Part shown: in pieces, positions 1 through 50,236 of the stretch
Position numbering within the stretch: position 1 is the stretch's first letter
Layout: every line of letters starts with the position of its first letter
Assembly: GCA_021797795.1 (NCBI GenBank)
Contig: JAJZZB010000006.1
Coordinates: 1-50,236, forward strand
DNA: 50,236 bases
DNA from: Actinomycetes bacterium
GTDB taxonomy: Bacteria; Actinomycetota; Acidimicrobiia; Acidimicrobiales; Bog-793
Reading direction: 5' to 3'
Made by a program: the position numbers and the translations under genes
The notes under the pieces: generated by a model
Databases searched by the model: none
Told to the model about the DNA's origin: nothing
Seen by the model: only the letters and a program-made list of their open reading frames with translations

Positions 1-355
1 AGGTCCCGAGCATGGGCGCCACGTCGGCGCCGATGATGAGGTGCAGCTCGGCCCCGGGGTACCTGCCGGCGAGCTCGGCGACGGTGTCGGCGGTGTAGGA
101 CACCCCGCCCCGGTCGATCTCGACCGCCGAGGCCTCGAGCCCCTCGTAGCCGTGCACCGCCGCCTCGACGAGCGCCAAGCGGTCCGCCGCCGGGGTGACG
201 GGCCGGGCGTCGACCTTCTGCCAGGGCTGGTTGGCCACGACGAGGAGCACTCGGTCGAGAGCGAGCTCGTGGCGGACGTTGACGGCCGCCACGAGGTGGC
301 CGACGTGGACGGGGTCGAAGGTGCCCCCGAGGATGCCGATGCGCCGCGCGCTCAA
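1..355 (-). CDS. nadD: Nicotinate-nucleotide adenylyltransferase (3' end runs off window)
   Basis: Manual translation from TTG at 355: MSARRIGILGGTFDPVHVGHLVAAVNVRHELALDRVLLVVANQPWQK...GGVSYTADT...LIIGAD; GGTFDPxHxGH motif; usual position downstream of proA. Confidence 0.95.
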   Translation of the reverse strand, partial: MSARRIGILGGTFDPVHVGHLVAAVNVRHELALDRVLLVVANQPWQKVDARPVTPAADRLALVEAAVHGYEGLEASAVEIDRGGVSYTADTVAELAGRYPGAELHLIIGADVAPMLGT

Positions 356-362
356 GGGCGGC

Positions 363-1292
363 TCAGGACCCCGTCAGGCGGGCGACGATGGGCGCGAACG
401 GCTCGATCTCCGCCTCGTGGAGGACCCAGTAGGAAAAGCCCGACTCCTCCCTGCGCCGCAGCAGCGTCTCGACGATCTCCTCCTCGGTCCCGAACAGCGC
501 GATGGGCGAGGCGGCGATCTGCTCGGGCGGGAAGCCGACGACGGCCGAGACCTCCTCGGCCACCACCTTCTCGGGACGTCCCACCTCGGCGAGGAAGACG
601 AGGCTCTGCAGCTCGATCGAGCCGAGCCGCTCGCCGGCGGCCTGTGCCACCCAGCCGACCCGCTCGGCGTAGTGGGCGGCCGTCGTCGTGGCGATGGTCT
701 CGGGCCCGACGTATCCCGAGCGCAGCGACGGGTTGATCCCGACGATGTCGGCGCTGCGGGCGGCGAGCTCGAGCACCCGCCGGCTGCCCCCGCCGATCAC
801 GAGGGGCGGCCCGCCTGGCCGGTGCGGGCGCGGGAGGCCCTGGGCGTCGGCGAGCCGGTAGTGCTCCCCCTCGAAGCTCACGCGCTCTTCGGACCAGAGC
901 GCCCGCATGACCGAGACGGCCTCCTCGAGGCGGCCCACCCTCACAGCCGGGCTGTCGTAGGCGATGCCTGCCTCGTCGTAGTCGCTCCTCATCCACCCGG
1001 CGCCGAGGCCGACCTCGAGGCGCCCCTGCGAGGCGAGGTCCAAGGTGGCGCACTCCTTGGCGAGAAGGACGGGGTGGCGGTAGTCGTTGTCGAAGACGAG
1101 CGAGCCCACCTTGAGCGTCGTGGTCGCCTCGGCGGCGACGGTGAGGGCGACGAGCGGCCCGTACTGGTCGCCCAGGTGGTCTGGCATGTAGAGCGTCGAG
1201 TAGCCGAGGTCCTCGATCTTGCGGGCCGTCTCCCGCCAGGCGGCGAGGCCGGCTGCCTTCTCGAGCTGCACGGCGAAGCGGAACGGGTGCAC
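363..1292 (-). CDS. LLM class F420-dependent oxidoreductase
   Basis: PFRFAVQL, MPDHL, FDNDYRHPVLLAKE..TLD..SQGRLEVGLGAGW, LVIGGG motifs of luciferase-like F420 enzymes. Confidence 0.9.
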   Translation of the reverse strand: MHPFRFAVQLEKAAGLAAWRETARKIEDLGYSTLYMPDHLGDQYGPLVALTVAAEATTTLKVGSLVFDNDYRHPVLLAKECATLDLASQGRLEVGLGAGWMRSDYDEAGIAYDSPAVRVGRLEEAVSVMRALWSEERVSFEGEHYRLADAQGLPRPHRPGGPPLVIGGGSRRVLELAARSADIVGINPSLRSGYVGPETIATTTAAHYAERVGWVAQAAGERLGSIELQSLVFLAEVGRPEKVVAEEVSAVVGFPPEQIAASPIALFGTEEEIVETLLRRREESGFSYWVLHEAEIEPFAPIVARLTGS

Positions 1293-1340
1293 CGACAGAG
1301 GTTAGCCAGCCTTTCGGCCCGGGTCGTTTACGCTTGCAGG
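1293..1340. promoter_or_regulatory. Divergent leaderless promoter pair (two TANNNT -10 boxes)
   Basis: TAACCT (minus, 1299-1304) lies 6 nt before GTG 1292; TACGCT (plus, 1329-1334) lies 6 nt before ATG 1341; no SD on either side. Confidence 0.65.
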
Positions 1341-2702
1341 ATGAGCCTGAGCGAGCGCGAGACGGCGTGGACGCCCTCCTCCTGGCAGAGCCGGGAGGCG
1401 CTCCAGCTGCCGACCTGGCCCGACGAGCGGGTGGCCGAGCGGGTCCACGCCGAGCTGCGGGCCCTTCCTCCCCTCGTCTTCGCCGGTGAGGCCCGGCGGC
1501 TCACCCGCGCCCTCGGCGAGGTGGCCGCAGGGCGGGCTTTCGTGCTGCAGGCGGGCGACTGCGCCGAGTCCTTCGACGACTTCTCGGCCGACTCGATCCG
1601 GGACAAGCTGAAGGTCATCCTGCAGATGGCCGTCGTGCTCACCTACGGCTCGGGCGTGCCGGTGCTGAAGATCGGCCGCATCGCCGGCCAGTTCGCCAAG
1701 CCCCGCTCGTCGGCCACCGAGCGCGTGGGCGAGATGGAGCTGCCGGTCTTCCGGGGCCACATCGTGAACGACGACGTCCCCGTCCCCGCAAGCCGGGTGC
1801 CGGACCCGACCCGGATGCTCACGGCCTACCACCAGTCCGCCGCCACCCTCAACCTGCTGCGGGCCTTCACCAAGGGGGGCTTCGCCGACCTCTCCCAGGT
1901 GCACTCCTGGAACCAGGAGTTCGTCGCCGCCAGCGCCGAGGGGCGCCGCTACGAGGCCATCGCCGGCGAGATCGACCGGGCGCTGCGCTTCATGGGCGCC
2001 TGCGGCGTCGACCTCACGACCGACTCCCCCATCCACCAGGTCGACCTCTTCACGAGCCACGAAGCGCTGCTGCTCGGCTACGAGGAGGCCCTCACCCGCC
2101 AGGACTCGCTCACCGGCCAGTGGTACGACTGCTCGGCCCACATGCTCTGGATCGGCGAGCGCACCCACCAGCTCGACGGGGCGCACGTCGAGTTCGTCTC
2201 CGGCATCGGCAACCCGATCGGCTGCAAGCTCGGCCCCACCACCACGCCCGAGCAGGTCGTGGCGCTGTGCGACCACCTCGACCCCGACCGCACGCCCGGG
2301 CGGCTCACCCTCATCGCCCGCATGGGCGCCGACTCGGTCAGGGAGAAGCTGCCCCCGCTCATCCGAGCGGTGGCGGAGTCCGGCCACTCGGCCGTGTGGC
2401 AGTGCGACCCGATGCACGCCAACACCTTCGTGAGCGAGTCCGGTCGCAAGACCCGCCACTTCGACGACGTCCTCGGCGAGATCCAGGGCTACTTCGCCGT
2501 CCACCAGGCGCTCGGGACCTGGCCGGGAGGGGTGCACGTGGAGCTCACCGGGGACGACGTCACCGAGTGCCTCGGCGGCATCGGCGACATCCTCGAGGAG
2601 CAGCTCCCCCTGCGCTACACGACGGCCTGCGACCCCCGCCTCAACGCCCGCCAGGCGATCGAGCTGGCCTTCCGCCTCGCCGAGCTGCTGCGCGCCGGCT
2701 GA
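1341..2702 (+). CDS. aroG: 3-deoxy-7-phosphoheptulonate (DAHP) synthase, class II
   Basis: WTPSSW, LPPLVFAGE, LQAGDCAESF, GRIAGQFAKPRS, WIGERT, CDPMHANT, CDPRLN; real start ATG 1341 rather than 195. Confidence 0.96.
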   Translation: MSLSERETAWTPSSWQSREALQLPTWPDERVAERVHAELRALPPLVFAGEARRLTRALGEVAAGRAFVLQAGDCAESFDDFSADSIRDKLKVILQMAVVLTYGSGVPVLKIGRIAGQFAKPRSSATERVGEMELPVFRGHIVNDDVPVPASRVPDPTRMLTAYHQSAATLNLLRAFTKGGFADLSQVHSWNQEFVAASAEGRRYEAIAGEIDRALRFMGACGVDLTTDSPIHQVDLFTSHEALLLGYEEALTRQDSLTGQWYDCSAHMLWIGERTHQLDGAHVEFVSGIGNPIGCKLGPTTTPEQVVALCDHLDPDRTPGRLTLIARMGADSVREKLPPLIRAVAESGHSAVWQCDPMHANTFVSESGRKTRHFDDVLGEIQGYFAVHQALGTWPGGVHVELTGDDVTECLGGIGDILEEQLPLRYTTACDPRLNARQAIELAFRLAELLRAG

Positions 2703-2797
2703 GAGCCGGGAGCAGGATGGGCTTCCTGGGAGTTCTGTGACAGCTGTGGACTTGGCGGGACCGGTCGCGTAAGCTTCCCACCGGCTGGTACCGCCGC

Positions 2798-5416
2798 GTG
2801 GTTCGGGGGACGCGAGGGGCTTCTCGCGACGGTGGTTCCTGGGGAAGGCGTCAATCCTGTAGGAGCTGGTTCAAAGTGGGTTCGCTTCGCGCTCGTCGGT
2901 CAACACTCTCCGTGTTCGACCATTCACTTTCCGTGATGATCTCCGCTGCGGCGGTGCTCGCCTCCCTGCTCGTGCCCCTGTGGAGTGCTCCGAGCCTGGC
3001 AGCCACGACGAGCACGGCGCCGGCCTACGACCTCGTCTCGGCGAACGGGACGGTCTCGAGCTTCGGCGGGGCGGGCAACTACGGCGGCACCCAGAACCGC
3101 AAGCTCGCCGGCCCCATCGTCTCGATGGCGACGACACCCGATGGGAAGGGCTACTGGCTGGCGGGCTCGAACGGGAGCGTCTTCAACTTCGGCGACGCCG
3201 TCTGGTACCACTCCCTCGCCTTCAAGCAGCTGTCGGGGGCGCACGCCATCGTCTCGATCGTCCCCACCGCCGACGGGAAGGGCTACTGGCTGTGTGACCG
3301 CAGCGGCCACATCACCGCCTTCGGGGACGCCCCGAAGCTCCCCTCGCTGCACGCCGGGTTCAGCCTCTACCCGATCGTCTCCTTCGCCGTCCTGAGGGAC
3401 CAGCAGGGAGCCTGGATGCTGAACAGCGCCGGCATGGTCTTCCGCATCGGCAAGGTGCAGAGCTTCGGCAACGTCCGCCACCTCGCCCTCGCCTCCCCGA
3501 TGGTCGGGATGGTGCCGACGGTCAGCGACGGCGGCTACTGGCTCGCCGAGGCGGACGGCCAGGTCTTCCCCTTCGGCGACGCCGAGCCCGCCGCCACGCC
3601 GCCGGCCACCTTCACCGGCTCGCTGGTGGGGATCACGGCCGCCCCCAGCGGTGCCGGCTACTGGGCGGCCTCGACGACCGGCTCGGTGGTGGCGAGCGGC
3701 GTCCCCTCGGAGGGAAGCCTCACCGGCCGCAGCGGTGCGCTGCAGGTCACGGCGGTCACGGCCGCCCCCTCGGTGGACCCGGCGCCCACCGACAAGCAGG
3801 TGGCCCTCGCACAGCTCGCCTACGACCTCGTCTCGGCCAACGGCACCGTCACGGGCTTCGGCGGGGCCGGCAACTACGGCGGCACCGCCGGCCGCACGCT
3901 CGCCGGGCCGATCGTCGCCATGGTTCCGACCCCCGACGGGGGCGGCTACTGGCTGGCAGGCTCGAACGGGAGCGTCTTCAACTTCGGGGACGCGCGATGG
4001 TTCGGCTCCCTCGCCGGGCGGGACCTGCAGAGCCCGAACGCCATCGTCGGGATCACCGCCACCTCGAACGGCGCCGGCTACTGGCTCTGTGACGAGAACG
4101 GGCAGATCGCCTCGTTCGGCAACGCTGCACCGCTTCCCGCCCTCCAGGCCGGACTGTCGGCCTCGCCGATCGTCGCCTGCTCGGTCCTGCCCGGCGGCAA
4201 GGGGGCATGGCTCGTCAACTCGGCCGGCGTCGTCTTCGGCGTCGGCACGACGACGCTGTACGGCGACCTCTCGGCCGCCCCGCCCGCCTACCCGATCGTC
4301 GGGATGGCGGCCACCTCGGACTCCCGGGGCTACTGGCTCGTCAACTCGGCCGGCGACGTCTACCCCTTCGGGGACGCCGGGCCGGCCGTCGCCCCGCCCT
4401 CCGGCCTCACCGGCACGGTCGTCGGCGTGGCGGCCGCCCCGGGAGGGGCCGGCTACTGGGCGGTCTCCTCCACCGGCACGGTCATCGCCGGCGGGACGAG
4501 CTCGCGGGGCGGCCTCAGCGGCGAGAGCGGGCCGCTCGCCATCACCGCCATGGCGGCGACGCGCCTGCCGTCCAGCATCCAGTCGTTCACCGGCTACCCG
4601 ACCGGGGCCATCGGCTACGACGTCAACTGGCCCCAGTGCAAGTCCTCGGACCCCTCGGCGGCCGGCGCCCTCCCCGGGCCGCCGAGCTACGTCGCCGGCT
4701 CCATGGCCTACGCCGTCGCGGTCGTCGGTGTCGACGGGTGGGCGGTCGGCTCCTACAACCCGTGCCTGGCCGCCGAGGCCACCTGGGCCTCGAAGGCGAA
4801 GGTGGCAGGGACGATGACGGTTCCACCCTACGAGCTCTACCTCTTCCTCAACTCGCCGGCATCAAACTCGACGATCGACAAGACCGGCCCGGCCGGCACC
4901 TGTGCCAACCTCGCCGCCTCCGCACGGCCCGCCTGCCTCGCCTACAACTACGGCTACAACGCCGCTCTCGACGCCGTCTCCTACGCCTCGGGCAAGGGGG
5001 CGCAGGCAAAGATCTGGTGGCTCGACATCGAGAACGACGCCTGCGCCACGGGCGAGTGGAACAACGCCGGGGCGGGCGAGTGGTGGTCGTGCAACAAGGC
5101 GCTCAACGACCGGACCATCCAGGGGGCGATCAACGCCCTGCGCCACCAAGGCCGGACGGTCGGCATCTACTCGACGGCCGTCCAGTGGCGGGGCATCACC
5201 GGCGGCTACACGCCGCTCGGCGCCCAGGTGCTGCTCTGGATCGCCGGCGCCTACTGGACCTCGCCGCCCTACCCGTCGAGCTACCACTACTACTCGACCT
5301 CCCATCTCGCAGCGTGGTGCCAGGGGAGCTACAACTTCGCCGGGGGACGGCCCGTTTTGTTGCAGGAGACGCCGGGGAGCAACGGCTACCCCTTCGATCC
5401 CGACTACGCCTGCTGA
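2798..5416 (+). CDS. Secreted protein with two GYW-repeat beta-propeller modules and C-terminal GH25-like glycoside hydrolase domain (start uncertain, possibly ~2912-2936)
   Basis: Hydrophobic signal ...AAAVLASLLVPLWSAPSLAA; repeated TPDGKGYWL..SNGSVFNFGDA blades; C-terminal GYDVNWPQC, WWLDIEN (DxE), VGIYST..QW, LWIA. Confidence 0.8.
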   Translation: MVRGTRGASRDGGSWGRRQSCRSWFKVGSLRARRSTLSVFDHSLSVMISAAAVLASLLVPLWSAPSLAATTSTAPAYDLVSANGTVSSFGGAGNYGGTQNRKLAGPIVSMATTPDGKGYWLAGSNGSVFNFGDAVWYHSLAFKQLSGAHAIVSIVPTADGKGYWLCDRSGHITAFGDAPKLPSLHAGFSLYPIVSFAVLRDQQGAWMLNSAGMVFRIGKVQSFGNVRHLALASPMVGMVPTVSDGGYWLAEADGQVFPFGDAEPAATPPATFTGSLVGITAAPSGAGYWAASTTGSVVASGVPSEGSLTGRSGALQVTAVTAAPSVDPAPTDKQVALAQLAYDLVSANGTVTGFGGAGNYGGTAGRTLAGPIVAMVPTPDGGGYWLAGSNGSVFNFGDARWFGSLAGRDLQSPNAIVGITATSNGAGYWLCDENGQIASFGNAAPLPALQAGLSASPIVACSVLPGGKGAWLVNSAGVVFGVGTTTLYGDLSAAPPAYPIVGMAATSDSRGYWLVNSAGDVYPFGDAGPAVAPPSGLTGTVVGVAAAPGGAGYWAVSSTGTVIAGGTSSRGGLSGESGPLAITAMAATRLPSSIQSFTGYPTGAIGYDVNWPQCKSSDPSAAGALPGPPSYVAGSMAYAVAVVGVDGWAVGSYNPCLAAEATWASKAKVAGTMTVPPYELYLFLNSPASNSTIDKTGPAGTCANLAASARPACLAYNYGYNAALDAVSYASGKGAQAKIWWLDIENDACATGEWNNAGAGEWWSCNKALNDRTIQGAINALRHQGRTVGIYSTAVQWRGITGGYTPLGAQVLLWIAGAYWTSPPYPSSYHYYSTSHLAAWCQGSYNFAGGRPVLLQETPGSNGYPFDPDYAC
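3023..4560 (+). repeat. Intragenic tandem duplication, period 795 nt (265 aa)
   Basis: AYDLVSANGTV..FGGAGNYGGT begins at 3023 and again at 3818 with colinear blades. Confidence 0.9.
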
Positions 5417-5429
5417 GCGCAGCCGGGCC

Positions 5430-6158
5430 TCAGGCGTCGGCCCCCGCCCAACTCGGCGGCAGGGGCAGCCGGAGGCCCCCCTCGGTGCGCCACTCGGAGG
5501 CGTCGAGGTGGCTGGCGTCGTTGTAGCGGAGGAACCACCAGCGCCGCCCGGTCCACTCCCACTCGGTGAGGGAGGAATTGTCGGCGTTGCCCCTGAGGGC
5601 CGCCCCGTTCGCGGGCAGGCCGAGGAACCGGACGACCGAGGCGCGGACGATGCCGCCGTGGCCGGCCACGACCACGAGGCGGCCCGGGTGGCGCTCCATC
5701 ACCCGATAGAGGGCCTCCTCGGCCCGGTCGAGGAAGCCGGCCCAGGACTCCCCGCCGGGGGCGAGCTCCCGGTCGTCGTCGACGCCGGGCACCTCACGGC
5801 CGTAGGTGGCCTCGTACTCGGACCAGGTCAAGCCGTCCGCCTCGCCGACGTGGCGCTCGCACAGCGAGCAGGTCGCCTCGATCCCGAGCCCGCCGAGCGC
5901 CGGTGCGAGGATCTCGGCCGTCTCGATCGCCCGGGGCAGGATGCTCGAGTAGAGGGCGGCGGCGCCGTCCAGCTCGCCGGTGCACAAGAGCCGGTCGGCG
6001 AGCGCCTCGACCTGGCGCCGGCCGTGCTCGGTGAGCCCGAGGCAGGTGTCGTGCCCGCCGAGGGTGTCCTCGGCGTTGCTCACCGCCTCGCCGTGGCGGA
6101 TGATCGCGAGCCGGGTACCGGGCGCGATCGACCGTGCGGCCGCTGCGGGTAGGTCCAT
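5430..6158 (-). CDS. Histidine phosphatase (phosphoglycerate mutase) family protein
   Basis: IIRHGEA, GLTEHGRRQ, SSILPRAIETA, PGGES, VVVAGHGG; ATG 6158 preceded by TAGCCT at 7 nt. Confidence 0.9.
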   Translation of the reverse strand: MDLPAAAARSIAPGTRLAIIRHGEAVSNAEDTLGGHDTCLGLTEHGRRQVEALADRLLCTGELDGAAALYSSILPRAIETAEILAPALGGLGIEATCSLCERHVGEADGLTWSEYEATYGREVPGVDDDRELAPGGESWAGFLDRAEEALYRVMERHPGRLVVVAGHGGIVRASVVRFLGLPANGAALRGNADNSSLTEWEWTGRRWWFLRYNDASHLDASEWRTEGGLRLPLPPSWAGADA

Positions 6159-6215
6159 GGTGTGCAGGCTAGGTGACATCTCGCGCCCCGAGGGCGGCGA
6201 GGGTTGGCGGTCGGA

Positions 6216-7721
6216 TCAGACCAGGTGCTCGACGAAGGACTCGAGCTGGCGCAGGTTGCGGCACTCGTAGACCCCGTCGCAGAACTGGGCGTAGTGGTCG
6301 ATGATCGAGTCGCCGCTCCCCCAGTAGGCCTCCGGCTCGGGGTTCAGCCAGTAGACGTGGCGTGCCCGCTGGCCCAGCTCCTTCACGACCCAGGACTCGG
6401 GCGTGTGGTAGTTCGAGCGGGCGTCGCCGAGCAGGAGGACGCTCGTCTTCGGCCCGACTTCCCCGCCCCAGCGCTGGAAGAAGACGGAGAGGGCGTGCCC
6501 GTAGTCCGAGTGCCCGTCGACCCAGACGACGTCGGCCTCCTGGTTCACCCGGTGGACGGCCTCGGTCACGGTCTCGGAGCGCTCGAAGATCTCGGTGACC
6601 TCGTCGATCCCGTCGATGAAGACGAAGCTCCGCACCTTGGAGAACTGCGACGAGATCGCGTGGACGAGGTGCAGGGTGAAGCGGGCGAAGGCGGCGACCG
6701 AGCCGGAGATGTCGGCCACCACGAAGATCTCCGGCTTGCTCGGCCGGGGATGGCGGAACCGCGGCTCGGCCGGGACACCGCCGTAGGAGAGCGAGTGGCG
6801 CACCGTCGCCCGGAAGTCGAGCGAGCCGCGCCGCAGGTGGCGCCGCTTGCGGGCGAGGCGGGCCTGCAGCTTGCGGGTGAGCGGCTGGATGGCCCGGCGC
6901 ATCATGACGAGCTCGTCGCGGGTGGCGTGCATGAAGTCGACGTCCTCGGGCAGGGGCTTTCGCAGCGACTTGGCGAGCGCCTCGGCCCCCCGGTCGGCCA
7001 CGAGGCGCCGGCGGATCTCGGCCTCGATCTCCCGGCGCAGCTCCTCGATGCGGAAGCGGTACTCGTCCTCGAGGAGCCGCTCCTCGAGGGCCGTCAGCCG
7101 GCCGAGCGCGCCGGCCCGCAGGATCGGCCCCGGCCGGGCGCCGTCCGGGCCGTCCTCTCCGGCCGTGCCGGCCTCGATGCGGGCGCGGGCCTCGCCGACG
7201 AGGCGGGCGAGAACGCCCTCCAGGTCGAGGTTGCGCAGCGTCCGGTACAGGTAGTAGGTCCCCCCGACCGGGCGGCCCGGCTCCATGCCGGCGAAGCGGG
7301 CGACGGCCAGGCGGGCGACGGCGCCGAGCATCGACTGGTCGGCGTCGCGAAGCGCCCGGTAGAGCATGGCGGCGAGCTCTTCGGGGCTCACCATCTCGAG
7401 CCCGCCGGCACCGGCATCGCCCTCTCCCCTCCCCCGCTCGGCACCCTCCGGGGCTGCCTCGCCGTCCTGCTCGGCCCCCGCCGGGCCGACGAGGTCGAAC
7501 TGGGGTCCCCGCAGGGAGAAGTAGACCTCGAAGGCGGTGTCGAAGGCGCGCCAGTGGGCCGAGGACTTGACGAGGGTGGCGCCGAGGGCGTACTTGATGG
7601 CCTGGCGGTCCTCGAGCGGCAGGTGGCCGATGGCATCGGCGGCGTCGGCCGCCTCGGTCACCGAGACCGGCAGGCCCGAGCGGCGCAGCTCGGCGACGAA
7701 GCCGGTGAGGACGTCGAGCAC
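6216..7721 (-). CDS. VWA domain-containing CoxE-like protein
   Basis: FVAELRRSGLPVS, LDFRATVRHSL, MIDAS DISGS, GHSDYG, LGDARSNY, YWLNPE, CRNLRQL. Confidence 0.92.
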   Translation of the reverse strand: MLDVLTGFVAELRRSGLPVSVTEAADAADAIGHLPLEDRQAIKYALGATLVKSSAHWRAFDTAFEVYFSLRGPQFDLVGPAGAEQDGEAAPEGAERGRGEGDAGAGGLEMVSPEELAAMLYRALRDADQSMLGAVARLAVARFAGMEPGRPVGGTYYLYRTLRNLDLEGVLARLVGEARARIEAGTAGEDGPDGARPGPILRAGALGRLTALEERLLEDEYRFRIEELRREIEAEIRRRLVADRGAEALAKSLRKPLPEDVDFMHATRDELVMMRRAIQPLTRKLQARLARKRRHLRRGSLDFRATVRHSLSYGGVPAEPRFRHPRPSKPEIFVVADISGSVAAFARFTLHLVHAISSQFSKVRSFVFIDGIDEVTEIFERSETVTEAVHRVNQEADVVWVDGHSDYGHALSVFFQRWGGEVGPKTSVLLLGDARSNYHTPESWVVKELGQRARHVYWLNPEPEAYWGSGDSIIDHYAQFCDGVYECRNLRQLESFVEHLV

Positions 7722-7728
7722 GCCCCCG

Positions 7729-8643
7729 TCAGCGCCCCGGCTCGGCCGCCGCCGAGGTGGCGGCGGCCAGCTCCTTGGCGGCCAGCTCGATGTCGGAGCG
7801 GTACTTGAGGAGCAGGTGCAGGGTGGAGCGAGCCGTCTCCTCGTCGACGGACTCGATGCCGAGCAGGACGAGGGTGCGGGCCCAGTCGAGCGTCTCGGAG
7901 ATCGAGGGGTGCTTCTTCAGATCGAGCGCCCGCAGCGAGCGGACGATGCGCGCCACCTGGTCGGCCAGCTGATCGGTGATGCCGGGCACCTTGGCGAGGA
8001 CGATCGCCCGCTCCCGCTCGACGCTCGGGTAGTCGAGGTGGAGGAACAGGCAGCGCCGCTTCAGCGCCTCGGACAGCTCCCGGGTGTTGTTCGAGGTGAG
8101 GAAGACGAGCGGGATCTGGCTGGCGACGACGGTGCCGAGCTCGGGGATGGAGACCTGGTAGTCGGAGAGCACCTCGAGCAGGAGGGCCTCGGTCTCGATC
8201 TCCACCCGGTCGACCTCGTCGATGAGCAGGACGACCGGCTCGGGCGCCGAGATCGCCTCGAGCAGCGGCCGGGTGAGGAGGAAGTCCTCGGAGAAGATGT
8301 TCTCCTCGACCTCCTCCCAGCCGGCTCCCTGCTCCACCTGGATGCGCAGCAGCTGCTTTTTGTAGTTCCACTCGTACAGGGCCTTGGACTCGTCGAGCCC
8401 CTCGTAGCACTGGAGCCGGATGAGGCGGGCGCCGGTCATGGCGGCGACCGACTTGGCGAGCTCGGTCTTGCCGGTGCCGGCGGGGCCCTCCACGAGCACC
8501 GGCTTGCCGAGGCGGTCGGCGAGGTAGACGACGCCGGCGAGGCCGTCGTCGGCGAAGTAGCCGACCCTCTCGAGGTCCCGGCGGACCTCGGCCACCGAGG
8601 AGAACCTCGGCTCGGCGTTGCTCGAGAGATCGAGTGAGCTCAC
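7729..8643 (-). CDS. MoxR family AAA+ ATPase (CoxD-like)
   Basis: EGPAGTGKTELAK Walker A, RLQCYEGLD, LLIDEVD Walker B, TSNNTRELSEALKRRC; GTG 8643 overlaps proA TGA. Confidence 0.93.
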   Translation of the reverse strand: MSSLDLSSNAEPRFSSVAEVRRDLERVGYFADDGLAGVVYLADRLGKPVLVEGPAGTGKTELAKSVAAMTGARLIRLQCYEGLDESKALYEWNYKKQLLRIQVEQGAGWEEVEENIFSEDFLLTRPLLEAISAPEPVVLLIDEVDRVEIETEALLLEVLSDYQVSIPELGTVVASQIPLVFLTSNNTRELSEALKRRCLFLHLDYPSVERERAIVLAKVPGITDQLADQVARIVRSLRALDLKKHPSISETLDWARTLVLLGIESVDEETARSTLHLLLKYRSDIELAAKELAAATSAAAEPGR

Positions 8644-9893
8644 GTCCTGATCTGACCTTCCCCGTAGACGACGTAGCGGACCGAGGTGAGCGCCGAGAGC
8701 CCCATCGGGCCCCGCGCGTGCAGCTTCTGGGTCGAGATCCCCACCTCGGCGCCGAGGCCGAGCTCGCCCCCGTCGACGAAGCGGGTCGAGGCGTTGACGA
8801 GGACGGCGGCCGCGTCCACCTCGCGCACGAAGCGCCGGGCGGCGCCGAGGTCGGAGGTGACGATCGCCTCGGAGTGGCCCGAGGAGAAGCGCCGCACGTG
8901 GGAGATGGCTCCCTCCAGGTCGTCGACGACGGCGACCGACAGCTTCAAGGAGAGGAACTCGGTGGCGAAGTCCTCCTCGGTGGCCTGCGCCATCTCGGAG
9001 AAGGCGGCCCGGGCGCGCTCGTCGCCGACGAGCTCGACGCCCGCTGCCACGAGGTCCGGCCCGGCAAGGGCGAGAAAGGACTCGGCCACCTCCCGGTGCA
9101 CCACGAGCGACTCGGCCGCGTTGCACACGCTCGGCCGGGAGGTCTTGGCGTCGAGCAGGATCGCCCGCGCCATCTCGAGGTCGGCGGCCCTGTCGACGTA
9201 GACGTGGCAGTTCCCGTCGCCGTCGACGACATAGGGGACCGTGGCGTGCTGCTCGACCATGGCGACGAGGTCGCGCCCGCCCCGGGGGACGAGGCAGTCG
9301 ATGACCCCCTTCAGCTGGACGAAGCGGCGGGCCGTCTCGTGCGAGGTGTCCTCGACGAGGAGGACCCCGTCCTCGGGAAGGCCAGCCTTCGACAGGGCCC
9401 GCCTGAGCAGCGAGACGACGGCCCGGTTGGACCCGATGGCGCTCGCCGAGCCCCGGAGGAACGCCACGTTGCCGGCCTTCACGCACAGCCCGGCGACATC
9501 GGAGGTGACGTTCGGCCGATTCTCGTAGATCACCCCGACGACCCCGAGAGGGACCCGCACCCGCTCGACGACGAGCCCGTTCGGCCGCGTCCCGCCCGAG
9601 ACGACCTCGCCCACCGGGTCGGGAAGCGCTGCCACCGCCCGCAGGCCGGCGGCCATCTCCCGGACGCGGCGCTCGTCGAGCCGAAGACGGTCGAGGACGC
9701 CGGGCGGCGTGCCGGCGGCCTCCGCCCGGGCGAGGTCGCCCCGGTTCGCCTCGACGAGCGCGCCCGGGTCGTCCTCGAGCAGGCCGGCGGCGAGCATGAG
9801 CGCCTCGTCCTTCTCCGCCCCGCTCGCCAGCCGGAGGCGCCTCGCGGCCGCGGTCGCGCGCCGGGCTAGCTCCTCGAGACCCTGCGGCGCCAT
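8640..9893 (-). CDS. proA: Glutamate-5-semialdehyde dehydrogenase
   Basis: VPLGVVGVIYENRPNVT, PRGG, GNCHVYVD, CNAAE, NASTRFVDGGELGLGAEVGISTQKLHARGPMGL. Confidence 0.97.
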   Translation of the reverse strand: MAPQGLEELARRATAAARRLRLASGAEKDEALMLAAGLLEDDPGALVEANRGDLARAEAAGTPPGVLDRLRLDERRVREMAAGLRAVAALPDPVGEVVSGGTRPNGLVVERVRVPLGVVGVIYENRPNVTSDVAGLCVKAGNVAFLRGSASAIGSNRAVVSLLRRALSKAGLPEDGVLLVEDTSHETARRFVQLKGVIDCLVPRGGRDLVAMVEQHATVPYVVDGDGNCHVYVDRAADLEMARAILLDAKTSRPSVCNAAESLVVHREVAESFLALAGPDLVAAGVELVGDERARAAFSEMAQATEEDFATEFLSLKLSVAVVDDLEGAISHVRRFSSGHSEAIVTSDLGAARRFVREVDAAAVLVNASTRFVDGGELGLGAEVGISTQKLHARGPMGLSALTSVRYVVYGEGQIRT

Positions 9894-9921
9894 GGGACCA
9901 GGGTACCTGCCCCCTCGACCG

Positions 9922-10809
9922 TCACCGCAGGCGGAGGGCCGCCGTCAGTCGCTCGCGCTGCCAGGCCCGCTCCTTGTCGCCGGCCGCCTCGCCGCCGGCG
10001 TCGGCGGCCGCCTGGCGGGCCCGCTCGGCGGCGTCGCGGGCCGCCACGGAGGCCGGCACGACACCGGACCGGCCTCTGGCGGCGAAGTTGCCCCACGGCG
10101 TCGAGACGATCTCCGACGGTGCCGAGGCCGAGGCCGAGCCGGCGTCCACCTCGTAGCGACGGTTCTCGCTCTCGAACAGCCACGGGAGGGCGTCGTGGCG
10201 GATCGCCTCCACGCTCGAGAGCACGGCGTCGCGGATGGCCGCCACAGCGGTCCAGTGCGGGTCGTCGAGGGCGTCGAGGTCCTCGCTCTCGTCCTCGGCC
10301 GTGAGCATGAGGGCGAGATCTGCGACGTCGTCGCTCGCGTGGCGGAGGCGGCGGGCGAGCGCCAGGCGCGAGATCCGCTCGAGAAGCCCCGACCCCGTCC
10401 GCTCCTCCTCTTCCAGCCGGGCGCGGGCCTCGGCCAGGATGTCGGCGAGGGACGCCCCGCTCGGCAGGCGCAGCTGATCGGGGGCGGTGACGACGTGCTC
10501 GGCGCAGTCGAGGGCGAAGCGGGCCGCCTCGTGCAGGTTCCACGATGTCTCCGAGACAAGGCGGGCACGGGTGGCTCCCCCGGAGCCCTCCTCCAGCACC
10601 TCGGCGAGGAAGATCCGTTCGCCGAGCTCGTCGAGGAGGCCGTCGAGGTCGTGCAGGACGATGGGCGTCCCCGCCTGCGGCTCGATGGCCGCCCCGGGCT
10701 CGAAGGTCCCGTCCGCCCTGCGCACCGGGAGCGGCCACTTGGTGACGTCCTCGCCGGCGTGCTGGGCGCCGTCGGCGTCGGTCGGAACGAGGTAGATCTC
10801 CCCTGCCAT
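9922..10809 (-). CDS. Hypothetical protein (weak Imm5-like / phage-type helical motifs)
   Basis: Coding-like codon usage; ATG 10809 with TAGCGT 7 nt upstream; FALDCAEHV and ERAWQRERL segments. Confidence 0.75.
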   Translation of the reverse strand: MAGEIYLVPTDADGAQHAGEDVTKWPLPVRRADGTFEPGAAIEPQAGTPIVLHDLDGLLDELGERIFLAEVLEEGSGGATRARLVSETSWNLHEAARFALDCAEHVVTAPDQLRLPSGASLADILAEARARLEEEERTGSGLLERISRLALARRLRHASDDVADLALMLTAEDESEDLDALDDPHWTAVAAIRDAVLSSVEAIRHDALPWLFESENRRYEVDAGSASASAPSEIVSTPWGNFAARGRSGVVPASVAARDAAERARQAAADAGGEAAGDKERAWQRERLTAALRLR

Positions 10810-10854
10810 GGGCCTCACGCTAATGCGGCCGGGGACGCCGGACCCCGACCACCC

Positions 10855-11967
10855 TCAACCGAGGGGCCCGTCATCCTCGAGGACGACGAGGTCGTCCCGG
10901 TGCACCACCTCGTCGGGCAGCCCCTCGGGCAGCTCGCTCGTGCGCCGGCCGATCCACTCGAGGGAGCGTCCCGAGTCGAGGCTCGAGATCCCCTTGGCGA
11001 ACACGATCCCGTCCGGCCCGACGATCTCGACGGCGTCGTCCGGGCCGAAGGAGCCGCCGACAGCCGTCACCCCGGCCGCCAGCAGGCTCGTCGAGCGCTC
11101 GAGGATGGCCGAGCGGGCGCCGCCGTCGACGACGACGGTCCCCCGTGGCCGGAGGGCGAAGGCGATCCACAGCTTGCGGGCCGACAGCCGGCGCTCGTGG
11201 GGCAGGAACACCGTCCCCACCCCCCCGTGCTCGCTCGTGACGGCGTCGACGAGGACCGACGGCCGGTCGGCCGCCGCCACGACGGTGCGCACGCCGGACC
11301 AGGCCGCCATCTTCGCCGCCGCCAGCTTGGAGGCCATCCCCCCTTGGGCCGCCTCGTTCAGGGTACCGCCGGCGGCCTTCTCGAGGTCGTGGTCGACCTC
11401 GCGCACCTCCTCGATCAGCGTGGCCCCGGCGTCGACGCGGGGATCGGCCGAGAAGAGGCCGGCAAGGTCGGTGAGCAGCACCATCGTGTCGGCGCCGAGC
11501 AGGTGGGCGACGAGGGCGGCGAGGCGGTCGTTGTCGCCGAAGCGGATCTCGTCATCCGCGATGGCGTCGTTCTCGTTCACGACCGGGACCACGCCGAGGT
11601 CGAGCAGGCGGCGGAGCGTCTCGCGGGCGTGCAGGTACCGCCCCCGGTCGGCGAAGTCGAGCGGGGCGAGCAGGACCTGGCCCGCCAGCATGCCGTGGGC
11701 GGCGAAGGCGTCGTCGTAGACCCGCATCAGGCGGTGCTGGCCGATCGAGGCGAGCGCCTGCAAGGTGACGGGGTCCGCCGGCCGGGCGCCTCCCGGGGCG
11801 AGCGCCGCCACCCCGGCCGTGACGGCGCCGGAGGTGACCACGACCGTCCGGTGGCCGAGGTGGCGCAGCTCGGCCACCTGCCCGCAGAGGCGGGCGACGG
11901 CCGGCTCGCTCACGCCCCCGTCGGGGAGGGTGACCGAGCTCGTCCCGATCTTCACGACCACGATCAT
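10855..11967 (-). CDS. proB: Glutamate 5-kinase
   Basis: VVKIGTSS, VTSGAV, PVVNENDA, FGDNDRLAALVA, GGMASKL, C-terminal PUA; ATG overlaps obgE TGA. Confidence 0.97.
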   Translation of the reverse strand: MIVVVKIGTSSVTLPDGGVSEPAVARLCGQVAELRHLGHRTVVVTSGAVTAGVAALAPGGARPADPVTLQALASIGQHRLMRVYDDAFAAHGMLAGQVLLAPLDFADRGRYLHARETLRRLLDLGVVPVVNENDAIADDEIRFGDNDRLAALVAHLLGADTMVLLTDLAGLFSADPRVDAGATLIEEVREVDHDLEKAAGGTLNEAAQGGMASKLAAAKMAAWSGVRTVVAAADRPSVLVDAVTSEHGGVGTVFLPHERRLSARKLWIAFALRPRGTVVVDGGARSAILERSTSLLAAGVTAVGGSFGPDDAVEIVGPDGIVFAKGISSLDSGRSLEWIGRRTSELPEGLPDEVVHRDDLVVLEDDGPLG

Positions 11968-13253
11968 CAGTCCGGCTCCCACTCGAAGACGAGGCCGCCG
12001 ATCCGCACGGTGTCACCCGGCCTCGCCCCCGCCCGCTGCAGGGCGCGGTCGACGCCGAGGCGCCGGAGGCGCCGCTGGGCGAGCGCCAGGGCGTCGGGAT
12101 CGGTGAGGTCCGACAGCGCCACCGCCCGGACGGCGTCCCGCCCGGTGACGACGTAGCCGCCGCCCTCCCGGCCGACGCTCACGGCGTCGGGGAGCGGCCG
12201 GTGGATCACCGGCGCCGTCCTGGGGGCGGGCGACTCGTCCCGCGCCCGGGCGACGAGGCCTGCGAGGCGGGCGACGAGCTCGGCGAGGTGCTCGCCGGTG
12301 GCGGCCGAGATCTCGAGCTCGCCGCCGTAGGAGGCCGTCCCGGGCCGCTCGCCGGCCGGAACGGCGTCCGAGCGGGAGCCGGCGACGATGCGGGGGCGCT
12401 CGAGCAGCTCGGGGCGGTAGCGGCGCAGCTCGTCGAGCAGGACGGTCACCTGCTCGGCGGGCGTGCGCTCGAAGGAGGCCAGGTCGGCGAGCACGAGCAG
12501 CACCCTCGCCCGCTCGACGTGGCGGAGGAAGCGGTGGCCGAGCCCTCGTCCCTCCGCTGCCCCCTCGACGAGGCCGGGGATGTCGGCGATGACGAACTCC
12601 GCCCCCGACTCCTGCTTGGTGGCGGGCTGGCGGCCCGAGCGCCCGAGGTAGACGACGCCGAGATGGGGCTCGAGGGTCGTGAAGGGGTAGTCGGCGATCT
12701 TCGGCCGGGCCGCCGAGACGGCCGCCACGAGGGTCGACTTGCCGGCGTTCGGGAAGCCGACGACGGCGACGTCGGCCATCAGCTCGAGCCCGAGGTCGAG
12801 CCAGCGCTCCTCGCCGAGCTCGGCCTGCTCGGCGAAGGCCGGCGCCCGCAGGCGGTTGGTGAGGAAGCGGGCGTTGCCGTGGCCTCCCCTCCCGCCGCGG
12901 GCGGCGAGGAAGCGGTCGCCCTCGCTGACGAGATCGGCGACGAGGTCGCCCGACAGGGTCCGCACGGTCGTCCCCTCCGGGACCGGGACGACGAGGTCCT
13001 CGCCGCGCCGGCCGTGGCGGCGCTTGCCGGAGCCGTGGGTGCCGTCGGCCGCCCGCCGGTGGGGGTGCTCCTCGAAGGCGACGAGGGAGACCACGTTGCG
13101 TGAGGCCTCGAGGTAGACGTCGCCCCCGTCGCCGCCGTCGCCGCCGTCAGGACCCCCCTTGGCCACGTGGGCCTCCCTGCGGAAGGAGATGGCACCGGCG
13201 CCGCCGTTGCCGCCCTTCACGTTGACCTGCGCCTCGTCGACGAAGCCGGGCAC
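11967..13253 (-). CDS. obgE: GTPase ObgE/CgtA
   Basis: FVDEA...GGNGGAG.ISFRRE...GGPDGGDGG, GFPNAGKST, PKIADYPFTTL, DIPGLVEGA. Confidence 0.97.
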   Translation of the reverse strand: MPGFVDEAQVNVKGGNGGAGAISFRREAHVAKGGPDGGDGGDGGDVYLEASRNVVSLVAFEEHPHRRAADGTHGSGKRRHGRRGEDLVVPVPEGTTVRTLSGDLVADLVSEGDRFLAARGGRGGHGNARFLTNRLRAPAFAEQAELGEERWLDLGLELMADVAVVGFPNAGKSTLVAAVSAARPKIADYPFTTLEPHLGVVYLGRSGRQPATKQESGAEFVIADIPGLVEGAAEGRGLGHRFLRHVERARVLLVLADLASFERTPAEQVTVLLDELRRYRPELLERPRIVAGSRSDAVPAGERPGTASYGGELEISAATGEHLAELVARLAGLVARARDESPAPRTAPVIHRPLPDAVSVGREGGGYVVTGRDAVRAVALSDLTDPDALALAQRRLRRLGVDRALQRAGARPGDTVRIGGLVFEWEPD

Positions 13254-13259
13254 GGCCGC

Positions 13260-13850
13260 TCAGTTGAGGGAGGGGTCGAGGGGATGGCGGGCGAGCACCG
13301 ACAGCCAGCCGCCCTCTTCCCGCAGCACCGCCTCCCAGAGCCCTTCGGGCTCGGGCGTGAGGATGTGCTCGGCGCGGCCGTCGACGACGAACCAGGCGTC
13401 GTCGGCGATCTCGTCGTCGAGCTGGCCGCGGCCCCAGCCGGCATAGCCCTTGAAGACCCGCAGGCCGGCGAAGCTGACGGCGAGCTCCTCCGGCTCACGG
13501 TGCAGGTCGACGGTGCCGATCGTGCCGGTGAGGGGCGAGTAGCCCTCGAGGTCCCCTTCGAGGCCCTCGAGGGTGGTCTCGAGCGACTCGAGGCCGCCGG
13601 CGGTGTGCCCGACGCAGATGGCGGCGTTCGGCTGGACCGGGCCGCCGCTGAAGAGCACCCCCGGCTCGGAGGCGTGCAGCGCCCAGCTCGGGACGATCTC
13701 GGCCAGTGGCATGTCGCTCGGTCGGTTCAAGACGACCCCGAGAGCGCCGTCCTCGTCGCAGGCGAGCAGCAGCACGACGGTGCGGAAGAAGTTCGGATCG
13801 ACGAGGCTCGGGGCGGCGACGAGGAGACGACCCCGTTCGGGCGGGTTCAT
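13260..13850 (-). CDS. YqgE/AlgH family protein
   Basis: GRLLVAAPSLVDPNFFRTVVLL, GVVLNRP, GGPV, GYAGW..GQL..EI...AW, DPSLN. Confidence 0.93.
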   Translation of the reverse strand: MNPPERGRLLVAAPSLVDPNFFRTVVLLLACDEDGALGVVLNRPSDMPLAEIVPSWALHASEPGVLFSGGPVQPNAAICVGHTAGGLESLETTLEGLEGDLEGYSPLTGTIGTVDLHREPEELAVSFAGLRVFKGYAGWGRGQLDDEIADDAWFVVDGRAEHILTPEPEGLWEAVLREEGGWLSVLARHPLDPSLN

Positions 13851-13863
13851 CGCCCGCCCCCGG

Positions 13864-14121
13864 TCACCCCTCGTCGGGGAGGACGTCCACCAGGCGACGT
13901 CCGCGCCGGGCTCCGAACTTCACCCGTCCCTCGGCACGGGCGAACAGGGTGTCGTCCTTGCCCCGGCCGACGTTCTCGCCCGGGTGGAAGCGGGTCCCCC
14001 GCTGGCGGACGATGATCGAGCCGGCATTCACGCGGGTGCCGTCGAACACCTTCACGCCGAGCCGCTGGGCGGTCGAGTCGCGGCCGTTGCGGGTCGAGCC
14101 CCCGCCCTTGGTCTTGGACAT
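13864..14121 (-). CDS. rpmA: 50S ribosomal protein L27
   Basis: [24 protein letters not shown]...[26 protein letters not shown]. Confidence 0.98.
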
Positions 14122-14134
14122 CTGCCGGTGCCTC

Positions 14135-14461
14135 CTACTTCTTCGCCGGCTCGCCGGCCTCGATGCCGGTGATCTCGAGCGTGGTGTAGCGCTGGCGGTG
14201 GCCGTAGTGGCGCCGCTGGCGAGTCTTCGACTTGTAGGTGAATCCCTGAATCTTCGGGCCCTTGGTCTCACCGACCACCGTCGCCGTCACGCTGGCCGCC
14301 GCCAGCGCCGCAGGGTCGACGACGACCGCCTCGCCGTCGACGAGCAGGGTCGGGGTCAGGCGGACCTCGTCGCCGGCGGCGGAGGCGAGCAGCTCCACGT
14401 TCACCCGCTCGCCGACCTCGACGCGCGCCTGCTTTCCTCCGGTGCTGATCACGGCGTACAT
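14135..14461 (-). CDS. rplU: 50S ribosomal protein L21
   Basis: [14 protein letters not shown]...[23 protein letters not shown]. Confidence 0.97.
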
Positions 14462-14556
14462 AGGTTGACCAGGATAACAGCCGCCCGGCCGGGGCTGTAC
14501 CGCATGTGGACCGCCCCGGTCCGGCTCTTCGGTCCGGCGACGGCGCGACGGGCCGG

Positions 14557-16326
14557 TCAGGCGGCCGGGCCCTCCCTGAAGACGATCCCCCGCCCCTTGC
14601 ACATCGGGCAGGTCTCCGAGAGCGTCTCGACGAGGCCCTCCCCGACTCGCTTGCGGGTCATCTCGACGAGGCCGAGCTCGGAGATCTCGAAGACCTGGGT
14701 CGGGGTCTTGTCGCGGGCGAGCGCCGCCTTGAAGGCGGCCAGCACCGCCTGGCGGTTCGCCTTCACCTCCATGTCGATGAAGTCGATGACGATGATCCCG
14801 CCGATGTCGCGCAGGCGCAGCTGGCGGGCGATCTCGTCGGCCGCCTCGAGGTTGTTCTCGAAGACCGTCTCCTCGAGGCTCGAGGAGCCGACGTTCTTCC
14901 CGGTGTTCACGTCGATCACGGTGAGCGCCTCGGTCCGCTCGATGATGAGCGACCCCCCCGAGGGCAGCCACACCTTGCGGTCGAGCGCCTTGTGCAGCTG
15001 CTCGTGGACGTGCTGGCGCTCGAACAGCGGCAGGCTCTCGACGGAGGTGTCGTAGAGCTCGATCCGCTCGGCGAGCTCGGGGTCGAACTCAGCAACATAG
15101 GCGCGGACGATCTCGTAGAGCTCCCTGTCGTCGATGAGGACGGCGCGGTGCTCCTCGGTCAGCTCCTCCCGGATGATCCGCACGGCCATGTGGGGCTCGG
15201 AGTAGAGCAGCGCCGGGGCGGGCAGGCGCTTGGCGCGCTCTTCGATCTCCACCCACCGGGCGACGAGCTGCTCGACGTCACGGCGGAGGTCCTCGGCCGA
15301 GGCGCCCTGGGCGGCGGTGCGGACGATGAGGCCGTGGCCCTCGGGGCGGACCTGGTCGAGCTCGCGGCGCAGCCGCTTGCGCTCGTTGTCGTCGAGGCGC
15401 CGGGAGATCCCGTTCGTGTCCGAATTCGGCACGAGGACGACAAAACGGCCCGGGAGCGAGACCTCCTGGGTGAGCCGGGCCCCCTTCAGGCCGATCGGGT
15501 TCTTCGTCACCTGGGAGACGATGGTCTGCCCCGGCCGGAGCAGGTGCTCGATCCGGTCGGCCCCTGCCTGGCGGTCGATGTCGTCCCGGTCGTAGGAGAC
15601 GTCGCCCCAGTACAACACGGCGTTCTTCGGCGTCCCGATGTCGATGAAGGCCGCCTCCATCCCCGGCAGGACGTTCTTCACCCGCCCGCGGTAGATGTTG
15701 CCGATGATCTGGTTGCTGTCGTCCTGGGGGCGTGCGACGTAGTGCTCGACGAGGGCCCGGCCCTCGAGGACGGCGATCTGGGTGGCGTCCGGCTCGACGT
15801 GGACGCACATGAGGTAGCGGCCGACGGTCCTGCCGGCGCGCTCGCGGCCCCGCCGAGAGCGCGAGGCGCCCTGGCGGGGACGGGCGGGCTCGGCGGGAGG
15901 CACCGGCGGCGCCTCTCTCGGGACGGCGTCCGGCGTCGCCGTGGCGCCGGCCCGCTCGCTCCCGGAGGCGGCCGGCGACAAAGCGCGCTCGGCGCCCGCG
16001 CTGCCCGAGCCGCGACGCCGGCCTCTCCCGCCGCGACGGCGCCGTGCGCCGCTCTTCGAGCCGGAGCCGGCCTGACCGGGGGACTCGCCGCCCGGACCGG
16101 GTCCCTGGCGTCGAGCGGGCTGCTCGGCGGAATCTGCCGACTGGGGCGCCGGCCGGGTATCGCCGATCTGGGGCTTTCTCTGTAGGGGACGGACCCCCTC
16201 AGCAGCCGCGGGCGCGCCCTCCGGGGCGGTCGGCGGCGGGGCCGGGCGGGCCGGAGGCTCGCCGCGGGACGAGCCGTTCTCGGCAGGTGCGCCGGGCGCC
16301 TGCCGGTCGGTGGTCGGTTCCGACAT
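14557..16326 (-). CDS. rne: Ribonuclease E/G family
   Basis: Disordered Arg/Pro-rich N-terminus then GNIYRGRVKNVLPGMEAAFIDIG, VWLPSGGSL, IDVNTG, LRLRDIGGIIVIDFIDM, CPMCKG. Confidence 0.96.
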   Translation of the reverse strand: MSEPTTDRQAPGAPAENGSSRGEPPARPAPPPTAPEGAPAAAEGVRPLQRKPQIGDTRPAPQSADSAEQPARRQGPGPGGESPGQAGSGSKSGARRRRGGRGRRRGSGSAGAERALSPAASGSERAGATATPDAVPREAPPVPPAEPARPRQGASRSRRGRERAGRTVGRYLMCVHVEPDATQIAVLEGRALVEHYVARPQDDSNQIIGNIYRGRVKNVLPGMEAAFIDIGTPKNAVLYWGDVSYDRDDIDRQAGADRIEHLLRPGQTIVSQVTKNPIGLKGARLTQEVSLPGRFVVLVPNSDTNGISRRLDDNERKRLRRELDQVRPEGHGLIVRTAAQGASAEDLRRDVEQLVARWVEIEERAKRLPAPALLYSEPHMAVRIIREELTEEHRAVLIDDRELYEIVRAYVAEFDPELAERIELYDTSVESLPLFERQHVHEQLHKALDRKVWLPSGGSLIIERTEALTVIDVNTGKNVGSSSLEETVFENNLEAADEIARQLRLRDIGGIIVIDFIDMEVKANRQAVLAAFKAALARDKTPTQVFEISELGLVEMTRKRVGEGLVETLSETCPMCKGRGIVFREGPAA

Positions 16327-16589
16327 CGAGTGGGTCCCTTCTCCGGGGCACGCACGCGTGGCGTGCCGCAGACGCCGTCGGTGCCGTCGCTGCGCACGGA
16401 CGGGCAGCGACGCGCTCGGAGTCGGCGTCTCGTTCTTCGAAAAGTGGCGTGTCCCCGTTGTCGTCCGCTCCGGCGGAGCCCCTCAGGACACCCGGGCCGA
16501 GCAGGCAGCAGAGCACGGAGCAGACGGCGAACGCCGGAGCCGAGCCCAGGAACGGCCGCAGCTGGGAACTCGTCGTCATCTCGGCCTCC

Positions 16590-16595
16590 AGTGTA
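16590..16595 (-). promoter_or_regulatory. Putative -10 box of rne promoter (long 5' UTR)
   Basis: TACACT on minus strand ~260 nt upstream of rne ATG, just past the mrdA stop. Confidence 0.45.
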
Positions 16596-16623
16596 CAGAG
16601 GCCGGGCCCGTCTCCCGGGTCGC

Positions 16624-18780
16624 TCAGCCGGCGCCGGCGGGAGCCGACGGGCGGAGCGGCCCGGTCGGGTGGTGGATCAGGTACTCGAAGAGCTTGATGA
16701 CCACGGGCGCGGCGGCCGAGGCGCCGTAGCCGGCGTGGGGGATCGCCGCCGCGATGACGTACTTCGGATTCGACGTCGGGCCGAAGGCGACGAAGAGCGA
16801 GTCGGTGTTGTTGGAGTTCGTGTTCGCCGTCAGCTGCGAGGTGCCGGTCTTGCCGGCGAGGGGGAGCTTGGCATAGGGGTAGTGCAGGGCCTGGGCCGTC
16901 GGATAGGCGGTCCCGATCGGCTGGGTGAAGACGCCCTCCAGTCCCCGGAGGATCGTCTGGTAGGTGGTCGACGGGAGCGAGACGTGGTCCATCACGCGCG
17001 GACGGATCCGCCGGATGACCCTGCCCGTCGGCGAGACGATCTCGGCCGCCACCCGCGGGGAGTACCGGGTGCCGCCGTTGGCGAAGGTGGCGTAGGCGTT
17101 CGCCAGCTGGAGCGGGGTGAGGAGGGTCTCGCCCTGGCCGAAGGCGGTGATGATGGCGTTGCCCGGCCCGTAGTAGGTGTTGGGGAACGCCGACGGGTTC
17201 TGGCGGTGCTGGGCGACGCGCAGCTGCGGCGAGTCGACCTGGCCGTAGTACTCCCCCGGCAGGTCGATCCCCGACGGCCGGCCCCACCCGTAGGCCGAGG
17301 CCGCCTTCTGGATCGGGTCGGGGCCGTACTGGGAGGCCCTCGAGTAGAACCAGTAGCCGAGGGTGTAGAAGAACACGTCGTCGGACATCGAGAGCCCGGT
17401 CACGATGTTGCAGGCCCCGCAGGACTCCCCGGCGTTGTTGTAGAAGGTGCAGCTGCCGCTGCAGTTCGGGACGGTGAACGAGCCGGGGTCGGAGATGAGC
17501 GTGTAGGGCGTGACGAGGCCGGTGTTGAGGGCAGCCGTGGCGGTCGCCAGCTTGAAGGTCGAGCCCGGCGTGTAGAGGCCCTGGATCGCCCGGTTGAGCA
17601 TCGGCTCGTGGGCGCTCGCTCTCGTGAGCGCCTTGTAGTGGGCGGTCGACATCCCCCCGACCCACCACGACGGGTTGTAGTTCGGCGCCGAGGCCATGGC
17701 GAGGATCGCCCCGTTCCGCGGGTCCTCGACCACGACGGCGCCGGAGTTCACCCCGTTGCCCGCCAGGGAGCGGATCTCGCCCTGGAGGATCGACTGGGCG
17801 GCCCGCTGCAGCCCGATGTCGATGTTGAGCACGACGTTGTCGCCCGGCACGGCCGGGACCACGTGCTTGGTCCCGACAGGGTCGCCCGAGGCGTCGACGA
17901 GCAGCTGCCGGGTGCCCGTGCGGCCCCGCAGGTAGCGCTCGTACTGCCACTCGATGCCGGCCTGCCCGATGACGTCGCCCGGGACGTAGCCCTGCCCCTT
18001 CAGCTGCTTCAGCTCGGCCGGCGAGATGGCGCCGGTGAAGCCGAGCACCTGGGAGGCGAGGGAGCCGTAGGGGTACTGGGGCTCGGCCACGTTGGAGACC
18101 GTGACGCCGGGGAACATCGAGCGGTGCTCGGAGAGGTAGACGATGACGCTCGGGCTGGCACCGACCTCCACCGGCACCGGCTGGTAGATCGAGTCCTGCT
18201 GGTCGTTGATGGCGGCCGTGATCTGGGCGAGGGAGATCCCGAGGGTCACGGCCAGCCGCCGGACGACCGCCGGGTCGGCGGCGGCCACCTGGCGGTTCAA
18301 GGTGATGACGGGCTCGACCTTGTTCGAGACGAGCACCTGGCCGCCGCGCGCCTCGATGAGGCCGCGGGGCGGGGTGATGGCGACGTCGCGGGTGGTGAGG
18401 CTGATGACGTTGCTGATGGCGCTCGAGCTGTGGAGGACCTGCAGCGACCACAGCCGGAAGACCATGACGCCGAACAGCCCGATCACGACGATGCCCATGG
18501 CCGTGAGGCGCACGCCGACGCGGACGGACTCCCGCCGGCGGGCCTGCTCCTTTCGCTCCTCCTCGAGCCGCTTGAGCGGGCTGGCAGCGGGCCGGCGCGG
18601 GTCGTGGGTGGCCGGGTCCTCATCGAGGCCGGGCGAGCGCTGGATGGAGCGGGGGGCGTAGCGGGCCGACGGGTCGCCCGGGCGCGGCCGGCTGGCGTCG
18701 GGTGTCCGCCTCCCCGGCGGCGAGGGGCGGCCGGGTCCGGCGAACCGGCCCGAGGGCGGGCGGCGGCGAGGCGTCGTCAC
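16624..18780 (-). CDS. mrdA: Penicillin-binding protein 2 (class B)
   Basis: TM anchor + RLWSLQV, PPRGLI, dimerisation domain, PGSTFK (SxxK), SDDVFFY, GKTGT; GTG 18780 overlaps mreD stop. Confidence 0.94.
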   Translation of the reverse strand: MTTPRRRPPSGRFAGPGRPSPPGRRTPDASRPRPGDPSARYAPRSIQRSPGLDEDPATHDPRRPAASPLKRLEEERKEQARRRESVRVGVRLTAMGIVVIGLFGVMVFRLWSLQVLHSSSAISNVISLTTRDVAITPPRGLIEARGGQVLVSNKVEPVITLNRQVAAADPAVVRRLAVTLGISLAQITAAINDQQDSIYQPVPVEVGASPSVIVYLSEHRSMFPGVTVSNVAEPQYPYGSLASQVLGFTGAISPAELKQLKGQGYVPGDVIGQAGIEWQYERYLRGRTGTRQLLVDASGDPVGTKHVVPAVPGDNVVLNIDIGLQRAAQSILQGEIRSLAGNGVNSGAVVVEDPRNGAILAMASAPNYNPSWWVGGMSTAHYKALTRASAHEPMLNRAIQGLYTPGSTFKLATATAALNTGLVTPYTLISDPGSFTVPNCSGSCTFYNNAGESCGACNIVTGLSMSDDVFFYTLGYWFYSRASQYGPDPIQKAASAYGWGRPSGIDLPGEYYGQVDSPQLRVAQHRQNPSAFPNTYYGPGNAIITAFGQGETLLTPLQLANAYATFANGGTRYSPRVAAEIVSPTGRVIRRIRPRVMDHVSLPSTTYQTILRGLEGVFTQPIGTAYPTAQALHYPYAKLPLAGKTGTSQLTANTNSNNTDSLFVAFGPTSNPKYVIAAAIPHAGYGASAAAPVVIKLFEYLIHHPTGPLRPSAPAGAG

Positions 18781-19325
18781 CCGCGCGATACCCCGGCGGT
18801 GGCGAGCTCCCTGCTCTGCTGGGCGCTGGCCGAGAACGCCCAGCGCATCACCGCCACCCCGGGGACGGCGAGGACGGCATTCGCCACCGAGACCACGGCG
18901 AGCACGTCGACGAGCTGGGCGCGGGCGAGGTGGGGCTGGCCGACGAGGATCGCCAGGCCGAGGTAGAGCAGCGTCCCACCGATGCTGCCGAGGAAGGCCG
19001 TCGCCACCTTGAACAGGTGCGGGGCCCGCCCGCCCGGGAGAGCGGCGGTCTGACCGACGGTGAACGCCACGAGCACGTAGCACAGCGCCGAGAGCCCGTA
19101 GGGCGTGACGACGAACAGGTCGGCGACGAGCCCGGTGACGAAGCCGACGACGGCGCCGGCCTGGGGGCCGGCGACGAGGCCGGCGCAGATGGCCACGAGC
19201 AGGAAGGCGTCGGGATGGACGTTGGCCAGCGTCACCTGCTGGAGCAGGCCGACCTGGACGACGACGATCACGACGCCGACGATGAACAGGCGGCGCCAGG
19301 TGCGGAGCGTGAGCACGCCGGCCAT
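18777..19325 (-). CDS. mreD: Rod shape-determining protein MreD
   Basis: Hydrophobic; HPD.FLL, G...GAVVGF..GL..DL, PYGLSAL; position after mreC. Confidence 0.9.
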   Translation of the reverse strand: MAGVLTLRTWRRLFIVGVVIVVVQVGLLQQVTLANVHPDAFLLVAICAGLVAGPQAGAVVGFVTGLVADLFVVTPYGLSALCYVLVAFTVGQTAALPGGRAPHLFKVATAFLGSIGGTLLYLGLAILVGQPHLARAQLVDVLAVVSVANAVLAVPGVAVMRWAFSASAQQSRELATAGVSRG

Positions 19326-19330
19326 GGTGC

Positions 19331-20167
19331 TCAGGCCGCGGGCAGCCACTGCACGACGGCCACGTACTGCAGGCCCGTCAGCTGGGCCACCGGCTTCATG
19401 GTGATCTGTTGGGTCAGCGAGCCTCCTCGATCCTTCACCGAAGACACGGTACCCACGGGGATGCCGGCAGGGAAGGCAGCCCCCTGCAGGCCGCTCGTGA
19501 CGACGAGCTGGCCCTTGCGGGGCACCGACGCGCTCGCCGGCACGTCGGACAGGGTGAGCAGGTTGCCGAGGCCCTGGCCGTTGGCGACCGCGATCGTCCC
19601 GTCGGGCAGGCGCACCCCGACCCGGGAGCGCGGGTCGGTGATCAGCCGGACGACCGAGGTCGAGCGGCCGGCCGAGACGACCGTGCCGACGAGCCCGGCG
19701 CCCGAGACCACCGGCATCCCGCTGCCGACCCCGTCGGCCGTGCCCCGGTCGATCTCGAAGGTGAGCTCGAAGTTGGAGCTCGGGCCGGAGATGACGTTGG
19801 CCACGACGTCGGTCGAGTTCTGGAGGAAGGGGAGCTTCAGCACCGTGAGGAGCTGCTGGAGCTGCTGCTCGGCGTTCTGGTTCTCGAGGGCGAGGCGTCG
19901 CAGGTTGCCGAGCTGGCTGCGCAGCTCGGCGTTGTCGGCCTGGACGGCGCCGTAGTTGACGGCGCCGGCGAAGAAGTCACCGACCGGCTGGAAGACCTCC
20001 GAGAGCACGCGCTGCACCGGTGCCACGGCGTCGCGGGCGACGTTTCGCACCGAGGTGAGGGCCTGGCTGGCCGGTCCCCGGTAGTCGAGGGTGATGGCGG
20101 TGATGGACGCGAGGATGAGGATGACGAGCGTCAGTCGCTGGCTCGTGTTACGCCGGGCGGTCGCCAA
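19331..20167 (-). CDS. mreC: Rod shape-determining protein MreC
   Basis: TM + coiled coil, IDRGTADGV..GMPVV, GLVG.V, VVTSG, FPAGIPVG. Confidence 0.95.
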   Translation of the reverse strand: MATARRNTSQRLTLVILILASITAITLDYRGPASQALTSVRNVARDAVAPVQRVLSEVFQPVGDFFAGAVNYGAVQADNAELRSQLGNLRRLALENQNAEQQLQQLLTVLKLPFLQNSTDVVANVISGPSSNFELTFEIDRGTADGVGSGMPVVSGAGLVGTVVSAGRSTSVVRLITDPRSRVGVRLPDGTIAVANGQGLGNLLTLSDVPASASVPRKGQLVVTSGLQGAAFPAGIPVGTVSSVKDRGGSLTQQITMKPVAQLTGLQYVAVVQWLPAA

Positions 20168-20179
20168 CGCGACTCCGCG

Positions 20180-21211
20180 TCAGCGGTTCGAGGAGGAGCT
20201 GAGCACCTGCTTCAGTGCCTCGAACTCCTCGAGGCACATGCCGCTGCCGAGCGCGACGCAGTTCAGCGGGTCGGGTGCGACGACGATCGGCATGTGCGTC
20301 TCTGCTTGCAGCCTGACGTCCAGCCCGTGGAGGAGGGCGCCTCCTCCGGTGAGCACGATGCCCTGCTCCATGATGTCGGCGGCCAGCTCGGGCGGGCAGC
20401 GGTCCAAGGTGACCTTGACCGTGTCGACGATGGCGGCCACCGGCTCCTCGATCGCCTTGCGGATCTCCTCGGTCGTGGTGACGACGGTCTTCGGCAGGCC
20501 GGTCACGAGGTCACGCCCGCGGATCTCGGCGTGCAGCTCCTCCTCGAGCTCGCAGGCCGACCCGAGCGCGATCTTGATCTCCTCGGCGGTCCGCTCGCCG
20601 AGGGCGAGGGAGTACTCCTTCTTCACGAACGAGATGATCGCCTCGTCGAGCTCGTCGCCGCCGATGCGGATGGACTGGCTGACGACGATGCCCCCGAGGG
20701 AGATGACCGCCACCTCGGTCGTGCCGCCGCCGACGTCCACCACCATGTTGCCGGTCGGCTCGTGGATCGGCAGCCCGGCCCCGATGGCGGCCGCCATCGG
20801 CTCCTCGACGATGTAGGCCTTGCGGGCACCGGCGAACTCGGCCGCCTCCTGGACAGCCCGCTTCTCCACCCCCGTGATGCCCGACGGCACGCAGATGACC
20901 ATCCTCGGCTTGGAGAACCGACGGGGGTGGACCCGGCGGATGAAGTAGCGCAGCATCATCTCGCAGATCTCGAAGTCGGCGATGACTCCGTCCTTCAGCG
21001 GGCGGATCGCCTGGATGTTGCTCGGCGTGCGGCCGATCATCCGCTTCGCCTCCGCTCCGACGGCGAGCGGGTGGCCGTCCTTCACGTTGATCGCCACGAC
21101 GGACGGCTCGTTCAAGACGATGCCTTTGCCCCGTACGTAGACGAGCGTGTTGGCGGTACCGAGGTCCACGGCCATGTCGCGGCCGATGAACGAGAGGCTG
21201 TTCTCGGACAT
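20180..21211 (-). CDS. mreB: Rod shape-determining protein MreB
   Basis: DLGTANTLVYV, EPSVVA, RPLKDGVIADF, EEPMAAAIGA, DVGGGTTEVA, LTGGGALL. Confidence 0.98.
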   Translation of the reverse strand: MSENSLSFIGRDMAVDLGTANTLVYVRGKGIVLNEPSVVAINVKDGHPLAVGAEAKRMIGRTPSNIQAIRPLKDGVIADFEICEMMLRYFIRRVHPRRFSKPRMVICVPSGITGVEKRAVQEAAEFAGARKAYIVEEPMAAAIGAGLPIHEPTGNMVVDVGGGTTEVAVISLGGIVVSQSIRIGGDELDEAIISFVKKEYSLALGERTAEEIKIALGSACELEEELHAEIRGRDLVTGLPKTVVTTTEEIRKAIEEPVAAIVDTVKVTLDRCPPELAADIMEQGIVLTGGGALLHGLDVRLQAETHMPIVVAPDPLNCVALGSGMCLEEFEALKQVLSSSSNR

Positions 21212-21317
21212 GAGAGGAGGAGCTCCTTTGAAGGCGTGCCGGAGCGGTCGATATCAGGCTACGGGATGAAAGGCAAGCACTCAAGGCGGGGTGCTGTCCG
21301 CCCCCGCTTGCCGATGC

Positions 21318-21728
21318 TCAGGCTAGCCCGGGGAAGAAGATGGCGATCTCGCGGGCTGCCGACTCCGGGCCGTCGGATCCGTGGACCAGGTTCTCGGTCA
21401 TGAGGGTGCCGAAGTCTCCCCGGATCGTCCCCGGAGGCGCCTCGGCGGGGTTCGTCGGCCCCATCATCGTGCGCACGATCCTCCAGGTGTCGGGTGGGCC
21501 CTCGACCACCATCACGAACGAGGGGCTGCGGGTGATGAAGGCCACGAGGTCGCCGTAGAACGGCTTCCCGGCGTGCTCCTCGTAGTGGCGGGCAGCCGTC
21601 TCGTCGTCGATCGTCCGCAGCTCGGCGGCGACGAGCCTGAGGCCCTTGCGCTCCAGCCGGGCGGTCAGCTCGCCGACGAGACCGCGCTCGACGGCATCCG
21701 GCTTTGCGATCACCAGTGTTCTCTCCAC
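21318..21728 (-). CDS. ndk: Nucleoside diphosphate kinase
   Basis: ERTLVIAKPDAVERGLVG, PGTIRGDF, NLVHGSD, REIAIFF. Confidence 0.97.
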   Translation of the reverse strand: MERTLVIAKPDAVERGLVGELTARLERKGLRLVAAELRTIDDETAARHYEEHAGKPFYGDLVAFITRSPSFVMVVEGPPDTWRIVRTMMGPTNPAEAPPGTIRGDFGTLMTENLVHGSDGPESAAREIAIFFPGLA

Positions 21729-21784
21729 GGAGGGCGCACCCTACCGACCCGTCGCCCGGCGGGCCAGTCGGCGCCGAGGCCGGC

Positions 21785-23146
21785 TCAGGCCGGCGAGAGC
21801 AGCCCTCGGGCCGCCCCGACGACGTAGAGCGACCCGGTGACGAGCACGAGGTCGTCCTCTTCCGCCTGGGAGAGCGCCTCCCGGACGGCGTCGGCCACCT
21901 CGCCGGCGTCCTCGGACCCGATCCCGGCCGCCTTCGCCGCCTCGACGACGGCCGCTCCGGGAAGGGCGCGAGGGCTCGGCGGGGTGCAGGCGACCACCGA
22001 GACGACCCGCTCGCTCAGGATGCCCGAGAGCAGCTCGGCCGGGTCGTGGTGGCGGAGCGTCCCCATCACCACGATGATCCGGCGGGCCGCCTGGAAGTCC
22101 TCTGCCAGAGCGGCGCCGAGAGCGGCGGCGCCGGCCGGGTTGTGGGCACCGTCGACGACGACCTCGGGGCGGCGGCGCAGCACCTCGAGGCGGCCCGGCA
22201 CGCGCACCGACGCCAGTCCTTCCCGGACGATGTCCTCGGACAGCACGTCGCCGACGAAGCCCTGGGCGGCGGCGAGGGCGGCAGCGGCGTTGTCGGCCTG
22301 ATGGCCGCCCCGCACCGGGACGAAGACGTCCTCGTAGCGGGCGGCCGGCGTCCACAGGTCGGCCACCCGGCCGCCGACGGCCACTCTCACGTGGTCGGCT
22401 CCGAAGTCCCGTCCCCGCCGCCAGACCGACGCCGCCCCGACGGACTCCGCCTCGGCTTCGAAGATGGCGGCGATCTCCTCGTCCTGCTCGCCGAGGACGA
22501 GGACCGATCCGGGCTTCACGATGCCGGCCTTCTCGCCCGCGATGAGCGCCCGCGTGCCGCCGAGGAGGTCGGTGTGGTCGAGCTCGACGTTGGTCACCAC
22601 CGCCACCGCCGCCTTCGCCACGTTGGTGGCGTCGTAGCGCCCCCCGAGGCCGACCTCGAGGACGGCGGCGTCGACGGCCTCGTCGGCGAACCACCGGAAG
22701 GCCGCCGCCGTCACGAGCTCGAACCACGTCGGCTCGACGCCGATGAAGCGCTCGAGCTCCGCCAGGGCGGCGAGCTGGGCGGCGAGCTCCTCGTCGGAGA
22801 TCTCCCGGTCGTCGACGGCCAGCCGCTCGTTCACCCGGCCGAGGTGCGGGCTCGTGTAGGCGCCGACGTTCATCCCGGCCGCCCGCAGCAGGGCGGAGAC
22901 CATCCTCGTCGTCGAGCCCTTCCCGTTCGTGCCGGTGACGTGGACGACCGGGTAGGCGTGCTCGGGCGAGCCCATGGCATCGGTGAGGGCGGAGATCCGC
23001 TCGATCGAGGGCGCGCCGTGGCGCCCGGCCCTGCCGGACTCGATGGCCTCGAGGTTGATGTGCCGGTCCAGCCACGCGAGCGCCTCGCCGATGCTCGCGC
23101 CCGCTGGGCCGTCGGCCGGAGGCGAGAACGGGCCGGTCTCAGTCAG
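21785..23146 (-). CDS. folC: Folylpolyglutamate synthase/dihydrofolate synthase (probable CTG start at 23146; first ATG at 22975)
   Basis: [55 protein letters not shown]; frame open 57 codons upstream of ATG to a CTG with AAGGAG SD. Confidence 0.93.
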
Positions 23147-23218
23147 CGGGGAGCTCCTTTGCGACCACGGGGGCGTCGGCGCCGGGCGCGGCGCGGCCCG
23201 ATGTGGGTCCGGGGAGGA

Positions 23219-24496
<1,278 letters not shown>

Positions 24497-24505
24497 GCCT
24501 CCCCG

Positions 24506-25135
24506 TCAGGCAGCCCCGACGGCGCTCACCACGCCGACGGTCTCCCGGTTGCTGATTACCTCGTCGATGACTCCATAGTCGCGCGCCTCGTCGGCGCTCA
24601 TGATGAAGTCTCGATCCGTGTCGGCGTGGATCTTCGCGATCTCCTGGCCGGTGTCCTCGGCCAGGAGCTTGTTGAGAAGGTCACGCATGCGCAGGATCTC
24701 CTTCGCCTGCAGCTCGATGTCGGTGGCCTGGCCCGCCGCACCGCCGTAGGGCTGGTGGAGGAGGATCCTCGCGTGGGGCAGGGCGAAGCGCTTGCCCTTC
24801 GTGCCCGCCGCCAGGAGCACGGCGGCCGCCGAGGCCGCCTGCCCGAAGCAGAAGGTGGACTTGTCGGGCCGGACGAACTTCATCGTGTCGTAGATGGCGA
24901 ACAGCGCCGTGATGTCGCCGCCCGGCGAGTTGATGTAGACGTTGATGTCCTTCTCGGGGTCCTCGGACTCGAGGAAGAGCATCTGGGCACAGACGAGGTT
25001 TGCGATCGTGTCGTCGATCGGTGTCCCGATGAAGATGATGCGCTCACGGAGCAGCCGGGAGTACAGGTCGTAGGCCCGCTCCCCGCGGCTCGACTGTTCG
25101 ACGACAGTCGGAACGAGATAGTTCGACGCCCTCAA
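24506..25135 (-). CDS. clpP: ATP-dependent Clp protease proteolytic subunit
   Basis: [50 protein letters not shown]. Confidence 0.97.
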
Positions 25136-26562
25136 GCCTGCTCCTCCTCGGTCCCGTCGGGCTCGCCCCTCGCGACGGTAGCGCCGGCGGTCTCATCCTG
25201 TGCGAGCTCCGCCTCGTCTGTGGGCTCGGCGACGCCGGCCTCGGCCGGGGCCCCCTCTTGCTCCAACAGCAGCGCTCGGTCCATCGGGTTCCCCTGCTCG
25301 TCGAGGACTTCGACGTGCTCGATGAGCCACGTCGCAGCCTTCGAGTTCCTGATCTCCGAGCGTAGCCGCTCGAGGCCTGCGGTCTCGGCGAACTGGCGTG
25401 CGACCGTGGTGACCGGACGGCCGATCGACTCGGCATAGGCCGTGATCTCGGCGGCCACCTCCTCGTCGGAGACCTCGATGCTCTCCGCCTCGGCGAGGGC
25501 CCGGAGGGCGAGGTCGGCCCGGACCTGCTCGGCCGCCTGGCCCCGCAGCTCGGCCACGAGGCTCTCCAGGTCCTGGCCGGTCGCCTCGAGGTACTGCTCG
25601 AGAGTGATCTTGCGCTCCGCGAGGCGGGAGACGAAGTTGCTCTGGAGGCGCTCGAGCTCCTCGGCCACGAGGGTCTCGGGCATCTCCTCGTCGACGAGCT
25701 TGGAGAGCTCGGTGACGACCCCCTCGCGAAGGGCGTAGGTCGCCTGCAGCCGGTGCACGGTGCCGAGCTGCTGGCGGATGTCGGCCCGCAGCTCATCGAG
25801 GGTGTCGAACTCGGAGGCCTCCGATGCCCAGTCGTCGTCGGCCTCTGGGAGCACCTTCTCGCGCACCGTCTTCACCAGGACCTTCAACATGGCCGGGCCG
25901 CCCGGGGCGTCCGGTGCCTCCACCTCGACGATGTCGCCCGACTTGGCCCCCGCCAGCTTCTCGTCGACGCCGGGGGCCACCATGCCCGAGCCGAGCTCGT
26001 AGACGAAGTCGGTCGTCGAGAGGTCCCCGACAGGCTCGCCGTCGCGCGTGGCGCTCACGTCGACGGTGACGACGTCGCCCTCCCTGCCGGCCCGGTCGAC
26101 GTCGTTGAGCTGGGCGAACTGGTCCCGCAGGCGGTCGACACGCCGGTCGACCTCCTCCTCGCTGGCGACGGGAGAGGGGATGGTGACCTGCAGGCCCTCG
26201 TAGCCGGCCACCGACACCTTCGGGCGCACCTCGACGACGGCGCTGAAGGCGAGCGGGCCGTCCTGCTCGCCCGAGGTGATGTCGATCTCCGGAGCGGCGA
26301 TGGTGTCGAGTGCCGCCTCCTCGACCGCCTGCGCGTAGTACTCGGGGAGCGAGTGGCGGATGACCTCGTCCCGGATCACCTTCGGACCGAGGCGGACCTC
26401 GAGCAGACGGCGCGGCACCTTGCCGGGGCGGAAGCCCGGAACCCTGACCTCCCGCTGGAGGCGCTTCACCGTGTCGGCGACGGCGCCCTCGAGCTCTTCC
26501 TCGTCGACCTCGACGGAGAGCTTGACCCTGTTGCCTTCGAGAACCTCGGACGATGAGCGCAT
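25132..26562 (-). CDS. tig: Trigger factor
   Basis: ATG 26562; [10 protein letters not shown] ribosome-binding motif; acidic C-terminal tail; upstream of clpP. Confidence 0.96.
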
Positions 26563-26718
26563 ATGGCTTGCAGAGCCTACCGGTCGACCGACCCCCCACT
26601 CGCGAACTGCGCTGGCCGAGGGCGCCCCCTCGACGGGGGCGGCCGCCCCACCTAAACTCCCGCACGGAGCGCCGGGAAGCCTGGTCGGCACGTCCTCACC
26701 GACCCCGGAGGAGAGAGC

Positions 26719-27729
26719 GTGCCCGGAGACTCCCTCGCCACCGTGGTCGTCACCTTCGTGGTCGGCGCCGCCGCCGCCATCGCGGCGAGCTCCCTCCTCG
26801 TCCGGCGGCTCGAGCGCGTCGGGGGGAGCCTCGGCCTCTCCGAGGCCCTGATCGGGCTCGCCACGGCGCTCGCCGCCGACAGCCCGGAGATCACCTCTGC
26901 GGTCACGGCGCTGCACTCGGGCCATCGCACCGTCGGCATCGGGGTCGTCCTCGGTTCGAACCTGTTCAACCTCGCCGCCCTGCTCGGCATCGGGGCGATC
27001 GTGGCCGGACGGATCGAGCTGCACCGCCGGGTCATCCTGTTCGAGGGCGTCGTCTCGCTCTTCGTCGTGGCGGCGACGCTCGTCCTCGTCACTGGTGCCG
27101 CCGGCCCGGTGCCCGCCCTCGTCGTGGCGCTCGCCGGCTTCCTCCCCTACTGCGTCGTGATCGGGCTCGCCCCGCGCACGATCGGCCGCCTGCCGCTCCC
27201 TCGGCGCCTCCGGCGCTTTGTCGTGAGGGCCGTCTACGAGGAGGACGTCGAGGTCGGCCCGCACCCGGTCCAGCGCTCGCGTCCCGAGGCCCTCGACATC
27301 GCCCTCCTCGCCGCAGCCCTGCTCGTCGTCGTCGTCTCGAGCGTGGCGATGGAGCACGCCGGCGTGGCGCTCGGTGCGCGCTTCGGCTGGGCGGAGATCG
27401 TCGTCGGCGGGGTGCTGCTGGCGGCCGTGACGAGCCTGCCGAACGCCGTCGGCGCCGTCTACCTCGCCCGCCGGGGGCGAGGTGCCGCCGTGCTGAGCGA
27501 GGCCCTGAACTCGAACGCCCTCAACGTGGTCGTCGGGCTCCTCCTCCCGGCGATCGCCGTCGGCGTCGGGGCGGGAGGCTCGGGCGCGTTCGGCATCGCC
27601 GTGTGGTATGGGCTCCTCGGGACGGCGGTGCTCGCCCTCGCCTACGGGGCCGCCGGGCTCTCGCGGGCGAGCGGCGCCCTCGTCGTCGTCGCCTACGCCG
27701 GCTTCGTGGTCTGGCTCGTCCTCAGGTGA
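26719..27729 (+). CDS. Sodium:calcium antiporter (CaCA/YrbG family)
   Basis: Alpha-repeats AADSPEI...GSNLFN and VTSLPN...NSNALN; ~10 TM segments. Confidence 0.88.
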   Translation: MPGDSLATVVVTFVVGAAAAIAASSLLVRRLERVGGSLGLSEALIGLATALAADSPEITSAVTALHSGHRTVGIGVVLGSNLFNLAALLGIGAIVAGRIELHRRVILFEGVVSLFVVAATLVLVTGAAGPVPALVVALAGFLPYCVVIGLAPRTIGRLPLPRRLRRFVVRAVYEEDVEVGPHPVQRSRPEALDIALLAAALLVVVVSSVAMEHAGVALGARFGWAEIVVGGVLLAAVTSLPNAVGAVYLARRGRGAAVLSEALNSNALNVVVGLLLPAIAVGVGAGGSGAFGIAVWYGLLGTAVLALAYGAAGLSRASGALVVVAYAGFVVWLVLR

Positions 27730-27772
27730 GCCCTCCCGCAGGTACGCTCTGCCCCTTGGCGCTCGCGGTGCA

Positions 27773-27847
27773 CGGGGAGTGGCGCAGCTTGGTTAGCGCG
27801 CCTGCTTTGGGAGCAGGAGGCCGCGGGTTCGAATCCCGCCTCCCCGA
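27773..27847 (+). tRNA. tRNA-Pro(TGG)
   Basis: Acceptor CGGGGAG/CTCCCCG, anticodon arm CCTGC-TT-TGG-GA-GCAGG, T loop GGTTCGAATCC; CCA not encoded; TACGCT -10 upstream. Confidence 0.96.
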
Positions 27848-27889
27848 CGTGGCTCTGTCCGACAGCCGCGGCGATGCGGCCCGCAGCCG

Positions 27890-28144
27890 ATGAAGCTCAA
27901 GCTCGACCTGCACGACATCTACAACAAGGGCCGCGACATCGACGCCGCCCTCGCCGGGATCCTCGACGAAGCCGAGAGGAAGAAGGCCTCGGTCGTCGAG
28001 ATCATCCCGGGCAAGGGGTCGGGCGCACTGAAGAAGCACGTCCTTCGCTTCCTCGAGCAACAGGACGTGAAAGCGCGCTACCAGCGGGTCGAGAAGGACT
28101 CGAAGAACTGGGGGCGGCTCTTCGTCCACTTCCGGTGGAAGTGA
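27890..28144 (+). CDS. Stand-alone Smr/MutS2 domain protein
   Basis: KLDLHD...VEIIPGKGSGALK...NWG; 84 aa. Confidence 0.87.
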   Translation: MKLKLDLHDIYNKGRDIDAALAGILDEAERKKASVVEIIPGKGSGALKKHVLRFLEQQDVKARYQRVEKDSKNWGRLFVHFRWK

Positions 28145-29067
28145 CCCCCGGCGAGCGGCCCCCCGTCGTGGCCCTGCTCCCCGCCGGCGAGCTCGCCCTC
28201 GACCTCGCGCCGGCCGTACGGGCCGCCGGGCTGGAGGCGACGTCCGACCCGGCGGCGGCGGATGCCCTTGTGTGGTGCTCGTGGCGGCCGACCGGGCTCG
28301 CTCAGGCGCTCGAGGCCGCGCCGCAGTCCAGATGGGTCCAGCTCTCCTATGCCGGGGTCGAGCACTTCCTCGGGCTCATCGACGACTCGAGGACCTGGAC
28401 CTGCGCCAAGGACATCTACGGCATGAGCGTGGCCGAGCTCGCCCTCGGGCTCCTCCTCGCCGGTGTGCGGGGCATCGACCGGTACCTGAGAGCGTCTTCG
28501 TGGCGACGGCTCGAGCAGGGGACGCTCCGGGGCGCCACCGTGCTCGTCTTCGGCGCCGGTGGGATCGGTCGTTCGCTCACCGGGATGCTGGGGCCCCTCG
28601 GGCCCCGTGTCCTCGTCGCCTCCCGCTCGGGCAGGCCCGTCGCCGGCGCCGAGGCGCTCACCGCCGCCGAGGGCCGCGAGGCGGTGGCGAGCTCCGACGC
28701 CGTCGTCCTCGCCGTGCCCCTCACCGAGGAGACCAAGGGCCTCGTCGACTCGGACTTCCTCGCCGACATGAAGCCGACCGCCTGGCTCGTCAACGTCGCC
28801 CGGGGTGGCGTCGTCGTGACCGACGACCTCGTCCGGGCGCTCGAGGAGCACACGATCGCCGGTGCCGCGCTCGACGTCACCGACCCCGAGCCACTGCCCG
28901 ACGGGCATCGGCTCTGGCAGCTCGACAACGCCATCGTCACACCGCACGTGGCCAGCAGCGACGAGCTCGGCGCCGCCGACCTGGCGGCCCTCGTCGAGGA
29001 GAACTGCCGCCGGTTCCGGACTGGCCGGCCCCTTCGCGGGGTCGTCGACCCGGCGGCGGGCTACTGA
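28141..29067 (+). CDS. D-isomer specific 2-hydroxyacid dehydrogenase
   Basis: WVQL..AGVE, GAGGIG, PLTEETKGL, LVNVARG, ALDVTDPEPLP, IVTPHVA; GTG overlaps Smr TGA. Confidence 0.93.
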   Translation: MTPGERPPVVALLPAGELALDLAPAVRAAGLEATSDPAAADALVWCSWRPTGLAQALEAAPQSRWVQLSYAGVEHFLGLIDDSRTWTCAKDIYGMSVAELALGLLLAGVRGIDRYLRASSWRRLEQGTLRGATVLVFGAGGIGRSLTGMLGPLGPRVLVASRSGRPVAGAEALTAAEGREAVASSDAVVLAVPLTEETKGLVDSDFLADMKPTAWLVNVARGGVVVTDDLVRALEEHTIAGAALDVTDPEPLPDGHRLWQLDNAIVTPHVASSDELGAADLAALVEENCRRFRTGRPLRGVVDPAAGY

Positions 29068-29091
29068 GTCACCTGTGAACGAGCGCCGTCG

Positions 29092-29862
29092 TCAGCCGAA
29101 GCGCTCGAGCGCCATAGCGGCCGCGAGCACGACCACCCCCCACGACAGCGCGTGCAGCGCCTGCTCGATCGGTTCGATCAGGAACGCCTCGTCGATCCGC
29201 CGGACGCCGGCCCTCTTTGACACGAGCACGCCTTCGACGTGCTCGGTGGACCGGCGAACCAGCCGTGCGCGGGCGCTGAGAGACCGCTGGGCACGCGAGA
29301 GGGCGTAGGCCGCCACCGCCGCCAGGACAGCCGCCGGGGCGAGGGTGCGCGCCTCGGCCACGTAGCCGACGAGGACGGGAAAGGAGCCCCAGGAGAGGGC
29401 GAAGACGGCGTCGCGGTGGACGGCGCCGTGGAACAGCTCCATGTCGTAGGCGACGACGAGGAAGACGCCGACCACGATGAAGGGGAGGAGCACGAGCCCG
29501 ACTCGCAGGATGCCGAGCACGCCGAGGAGGACGGCACCGCCGAGACCGGCGACCGAGGCTCCAAGCAGCGCCGTCGAGGAGATGGCGGTGCCGAGCGGCC
29601 GCCCATGCAGCTCGTCGAGGCAGTGGGCTGCCACCCCGACGGCGAGGAAGAAGGCGAGCAGGCTGCCGGCGAGCGGGACGACGTCTCCCTCCGGGGCGAG
29701 CGCAGCGCCGATCACGACGTAGCCGAGATGCCAGGCCGTGTACGGGGGATGGAGCACGGTCCACCACTCCCGCCATGGCCGGCCGGGGCCTGCCGCGTAG
29801 AAGGCCGGCCGCCGGATCCTCTCCGCCGCCGTCGACTCCTCCGGGGCCCGGCGCTCAGTCAC
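29092..29862 (-). CDS. Polytopic membrane protein, possibly UbiA-superfamily-like
   Basis: ~7 TM; LHPPYTAWHL, AHCLDELHGRPL; overlaps stop of the upstream methyltransferase. Confidence 0.7.
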   Translation of the reverse strand: MTERRAPEESTAAERIRRPAFYAAGPGRPWREWWTVLHPPYTAWHLGYVVIGAALAPEGDVVPLAGSLLAFFLAVGVAAHCLDELHGRPLGTAISSTALLGASVAGLGGAVLLGVLGILRVGLVLLPFIVVGVFLVVAYDMELFHGAVHRDAVFALSWGSFPVLVGYVAEARTLAPAAVLAAVAAYALSRAQRSLSARARLVRRSTEHVEGVLVSKRAGVRRIDEAFLIEPIEQALHALSWGVVVLAAAMALERFG

Positions 29863-30600
29863 CTGCCTTGCGCCCCCACATGACGAGACCGCCGCCGAGG
29901 CTCATCGTCCTCATCTGCACCGAGTCCATGCCGGCCCGCTCCCAGGCGGCCTTGGTCCAAGAGACCGGGAAGCGGCGGTAGTGCCGCGAGATGCTCGGCC
30001 CGAGGAAGCGCCCGACGTCGTACCACTGCCTTCCGCCCGTGGCGGCGCCGGCGACCGGGAGCACGAGGCGCGTGTAGCACCACCAGGCCGCCCGCCAGTG
30101 CGCCGCCGAGGGGACGGCGAACTCGAGGCTCGCCATCACCCCGCCGGGCCGGACGACCCGGACGAGCTCCCCGAGGACCGCCTCGGGATCGGGGACGTAG
30201 CGCAGCAGGTAGGTGAAGGTGAGGGCGTCGAAGGTGCCGTCCTCGAACGGGAGGCGCTCCCCGCTCGCCCGCACGAAGGTGATGCGCCCCCCGAGGCCGT
30301 CTGTCGCGACGAGCCGGACGCCGTCTCGAGCATGGACTGGGTGACGTCCAGCCCGACCACCCGGGCCTGCCCGCGCCGTGCCAGCTGGCGGGCGACCCCG
30401 GCCGGCCCGGTCGCCACGTCGAGGATGAGCTCGGGCGCCTCGGCGAGGGCGTGGCCCACCATCTCCCTCCTCCAGCGGGCGTTCTGCCCGAACGAGAGCC
30501 ACTCGGCCAGCCGGTCGTAACGCTCCGGCAGCGGTGCGAAGAGGCGCTGGGCGAAGCGGCTCGACCGGCCGCCCGAGGACAGGGACGCCTGAGCGTGCAT
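29855..30600 (-). pseudogene. UbiE/MenG-like class I SAM methyltransferase with 1-nt frameshift (pseudogene or sequencing error)
   Basis: N-half (YDRLAEWLSFGQNARWR, LDVATGPA, GLDVTQSML) and C-half (ERLPFEDGTFDALTFTYLLRYV, RVVRPGG..LEF) lie in different frames; span 746 nt = 3n-1; break at ~30323. Confidence 0.85.
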
Positions 30601-30700
30601 CGCGAGAGGATCGCGCAGCGCTCGGCCCTTCGCCCGGTCGGGGCGAGACCGTCGCCGCCTCACCTGCGAGCGGCCTGCCGCTTCGTGCTCAACTGGCGCC

Positions 30701-31144
30701 ATGACCGTCTCCAGACTCGGCGTGCCTGCCGGGCTCGACCCTTCGGTGCCGTACGGCTATGCGAGCCTCTTGCAGGCCGGCGAAGCCCTCCTCGTGGCGG
30801 CAGGCGCCTGCCCGATCGACGACCAGGGCCGGGTACCCGAGCCGGACGATCTCGCCGCCCAGGCGCGCCGGGCGGTCTCGAACCTGGCGGCGGTCCTGCG
30901 CGAGGCCGGAGCGGGGCTCGAGGACGTCTTCGGGACCACCGTCTACGTGGCGACGAGCGACCGCCGCGAGCTGGTGGATGCCTACGAGGCAGTCCGAGCG
31001 GAGTTCCACGGCTGCGACCCGCCGAGCACGCTCGTCGGCGTCACCTTGCTCGGCTACCCGAACCAGCGCCTCGAGGTGGCGGCCCTCGCCGCCGTCGGCG
31101 CCCCACCGGCTCGCTCGCAAGAGCCGCCTTCTCGACGTCGGTGA
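30701..31144 (+). CDS. RidA/YjgF family protein
   Basis: AGACP.D..G, QARRAVSNL..VL..AG, TTVYV, PPSTLVGV..LGYP.Q..EV.A.A. Confidence 0.88.
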   Translation: MTVSRLGVPAGLDPSVPYGYASLLQAGEALLVAAGACPIDDQGRVPEPDDLAAQARRAVSNLAAVLREAGAGLEDVFGTTVYVATSDRRELVDAYEAVRAEFHGCDPPSTLVGVTLLGYPNQRLEVAALAAVGAPPARSQEPPSRRR

Positions 31145-31165
31145 GGGTCGTGGTATCCAGTGCCG

Positions 31166-31765
31166 ATGGAGTTTCGAGAGGTCCTCCGCCACAGGCACAT
31201 GGTGCGGCACTTCACTGACGAGCCGCTCGATCCTGCGGCCGTCGACCGAATCGTGGCCGCAGGCCTGAGAGCGCCCTCGGCCGGCTACTCCCAGGGCTAC
31301 GCCCTCATCGTCCTCGAGTCGGCCGAGGAGCGAGAGCGTCTCTGGGCGACCCACACGCCGGGAACGGGAAGCTGGGCGCCCGATGTCAGCGATGCCGTCA
31401 TGCGGGCGCCGCTCCTCGTGGTGGTGCTGGCCTCGAAGGACGTCTACCTCGACCGCTACGCCGAGGAGGACAAGGGTTGGACCGACCGGGACGAGGCGCG
31501 CTGGCCGGTCCCCTACTGGTACGTCGACGCCGGCTGCGTGGCGATGCTGCTGCTGCTTGCGGCGGTCGACGAGGGTCTCGGCGCGCTGCTGTTCGGGACC
31601 GCTCCGGGCGACGTCGCTCGGCTGAGGGACACCTTCTCCATCCCGGCCTCCCACGAGGTCGTCGGCTGCGTGGCGGTGGGCCACGAGGACCCGGCCGCAG
31701 CAGCCCGCGACCTCCGGGCCCGGCGCCGGCCGGTGGGCGAGCTGGTCCACCGGGGCGCCTGGTAG
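31166..31765 (+). CDS. Nitroreductase family protein
   Basis: MEFREVLRHRHMVRHF, RAPSAGYSQG, PYWYVDAG, AVDEGLGA. Confidence 0.92.
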   Translation: MEFREVLRHRHMVRHFTDEPLDPAAVDRIVAAGLRAPSAGYSQGYALIVLESAEERERLWATHTPGTGSWAPDVSDAVMRAPLLVVVLASKDVYLDRYAEEDKGWTDRDEARWPVPYWYVDAGCVAMLLLLAAVDEGLGALLFGTAPGDVARLRDTFSIPASHEVVGCVAVGHEDPAAAARDLRARRRPVGELVHRGAW

Positions 31766-31778
31766 CCGCCCGGCCGGC

Positions 31779-32810
31779 TCAGGAGGCGCTCGGGCGGAGC
31801 GAGCTCTGGCCCCGGGACCAGGCGCCGGTCGCATGGCGGGACCAGAGCCCCTCGACCAGGCAGAGGGCCCTCGCGCCGAACACGACGTCGTCGGCGAGCC
31901 CGGGCTCGAGCTGGATGAGGCCTGCGGCCAGCGCACCGGCGGCAAGACCCTGGTGCTCCTCGTCGGCATCGACGTGGACGTCGAAGAAGCGGGCGGCACG
32001 CTCGGAGAAGCCGAGACGGCGGGCGGCGGCGGCGTACCTCCCGTTCGGGCCGACCGAGGTCATCTCGAAGGCGGCGAGGTGGCCGACGAGGGCGCCCCGC
32101 CAGCGTCGGTGCAGGCCGAACAGGGAGATCAGGTTCACGCCGCTCAAGGTGACGCCCGGGATGCGGTCGAGGTACCACCCGTAGTTGGTCGCGAGCCCGA
32201 GCTCGCTCAGGGTGTCGGCGAACAGGTTGGCGTGCATCTCGGCGGCATCGCCGTCGCCGTACTCCTCGTACTGGATCTTCACCATCGCCGCCTTCGGCAC
32301 GCCCGAGAGCCGGGGGATGGCGAAGGTGTGCGGATCGGCTTCCTTCAGCTGGTAGGCCGACCGGTGGATGGCGAACTCGCGGAAGTCGGTCGCTCGACCC
32401 TCCTCGAGGAGGTACCGGGAGACCGACGGGGCGGGATCGGCCGCCAGCACGGCGGCGATGGCCTCCCCGACGGCGCTCGGGTCGACCGGCGCCGGGGGCA
32501 GCTCTCCCCGCAGCCGCCGGACGAAGCGGCGCTCGAGCTCGCGACGGGCGGCGAGGAACGAGGGCTCCCACTCCCAGCGGTCGTCGACGCCCTCGAGGCC
32601 TTTGTACGACAGCTCGTAGCAGAGGTAGAGGGCGAGCGCCTCGTCGTCGTCGGCCAGCGGATCGGCCGACCGCGGCGCCGGCAGGCGGACCGTTTCCGGC
32701 GCCGAGACGAGGGCGAGGAGGAGCGCCTCGGTGAGCGGACCGCGCGCCGGGGGAAGAGGGGCCGGACCGAAACCGTGTACGGCCTGGTCACGGCCCGAGG
32801 TCGTCGTCAC
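31779..32810 (-). CDS. Iron-containing redox enzyme family (heme-oxygenase-like diiron) protein
   Basis: PARGPL, ALYLCYEL.Y, YQLKEADPH, IQYEEYG.G....H, GHLAAFEMTS, FFDVHVDADEEH. Confidence 0.9.
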   Translation of the reverse strand: MTTTSGRDQAVHGFGPAPLPPARGPLTEALLLALVSAPETVRLPAPRSADPLADDDEALALYLCYELSYKGLEGVDDRWEWEPSFLAARRELERRFVRRLRGELPPAPVDPSAVGEAIAAVLAADPAPSVSRYLLEEGRATDFREFAIHRSAYQLKEADPHTFAIPRLSGVPKAAMVKIQYEEYGDGDAAEMHANLFADTLSELGLATNYGWYLDRIPGVTLSGVNLISLFGLHRRWRGALVGHLAAFEMTSVGPNGRYAAAARRLGFSERAARFFDVHVDADEEHQGLAAGALAAGLIQLEPGLADDVVFGARALCLVEGLWSRHATGAWSRGQSSLRPSAS

Positions 32811-32819
32811 GCACACGAG

Positions 32820-32847
32820 GTACCCGTGCGCACACGACCGTGAAACT
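32820..32847 (-). promoter_or_regulatory. SigB/SigF-type promoter
   Basis: Minus strand AGTTT-N17-GGGTAC ending 9 nt before GTG 32810. Confidence 0.7.
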
Positions 32848-32868
32848 GCAGCGCGGCGCTCGGCGCGC

Positions 32869-33345
32869 TCAGACGGGCTCCTCGCACCAGCTGGCGAGCC
32901 GTCGCTGGAAATCCTCGACGCGGCGGGCGCCCCGCCGCGACTGCACCGTGCGGGCACAGGCGTCCAGAGGGAGCGAGCCGCCGCCCTCCAGCTCGAGCAC
33001 CACCGTCCGGCTCGGGGCCTTGGCCACGCTGCTCTCGCCGAGACGCACCGAGCGGATCGCCGATCGGGCGATCCTCCTCGTGCGGTAGAGGTTCCTCACT
33101 TCGAGCACCCCGTCGCCCGCGACGACCGAGAGACCCGTCAGTCGGTAGAAGTAGGCGACCCAGACGAGAAGGGAGGCGCCTGCGAGCCCCGCCCACGGCG
33201 ATCCTCGTCCCGCCAACGCCACGACGGCGAGGACGGCGAGGAAGCCGCCGGCGGCTGCGACACAGGCCTGCAGGAGGCGCCCGCCCAGTGCGGAGCGGAT
33301 CTCGATCTCGTGGGAGAGATCGCCGGCGGGTTCGCTCGTCGGCAC
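32869..33345 (-). CDS. PH domain-containing membrane protein
   Basis: Two TM helices followed by GVLEVRNLYRTRRI; TAGGCT 6 nt before GTG. Confidence 0.75.
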   Translation of the reverse strand: MPTSEPAGDLSHEIEIRSALGGRLLQACVAAAGGFLAVLAVVALAGRGSPWAGLAGASLLVWVAYFYRLTGLSVVAGDGVLEVRNLYRTRRIARSAIRSVRLGESSVAKAPSRTVVLELEGGGSLPLDACARTVQSRRGARRVEDFQRRLASWCEEPV

Positions 33346-33388
33346 CGCCTGAGCCTACTGGCAGCGTGCGGCAGCGCCCGGGCGCCGC

Positions 33389-34210
33389 TCAACGGACCGG
33401 CGCCCGGGCGAGCCGTTCGCCCTGCAGCCCGAAGAGCAGGATCCCCACCGAGACGGAGAGGTTGAGCGAGCTCGCGCTCCCCACCATCGGGATCCGGACC
33501 TGTTCGTCTCCGCGCTCGAGGAGCTCGGTGCCGAGGCCCTCCCCCTCGCTGCCGAAGACGAGGGCCACCGGGCGGGGCGGGCTCACCTGGTCGTAGGGGG
33601 TGGCGGCGTGCGCCGAGGTCGTCAGGGTCCGGACGCGGCGACGGCCCGCCCAGTCGAACACCTCATCGGCCGACTCGGCACGGGCCAGGCACACCGAGAA
33701 GATCGAGCCCATGCTCGCCTTGACCGCAGTCGTCGAGAAGGGGTCTGCCGTCCGACCGGACAGCACGACGGCGGCCGCGCCCCCGGCATCGGCGGTCCGG
33801 ACGATCGAGCCCAGGTTGCCTGGGTTCCCGACCTCGTGCAGCACGACGACGACGTCGTCGCTCCCGGGCACGAGGTCCTCGAGCGCTGCCAGGTGGGCAT
33901 CGCAGACGGCCGCCACGCCGGGTGGCCCGTCGCGCCCGGAGAGACGTGCGAACAGCTCCCCCGACAGGTACACCGAGGCGACCCCGGCCGCCTCCGCCTG
34001 GTCGACCAGCCGCTCGGCGGGGGTTCCCTGAACGAGCTCGGGGGCGACCACGAGGAGCTCCAGCGGAGCCTTGGCCTCCACCGCCCGCCACACGGGTTGG
34101 ACGCCCTCGAAGAAGAACGAGCTGCCCTTTCGCCGGCTGCTCGTGGCGAGGAGCCGCACCCTCTTGAAGAGCGGGTTGGCCGCGCTCGTGATGACCGGCT
34201 GCTCCCTCAC
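33389..34210 (-). CDS. TrmH/SpoU family RNA 2'-O-methyltransferase
   Basis: ITSAANP, NPGNLGSIVRTADA, KASMGS, LVFGSEGEGL, IPMVGSASSLNLSV; GTG 34210 with GGAGGT SD. Confidence 0.93.
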   Translation of the reverse strand: MREQPVITSAANPLFKRVRLLATSSRRKGSSFFFEGVQPVWRAVEAKAPLELLVVAPELVQGTPAERLVDQAEAAGVASVYLSGELFARLSGRDGPPGVAAVCDAHLAALEDLVPGSDDVVVVLHEVGNPGNLGSIVRTADAGGAAAVVLSGRTADPFSTTAVKASMGSIFSVCLARAESADEVFDWAGRRRVRTLTTSAHAATPYDQVSPPRPVALVFGSEGEGLGTELLERGDEQVRIPMVGSASSLNLSVSVGILLFGLQGERLARAPVR

Positions 34211-34282
34211 CTCGCCACCTCCGACCCGACGGGCGTCCGAGGCGCGAGACTCGTCCGAACCGACGAAGGCGAAGGAGAGCCG

Positions 34283-34828
34283 GTGGCAGTGATACGGCCG
34301 GCAACACCGGCGGACGCCGACATGATCGCCACGGTACACATCGCAGCGTGGCGGGCGGCCTACCGGGGCCTCATGCCCGACTCCTACCTCGCCGGCCTGA
34401 GCGTCGACACCGTCTCGGCACGGTGGCGACAGCGGCTCGAGGGCGGTGGCGGAGAGGGGCGCTTCGAAGAGGGCGGCGCCTCGGCCGCACTCCTCCTCGG
34501 TGAGGACGCGACCGGCCGCGTGGTCGGGATCGGCGCGGCCGGGTCGGCCCGCGGCCTCGACGAACCCGCCATGGGCGAGATCTGGCTGCTGAACCTCGAG
34601 CCGGGCGCCTGGGGGACGGGCGTCGGGGCTGACCTCCTCGCCGCCGCCACCGGCCTGCTCGAAGCACAGGGCTACGGGGCCGCCGTGCTCTGGGTGCTCG
34701 AGGCCAACGCGAGAGCGAGGCGGTTCTACGAGAAGTGGGGCTGGGAACCAGACGGCGTCACCCGCGTCGATCAGTCCTTCGGCTTCCCGCTCGCCGAGCT
34801 CCGCTACCGCCGGTCGCTCGCGCCGTGA
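34283..34828 (+). CDS. GNAT family N-acetyltransferase
   Basis: IRPATPADA, AWRAAYRGLMP, WGTGVG, LWVLEANARARRFYEKWGW; AAGGAG SD. Confidence 0.92.
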   Translation: MAVIRPATPADADMIATVHIAAWRAAYRGLMPDSYLAGLSVDTVSARWRQRLEGGGGEGRFEEGGASAALLLGEDATGRVVGIGAAGSARGLDEPAMGEIWLLNLEPGAWGTGVGADLLAAATGLLEAQGYGAAVLWVLEANARARRFYEKWGWEPDGVTRVDQSFGFPLAELRYRRSLAP

Positions 34829-35748
34829 GCCTTCGCCACGCCTGACGCCCGCGGTCGAGAGGCCGCCCGGCGGACGCCACCGGGTCGAGGGTCTCGGCGG
34901 CGCGCCCACCATGCCGGCGCCGGCACGGTGCGTACCGGCGGTGGACCAGAGCCGGCGAGGATCCCGCTCGGCGGCGTCGTGGCCGACCGGCTCGCCGTCC
35001 CCGTGTGCCGTACGGCGCCGACGATGCCGTCTCCACCGCCGAAAAGAGGCCAACCGCCGCCGGGTCGCGGGGCGCCCCGGTGTCGCCTACCGGCGCGCTC
35101 CCTCACGGCTCTGGCGGGAGTGCGTTCGAAGCCAGGGTGGGCGCCCGGGAGCCTGCCGCCCTCGAGGGACCGGGCGACGTCCTCGGGGGTCTCGGCGAGC
35201 CGCGGCCGGGGCGCAGGGCGCCGGATGTCGTGCGCCGGTAGGGAGTCCGACCCGGATGCCCCTGCCGCTCCTACCCGGGCCGAAGGAGCGTGCCAGGAGC
35301 CGGGAGACCAGCGATCAATGCGCTCCCTAGGAACCGCCCCCATACCCCCCTCCGTCTCGTCCGCCATTGCGGCGCCGTCCAGGAGCCATGTCCTCCTGCA
35401 CTCCCCTCGAGTTGCCGCCCAGCCGAGAGCCCCATGGCGAACCGAGGCGCCGCGTGCCCCGGGCGTCCTCTCAGCCCGATCGCTCCGCCGGCCCAACCTT
35501 GCAGGTGGGCCGAGGGCAGCGACGCCGACTGCGCGCGCTTCGTGACAGCTCGAACGCTGTCAGCAGTCGCATGATCGCAGACCTGTAACGCAAGAGGCCT
35601 TGTGACTGCTGGGCTGCAGACATATAGTGTCCTTCTCCTAAGCGAGCTCCAGGTCGATATCCGGGACGGGCGGTCTCGGATCGATGGATGTCGGTGCAAG
35701 CGTCGATACGCCAGGGAAGGGGAACGTCCCTCGGCGCGGTGGGGGGGG

Positions 35749-37011
35749 ATGGCCATGCACCTGTCCGAAGCCGAGACGCTCTCGACCTCTCCGAGCGAGA
35801 CTCGACATCTGAGAATCCTCGCCGGGCTCGACCGTGACCTCTCAGCCGCGGTGATGCAGGCAGCAGACCGCTACGAGCTGGCTCAGATCCTGCAGCGGCG
35901 GACCGGGCGGCAGGTGCTGCTCGACGAGCGCGACGACCAGGCGCGCGCAGCCGTCGAGGACGATCGGATCCTGACCGGCAGCGTGAGCGACCGCAGAGCC
36001 CTGTGGGCCCTCGGCGACTCTGCGCCGGTGGCGGCTCGCTTCAAGCTCGGTGAGCGCTGGGCGGCGACCGTCCGCGCCGACTGCCAGCCGACCGTCGCCG
36101 TGTTGAGCCTCGAGGCGGACCTGAGCGAGGAGTGGCTGCTCGTCGCGCTCGAGATGACGGCCATCGCCGCCACGACGGTGCTCGCCATGCAGCAACGCAT
36201 CGCCGAGGCCGAGGTGACGGCGTGGGAGGATCTCGCCGCCGATCTGCTGAGCGCTCCTTGCTCGGAGCGCGTCGAGGCGCTCGCCCGCCGGCTGCACTAC
36301 GACCTCTCGGTGCCCTTGCGCGTGGCCCTCGTCCGGCCGGAGGAGCCGAGCCGAGCGCTCGCCTCCTCCACCGAGCAGGCGGCCCGACGCCTCAAGCTCC
36401 GCGACCTCCTCATGACCGAACGCGCCGGCACCATGGTGGTCGTCGTCGATCAGGACGTCGACTGGGAGCAGTTCGCCTTCCTCGTCTCAGAGGGGCTCGG
36501 CTGCGGCGTGTCGGTCGGCGTCGGCAACGCCGTCGACTACCGGTACCTCCCGAGCTCGCTGCACGGCGCCCAGACGTCACTGTCGCTCTCCTCGGTGCTC
36601 GGGCGGGAGCCGGGCGTCACGCGCTACGACGACCTCGGCATCTGGCGGCTGTTCGGCAGCGACGACCTCCCGGCGATGCAGCAGGAGATCGACCGGCGGA
36701 TCGGCCCGCTCATCCGCTACGACCGCCAGCACGGCAGCGAGCTGTTGAGGACGCTGTCCACCTACCTCGCCTGCTCGTGCGCCCACGACGCTGCCGCCCA
36801 CGCCCTCGTCATCCACCGCAACACACTGAAGTACCGCCTGAAGCGGATCGAGGCGCTCGTCGGCTGTGCGCTGGCGGACGCCGAGGACAGGTTCCATCTG
36901 GACTTCGCCTGCAGGGCGTGGACGACCGTCCAGGCGCTCTCGAGCGAGAGCGGGTGCGACGAGTCCCGCCTCATCCGGGCGGCGGCGGAGCTCGGTCGCG
37001 ACTCCGGCTGA
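35749..37011 (+). CDS. PucR/CdaR family transcriptional regulator
   Basis: VSVGVG, YDDLGIWRL, LIRYD....SELLRTL..YL, AAHALVIHRNTLKYRLKRI HTH. Confidence 0.92.
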   Translation: MAMHLSEAETLSTSPSETRHLRILAGLDRDLSAAVMQAADRYELAQILQRRTGRQVLLDERDDQARAAVEDDRILTGSVSDRRALWALGDSAPVAARFKLGERWAATVRADCQPTVAVLSLEADLSEEWLLVALEMTAIAATTVLAMQQRIAEAEVTAWEDLAADLLSAPCSERVEALARRLHYDLSVPLRVALVRPEEPSRALASSTEQAARRLKLRDLLMTERAGTMVVVVDQDVDWEQFAFLVSEGLGCGVSVGVGNAVDYRYLPSSLHGAQTSLSLSSVLGREPGVTRYDDLGIWRLFGSDDLPAMQQEIDRRIGPLIRYDRQHGSELLRTLSTYLACSCAHDAAAHALVIHRNTLKYRLKRIEALVGCALADAEDRFHLDFACRAWTTVQALSSESGCDESRLIRAAAELGRDSG

Positions 37012-37114
37012 GCGCGACCGCAGCCACCTCCGCCTCCGGCCACGGCACGGCCTCCGCGCGCCTCGGCGTCTCCCGGGCCCCGGCCGAACTCGGTCCTTCC
37101 TCTCGCCGCGGCAG

Positions 37115-37141
37115 GGTTTTTGGCGGCCCACTGCCGGGTAG
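37115..37141 (+). promoter_or_regulatory. SigB/SigF-type promoter of SRPBCC-gvp operon
   Basis: GGTTT-N16-GGGTAG, ~125 nt upstream of ATG 37265. Confidence 0.7.
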
Positions 37142-37264
37142 CTCCTCGCATCGCCGCGATACGGCGTGCGCACGAGCGCCGTCGAGATCCTGACCACCCC
37201 GAGACCAGGCCGTCGCCTGAGCATGAGAGAGGAACGGCCCAGGCGGCGGAGGAGGCAGACTCCC

Positions 37265-37912
37265 ATGGTTCGTCAAGCCGACAGCGCGCAGGGCTCCTCG
37301 CTCTTTGAGAGCGGGGAGGAGGAACAGGCCAGCACGAAGCCGGCCCAAGGTGGTGCGCCCGTCAAGAGCTCGCACATCATCGAGGAGCACATCGACGTCG
37401 GGATCCCCCGGCAGACGGCCTATGACCAGTGGACCCAGTACCGGGAGCTCCCGAAGTACTCCAGGCACGAGTCGGCCGAGGCGAAGCGCGAGGGCCGGGT
37501 GTCCTTGACCTCGAAGGTCGGTCCGGCCAGGCGGCGCTGGGATGCCGACATCGTCGAGCAGGTGCCGCCCAAGCGCATCGCATGGAGAAGCGTCGGCGGC
37601 GCCCGCAACATGGGCGTCGTCACCTTCCACGAGATCGACGGCCGGCTGACGCGGGTGATGGTGCAGATGGAGTACCACCCGCGGGGCGCACTCGAGACGG
37701 TCGGCAACTTCTTCCGCATGCAACGCCGGCGGGTCCGCAAGGACCTGAAGCTCTTCAAGCACTTCATCGAGCTGCGGGGCGAGCCCACAGGTGAGGGGGC
37801 GGGTCCGGTCGAGGGCGAAGGGCGCGCCCGGGAGGCCGATGGGCGGCTCGGCGGGCGAACCGCCGACGACAGACCCGGGCGGCGACAGTCTGCACGACGA
37901 GAGGCGAGCTAG
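37265..37912 (+). CDS. SRPBCC (polyketide cyclase-like) protein, GvpZ-like
   Basis: IEEHIDVGIPRQTAYDQWTQY, EQVPPKRIAWRS, GVVTFH, RRVRKDLKLFKHFIE; GGAGG SD. Confidence 0.9.
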   Translation: MVRQADSAQGSSLFESGEEEQASTKPAQGGAPVKSSHIIEEHIDVGIPRQTAYDQWTQYRELPKYSRHESAEAKREGRVSLTSKVGPARRRWDADIVEQVPPKRIAWRSVGGARNMGVVTFHEIDGRLTRVMVQMEYHPRGALETVGNFFRMQRRRVRKDLKLFKHFIELRGEPTGEGAGPVEGEGRAREADGRLGGRTADDRPGRRQSARREAS

Positions 37913-37920
37913 GAGCGAGC

Positions 37921-38970
37921 ATGGCGAGGAGACAGAGAGTTCTCGGCCTTCCCATCGGGAAGAAGAAGCCCCGGATCCCGACCAAGGCATGGGTGGCAGG
38001 AGCGAGCCTGGCGGCCGTTCCGGCAGCCGTCGGTGCTCGCCGGGTCGGCGACCTGGTCTCGACCGGGCGACGGGGCATCGAGAAGGCTTCGGACCTGGCG
38101 GGAACGGCGAGCCACGTGGCCGAGGCGATGTCGAGCCACGGCTCCACTCTCGGCAAGGTGGGCGCGGCTGTCAGCGAGATGCGCGAGCTGGGTGGCCATG
38201 GCGGATCGACCGCCCCGAAGCTCTCACACGTCATCGAGGAGCACATCGAAGTCGCCGTCGCGCGCTCGGTCGCCTACAACCAGTGGACGCAGTTCGAGAC
38301 GTTCCCCTCCATCACCAAGGGGACAGAGCAGGTCGAGCAGCAGGGCCGCGACAAGGTGACGTGGACGAGCAGGATCGGGCCGTCGCGCCGGAGCTGGCAG
38401 GGCGAGATCACCGAGCAGGTACCCGATGAGCGCATCGCCTGGAGGGGTGCGGGCGGCCTCCAGCTGAAGGGAGTCGTCACATTCCACTCCCTCGACGACG
38501 ATCTCACCCGGGTGCTCGTCCAGATGGAGTACGACCCCTGCGGTGCCGTCGAGACCGTGGGGAACCTGTTGCGGGTCCAGCGCCGGCGCGTACGACGGGA
38601 CCTGCGGCTGTTCAAGCACTTCCTCGAGCTGCGGGGGGACGCCACCGGCGCATGGCGCAACCGCATCGCCAAGAAAGACGGCGGCGGAGGCGCCCGAGAC
38701 AGCGGGGAGTCCGGATCCTCGAGCCGCAGCACGGGTGAACGAGCGGGTCGCGCGACCTCGGCAGCCAAGCGGGCGGCTCGGTCAGCCACCAAGTCCCCGA
38801 GCTCTCCGAAGGCGAGCTCGAGCCGGTCCCAGAGCTCGAAGGATCGCTCGAGCGGGGCGGCCAAGAGCGGCGGAAGCCGGCAGCCGAGCAGGCGGGGGAG
38901 CGGCACCGGCCGCTCCCGCTCGGACGGGGCGGCCAAGCAGAGCCGTGCCCAACCGAGGCGGCCCGCATGA
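37921..38970 (+). CDS. SRPBCC protein, GvpZ-like, with Ser/Arg/Lys-rich tail
   Basis: [58 protein letters not shown]. Confidence 0.9.
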
Positions 38971-39476
38971 GCCTCACCGAGGCGCGGTCCAGTTCGGTGA
39001 CGCGGGCTCCCCGACCGAGCAGCCTGGCGGACGTCCTCGACCTCATCCTCGACAAGGGGCTCGTCATCGACGCCTACGTCAGGGTGTCCCTCGCCGGCAT
39101 CGAGGTCCTCACCATCGATGCCCGGATCGTCGTGGCGAGCGTGGACACCTACCTCCGCTTCGCCGAGGCCGTGAATCGCCTGGACCTCACCACCACCGAG
39201 GCTCCGGGGTTGAAGGGCCTCTCTCACGACACCTCCCGACGGGGTGGTGAGGAGGAGTCGGACGGCAAGCAGGCCCCGTCGGGCCTCCGGCGGGGCGGCG
39301 ACAAGAGCGACGGCGACGGGCATCGCGTCGCTCCGACCGGTCGCGGTGGCTCGGAACCCGAGCGGGCGGGCGGGCCCTCTACTCGCCGTGAGCACGCGGC
39401 GGGCGAGCAGGCGGGCGGCGAAGAGGGCGGAGGCATGCTCCACCGCCTGGCCGAGCGTGCGCGATTCGAGCAGTGA
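38967..39476 (+). CDS. gvpA: Gas vesicle structural protein GvpA (long C-terminal extension)
   Basis: [57 protein letters not shown]. Confidence 0.94.
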
Positions 39477-39516
39477 GCCAGCAGAGAACCGGGCTGCAGC
39501 CCAGAGGAGGTACACG

Positions 39517-39747
39517 ATGAGGATCGGTCAACGGCATCGCCTCGTGGACGAGCTGAACCCTCTCGACGAGGTGGCGGGCGCCGTGCTGACGCTCGGCGCC
39601 CTCAACTGGGGGCTCGTCGGCGCCGCAAACTTCGACGCCATCCGAGCCGCCTTCGGGCGGTCGGCGGCCACGCGCGCCGCCTACGGGCTCGTAGGAGCGA
39701 GCGCCGCCTACGCACTCGTGCGCGGACGTCAGCTGGCAAAGAAGTGA
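39517..39747 (+). CDS. DUF378 domain small membrane protein
   Basis: LGALNWGLVG..NFD....FG....R..YGLVG; GAGGAGG SD. Confidence 0.85.
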   Translation: MRIGQRHRLVDELNPLDEVAGAVLTLGALNWGLVGAANFDAIRAAFGRSAATRAAYGLVGASAAYALVRGRQLAKK

Positions 39748-39796
39748 GGCAAGCCGTCGCGTCCGGCGGTGGGGTCCGCCGAGGAAGGAGAGGGCC

Positions 39797-40396
39797 ATGT
39801 TGAAGCGATTCGGACTCGGGTTCGGGATCGGGTACGTCCTCGGGGCCCGCGCCGGCGAGAAGCGGTACGCGCAGCTTGGGTCCGCCGGCCAGCGACTCGC
39901 CCAAGCCCCAGTGGTGAAGGACCTCGTCGAGCGGGCGCCGAAAGTCGCCCGCGACACCTTCGACCACCTGATGGAGGCGGTGAAGGACCGCGCCAGCTTC
40001 ACGGGCACCGGTGAGGGACGGCCCTCTGACGAGGACGGCGGCCCGCGGTCGCCGGCCGAGGATCGAACGGCCGGAGAGGAAGACGACCAGGGATTCGCCA
40101 CGGACGAGCAGGAGCGCGACGACGGTCCCGGCGCCGACGAACCGGAAGAGGACGAGGGAGCCGATACAGGCGAGCGGGTCGCGCGGAGCGCGCCCACGGG
40201 CACGCGTCGCCGGAGCGACGCCCGGTCCGCGACGGGCCGGGACGGACGCCCGTCAGCAAAGAGCCAGTCAGACGGGCAGTCGGCCGAGGGCGGGACGGGC
40301 GGATCAAAGGAGCCGGAGCAGCGCCGGCACCGGTCGCTCGTCTCCTCGGTAGCAGAGCTCGCATCCGCAGCAGCCGAACGAGGGAGGGTGGCCTGA
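39797..40396 (+). CDS. YtxH-like protein with acidic disordered tail
   Basis: GLGFGIGYVLGARAGEKRYAQL N-terminal motif. Confidence 0.75.
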   Translation: MLKRFGLGFGIGYVLGARAGEKRYAQLGSAGQRLAQAPVVKDLVERAPKVARDTFDHLMEAVKDRASFTGTGEGRPSDEDGGPRSPAEDRTAGEEDDQGFATDEQERDDGPGADEPEEDEGADTGERVARSAPTGTRRRSDARSATGRDGRPSAKSQSDGQSAEGGTGGSKEPEQRRHRSLVSSVAELASAAAERGRVA

Positions 40397-40765
40397 GTGG
40401 CAACCACAACCAGCAGCGTCACGCGGGCGCCGCGCCCGAGCAGTCTGGCCGACGTCCTCGACCTGATCCTCGACAAGGGACTTGTGATCGACGCCTACGT
40501 GCGCGTCTCCGCCCTCGGGATCGAGGTCCTAACGATCGACGCCCGGATCGTGGTCGCCAGCGTGGACACCTACCTGCGCTTCGCCGAGGCGGTCAACCGG
40601 CTCGACCTCACCACCACCGAGACTCAGGGCATCAAGGGGCTCTCCCGCGACCTCTCCCGGGGCGGCGCCGAGGGGAAGACCGAAGGGGCGGTCGAGGGCA
40701 CGAAGGAGGCCGTCCACGACGACGGCGGGCGAGGCTCGAGGGAGCGCTCGGGGGCACGGTCGTGA
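40397..40765 (+). CDS. gvpA: Gas vesicle structural protein GvpA (second copy)
   Basis: [57 protein letters not shown]. Confidence 0.95.
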
Positions 40766-41562
40766 CCGGTCCGGCGCTGTACCTCTACGCCATCGTGCCC
40801 ACGGGGGTACGGCTCCCCGGGGTGGTCGGCGTCTCCGAGCAACCGCTGCGCCTTCTCGAGTGTGGGCGGATTGCCGCGCTGGCGAGTGCACTGCCGAAGG
40901 CGGCTGCGCGAGTCAGCGCCGGCAACGTGCGGGCCCACCAACAGGTGGTGGAGGAGTCGCATCTCTCGACGACGACCCTGCCGTTCCGCTTCGGCGTCGT
41001 GGCCGACTCCGAGGAGTCGCTCGTCGGTTCGTTCCTCGCCCGCCACGAGGCCACCCTGGCGCGCAGGCTCGCCGACTTCGAAGATCTGACCGAGGTGAGG
41101 GTGAGCGCCCGCTACGCCGGCGACGCTGCCCTCCGTGAGCTCGTCGCGACAAGTGCCCGGCTTCGACGCCTTCGCGAGTCAGTCGCTCGGCGGCCGGCGG
41201 CGGCGACCTACTACGAGCGCATCGCCCTCGGGGAGGAGGTCGCAGGGGGGCTGGCCGTGCTTCGCGAGCGGGACGCCGACACGTGCTCGTCCTCCCTCGA
41301 GCGCCACGCCAGGGCTGAGCGCAGGCTTCGGCACTCGGGCGAGGACGGCGCCTTCCACGCTGCCTACCTCGTCGAGCAGGACCGGGTGCCCGGCTTCGAG
41401 CAGGGGCTCGAACAGCTCGCTGCCGAGCAGCGGGGCCGCCTCGAGTTCGAGCTGACCGGACCGATGCCGCTCTGGGACTTCGTGGAGATGGACCGGAAGG
41501 ATCTGAAGGGGTTGCCGGACCTGGCTACCGCCGGCCGCGGCCGAGGGCGATGGGCCTCCTGA
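40762..41562 (+). CDS. gvpF: GvpL/GvpF family gas vesicle protein (GvpF position)
   Basis: [44 protein letters not shown]. Confidence 0.9.
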
Positions 41563-41798
41563 GCAAGCTCGCGCAGCTGCCCCTTGCACCGGTCTCCGGC
41601 GTCGTCTGGCTCGCCGGGCAGATCGAGCAGCAGGCCCGAGCCGAGTGGGACGAGGCCGGCAGCTTCCGCCATGAGCTGAACGAGCTCGTCGCGATGCACG
41701 GGCGGGGGGAGATCTCCGATGACGAGCTCGCTGCCGCAGAGGACGAGCTGCTCGGACGCCTCGACCCGGCGACGGGCGAGCAGCGGGAGGCGCCATGA
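41550..41798 (+). CDS. gvpG: Gas vesicle protein GvpG
   Basis: MGLL..L..LPLAPV.GVVW....I, GEISDDE....EDELL.RL. Confidence 0.9.
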   Translation: MGLLSKLAQLPLAPVSGVVWLAGQIEQQARAEWDEAGSFRHELNELVAMHGRGEISDDELAAAEDELLGRLDPATGEQREAP

Positions 41799-42067
41799 GC
41801 GACGTCGGGAAGAGCCTTGCTGCCGTGATCGAGTCCGCACGCTCCGGCTTCGAGCGCCTGGCGGGGCGCCAGGTGGAGGCAGTGTCGGCGGTGAACCGGC
41901 AGGACGGGGGTTGGCGCCTCGAGTTCGAGGTCGTCGAGCTGGCGCGCATCCCCGGCTCGACCAGCCTGCTCGGGACCTATGAGATACGGGTCGACCACGA
42001 CGGCGAGGTCCTCGAGTACGACCGCGTGCGCCGCTACTACGCCAACCGTGCGGACGAGGAGGCCTGA
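41795..42067 (+). CDS. gvpO: Gas vesicle protein GvpO
   Basis: GWRLEFEVVELARIP.STSLLGTYEI.VD.DG....Y.RVRRY. Confidence 0.92.
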   Translation: MSDVGKSLAAVIESARSGFERLAGRQVEAVSAVNRQDGGWRLEFEVVELARIPGSTSLLGTYEIRVDHDGEVLEYDRVRRYYANRADEEA

Positions 42068-42069
42068 GG

Positions 42070-42435
42070 GTGCAGTTCGACGACGGTTCCGGCGACCTGC
42101 CGGGCTCAAGCCACCGCGGTCTTGTGACTCGCGGCGATACGACCAACCTGGCAGACATCCTCGAGCGGGTGCTCGACAAGGGCGTCGTCATCGCGGGCGA
42201 CATCGTGGTCAGCCTGGTGGACGTCGAGCTTCTCACCATCCGCCTGCGGCTCCTCATCGCCTCGGTCGACAAGGCGAGGGAGATGGGCATCAACTGGTGG
42301 GAAGAGGATCCCTGGCTCAGCGCGGCCGCCGGCGGCGACAGACGCCAGGGCGAGCTCGACGGCCGCCTCGAGCGCCTCGAGCGCTCCGTCGACCGTCTGG
42401 TGGACGCCTTCGAGACGGCGAGAGCACGTTCATGA
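42070..42435 (+). CDS. gvpJ: Gas vesicle protein GvpJ
   Basis: NLADILERVLDKGVVIAGDIVVSLVDVELLTIRLRLLIASVDKAREMGINWWEEDPWL. Confidence 0.94.
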   Translation: MQFDDGSGDLPGSSHRGLVTRGDTTNLADILERVLDKGVVIAGDIVVSLVDVELLTIRLRLLIASVDKAREMGINWWEEDPWLSAAAGGDRRQGELDGRLERLERSVDRLVDAFETARARS

Positions 42436-43238
42436 ACCAGCTGGACCAGGACTCCCCGGCACAGGCGGGATCTCTCTACCTGTACGCGGTGGTGCCGGCG
42501 GACTGCCCGGAGGTGTCGCCTCCCCTGAGTCTCATCCGGCACGGCTCCCTCGCGGCGGTCGCCTCCGAGCCCCCTGACGCGCTGGTGGACCTCGCCGCCC
42601 ACCTCGAGAGCCTGCAGGGTGACCGGGCCGGCTTCGCCGGCCTCGAAGAGGCCGTCCGCACGCACGAGGCGGCAGTCGAGCGCCTACAGGCGGAGTCGGT
42701 CGTCCCGCTCCGGCTCGGCACCACGGTGAGGACGACCGAGGACGTGCGCCGCCTGCTCGACCTCCACGGCAGCGCCTTCTCGAGCTCGCTGTCACGCGTG
42801 GCGGGCCAGGTCGAGTGGTCGGTGCGGGTCTGCACGGCTCCGCAGCCGGCAGGGACGCCATCAGACGACGCGTCGGCCTCCTCGGGTCGGGCATACCTCG
42901 AGCGGCGGCGCCTCGAGAAGGAGTCCGCGCAGCGTGACAGGGCCCGGCGCGAGCAGACCGGAGCCCGCATCGCCGAGCGTCTGGCAGCCGTGGCCACCGA
43001 GGTGGCGCTGGCCTACGACGGCCCCCCCGGCGGACCGGTGCACCCTGAGGGCGCACACGCGGTCGTGCGTCTTGCCTGCCTGGTCCCGAGATCCTCCGGG
43101 GAACACTTCTTCGACGCTCTCGACGATGCCATGGCGGACGTCGGAGACGATGCCTATGCCGAGGTGACGGGGCCGTGGCCGCCGTACCACTTCGTCTCGC
43201 TCCCGGAGCTCGTGGACGGCGAGGCGGGGCCTTCGTGA
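42432..43238 (+). CDS. gvpL: GvpL/GvpF family gas vesicle protein (GvpL position)
   Basis: LYLYAVV, HEAAVE, VVPLRLGT, EWSVRV, SGRAYL, TGPWPPYHFV; ATG 42432 overlaps gvpJ stop. Confidence 0.9.
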   Translation: MNQLDQDSPAQAGSLYLYAVVPADCPEVSPPLSLIRHGSLAAVASEPPDALVDLAAHLESLQGDRAGFAGLEEAVRTHEAAVERLQAESVVPLRLGTTVRTTEDVRRLLDLHGSAFSSSLSRVAGQVEWSVRVCTAPQPAGTPSDDASASSGRAYLERRRLEKESAQRDRARREQTGARIAERLAAVATEVALAYDGPPGGPVHPEGAHAVVRLACLVPRSSGEHFFDALDDAMADVGDDAYAEVTGPWPPYHFVSLPELVDGEAGPS

Positions 43239-43831
43239 CCTCCGGCCTCGAGACTGAGGCGAGGGCGGCAAGAGCAGACGAGCTCTCGCTCGCCGAACTC
43301 CTCGACCGCCTCATCGGCGGCGGCGTGGCTCTGCAGGGGGACCTCGTGCTCTCGGTGGCGGGTGTGGATCTCGTCTGGCTCGGCCTTCGCGCCGCCTTGG
43401 CCGGCGCCGACCTTGCGCCGCCTGGCGCCGGCGACGACCTCCCTCGCCACCTGCCCACGAGCGGCTCCGCAGGCTGCCGGGGATCCCGGAGGGACCGGCC
43501 GGCGGCGCGACCCGATCCCGGCTCTCGGGCAGGCGAGCTCCCGACCGGCATCCCCGGCGGCGGACGGGACACCCGTGTCGAGGTCGACGACGACCGCGTC
43601 GAGGAAGGACTCGTGCGCCTCGTGCTCTCGGTGGTGGAGCTCCTGCGCCAGCTCATGGAAGGGCAGGCACTTCGCAGGATGGACGCCGGCTCCCTCTCCG
43701 AGGAGCAGCTCGAGCGAGTGGGGACCGCCCTCATGCGTCTCAGCGAACGGATGGACGAGCTGCGGCAGTTCTTCGGGCTGACCGAGGACGACCTCGCGCT
43801 CCATCTCGGCAACCTGAAGGACCTCGGGTGA
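43235..43831 (+). CDS. gvpK: Fused GvpS-GvpK gas vesicle protein
   Basis: N-part LAELLDRLIGGGVALQGDLVLSVAGVDLVWLGLRA (GvpS/A-J fold); C-part GLVRLVLSVVELLRQLMEGQALRRM..GSL...Q.ERVG..LM.L...FGL...DL (GvpK); one frame, no stop. Confidence 0.88.
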   Translation: MTSGLETEARAARADELSLAELLDRLIGGGVALQGDLVLSVAGVDLVWLGLRAALAGADLAPPGAGDDLPRHLPTSGSAGCRGSRRDRPAARPDPGSRAGELPTGIPGGGRDTRVEVDDDRVEEGLVRLVLSVVELLRQLMEGQALRRMDAGSLSEEQLERVGTALMRLSERMDELRQFFGLTEDDLALHLGNLKDLG

Positions 43832-43871
43832 CCGCCCGCCACGCGCAACGTGGGAAGCCAAAGGAGGGGTG

Positions 43872-44522
43872 ATGGGACCCAGGAAGAAGACGAGACACGC
43901 CACTGCTGGCCCACTCGTCGTCGTGGGCAGCCTGACCGGCCGCCACCGCGGCAGCGGGAAGGGTTGGAAGACCGGTGCCCAGGTGCTCGCCGGCACGGCC
44001 CGTGCGGTTCCCGACCGGGTGGCAAAGGTCGTCGCCGGCCCGCTCCCGAAGGGAGTGGCGAAGCGCGTGCCCAGCCGGCGCAGGCGCAAGAAGATGGTGA
44101 AGACGCTCACCGGCGACATCGAACGGCTGAGCGGGCTGGCGAGCGGCCTCAGCACGGTGCTCGGCCTGGCGGCCACGGGCGGAGAGCTGCTCTCGGTTCT
44201 GCGGGACCGACAGGAGCCAGGCGGGAGGGACGAGGACGCTGCCGGGGAGCGCCAGCCGGGCCGAGCACCCGGGACGCCGGCCGCTCGTGGCCCCGGAGCG
44301 ACCTCGGAGGCGCACGACCCGCCTGGGGAGGAGAACGCGGACGACGAGTTGGCCGCCGGGCAGAGCCAGGAGGAGGACGAGGGCGGGGAGGAAGGCCCCA
44401 CAGCCGGCTACGACGACGAAGACGAGGGCTCGTCCGACGAGGATGGTGCCGAGGAGTCGAGCCCCGAGGTCGGAGATGACGAGCACGTCCGCACAGGAGG
44501 CAGGACTCGCCGTGCCAGCTGA
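43872..44522 (+). CDS. Hypothetical protein, basic N-half and acidic disordered C-tail
   Basis: AAGGAGG SD; co-directional with gvp genes; E/D-rich tail. Confidence 0.7.
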   Translation: MGPRKKTRHATAGPLVVVGSLTGRHRGSGKGWKTGAQVLAGTARAVPDRVAKVVAGPLPKGVAKRVPSRRRRKKMVKTLTGDIERLSGLASGLSTVLGLAATGGELLSVLRDRQEPGGRDEDAAGERQPGRAPGTPAARGPGATSEAHDPPGEENADDELAAGQSQEEDEGGEEGPTAGYDDEDEGSSDEDGAEESSPEVGDDEHVRTGGRTRRAS

Positions 44523-44748
44523 GAGTCTTCGTGCCCGCTACATCGGCCTGTTGCTGGAACGGCTGTCGGATACGCGCTACCCGAGCGCCCCGATACTGGA
44601 CCGGATCGAGGCCGCCATCACTGATCGAGACCAGGCCGAGGCATATGTCGGGCAGCTGCTCGGCCTGATCGAACAGGACAGCTACCCGAGCCCCGAGATG
44701 CTGGGGCGCATCCACAACCTCGTCGCGATCATCGAGTCCGCCGCGTAG
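44476..44748 (+). CDS. Small hypothetical protein with two YPS repeats (start 44476 or GTG 44512)
   Basis: LLERLSDTRYPSAPILDRIE / LLGLIEQDSYPSPEMLGRIH internal duplication; last gene of operon. Confidence 0.75.
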   Translation: MTSTSAQEAGLAVPAESLRARYIGLLLERLSDTRYPSAPILDRIEAAITDRDQAEAYVGQLLGLIEQDSYPSPEMLGRIHNLVAIIESAA

Positions 44749-45087
44749 GCAGCTGGGCTCCGGGCCCGCACCCTCGGCCCCTCGGTGCGCGTCCCAGCCC
44801 GACCTCAGCTCGACACGGCATCTGCGCGAGCTGCGCCCGTGCAGCGCTGACGGGGCACGGACCCTGCCCCCTCTGGCCGTTGTGGGGACGACACGACTGC
44901 GCCAGCTCGCCGTCGGCACGAGCGCCGGGCATCGCGGGCAACGGGTTCTCGACTGCCGAGATCGGCGCTCGGAGAGGACGGGCGAAAGCCCATCGGTCGG
45001 CGAGCGCCTTGCGAGGTGCGAACCCAGCGCCGGAGGGCACTCTGCTGGGCGGCCTCTTCGGGTCCTTGCAACCTCGGGTCACGGCCC

Positions 45088-46083
45088 TCACGCCGTCGCC
45101 CGAGGTGCTACCGCCGTAGTCGCCCCCTCGGTTCTGGTCCTGCCGGCGCGCGTGCGCTCGAGCTCGGCGTTGAGCTCCGCTCCGAGCAGCACGACGGCAC
45201 CGGTGGCGTACAGCCACAGGATGAGGATCGCCACGCCGGCGAAGGCTCCGTAGGTCTTGCCATACGAGCCGAAGCTGGACGTGTAGAAGGAGAACGCGAG
45301 AGAGACAAGGACCCAGAGCAAGGTCCCGACAACAGCGCCCGGGGTCAACCACTGCCAGCGGGGCGACTCGCGGTTGGGACCGATCCAGTAGATGAAGGAG
45401 AACAGCAGGCAGACCAGAACGACGGCGGCGATCCACCGCACCGCTGTCCACACCGCGTCGAAGAGGGACCCGCCGATCGGGACGAACCCACCTATGCCGT
45501 GACCGATCTGCGCTCCAAGGACGATCAGAGCGGAGGCCGCCCCTCCGAGCACCGCCACGGCGACCATGAGCTCGAGCGCCACGAGGCGCTTCGCGAGGAA
45601 CTTGCGGTCAGAGGGGATCTCGTAGGCCATGTCGAGGCCGGTCTGCAGCACGGTCATGGACGACGTGGCGCTGAACAGTGCCACCGCCGCGGCGATGATC
45701 GTCGCCACGAGCGCTCCGCTCGCCCGGTGCTGAGCATGCCGGATGGCGCTGGTCAGGACGCCGGACGCGCCGGAGGGGAGCGCCGAAGCGGCGCCGTGGA
45801 TGAGCCTGTCGACGACACTCGAGGGCAGCTGCAGGAGCGAGGTGACGCCGAGCAGCGCGATGAGGGCCGGGAACATGCTGAGGAACCAGCGGTACGCCAG
45901 ACTCCCTCCCACGACGTTCACCCGGTCTGCCTTCGTGTGGGCGAGCGCCCCCTTGCCAGCTGCTCTCCACTCACTCCTCGTGAGCCGGGTCGGCGACTGC
46001 CGATCGAGGGCGGCCTTGTCCGGCTCGCCGGCAGCCGACGCGGTTCGTTCCGCTCCTAGCGGCATCGTGGGGCTCCCCTCCAT
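45088..46083 (-). CDS. YihY/virulence factor BrkB family membrane protein
   Basis: GSLAYRWFLSMFPAL, LDMAYE, WQWLTPGA, FSFY...FGSYGKTYGAFAGV.IL.LWLY, GAELNAELER. Confidence 0.93.
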   Translation of the reverse strand: MEGSPTMPLGAERTASAAGEPDKAALDRQSPTRLTRSEWRAAGKGALAHTKADRVNVVGGSLAYRWFLSMFPALIALLGVTSLLQLPSSVVDRLIHGAASALPSGASGVLTSAIRHAQHRASGALVATIIAAAVALFSATSSMTVLQTGLDMAYEIPSDRKFLAKRLVALELMVAVAVLGGAASALIVLGAQIGHGIGGFVPIGGSLFDAVWTAVRWIAAVVLVCLLFSFIYWIGPNRESPRWQWLTPGAVVGTLLWVLVSLAFSFYTSSFGSYGKTYGAFAGVAILILWLYATGAVVLLGAELNAELERTRAGRTRTEGATTAVAPRATA

Positions 46084-46211
46084 CGATCCTTGCGCGGGAG
46101 ATACCCGAACCTCTGCAGCCGTGCACCATCGTTTCCGGGTCTAGCGACCATCGTGGCTCTACGTATAGGCACTGAGTACAGTCGGGATCAAAGCAGACTC
46201 AGGGAGCAGAC

Positions 46212-47519
46212 ATGGACCAGGAGCGCGGCGTCGCCCGCCAGGGGCGATCGCACGCCGGGAAGAGAGCGGTGAGCCCGCGCGTCCGACTGGCCCGGCGCAA
46301 GGGGCGGCTCCGACTCGCCGCTCTCATCCTCCTGATCGGGGCCGTGTCGCTGGTGTCGCTGCTCGGCGCGGGTGGTGGTTCGCCCGGCGGCGTCGCCCGT
46401 CCCCACTCCGCGGCCACGAGGAAGTCTTCCGCCACGCACTCGAGCTCGGGGTTGCCCTTCCCGTCGTCCCCGGGCACCGGCAAGCGCCCCGGGCCGAACC
46501 TGACCCCCTGGTCTCAGCCCTCCGCACTGCCCGGAGATGTCCTCATCGCCGACGAGGACAACAGCCGGCTGCTCGTCGTCACCCCCACCGGCAGGATCGT
46601 CTGGCAGTTCCCCGGGCCGGGAGGACTCCCCAAGGGAGTCTCCTTCCTCCGCCCGGACGATGCGTTCTTCTCCGCCAACGGCCGGAACATCATCGCCACG
46701 GAGGAGACCGACCAGGTGGTGTCCCTGATCGACGTCGCGAAGGAGCGCTTCCTGTGGCGCTACGGCACACCTGGTGTCCCGGGCGCCACCGCCAATCACC
46801 TGGACAACCCGGACGACGCGATGCTGCTTCCGAACTCTGATCTGCTCGTCGCCGACATCAAGAACTGCAGCATCCTCCTCGTGCACGAGGGCGCCTCACG
46901 CCCTCTGGAGCGCATCGGGATCCAGGACACCCACTGCCTCCACGACCCGCCCCTGCGCTTCGGCAGCCCGAACGGCGCATTTCCCCTCACCAACGGCAAC
47001 TACCTGGTCACGGAGATCAACGGCGACTGGGTGGACGAGATGACACTCCAGGGCAAGGTGCTCTGGTCGACGCACCCGCCGGGCGTGGCCTATCCCTCCG
47101 ACACGAACGAGGTGTCGCCAGGCGTCTTCCTCACCGTGGACTACTCCACGCCGGGACAGGTCGTGGAGTTCAACAAGGCGGGGAAGCTTCTCTGGCGGTA
47201 CGGTCCGACGAGCGGACCAGGCATGCTGCGAACTCCGTCGCTGTGCGAGCCGATCCCGACGAACGGATACATCCTGTGCAACGACGACGGGAACGACCGT
47301 GTCATCGTCATCGACCCTCACACCAATCGAATCGTCTGGCAGTACGGACACACTGGCGTGGAAGGACGAGCTCCGGGCTACCTGGCAGGACCTGACGGAG
47401 TCGACTTGGCCCCCCCTTACTCGATGCTCATCCGCCACAGCCCGACCATGGGGATACCGACCCTGAAGTGTGCTGTGGGCCTGCCGCCCGGCTCCTGCAC
47501 GATCTTCGGTCGGAGCTGA
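46212..47519 (+). CDS. Secreted/membrane-anchored beta-propeller protein (NHL/PQQ-like repeats)
   Basis: Basic + hydrophobic N-terminus, Ser/Pro linker, repeats LIADEDNSRLL, PDDA, IVWQYG, W.YG. Confidence 0.8.
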   Translation: MDQERGVARQGRSHAGKRAVSPRVRLARRKGRLRLAALILLIGAVSLVSLLGAGGGSPGGVARPHSAATRKSSATHSSSGLPFPSSPGTGKRPGPNLTPWSQPSALPGDVLIADEDNSRLLVVTPTGRIVWQFPGPGGLPKGVSFLRPDDAFFSANGRNIIATEETDQVVSLIDVAKERFLWRYGTPGVPGATANHLDNPDDAMLLPNSDLLVADIKNCSILLVHEGASRPLERIGIQDTHCLHDPPLRFGSPNGAFPLTNGNYLVTEINGDWVDEMTLQGKVLWSTHPPGVAYPSDTNEVSPGVFLTVDYSTPGQVVEFNKAGKLLWRYGPTSGPGMLRTPSLCEPIPTNGYILCNDDGNDRVIVIDPHTNRIVWQYGHTGVEGRAPGYLAGPDGVDLAPPYSMLIRHSPTMGIPTLKCAVGLPPGSCTIFGRS

Positions 47520-47576
47520 GGCTGTCCGACCATCGTCTCGTCACCGCCGAACGGCCCGGATAGGCTGCGACGACCC

Positions 47577-47647
<71 letters not shown>

Positions 47648-47865
47648 CCCTCTCACAAGACGTGTGCGGCCAGCCAGGACCTGAAGTCGGCGGCGATCGA
47701 ACCGGTCGGCCGGTGGTCCGGGCCTCACCACCCGTTGCCCTGGGGGTTCGGATCGGTGAGGATGACGTCGGAGGCGGCCTGAACGCCTCGTCGCTCAGGC
47801 CGTCTGACCTCGGTCTTCTCTCTCGCCGGCGCTTCCGGCCTCCAAACGTGGTTCCCGCCGTCCAC

Positions 47866-47892
47866 CGGTTGGCCGGAGGGTGCCGCGGGTAG
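47866..47892 (+). promoter_or_regulatory. Possible SigB/SigF-type promoter
   Basis: CGGTT-N16-GGGTAG upstream of the anti-sigma-like gene. Confidence 0.45.
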
Positions 47893-47916
47893 CAACGTGG
47901 CAGGACAAGGAGGCCC

Positions 47917-48348
47917 ATGTCGATCGAGGTGGAGCGCAGGTTCGGGTCCGACCCTTCCACGCCGGCCGCCGTCCGATCGCTGGTCTCGGAGATGCTCAGG
48001 CTGTGGGAGTGCGGCGATTATGAAGAGACCGCCAGCCTGCTCGCGAGCGAGCTCGCCACGAATGCGCTCGTCCACACAGGTACCGACATCTCCGTGAGGC
48101 TCAGCCTCGACCGCGAGGTCCTGCTCGTCGAGGTGGAGGACGGGTCCCTCGAGCTCCCGAGGCCGATTCCCATCACGACGGACTCCGAGCGCGGGCGGGG
48201 TCTCGTCCTCGTGCAGGCTCTCAGCCAGAAGTGGGGGGCCACCCGCCGAGCGGGCGGCAAGGTCGTCTGGTTCGAGCTGACGGTGCGACCGAGGCCCTGG
48301 CGCGTCGCCGCTCCCCGAGATCCCTCACGTCACGCCGCCGCAGTGTGA
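47917..48348 (+). CDS. ATP-binding protein, RsbW-like anti-sigma factor (HATPase_c)
   Basis: LLASELATNALVH, VEVEDG, ERGRGL.LV..LS..WG, GKVVWFEL. Confidence 0.9.
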   Translation: MSIEVERRFGSDPSTPAAVRSLVSEMLRLWECGDYEETASLLASELATNALVHTGTDISVRLSLDREVLLVEVEDGSLELPRPIPITTDSERGRGLVLVQALSQKWGATRRAGGKVVWFELTVRPRPWRVAAPRDPSRHAAAV

Positions 48349-48397
48349 GCCCTCCACCGCTGCGGGCTCACGGGACCACGTCCGGGTGTAGGACTGG

Positions 48398-49309
48398 ATG
48401 ATGCTGATCGTCGGCACCACACGACATCTCGAAGACCTGGACCGCGCCTACAGCCTCGCAGAGGACGTCGACGTGAAGGCAGTGGCCGTGGCACCGGCTG
48501 GAGCGGCGTCATCTGGCCCGGCCTACGTGCTCCTCGACGGCGAGCGAGTCGACCGGGTCGACGAGCTCGACCTGAAGCCGCTGTTCCGCCTGCCCGATGG
48601 CGGAGGGCAGGCCCTGGCGGCCACACCCGACGGGGAGCTGCTGATCGGTGAGTCGGGTGCTCACCTGTCCCACGCGGCCCCGGAGCCCGAAGCGAGGCCC
48701 GAGCCGGTTGCGTCCTTCGACGCCGTGCCCGGCCGGGATGGCTGGTCGAACCCGGCAGCGGCCACGCCCGAGCTGCGGTCCCTCGCGATCGCCTCGAGCG
48801 GCGCCTGGTTCGTCGGCGTCCATGTGGGCGGACTCTGGCGTTCCGACGACCGCGGTGCCTCATTCCGCAGCGTGATCTCCGAGGAGGCAGACGTGCACGA
48901 GGTTGCAGTCGGCCCCGGCGGGAGGGTGGCGGTGGCGGCGGGCGCCGGCCTCGGCTGGAGCGATGACGGCGGCGAGTCCTGGCACTGGACGACCGACGGA
49001 CTGCACGCCTCCTACTGCCGTGGGATCGCCATCGGCGAGGACGCCGTCTTCGTGAGCGCCTCGACCGGTCCGCGCACGAGTGACGGCCGGCTCTACCGAG
49101 GCGCCTGGGGCGGCGACCTCAGCCCCTGTGGCGGCGGCCTCCCTCCGTCCTTCCCGTTCAACCTCGACAGCGGGTGCGTGACCGCCTCGGGACGGGCGGT
49201 CGCGGTCGGGACGGCCGACGGTCGAGTCTTTCGCTCCGGCGACGGAGGTGACCAGTTCGAGCAGGTCGCCGGTGGGATGCGCCCGGTGCGGGTACTCCGC
49301 TTCGTCTGA
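48398..49309 (+). CDS. BNR/Asp-box (WD40/YVTN-like) repeat protein
   Basis: Asp-boxes RSDDRGASF, WSDDGGESW, RSGDGGDQF; VHVGG, DVHEV, YCRGIA. Confidence 0.85.
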   Translation: MMLIVGTTRHLEDLDRAYSLAEDVDVKAVAVAPAGAASSGPAYVLLDGERVDRVDELDLKPLFRLPDGGGQALAATPDGELLIGESGAHLSHAAPEPEARPEPVASFDAVPGRDGWSNPAAATPELRSLAIASSGAWFVGVHVGGLWRSDDRGASFRSVISEEADVHEVAVGPGGRVAVAAGAGLGWSDDGGESWHWTTDGLHASYCRGIAIGEDAVFVSASTGPRTSDGRLYRGAWGGDLSPCGGGLPPSFPFNLDSGCVTASGRAVAVGTADGRVFRSGDGGDQFEQVAGGMRPVRVLRFV

Positions 49310-49326
49310 TTCGCCGATCGAGCGCC

Positions 49327-50236
49327 ATGGACGAGGGACAGGCGGGAGCCGGTCGATCTGGACGGAGGGTCTCGATCCGGTCAATCGGCGTTCGCCAGTG
49401 GCCAGCGCTCGCCCTCAGGGTGACGCGGGAGGCGGCACACGACAGAGTCACGCTCGTCGCCGCCAGCCTCGCCTTCCACGGCTTCCTCGCCCTCCTGCCG
49501 GTCATCATCGCAGTAGTCGGGCTGCTCGGCCTCGTCGGCGTCGGCGCCGGGGCGTTGCGCAGCCTGGTCCACGCCACGAGCGTCCTGCTCCCCCAGCAGA
49601 TGTCGAGCATCTTGAACGCCGAGCTGCGAAGGCCCCCGGGCGGTGGCCTGAGCGCCCTCGAAGTGGCACTCGGCTTCGGCGTCGCCCTCTGGAGCTCCGT
49701 CGAGGCGATGGCCGCACTCCAGCTCGCCCTCGACGTCGCCTATGAGACCGCGGGCGACCGGGGCTTTGTCCGTCGGCGCATCGCGGCCTTCCCGTTGATC
49801 GGCATCACGCTGCTGCTCGGCGGTGCAGCCTCGGTGCTGCTCGTCCTCGGGGGACGCCTCGGAGACCTCCTGCCGAGCGCCTTCGGAGGGGTGCTCCCGC
49901 CGCTTCGCTACGCCGGGTCACTCGTGCTCGTCGTCCTGCTCCTGTCCGGCTACTACCGACTCGGTCCGAGCACGGCGCGCTCTTCGTGGGAGTGGATCAG
50001 CCCGGGTGCCGGGGTGGCCGCGGTCGGGTGGATGCTCACCGCCCTGGGCTTCTCCTTCTACCTGGACCACTTCGGGCATGAGTCCCGGAGCTACGGCGCG
50101 CTGGCCGGGGCCGCGGTGACCCTGCTCTGGCTCTTCCTCACCGCCGTCATGGTCCTCTTCGGCGCCGAGATCAACCGGGAGCTCGAGCGGATGTGGGACC
50201 GAGTCCCTGGCGCACCCGCCCGACGAGCCGTCCCGC
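49327..50236 (+). CDS. Second YihY/BrkB family membrane protein (3' end runs off window)
   Basis: Manual translation from ATG 49327: DRVTLVAASLAFHGFLALLP, LDVAYE, WEWISPGA, FSFYL..FG...SYGALAG....LLWL, GAEINRELER. Confidence 0.92.
   Translation, partial: MDEGQAGAGRSGRRVSIRSIGVRQWPALALRVTREAAHDRVTLVAASLAFHGFLALLPVIIAVVGLLGLVGVGAGALRSLVHATSVLLPQQMSSILNAELRRPPGGGLSALEVALGFGVALWSSVEAMAALQLALDVAYETAGDRGFVRRRIAAFPLIGITLLLGGAASVLLVLGGRLGDLLPSAFGGVLPPLRYAGSLVLVVLLLSGYYRLGPSTARSSWEWISPGAGVAAVGWMLTALGFSFYLDHFGHESRSYGALAGAAVTLLWLFLTAVMVLFGAEINRELERMWDRVPGAPARRAVP

Follow-up and report, generated by a model that had tools for sequence, protein, structure and literature searches.

The gas-vesicle clusters of Streptomyces coelicolor (gvpO-A-F-G-Y-Z-J-L-S-K; SCO6499-6508 and SCO0649-0657) lack gvpN and gvpC, as does the locus described here, and their SRPBCC and GvpY-like genes are known in the literature as gvpZ and gvpY. 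Both S. coelicolor and the window, the whole analysed stretch of 50,236 nucleotides, encode the core proteins A, F, G, O, J, L, S and K, a GvpA with a C-terminal extension (NF006872-type), an SRPBCC protein inside the cluster (gvpZ by position) and a GvpY-like protein whose N-terminal helix is rich in Gly and whose tail is charged and disordered. The annotated plasmid gvp clusters of Kitasatospora and Rhodococcus also carry SRPBCC and GvpY-like genes. Since these genes are regular members of Streptomyces-type clusters, the interleaved stress-type genes that the initial annotation had regarded as special are not particular to the window. As that annotation had correctly noted, the gene order (Z-Z-A-DUF378-Y-A-F-G-O-J-L-SK-x-x) differs from that of S. 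coelicolor, gvpA and the SRPBCC gene each occur twice, and gvpS and gvpK are fused. In addition, the g85 loci contain no equivalent of DUF378 or of the two 3′ genes hyp14 and hyp15. The GvpY-like protein was related to the Streptomyces type by an hhalign comparison with the GvpY-like family of g85 that spans just 45 columns (E 1.5e-6, probability 90%).

In the window, 14 co-directional, tightly packed genes form an actinomycete-type gas-vesicle operon on the plus strand (37265-44748), and all of them are intact (Table 1). Two SRPBCC genes are followed by gvpA, DUF378, the GvpY-like gene, a second gvpA, gvpF, G, O, J and L, the gvpS-K fusion and two unannotated genes. The 13 junctions between them range from −13 to +49 nt, and with the chosen starts 8 of the 13 are overlapping or abutting. 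Third-position GC tracks the frame of each open reading frame. The genes are under purifying selection, with dN/dS values against L062 between 0.10 and 0.51, and the gene order is repeated in five further genomes (L062-L066). For the first gene, a start at 37265 is likelier than one at 37115 or 37166; GGAGGAGG stands upstream of this ATG. The start of gvpL is at 42432, and those of gvpS-K and hyp15 are probably at 43235 and 44512, respectively. Neither neighbour of the operon is conserved: no homologue of the PucR-type regulator was found in any related locus searched, and the YihY/BrkB-family gene was absent beside the gvp-linked loci searched.

Table 1. Genes of the gas-vesicle operon and its direct neighbours in the window.
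Feature	Position	Strand	Evidence and remarks
PucR-type regulator, directly upstream neighbour	35749..37011	+	PF13556 + PF17853
SRPBCC protein 1 (GvpZ-like), 215 aa	37265..37912	+	PF03364 (SRPBCC/Polyketide_cyc) E 1.3e-12; GC3 frame agrees; alternative starts 37166, 37223
SRPBCC protein 2 (GvpZ-like), 349 aa	37921..38970	+	PF03364 E 9.9e-14
GvpA1 (upstream GvpA), 169 aa	38967..39476	+	PF00741 (Gas_vesicle) E 4.5e-14
gvp-linked DUF378 protein, 76 aa	39517..39747	+	PF04070 E 4.9e-14
GvpY-like protein, 199 aa	39797..40396	+	without Pfam/NCBIfam family; six-sequence alignment A2
GvpA2 (canonical actinomycete-type), 122 aa	40397..40765	+	PF00741 E 6.2e-12
GvpF, 266 aa	40762..41562	+	PF06386 (GvpL_GvpF) E 1.3e-52
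GvpG, 82 aa	41550..41798	+	PF05120 E 2.9e-18
GvpO, 90 aa	41795..42067	+	PF05800 E 3.9e-24
GvpJ, 121 aa	42070..42435	+	PF00741 E 1.4e-16
GvpL, 268 aa	42432..43238	+	PF06386 E 5.2e-42; ATG overlaps gvpJ stop
GvpS-GvpK fusion, 198 aa from GTG 43235, or 218 aa from 43175	43235..43831	+	PF00741 + PF05121
hyp14, unannotated conserved gene, 217 aa	43869..44522	+	no family; GC3 frame agrees
hyp15, unannotated conserved gene, 78 aa (90 aa from 44476)	44512..44748	+	no Pfam family
YihY/BrkB-family membrane protein, convergent with operon end	45088..46083	-	PF03631 E 1.9e-59

The complete core set (A, F, G, J, K, L, O and S) is present by HMM; according to the Pfeifer review (PMC9501494), the accessory proteins that Halobacterium cannot do without are F, G, J, K, L, M and O. 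GvpA2 reaches the NF006872 cut-off of 151 bits (151.9 bits) and aligns with gas-vesicle shell proteins solved by cryo-EM, 7r1c (E 4.5e-21) and 8gbs (E 3e-19). In the 218-residue form of GvpS-K, PF00741 covers residues 38-76 and PF05121 (GvpK) residues 134-217; for the N-terminal part, the closest family is halo_gas_GvpM (E 4e-8). The fusion is real, because the single reading frame recurs in the independent assemblies L062 and L063, while S and K are separate in L065 and L066.

Between the SRPBCC pair and gvpA2 lies a conserved triad, consisting of a tail-bearing gvpA, DUF378 and the GvpY-like gene, which is apparently new and undescribed. It recurs in five further genomes and in 45 of the 80 retained metagenome contigs, these 45 being the gvp-linked ones; a gvpA lies upstream in 37 of the 40 with room, and the GvpY-like gene downstream in 37 of the 39 with room. 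GvpA1 combines a canonical shell core with a disordered tail of about 90 residues, at whose end stands a conserved motif, G[ML][LV]xR[LI]AER[AG][RK][FW], in the 11 sequences aligned, and it scores 140.5 bits against the NF006872 cut-off of 151. Over 71 codons the cores of GvpA1 and GvpA2 differ by 27 synonymous and only 4 non-synonymous changes, an old duplication with both copies retained and the cores very strongly constrained. DUF378 is as constrained as GvpA2 (dN/dS of 0.10, measured against the L062 orthologue, versus 0.11), and its subfamily profile scores 142.6 bits in the window and at most 61.4 bits in 400 other sampled genomes of the phylum. The GvpY-like protein has a Gly-rich N-terminal helix, an acidic disordered middle and a conserved C-terminus, LASAA(A/R)ERG(R/K)V(A/D), and it has a short C-terminal motif in common with the tailed GvpA. 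A YtxH-like identity, the label initially given to 39797-40396, lacks HMM support, as no PF12732 match was obtained even at E ≤ 5. The Atlas offers YtxH as a weak lead only (score 0.79). GvpP of Bacillus megaterium may be YtxH-like. Of the two small membrane proteins that had been proposed, DUF378 does have a transmembrane-like hydrophobic stretch (Kyte-Doolittle peak 1.58), whereas the GvpY-like protein has no 19-residue window of 1.2 or above.

SRPBCC 1 is 65% identical to its L062 orthologue and 48% identical to SRPBCC 2. In the latter, a basic conserved N-terminus containing the motif LGLPIG is accompanied by a hydrophobic stretch rich in Ala and Gly and by a tail rich in Ser, Arg and Lys; the N-terminal motif is kept in 10 other loci, and the nearest solved chains are 2kcz/3ggn (DR_A0006, E 1.3e-5). 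hyp14 (dN/dS of 0.51 against L062) combines a basic N-terminus and one hydrophobic helix with a variable low-complexity tail, and homologues by position and N-terminus are present in L062, L063, L065 and L096. hyp15 is predicted to be a small four-helix protein (AF2 pLDDT 85.5) with two RYPS..(M/I)LDR(I/V)E repeats. Its family comprises 281 homologues, none of which has been given a name, and adjoins gvp genes in L037, L038, L052, L053, L055, L062, L065, L066, L096, L104 and L118. Judging from these homologues, hyp14 and hyp15 represent conserved gvp-linked families without names. The accessory genes are thus syntenically conserved with gvp genes, both in L062-L066 and on the metagenome contigs, so the lack of such linkage, which the initial annotation had named as speaking against its proposal, was not found. 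Its view of an undescribed system stands for the triad, which appears new, but not for the SRPBCC genes, the GvpY-like gene and the missing GvpN, which are already usual in actinomycete clusters.

The cluster was also said to lack gvpN and gvpC, and this is supported. In the host genome G000 (324 contigs, 93.75% complete), none of six GvpN (TIGR02640) matches reaches the cut-off of 266.8 bits, the best scoring 45.5 bits. GvpC (PF01304) gave no match in G000, a weak blank because the control was positive in 0 of 14 genomes. PF00741 is confined to four places in G000, all within the window cluster. Among 26 gvp-bearing Actinomycetota genomes, GvpN reaches the cut-off in one and is missing from 25; a GvpN-less cluster is therefore the norm in this phylum. 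PMC9501494 regards gvpC and gvpN as conserved throughout all clusters, so their absence here may limit vesicle size or strength. It also states that GvpN is required only for bicone enlargement, because ΔN transformants still form tiny vesicles. The distribution of the cluster is patchy: of 39 relatives, a single one gave a GvpK match. Three more DNA runs, all from one study and bearing the label mine drainage metagenome, contain at least 78% of the stretch; mine drainage would be a wet habitat.

Taken as a whole, the gene set suggests a functional operon of the actinomycete type that would produce gas vesicles without GvpN and GvpC, a reading to which we assign a probability of about 0.6. By homology, GvpA2 and probably also GvpA1 would assemble into the ribbed shell, with GvpJ and the GvpS part as minor shell paralogues, and GvpF, L, G, K and O would form the nucleation/chaperone complex. 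To this core, the separable triad, the GvpZ-like SRPBCC pair and the two unnamed small 3′ proteins would add lineage-specific conserved layers. The tailed GvpA1 may co-assemble in the shell with its tail displayed outside, and the common C-terminal ERG(R/K)-hydrophobic motif could dock GvpA1 and the GvpY-like protein onto one partner. Together with DUF378, this arrangement may replace missing functions of GvpC and GvpN in strengthening, growth or positioning. The roles suggested for the tail motif, DUF378, the SRPBCC proteins, hyp14 and hyp15 are drawn from conservation and sequence features. Work by Huang et al. in 2019 on CB03234-S may also favour the gas-vesicle reading. [quoted passage not shown] Likewise, a figure legend of PMC10344784 states that S. 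coelicolor had not been reported as a gas-vesicle maker.

The unchanged buoyancy would also fit a GvpA-based nanostructure for stress, osmotic or desiccation tolerance rather than flotation, possibly membrane-associated, which we regard as rather unlikely. PMC5839063 relays induction of the S. coelicolor gvp genes by high salt and an earlier proposal of a role against hyperosmotic stress, and PMC8965627 reports that GvpK protein increases after UV in a soil actinobacterium. A CsbD-family gene adjoins the SRPBCC gene of the Kitasatospora plasmid cluster, DUF378, the SRPBCC 2 N-terminus and hyp14 contain moderately hydrophobic Ala/Gly-rich segments, and without GvpN only small vesicles would be expected by analogy. 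However, the core set is ordinary and nothing in the sequence sets vesicles for stress apart from those for buoyancy, the general-stress label "YtxH-like" is not supported, and the mine drainage of the one metagenome study is a setting where flotation is possible.

It is improbable that the triad is an independent unit merely located in the gvp operon, with an assembly of its own, for example at the membrane, and no part in gas vesicles. A full gvp cluster surrounds it in all six genomes known to carry it, and the near-identity of the GvpA1 and GvpA2 cores makes co-assembly into one lattice the simpler expectation. Of the 12 metagenome loci whose downstream sequence exceeds 1.5 kb, eight continue from the triad to gvpA2-gvpF. 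Independence is favoured by the other four (L086, L099, L103 and L111), where this does not hold and where unrelated genes follow in L099 and L103, by L094, in which 4.5 kb of non-gvp genes precede the triad, and by the SRPBCC pair, which can be unlinked too, lying on a separate contig in G011. Metagenome contigs, however, cannot reveal remaining gvp genes in other parts of the genome they come from. A relic that is silent or decaying, or a mere nitrogen store as speculated for Streptomyces in a part of PMC5839063, would agree with the patchy distribution and with the cluster proteins' tails rich in Arg, Glu and Gly, but we consider it very improbable: all 14 reading frames are intact with coding-type GC3, the dN/dS values are low, the GvpA cores are very strongly constrained, and the gene order is maintained across several species and many metagenome contigs.

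The preferred reading, gas vesicles made without GvpN, can be set beside further clusters. Those of L052, L053 and L055 resemble the window in the order A-F-G ... O-J-L-S-(F-like)-K and in having a hyp15-family gene beside gvpA, no GvpN and a nearby SRPBCC gene with the LGLPIG N-terminus; hyp15 homologues of named origin belong to Egibacter, Nitriliruptor, Egicoccus and Solirubrobacteraceae. Unlike the window, these clusters have neither DUF378 nor an upstream GvpA whose tail bears the C-terminal motif. SAP domains are attached to GvpO and GvpJ in L053 and L055, and a separate protein with two such domains is encoded in L055; neither feature is found in the window. Compared with the p-vac region of Halobacterium salinarum (gvpACNO / gvpDEFGHIJKLM), the window lacks GvpC, N, H, I, D and E and has extra SRPBCC, DUF378, GvpY-like, hyp14 and hyp15 genes and long GvpA tails; the eight p-vac products counted as shell protein or essential accessory proteins (A, F, G, J, K, L, M and O) are all matched, with GvpS replacing GvpM. 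The Bacillus megaterium cluster (gvpAPQBRNFGLSKJTU, order from Table 1 of PMC9501494) differs in having gvpN, but like the window it contains two GvpA-type shell genes, extra small genes without an assigned role between them, and adjacent S and K.

Open reading frame listing, third-position GC by frame and Pfam/NCBIfam scans showed that the gene list of the initial annotation was correct. The gas-vesicle-type (gvp) genes run in the order Z-Z-A-DUF378-Y-A-F-G-O-J-L-SK-x-x, where Z denotes SRPBCC genes, Y a GvpY-like gene and x the family-less hyp14 and hyp15 (see table). If the most plausible starts are taken, the distances at the 13 gene junctions range from −13 to +49 nt, and in 8 cases the genes overlap or abut; the 14 genes are one translationally coupled operon. 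A whole-genome search found four PF00741 sites, all within the operon. GC content is 72% all along the window, and the base composition is unchanged through the gvp cluster. Because the DNA is this GC-rich, a promoter and terminator scan of 35300-45300 was uninformative and stayed at the level of shuffled sequence, with one promoter-like site (35600) and two terminator-like sites on the minus strand. The flanking genes, named by reading translations and not by HMM, are ordinary core genes (obg, proB/proA, mreBCD, ndk, folC and clpXP). None of the related gvp loci examined has the upstream PucR regulator or the neighbouring YihY/BrkB gene beside it, and both were therefore excluded from the system. 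A small protein of the anti-sigma-factor kinase type is encoded 3 kb downstream of the operon.

Features of the gvp operon, of its surroundings in the window and of compared loci
Feature	Coordinates	Strand	Size or position	Family or remark
gvp operon	37265-44748	+	14 genes	
SRPBCC-1, SRPBCC-2		+	operon genes 1-2	PF03364 in both
GvpA1 (upstream, tailed)		+	169 aa	PF00741
DUF378 protein		+	76 aa	PF04070
GvpY-like protein		+	199 aa	no family assigned
GvpA2 (downstream, short tail)		+		PF00741; NF006872, 151.9 bits (cut-off 151)
GvpF, GvpG, GvpO, GvpJ, GvpL		+		PF06386 twice (F, L), PF05120 (G), PF05800 (O), PF00741 (J)
GvpS-K		+	single ORF	GvpS/M-type PF00741 domain and GvpK (PF05121)
hyp14	43869-44522	+	last but one ORF	no family assigned
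hyp15	44512-44748	+	last ORF	no family assigned
VWA_CoxE protein and adjoining AAA_5-type ATPase	6216-8511	-		PF05762 (E 9.5e-46) in the VWA_CoxE protein
AAA protein	7858-8511	-		TIGR02640, 41.7 bits
YihY/BrkB gene	45088-46083	-	right after the operon	
HATPase_c_2 protein	47917-48348	+		
Second YihY/BrkB gene	49327-50235	+	3 kb on	
GvpN of genome G291	G291:C7:1835-2620 (locus L059)			347.8 bits
SAP-domain GvpO and GvpJ	L053:9683-10905; L055:7239-10730			SAP domain E 6e-11 to 1e-12
YihY/BrkB gene, Kitasatospora plasmid	L160:1-2		adjoins gvpK	
'Histone protein', SRPBCC and CsbD-family general-stress genes, Kitasatospora plasmid NZ_CP108290.1	L160:5107-7388			divergent from gvpO-A-F-G-J-L-S-K

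Excerpts of the Pfeifer review (PMC9501494) give F, G, J, K, L, M and O as the essential accessory proteins beside GvpA in the Halobacterium-type core set. All seven have a counterpart in the operon, with S in the place of M, and together with the GvpA shell core, present in both GvpA genes, the window matches all eight members (A, F, G, J, K, L, M/S and O). In the S-K fusion, the S part comes closest to GvpM, and GvpA2 can be aligned with 7r1c and 8gbs, two shell proteins solved by cryo-EM. The proposal that this is an actinomycete-type cluster without gvpN held up: GvpA carries a C-terminal extension, and among six matches to TIGR02640 in the genome (324 contigs, 93.75% complete) none reached the cut-off of 266.8 bits, the best scoring 45.5. 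The second-best of these weak matches, the AAA protein at 7858-8511, was rejected as GvpN; since a VWA_CoxE gene adjoins it, it looks CoxD/CoxE- or MoxR-type and unconnected with the gvp operon. For GvpC (PF01304) nothing was found in the window's genome, a weak blank because the control search likewise matched in 0 of 14 genomes. The same excerpts state that delta-N transformants still yield tiny vesicles, because GvpN serves to enlarge the bicones, and that GvpC is a strengthener on the vesicle exterior (PMC9501494).

To place the operon among known clusters, we compared 20 kb around GvpK, a single-copy marker, at 20 places, and five more stretches, with all window proteins. GvpK occurs in 2 of 40 relatives, the window's genome included, and a sample of 401 genomes from the phylum has it in 22. 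Of 26 gvp-bearing Actinomycetota genomes, one has a GvpN match that reaches the cut-off, and GvpN is lacking in the other 25. The one exception (G291, a small genome of 1.6 Mb) holds a true GvpN in a cluster of different, classical layout, and both cluster types thus occur in the phylum. In g85, a genus with genomes of 7-10 Mb, 10 of 11 loci contain an SRPBCC homologue (L047 is without), which in eight of these ten lies between gvpG and gvpJ; in L048 it stands upstream of gvpO on the other strand. In L049, gvpA, gvpF and gvpG were not found in the locus. Complete g85 clusters have the order O-A-F-G-x-SRPBCC-J-L-S-K. In L040, gene x encodes a Gly-rich N-terminal helix with a long charged tail, and the next gene, a 409-aa PF03364 protein, sits between this GvpY-like gene and gvpJ. 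This agrees with the S. coelicolor order gvpO, A, F, G, Y, Z, J, L, S in the excerpted Table 2 of PMC5839063, so that, judged by position, the Gly-helix protein corresponds to gvpY and the SRPBCC protein to gvpZ.

Plasmids show the same linkage. A gvp-linked gene is annotated 'SRPBCC family protein' in both Kitasatospora and Rhodococcus opacus, and in the latter it overlaps gvpJ. On the Kitasatospora plasmid, a divergent group holds a 'histone protein' with a Lys/Ala-rich tail, which by position and size is a GvpY-like gene, together with SRPBCC and CsbD-family general-stress genes. The lack of GvpN, the extended GvpA, the SRPBCC gene and the GvpY-like gene are thus traits of the known actinomycete type, and none of them is peculiar to the window. 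Two related gvp clusters (L053 and L055) encode a GvpO with an N-terminal and a GvpJ with a C-terminal SAP domain, a nucleic-acid-binding motif; in L055, the gene of a 577-aa protein that holds two SAP domains lies in addition between gvpG and another gvpA.

The DUF378 protein of the window scores 52.4 bits with PF04070 (cut-off 25). A DUF378 gene was found in three of 22 gvp-bearing genomes, and the window's genome and G011, of the same family, are the only two that have it within the cluster. The DUF378 gene of G240 was rejected as a cluster member; it lies on a separate contig and has no gvp gene nearer than 16 kb. When 185,579 species genomes were scanned with an alignment of DUF378, six loci came up, five of them in actinobacterial metagenome-assembled genomes (MAGs) with DUF378 proteins 69-89% identical. 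All five MAG loci have gvpA, DUF378, the GvpY-like gene, gvpA, F, G, O and J in the same order, and L, S, K and hyp15 come next in the four that are long enough. The SRPBCC pair is immediately upstream in four of the five, and in L063 (the G011 locus) it is kept together on another contig. Two of the genomes (L064 and L066) are unpublished; leaving them out, three genomes remain, with the pair upstream in two. The window, L062 and L063 share the fusion of S and K, and an extra GvpF/L-like gene lies between the two in L065 and L066.

Of 136 DUF378 relatives that were confirmed in a scan of metagenomes, the best 80 were counted. Gvp-type neighbours accompany 45 of these 80, with DUF378 54-83% identical to that of the window, and are missing from the other 35, with 39-53% identity. 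Where there was more than 350 bp of room, gvpA is directly upstream in 37 of 40 gvp-linked loci; where there was more than 300 bp, the GvpY-like gene is directly downstream in 37 of 39. The triad of tailed gvpA, DUF378 and GvpY-like genes behaves as one module. This module may occur separately from the rest of the gvp cluster: among 12 gvp-linked loci with more than 1.5 kb downstream, gvpA2-gvpF comes next in eight but not in L086, L099, L103 and L111. Unrelated genes follow the triad in L099 and L103, and 4.5 kb of them precede it in L094. In these five loci, unrelated genes take the side on which the other gvp genes would be expected, and the triad may stand alone in some soil or sediment genomes. 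Gvp-linked DUF378 proteins are a distinct, rare subfamily, because their profile scores 142.6 bits on the window protein and at most 61.4 bits in 400 other genomes sampled from the phylum. Four of the 35 non-gvp DUF378 genes (L124, L125, L141 and L144) lie 130-700 bp from a YihY/BrkB-family gene. Two such genes follow the operon in the window, and another adjoins gvpK on the Kitasatospora plasmid. This may be a loose association or else chance.

The two shell proteins have almost identical cores. The 71 core codons comprise 40 without any difference, 27 with a synonymous change and 4 with a non-synonymous one. The duplication is old rather than recent, and both copies are very strongly constrained. 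The downstream GvpA has the short tail usual in actinomycetes. The upstream tail is always long, disordered and variable in composition, and ends in a conserved G[ML][LV]xR[LI]AER[AG][RK][FW] (alignment A6, 11 sequences). In the GvpY-like protein both termini are conserved, the N-terminus as MFKRFxxGxxxGYVLGARAG and the C-terminus with a final ERG(R/K)V, and the middle is acidic and disordered. Among the 15 proteins of the region, E[RK][GA][RK]-hydrophobic occurs only at the C-termini of these two, and we read this common pattern as a putative shared docking peptide. The former label 'YtxH-like' had to be dropped for the GvpY-like protein, as there was no PF12732 match at E <= 5; YtxH is its nearest named cluster in the Atlas (0.79), a lead only. 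An hhalign comparison with the g85 GvpY-like family (probability 90%, E 1.5e-6, 45 N-terminal columns only) is suggestive of GvpY kinship, and tblastn against the compared gvp loci gave no direct match. The name is used with reservation, because the match is between small alignments of a Gly-rich helix.

The remaining accessory genes are conserved as well. The SRPBCC-2 N-terminus, with basic residues, LGLPIG and an Ala/Gly-rich hydrophobic stretch, is kept in 10 other loci, and the closest solved relative of SRPBCC-2 is the uncharacterised DR_A0006. Positional homologues of hyp14 in L062, L063, L065 and L096 have an N-terminal pattern in common and tails ranging from acidic to basic. The small hyp15, with two RYPS..LDRIE repeats, adjoins gvp genes in eleven loci. 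None of its 281 database relatives has a Pfam domain, and the source names shown are all 'hypothetical' or 'uncharacterized'; the named organisms include Egibacter, Nitriliruptor, Egicoccus and Solirubrobacteraceae. Its predicted fold is four confident helices (pLDDT 85.5), for which Foldseek found no PDB match at E <= 0.001. Compared with the closest relative, L062, dN/dS was 0.10-0.51 over all 14 genes, with DUF378 (0.10) under as much constraint as GvpA2 (0.11); only the ranking is to be trusted, because synonymous sites are near saturation and GC3-biased.

The best-supported reading is that the operon builds gas vesicles through the ordinary core machinery, because all eight core counterparts are there, the S part is nearest to GvpM and GvpA2 aligns to solved shell proteins. 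The vesicles would possibly be small, and the conserved accessory layer would take over the tasks that GvpN and GvpC have in other systems. Against this stands that vesicles have never been seen in the lineage. In addition, disruption of gvp in S. coelicolor leaves buoyancy unchanged, as an excerpt of PMC5839063 relays from van Keulen 2005. The initial annotation had suggested a stress-related structure that does not serve flotation. Sequence cannot tell this structure apart from a gas vesicle, and we consider it rather unlikely. No RNA runs were among the sequencing runs listed as holding the stretch. The only habitat hint is one study with three further DNA runs that contain the stretch and are labelled mine drainage metagenome; two further studies contain only 0.23 of its words.

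Within the gas-vesicle reading, the triad could be a self-contained, transferable module that nucleates, positions or strengthens vesicles independently of GvpN and GvpC. The tailed GvpA would sit in the shell, and the ERG(R/K)-hydrophobic peptide that it shares with the GvpY-like protein would dock the vesicle at a DUF378 site, possibly on the cytoplasmic membrane. We regard this scheme as speculative and improbable. A complex prediction of DUF378 with GvpA1 (score 0.00) speaks neither for nor against binding. If the scheme is true, a function would be assigned to DUF378 for the first time, and the gas vesicles of actinobacteria would be tethered organelles instead of free floats.

Actinomycete gvp clusters are an old puzzle, with no GvpN or GvpC, non-planktonic hosts, and a disputed product and purpose. 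The window belongs to a conserved sub-type whose additional parts are under strong constraint, namely a second GvpA whose tail has a motif at its tip, a DUF378 protein of its own and two unnamed families. These parts are defined, testable candidates for managing without GvpN and GvpC. The tailed GvpA, as a natural shell protein with a long display arm, may be of use to engineers of gas vesicles as acoustic reporters. Furthermore, Streptomyces gvpZ is, by position, an SRPBCC protein, and the unnamed 281-member hyp15 family is shown to be gvp-linked. 'DUF378' and 'gas vesicle' as whole words occur together in no paper of the literature searched, and no paper among the matches listed has DUF378 or YtxH with 'gas vesicle'. 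The earlier suggestion of an undescribed system thus needs dividing: the cluster type is known, whereas the sub-type with the triad, the doubled SRPBCC, the S-K fusion, hyp14 and hyp15 appears undescribed. Compared with gvpOAFGYZJLSK of S. coelicolor, the order of genes in the window is different; like that cluster, it is without gvpN, has an extended GvpA and carries the gvpZ-type SRPBCC gene inside, here twice.
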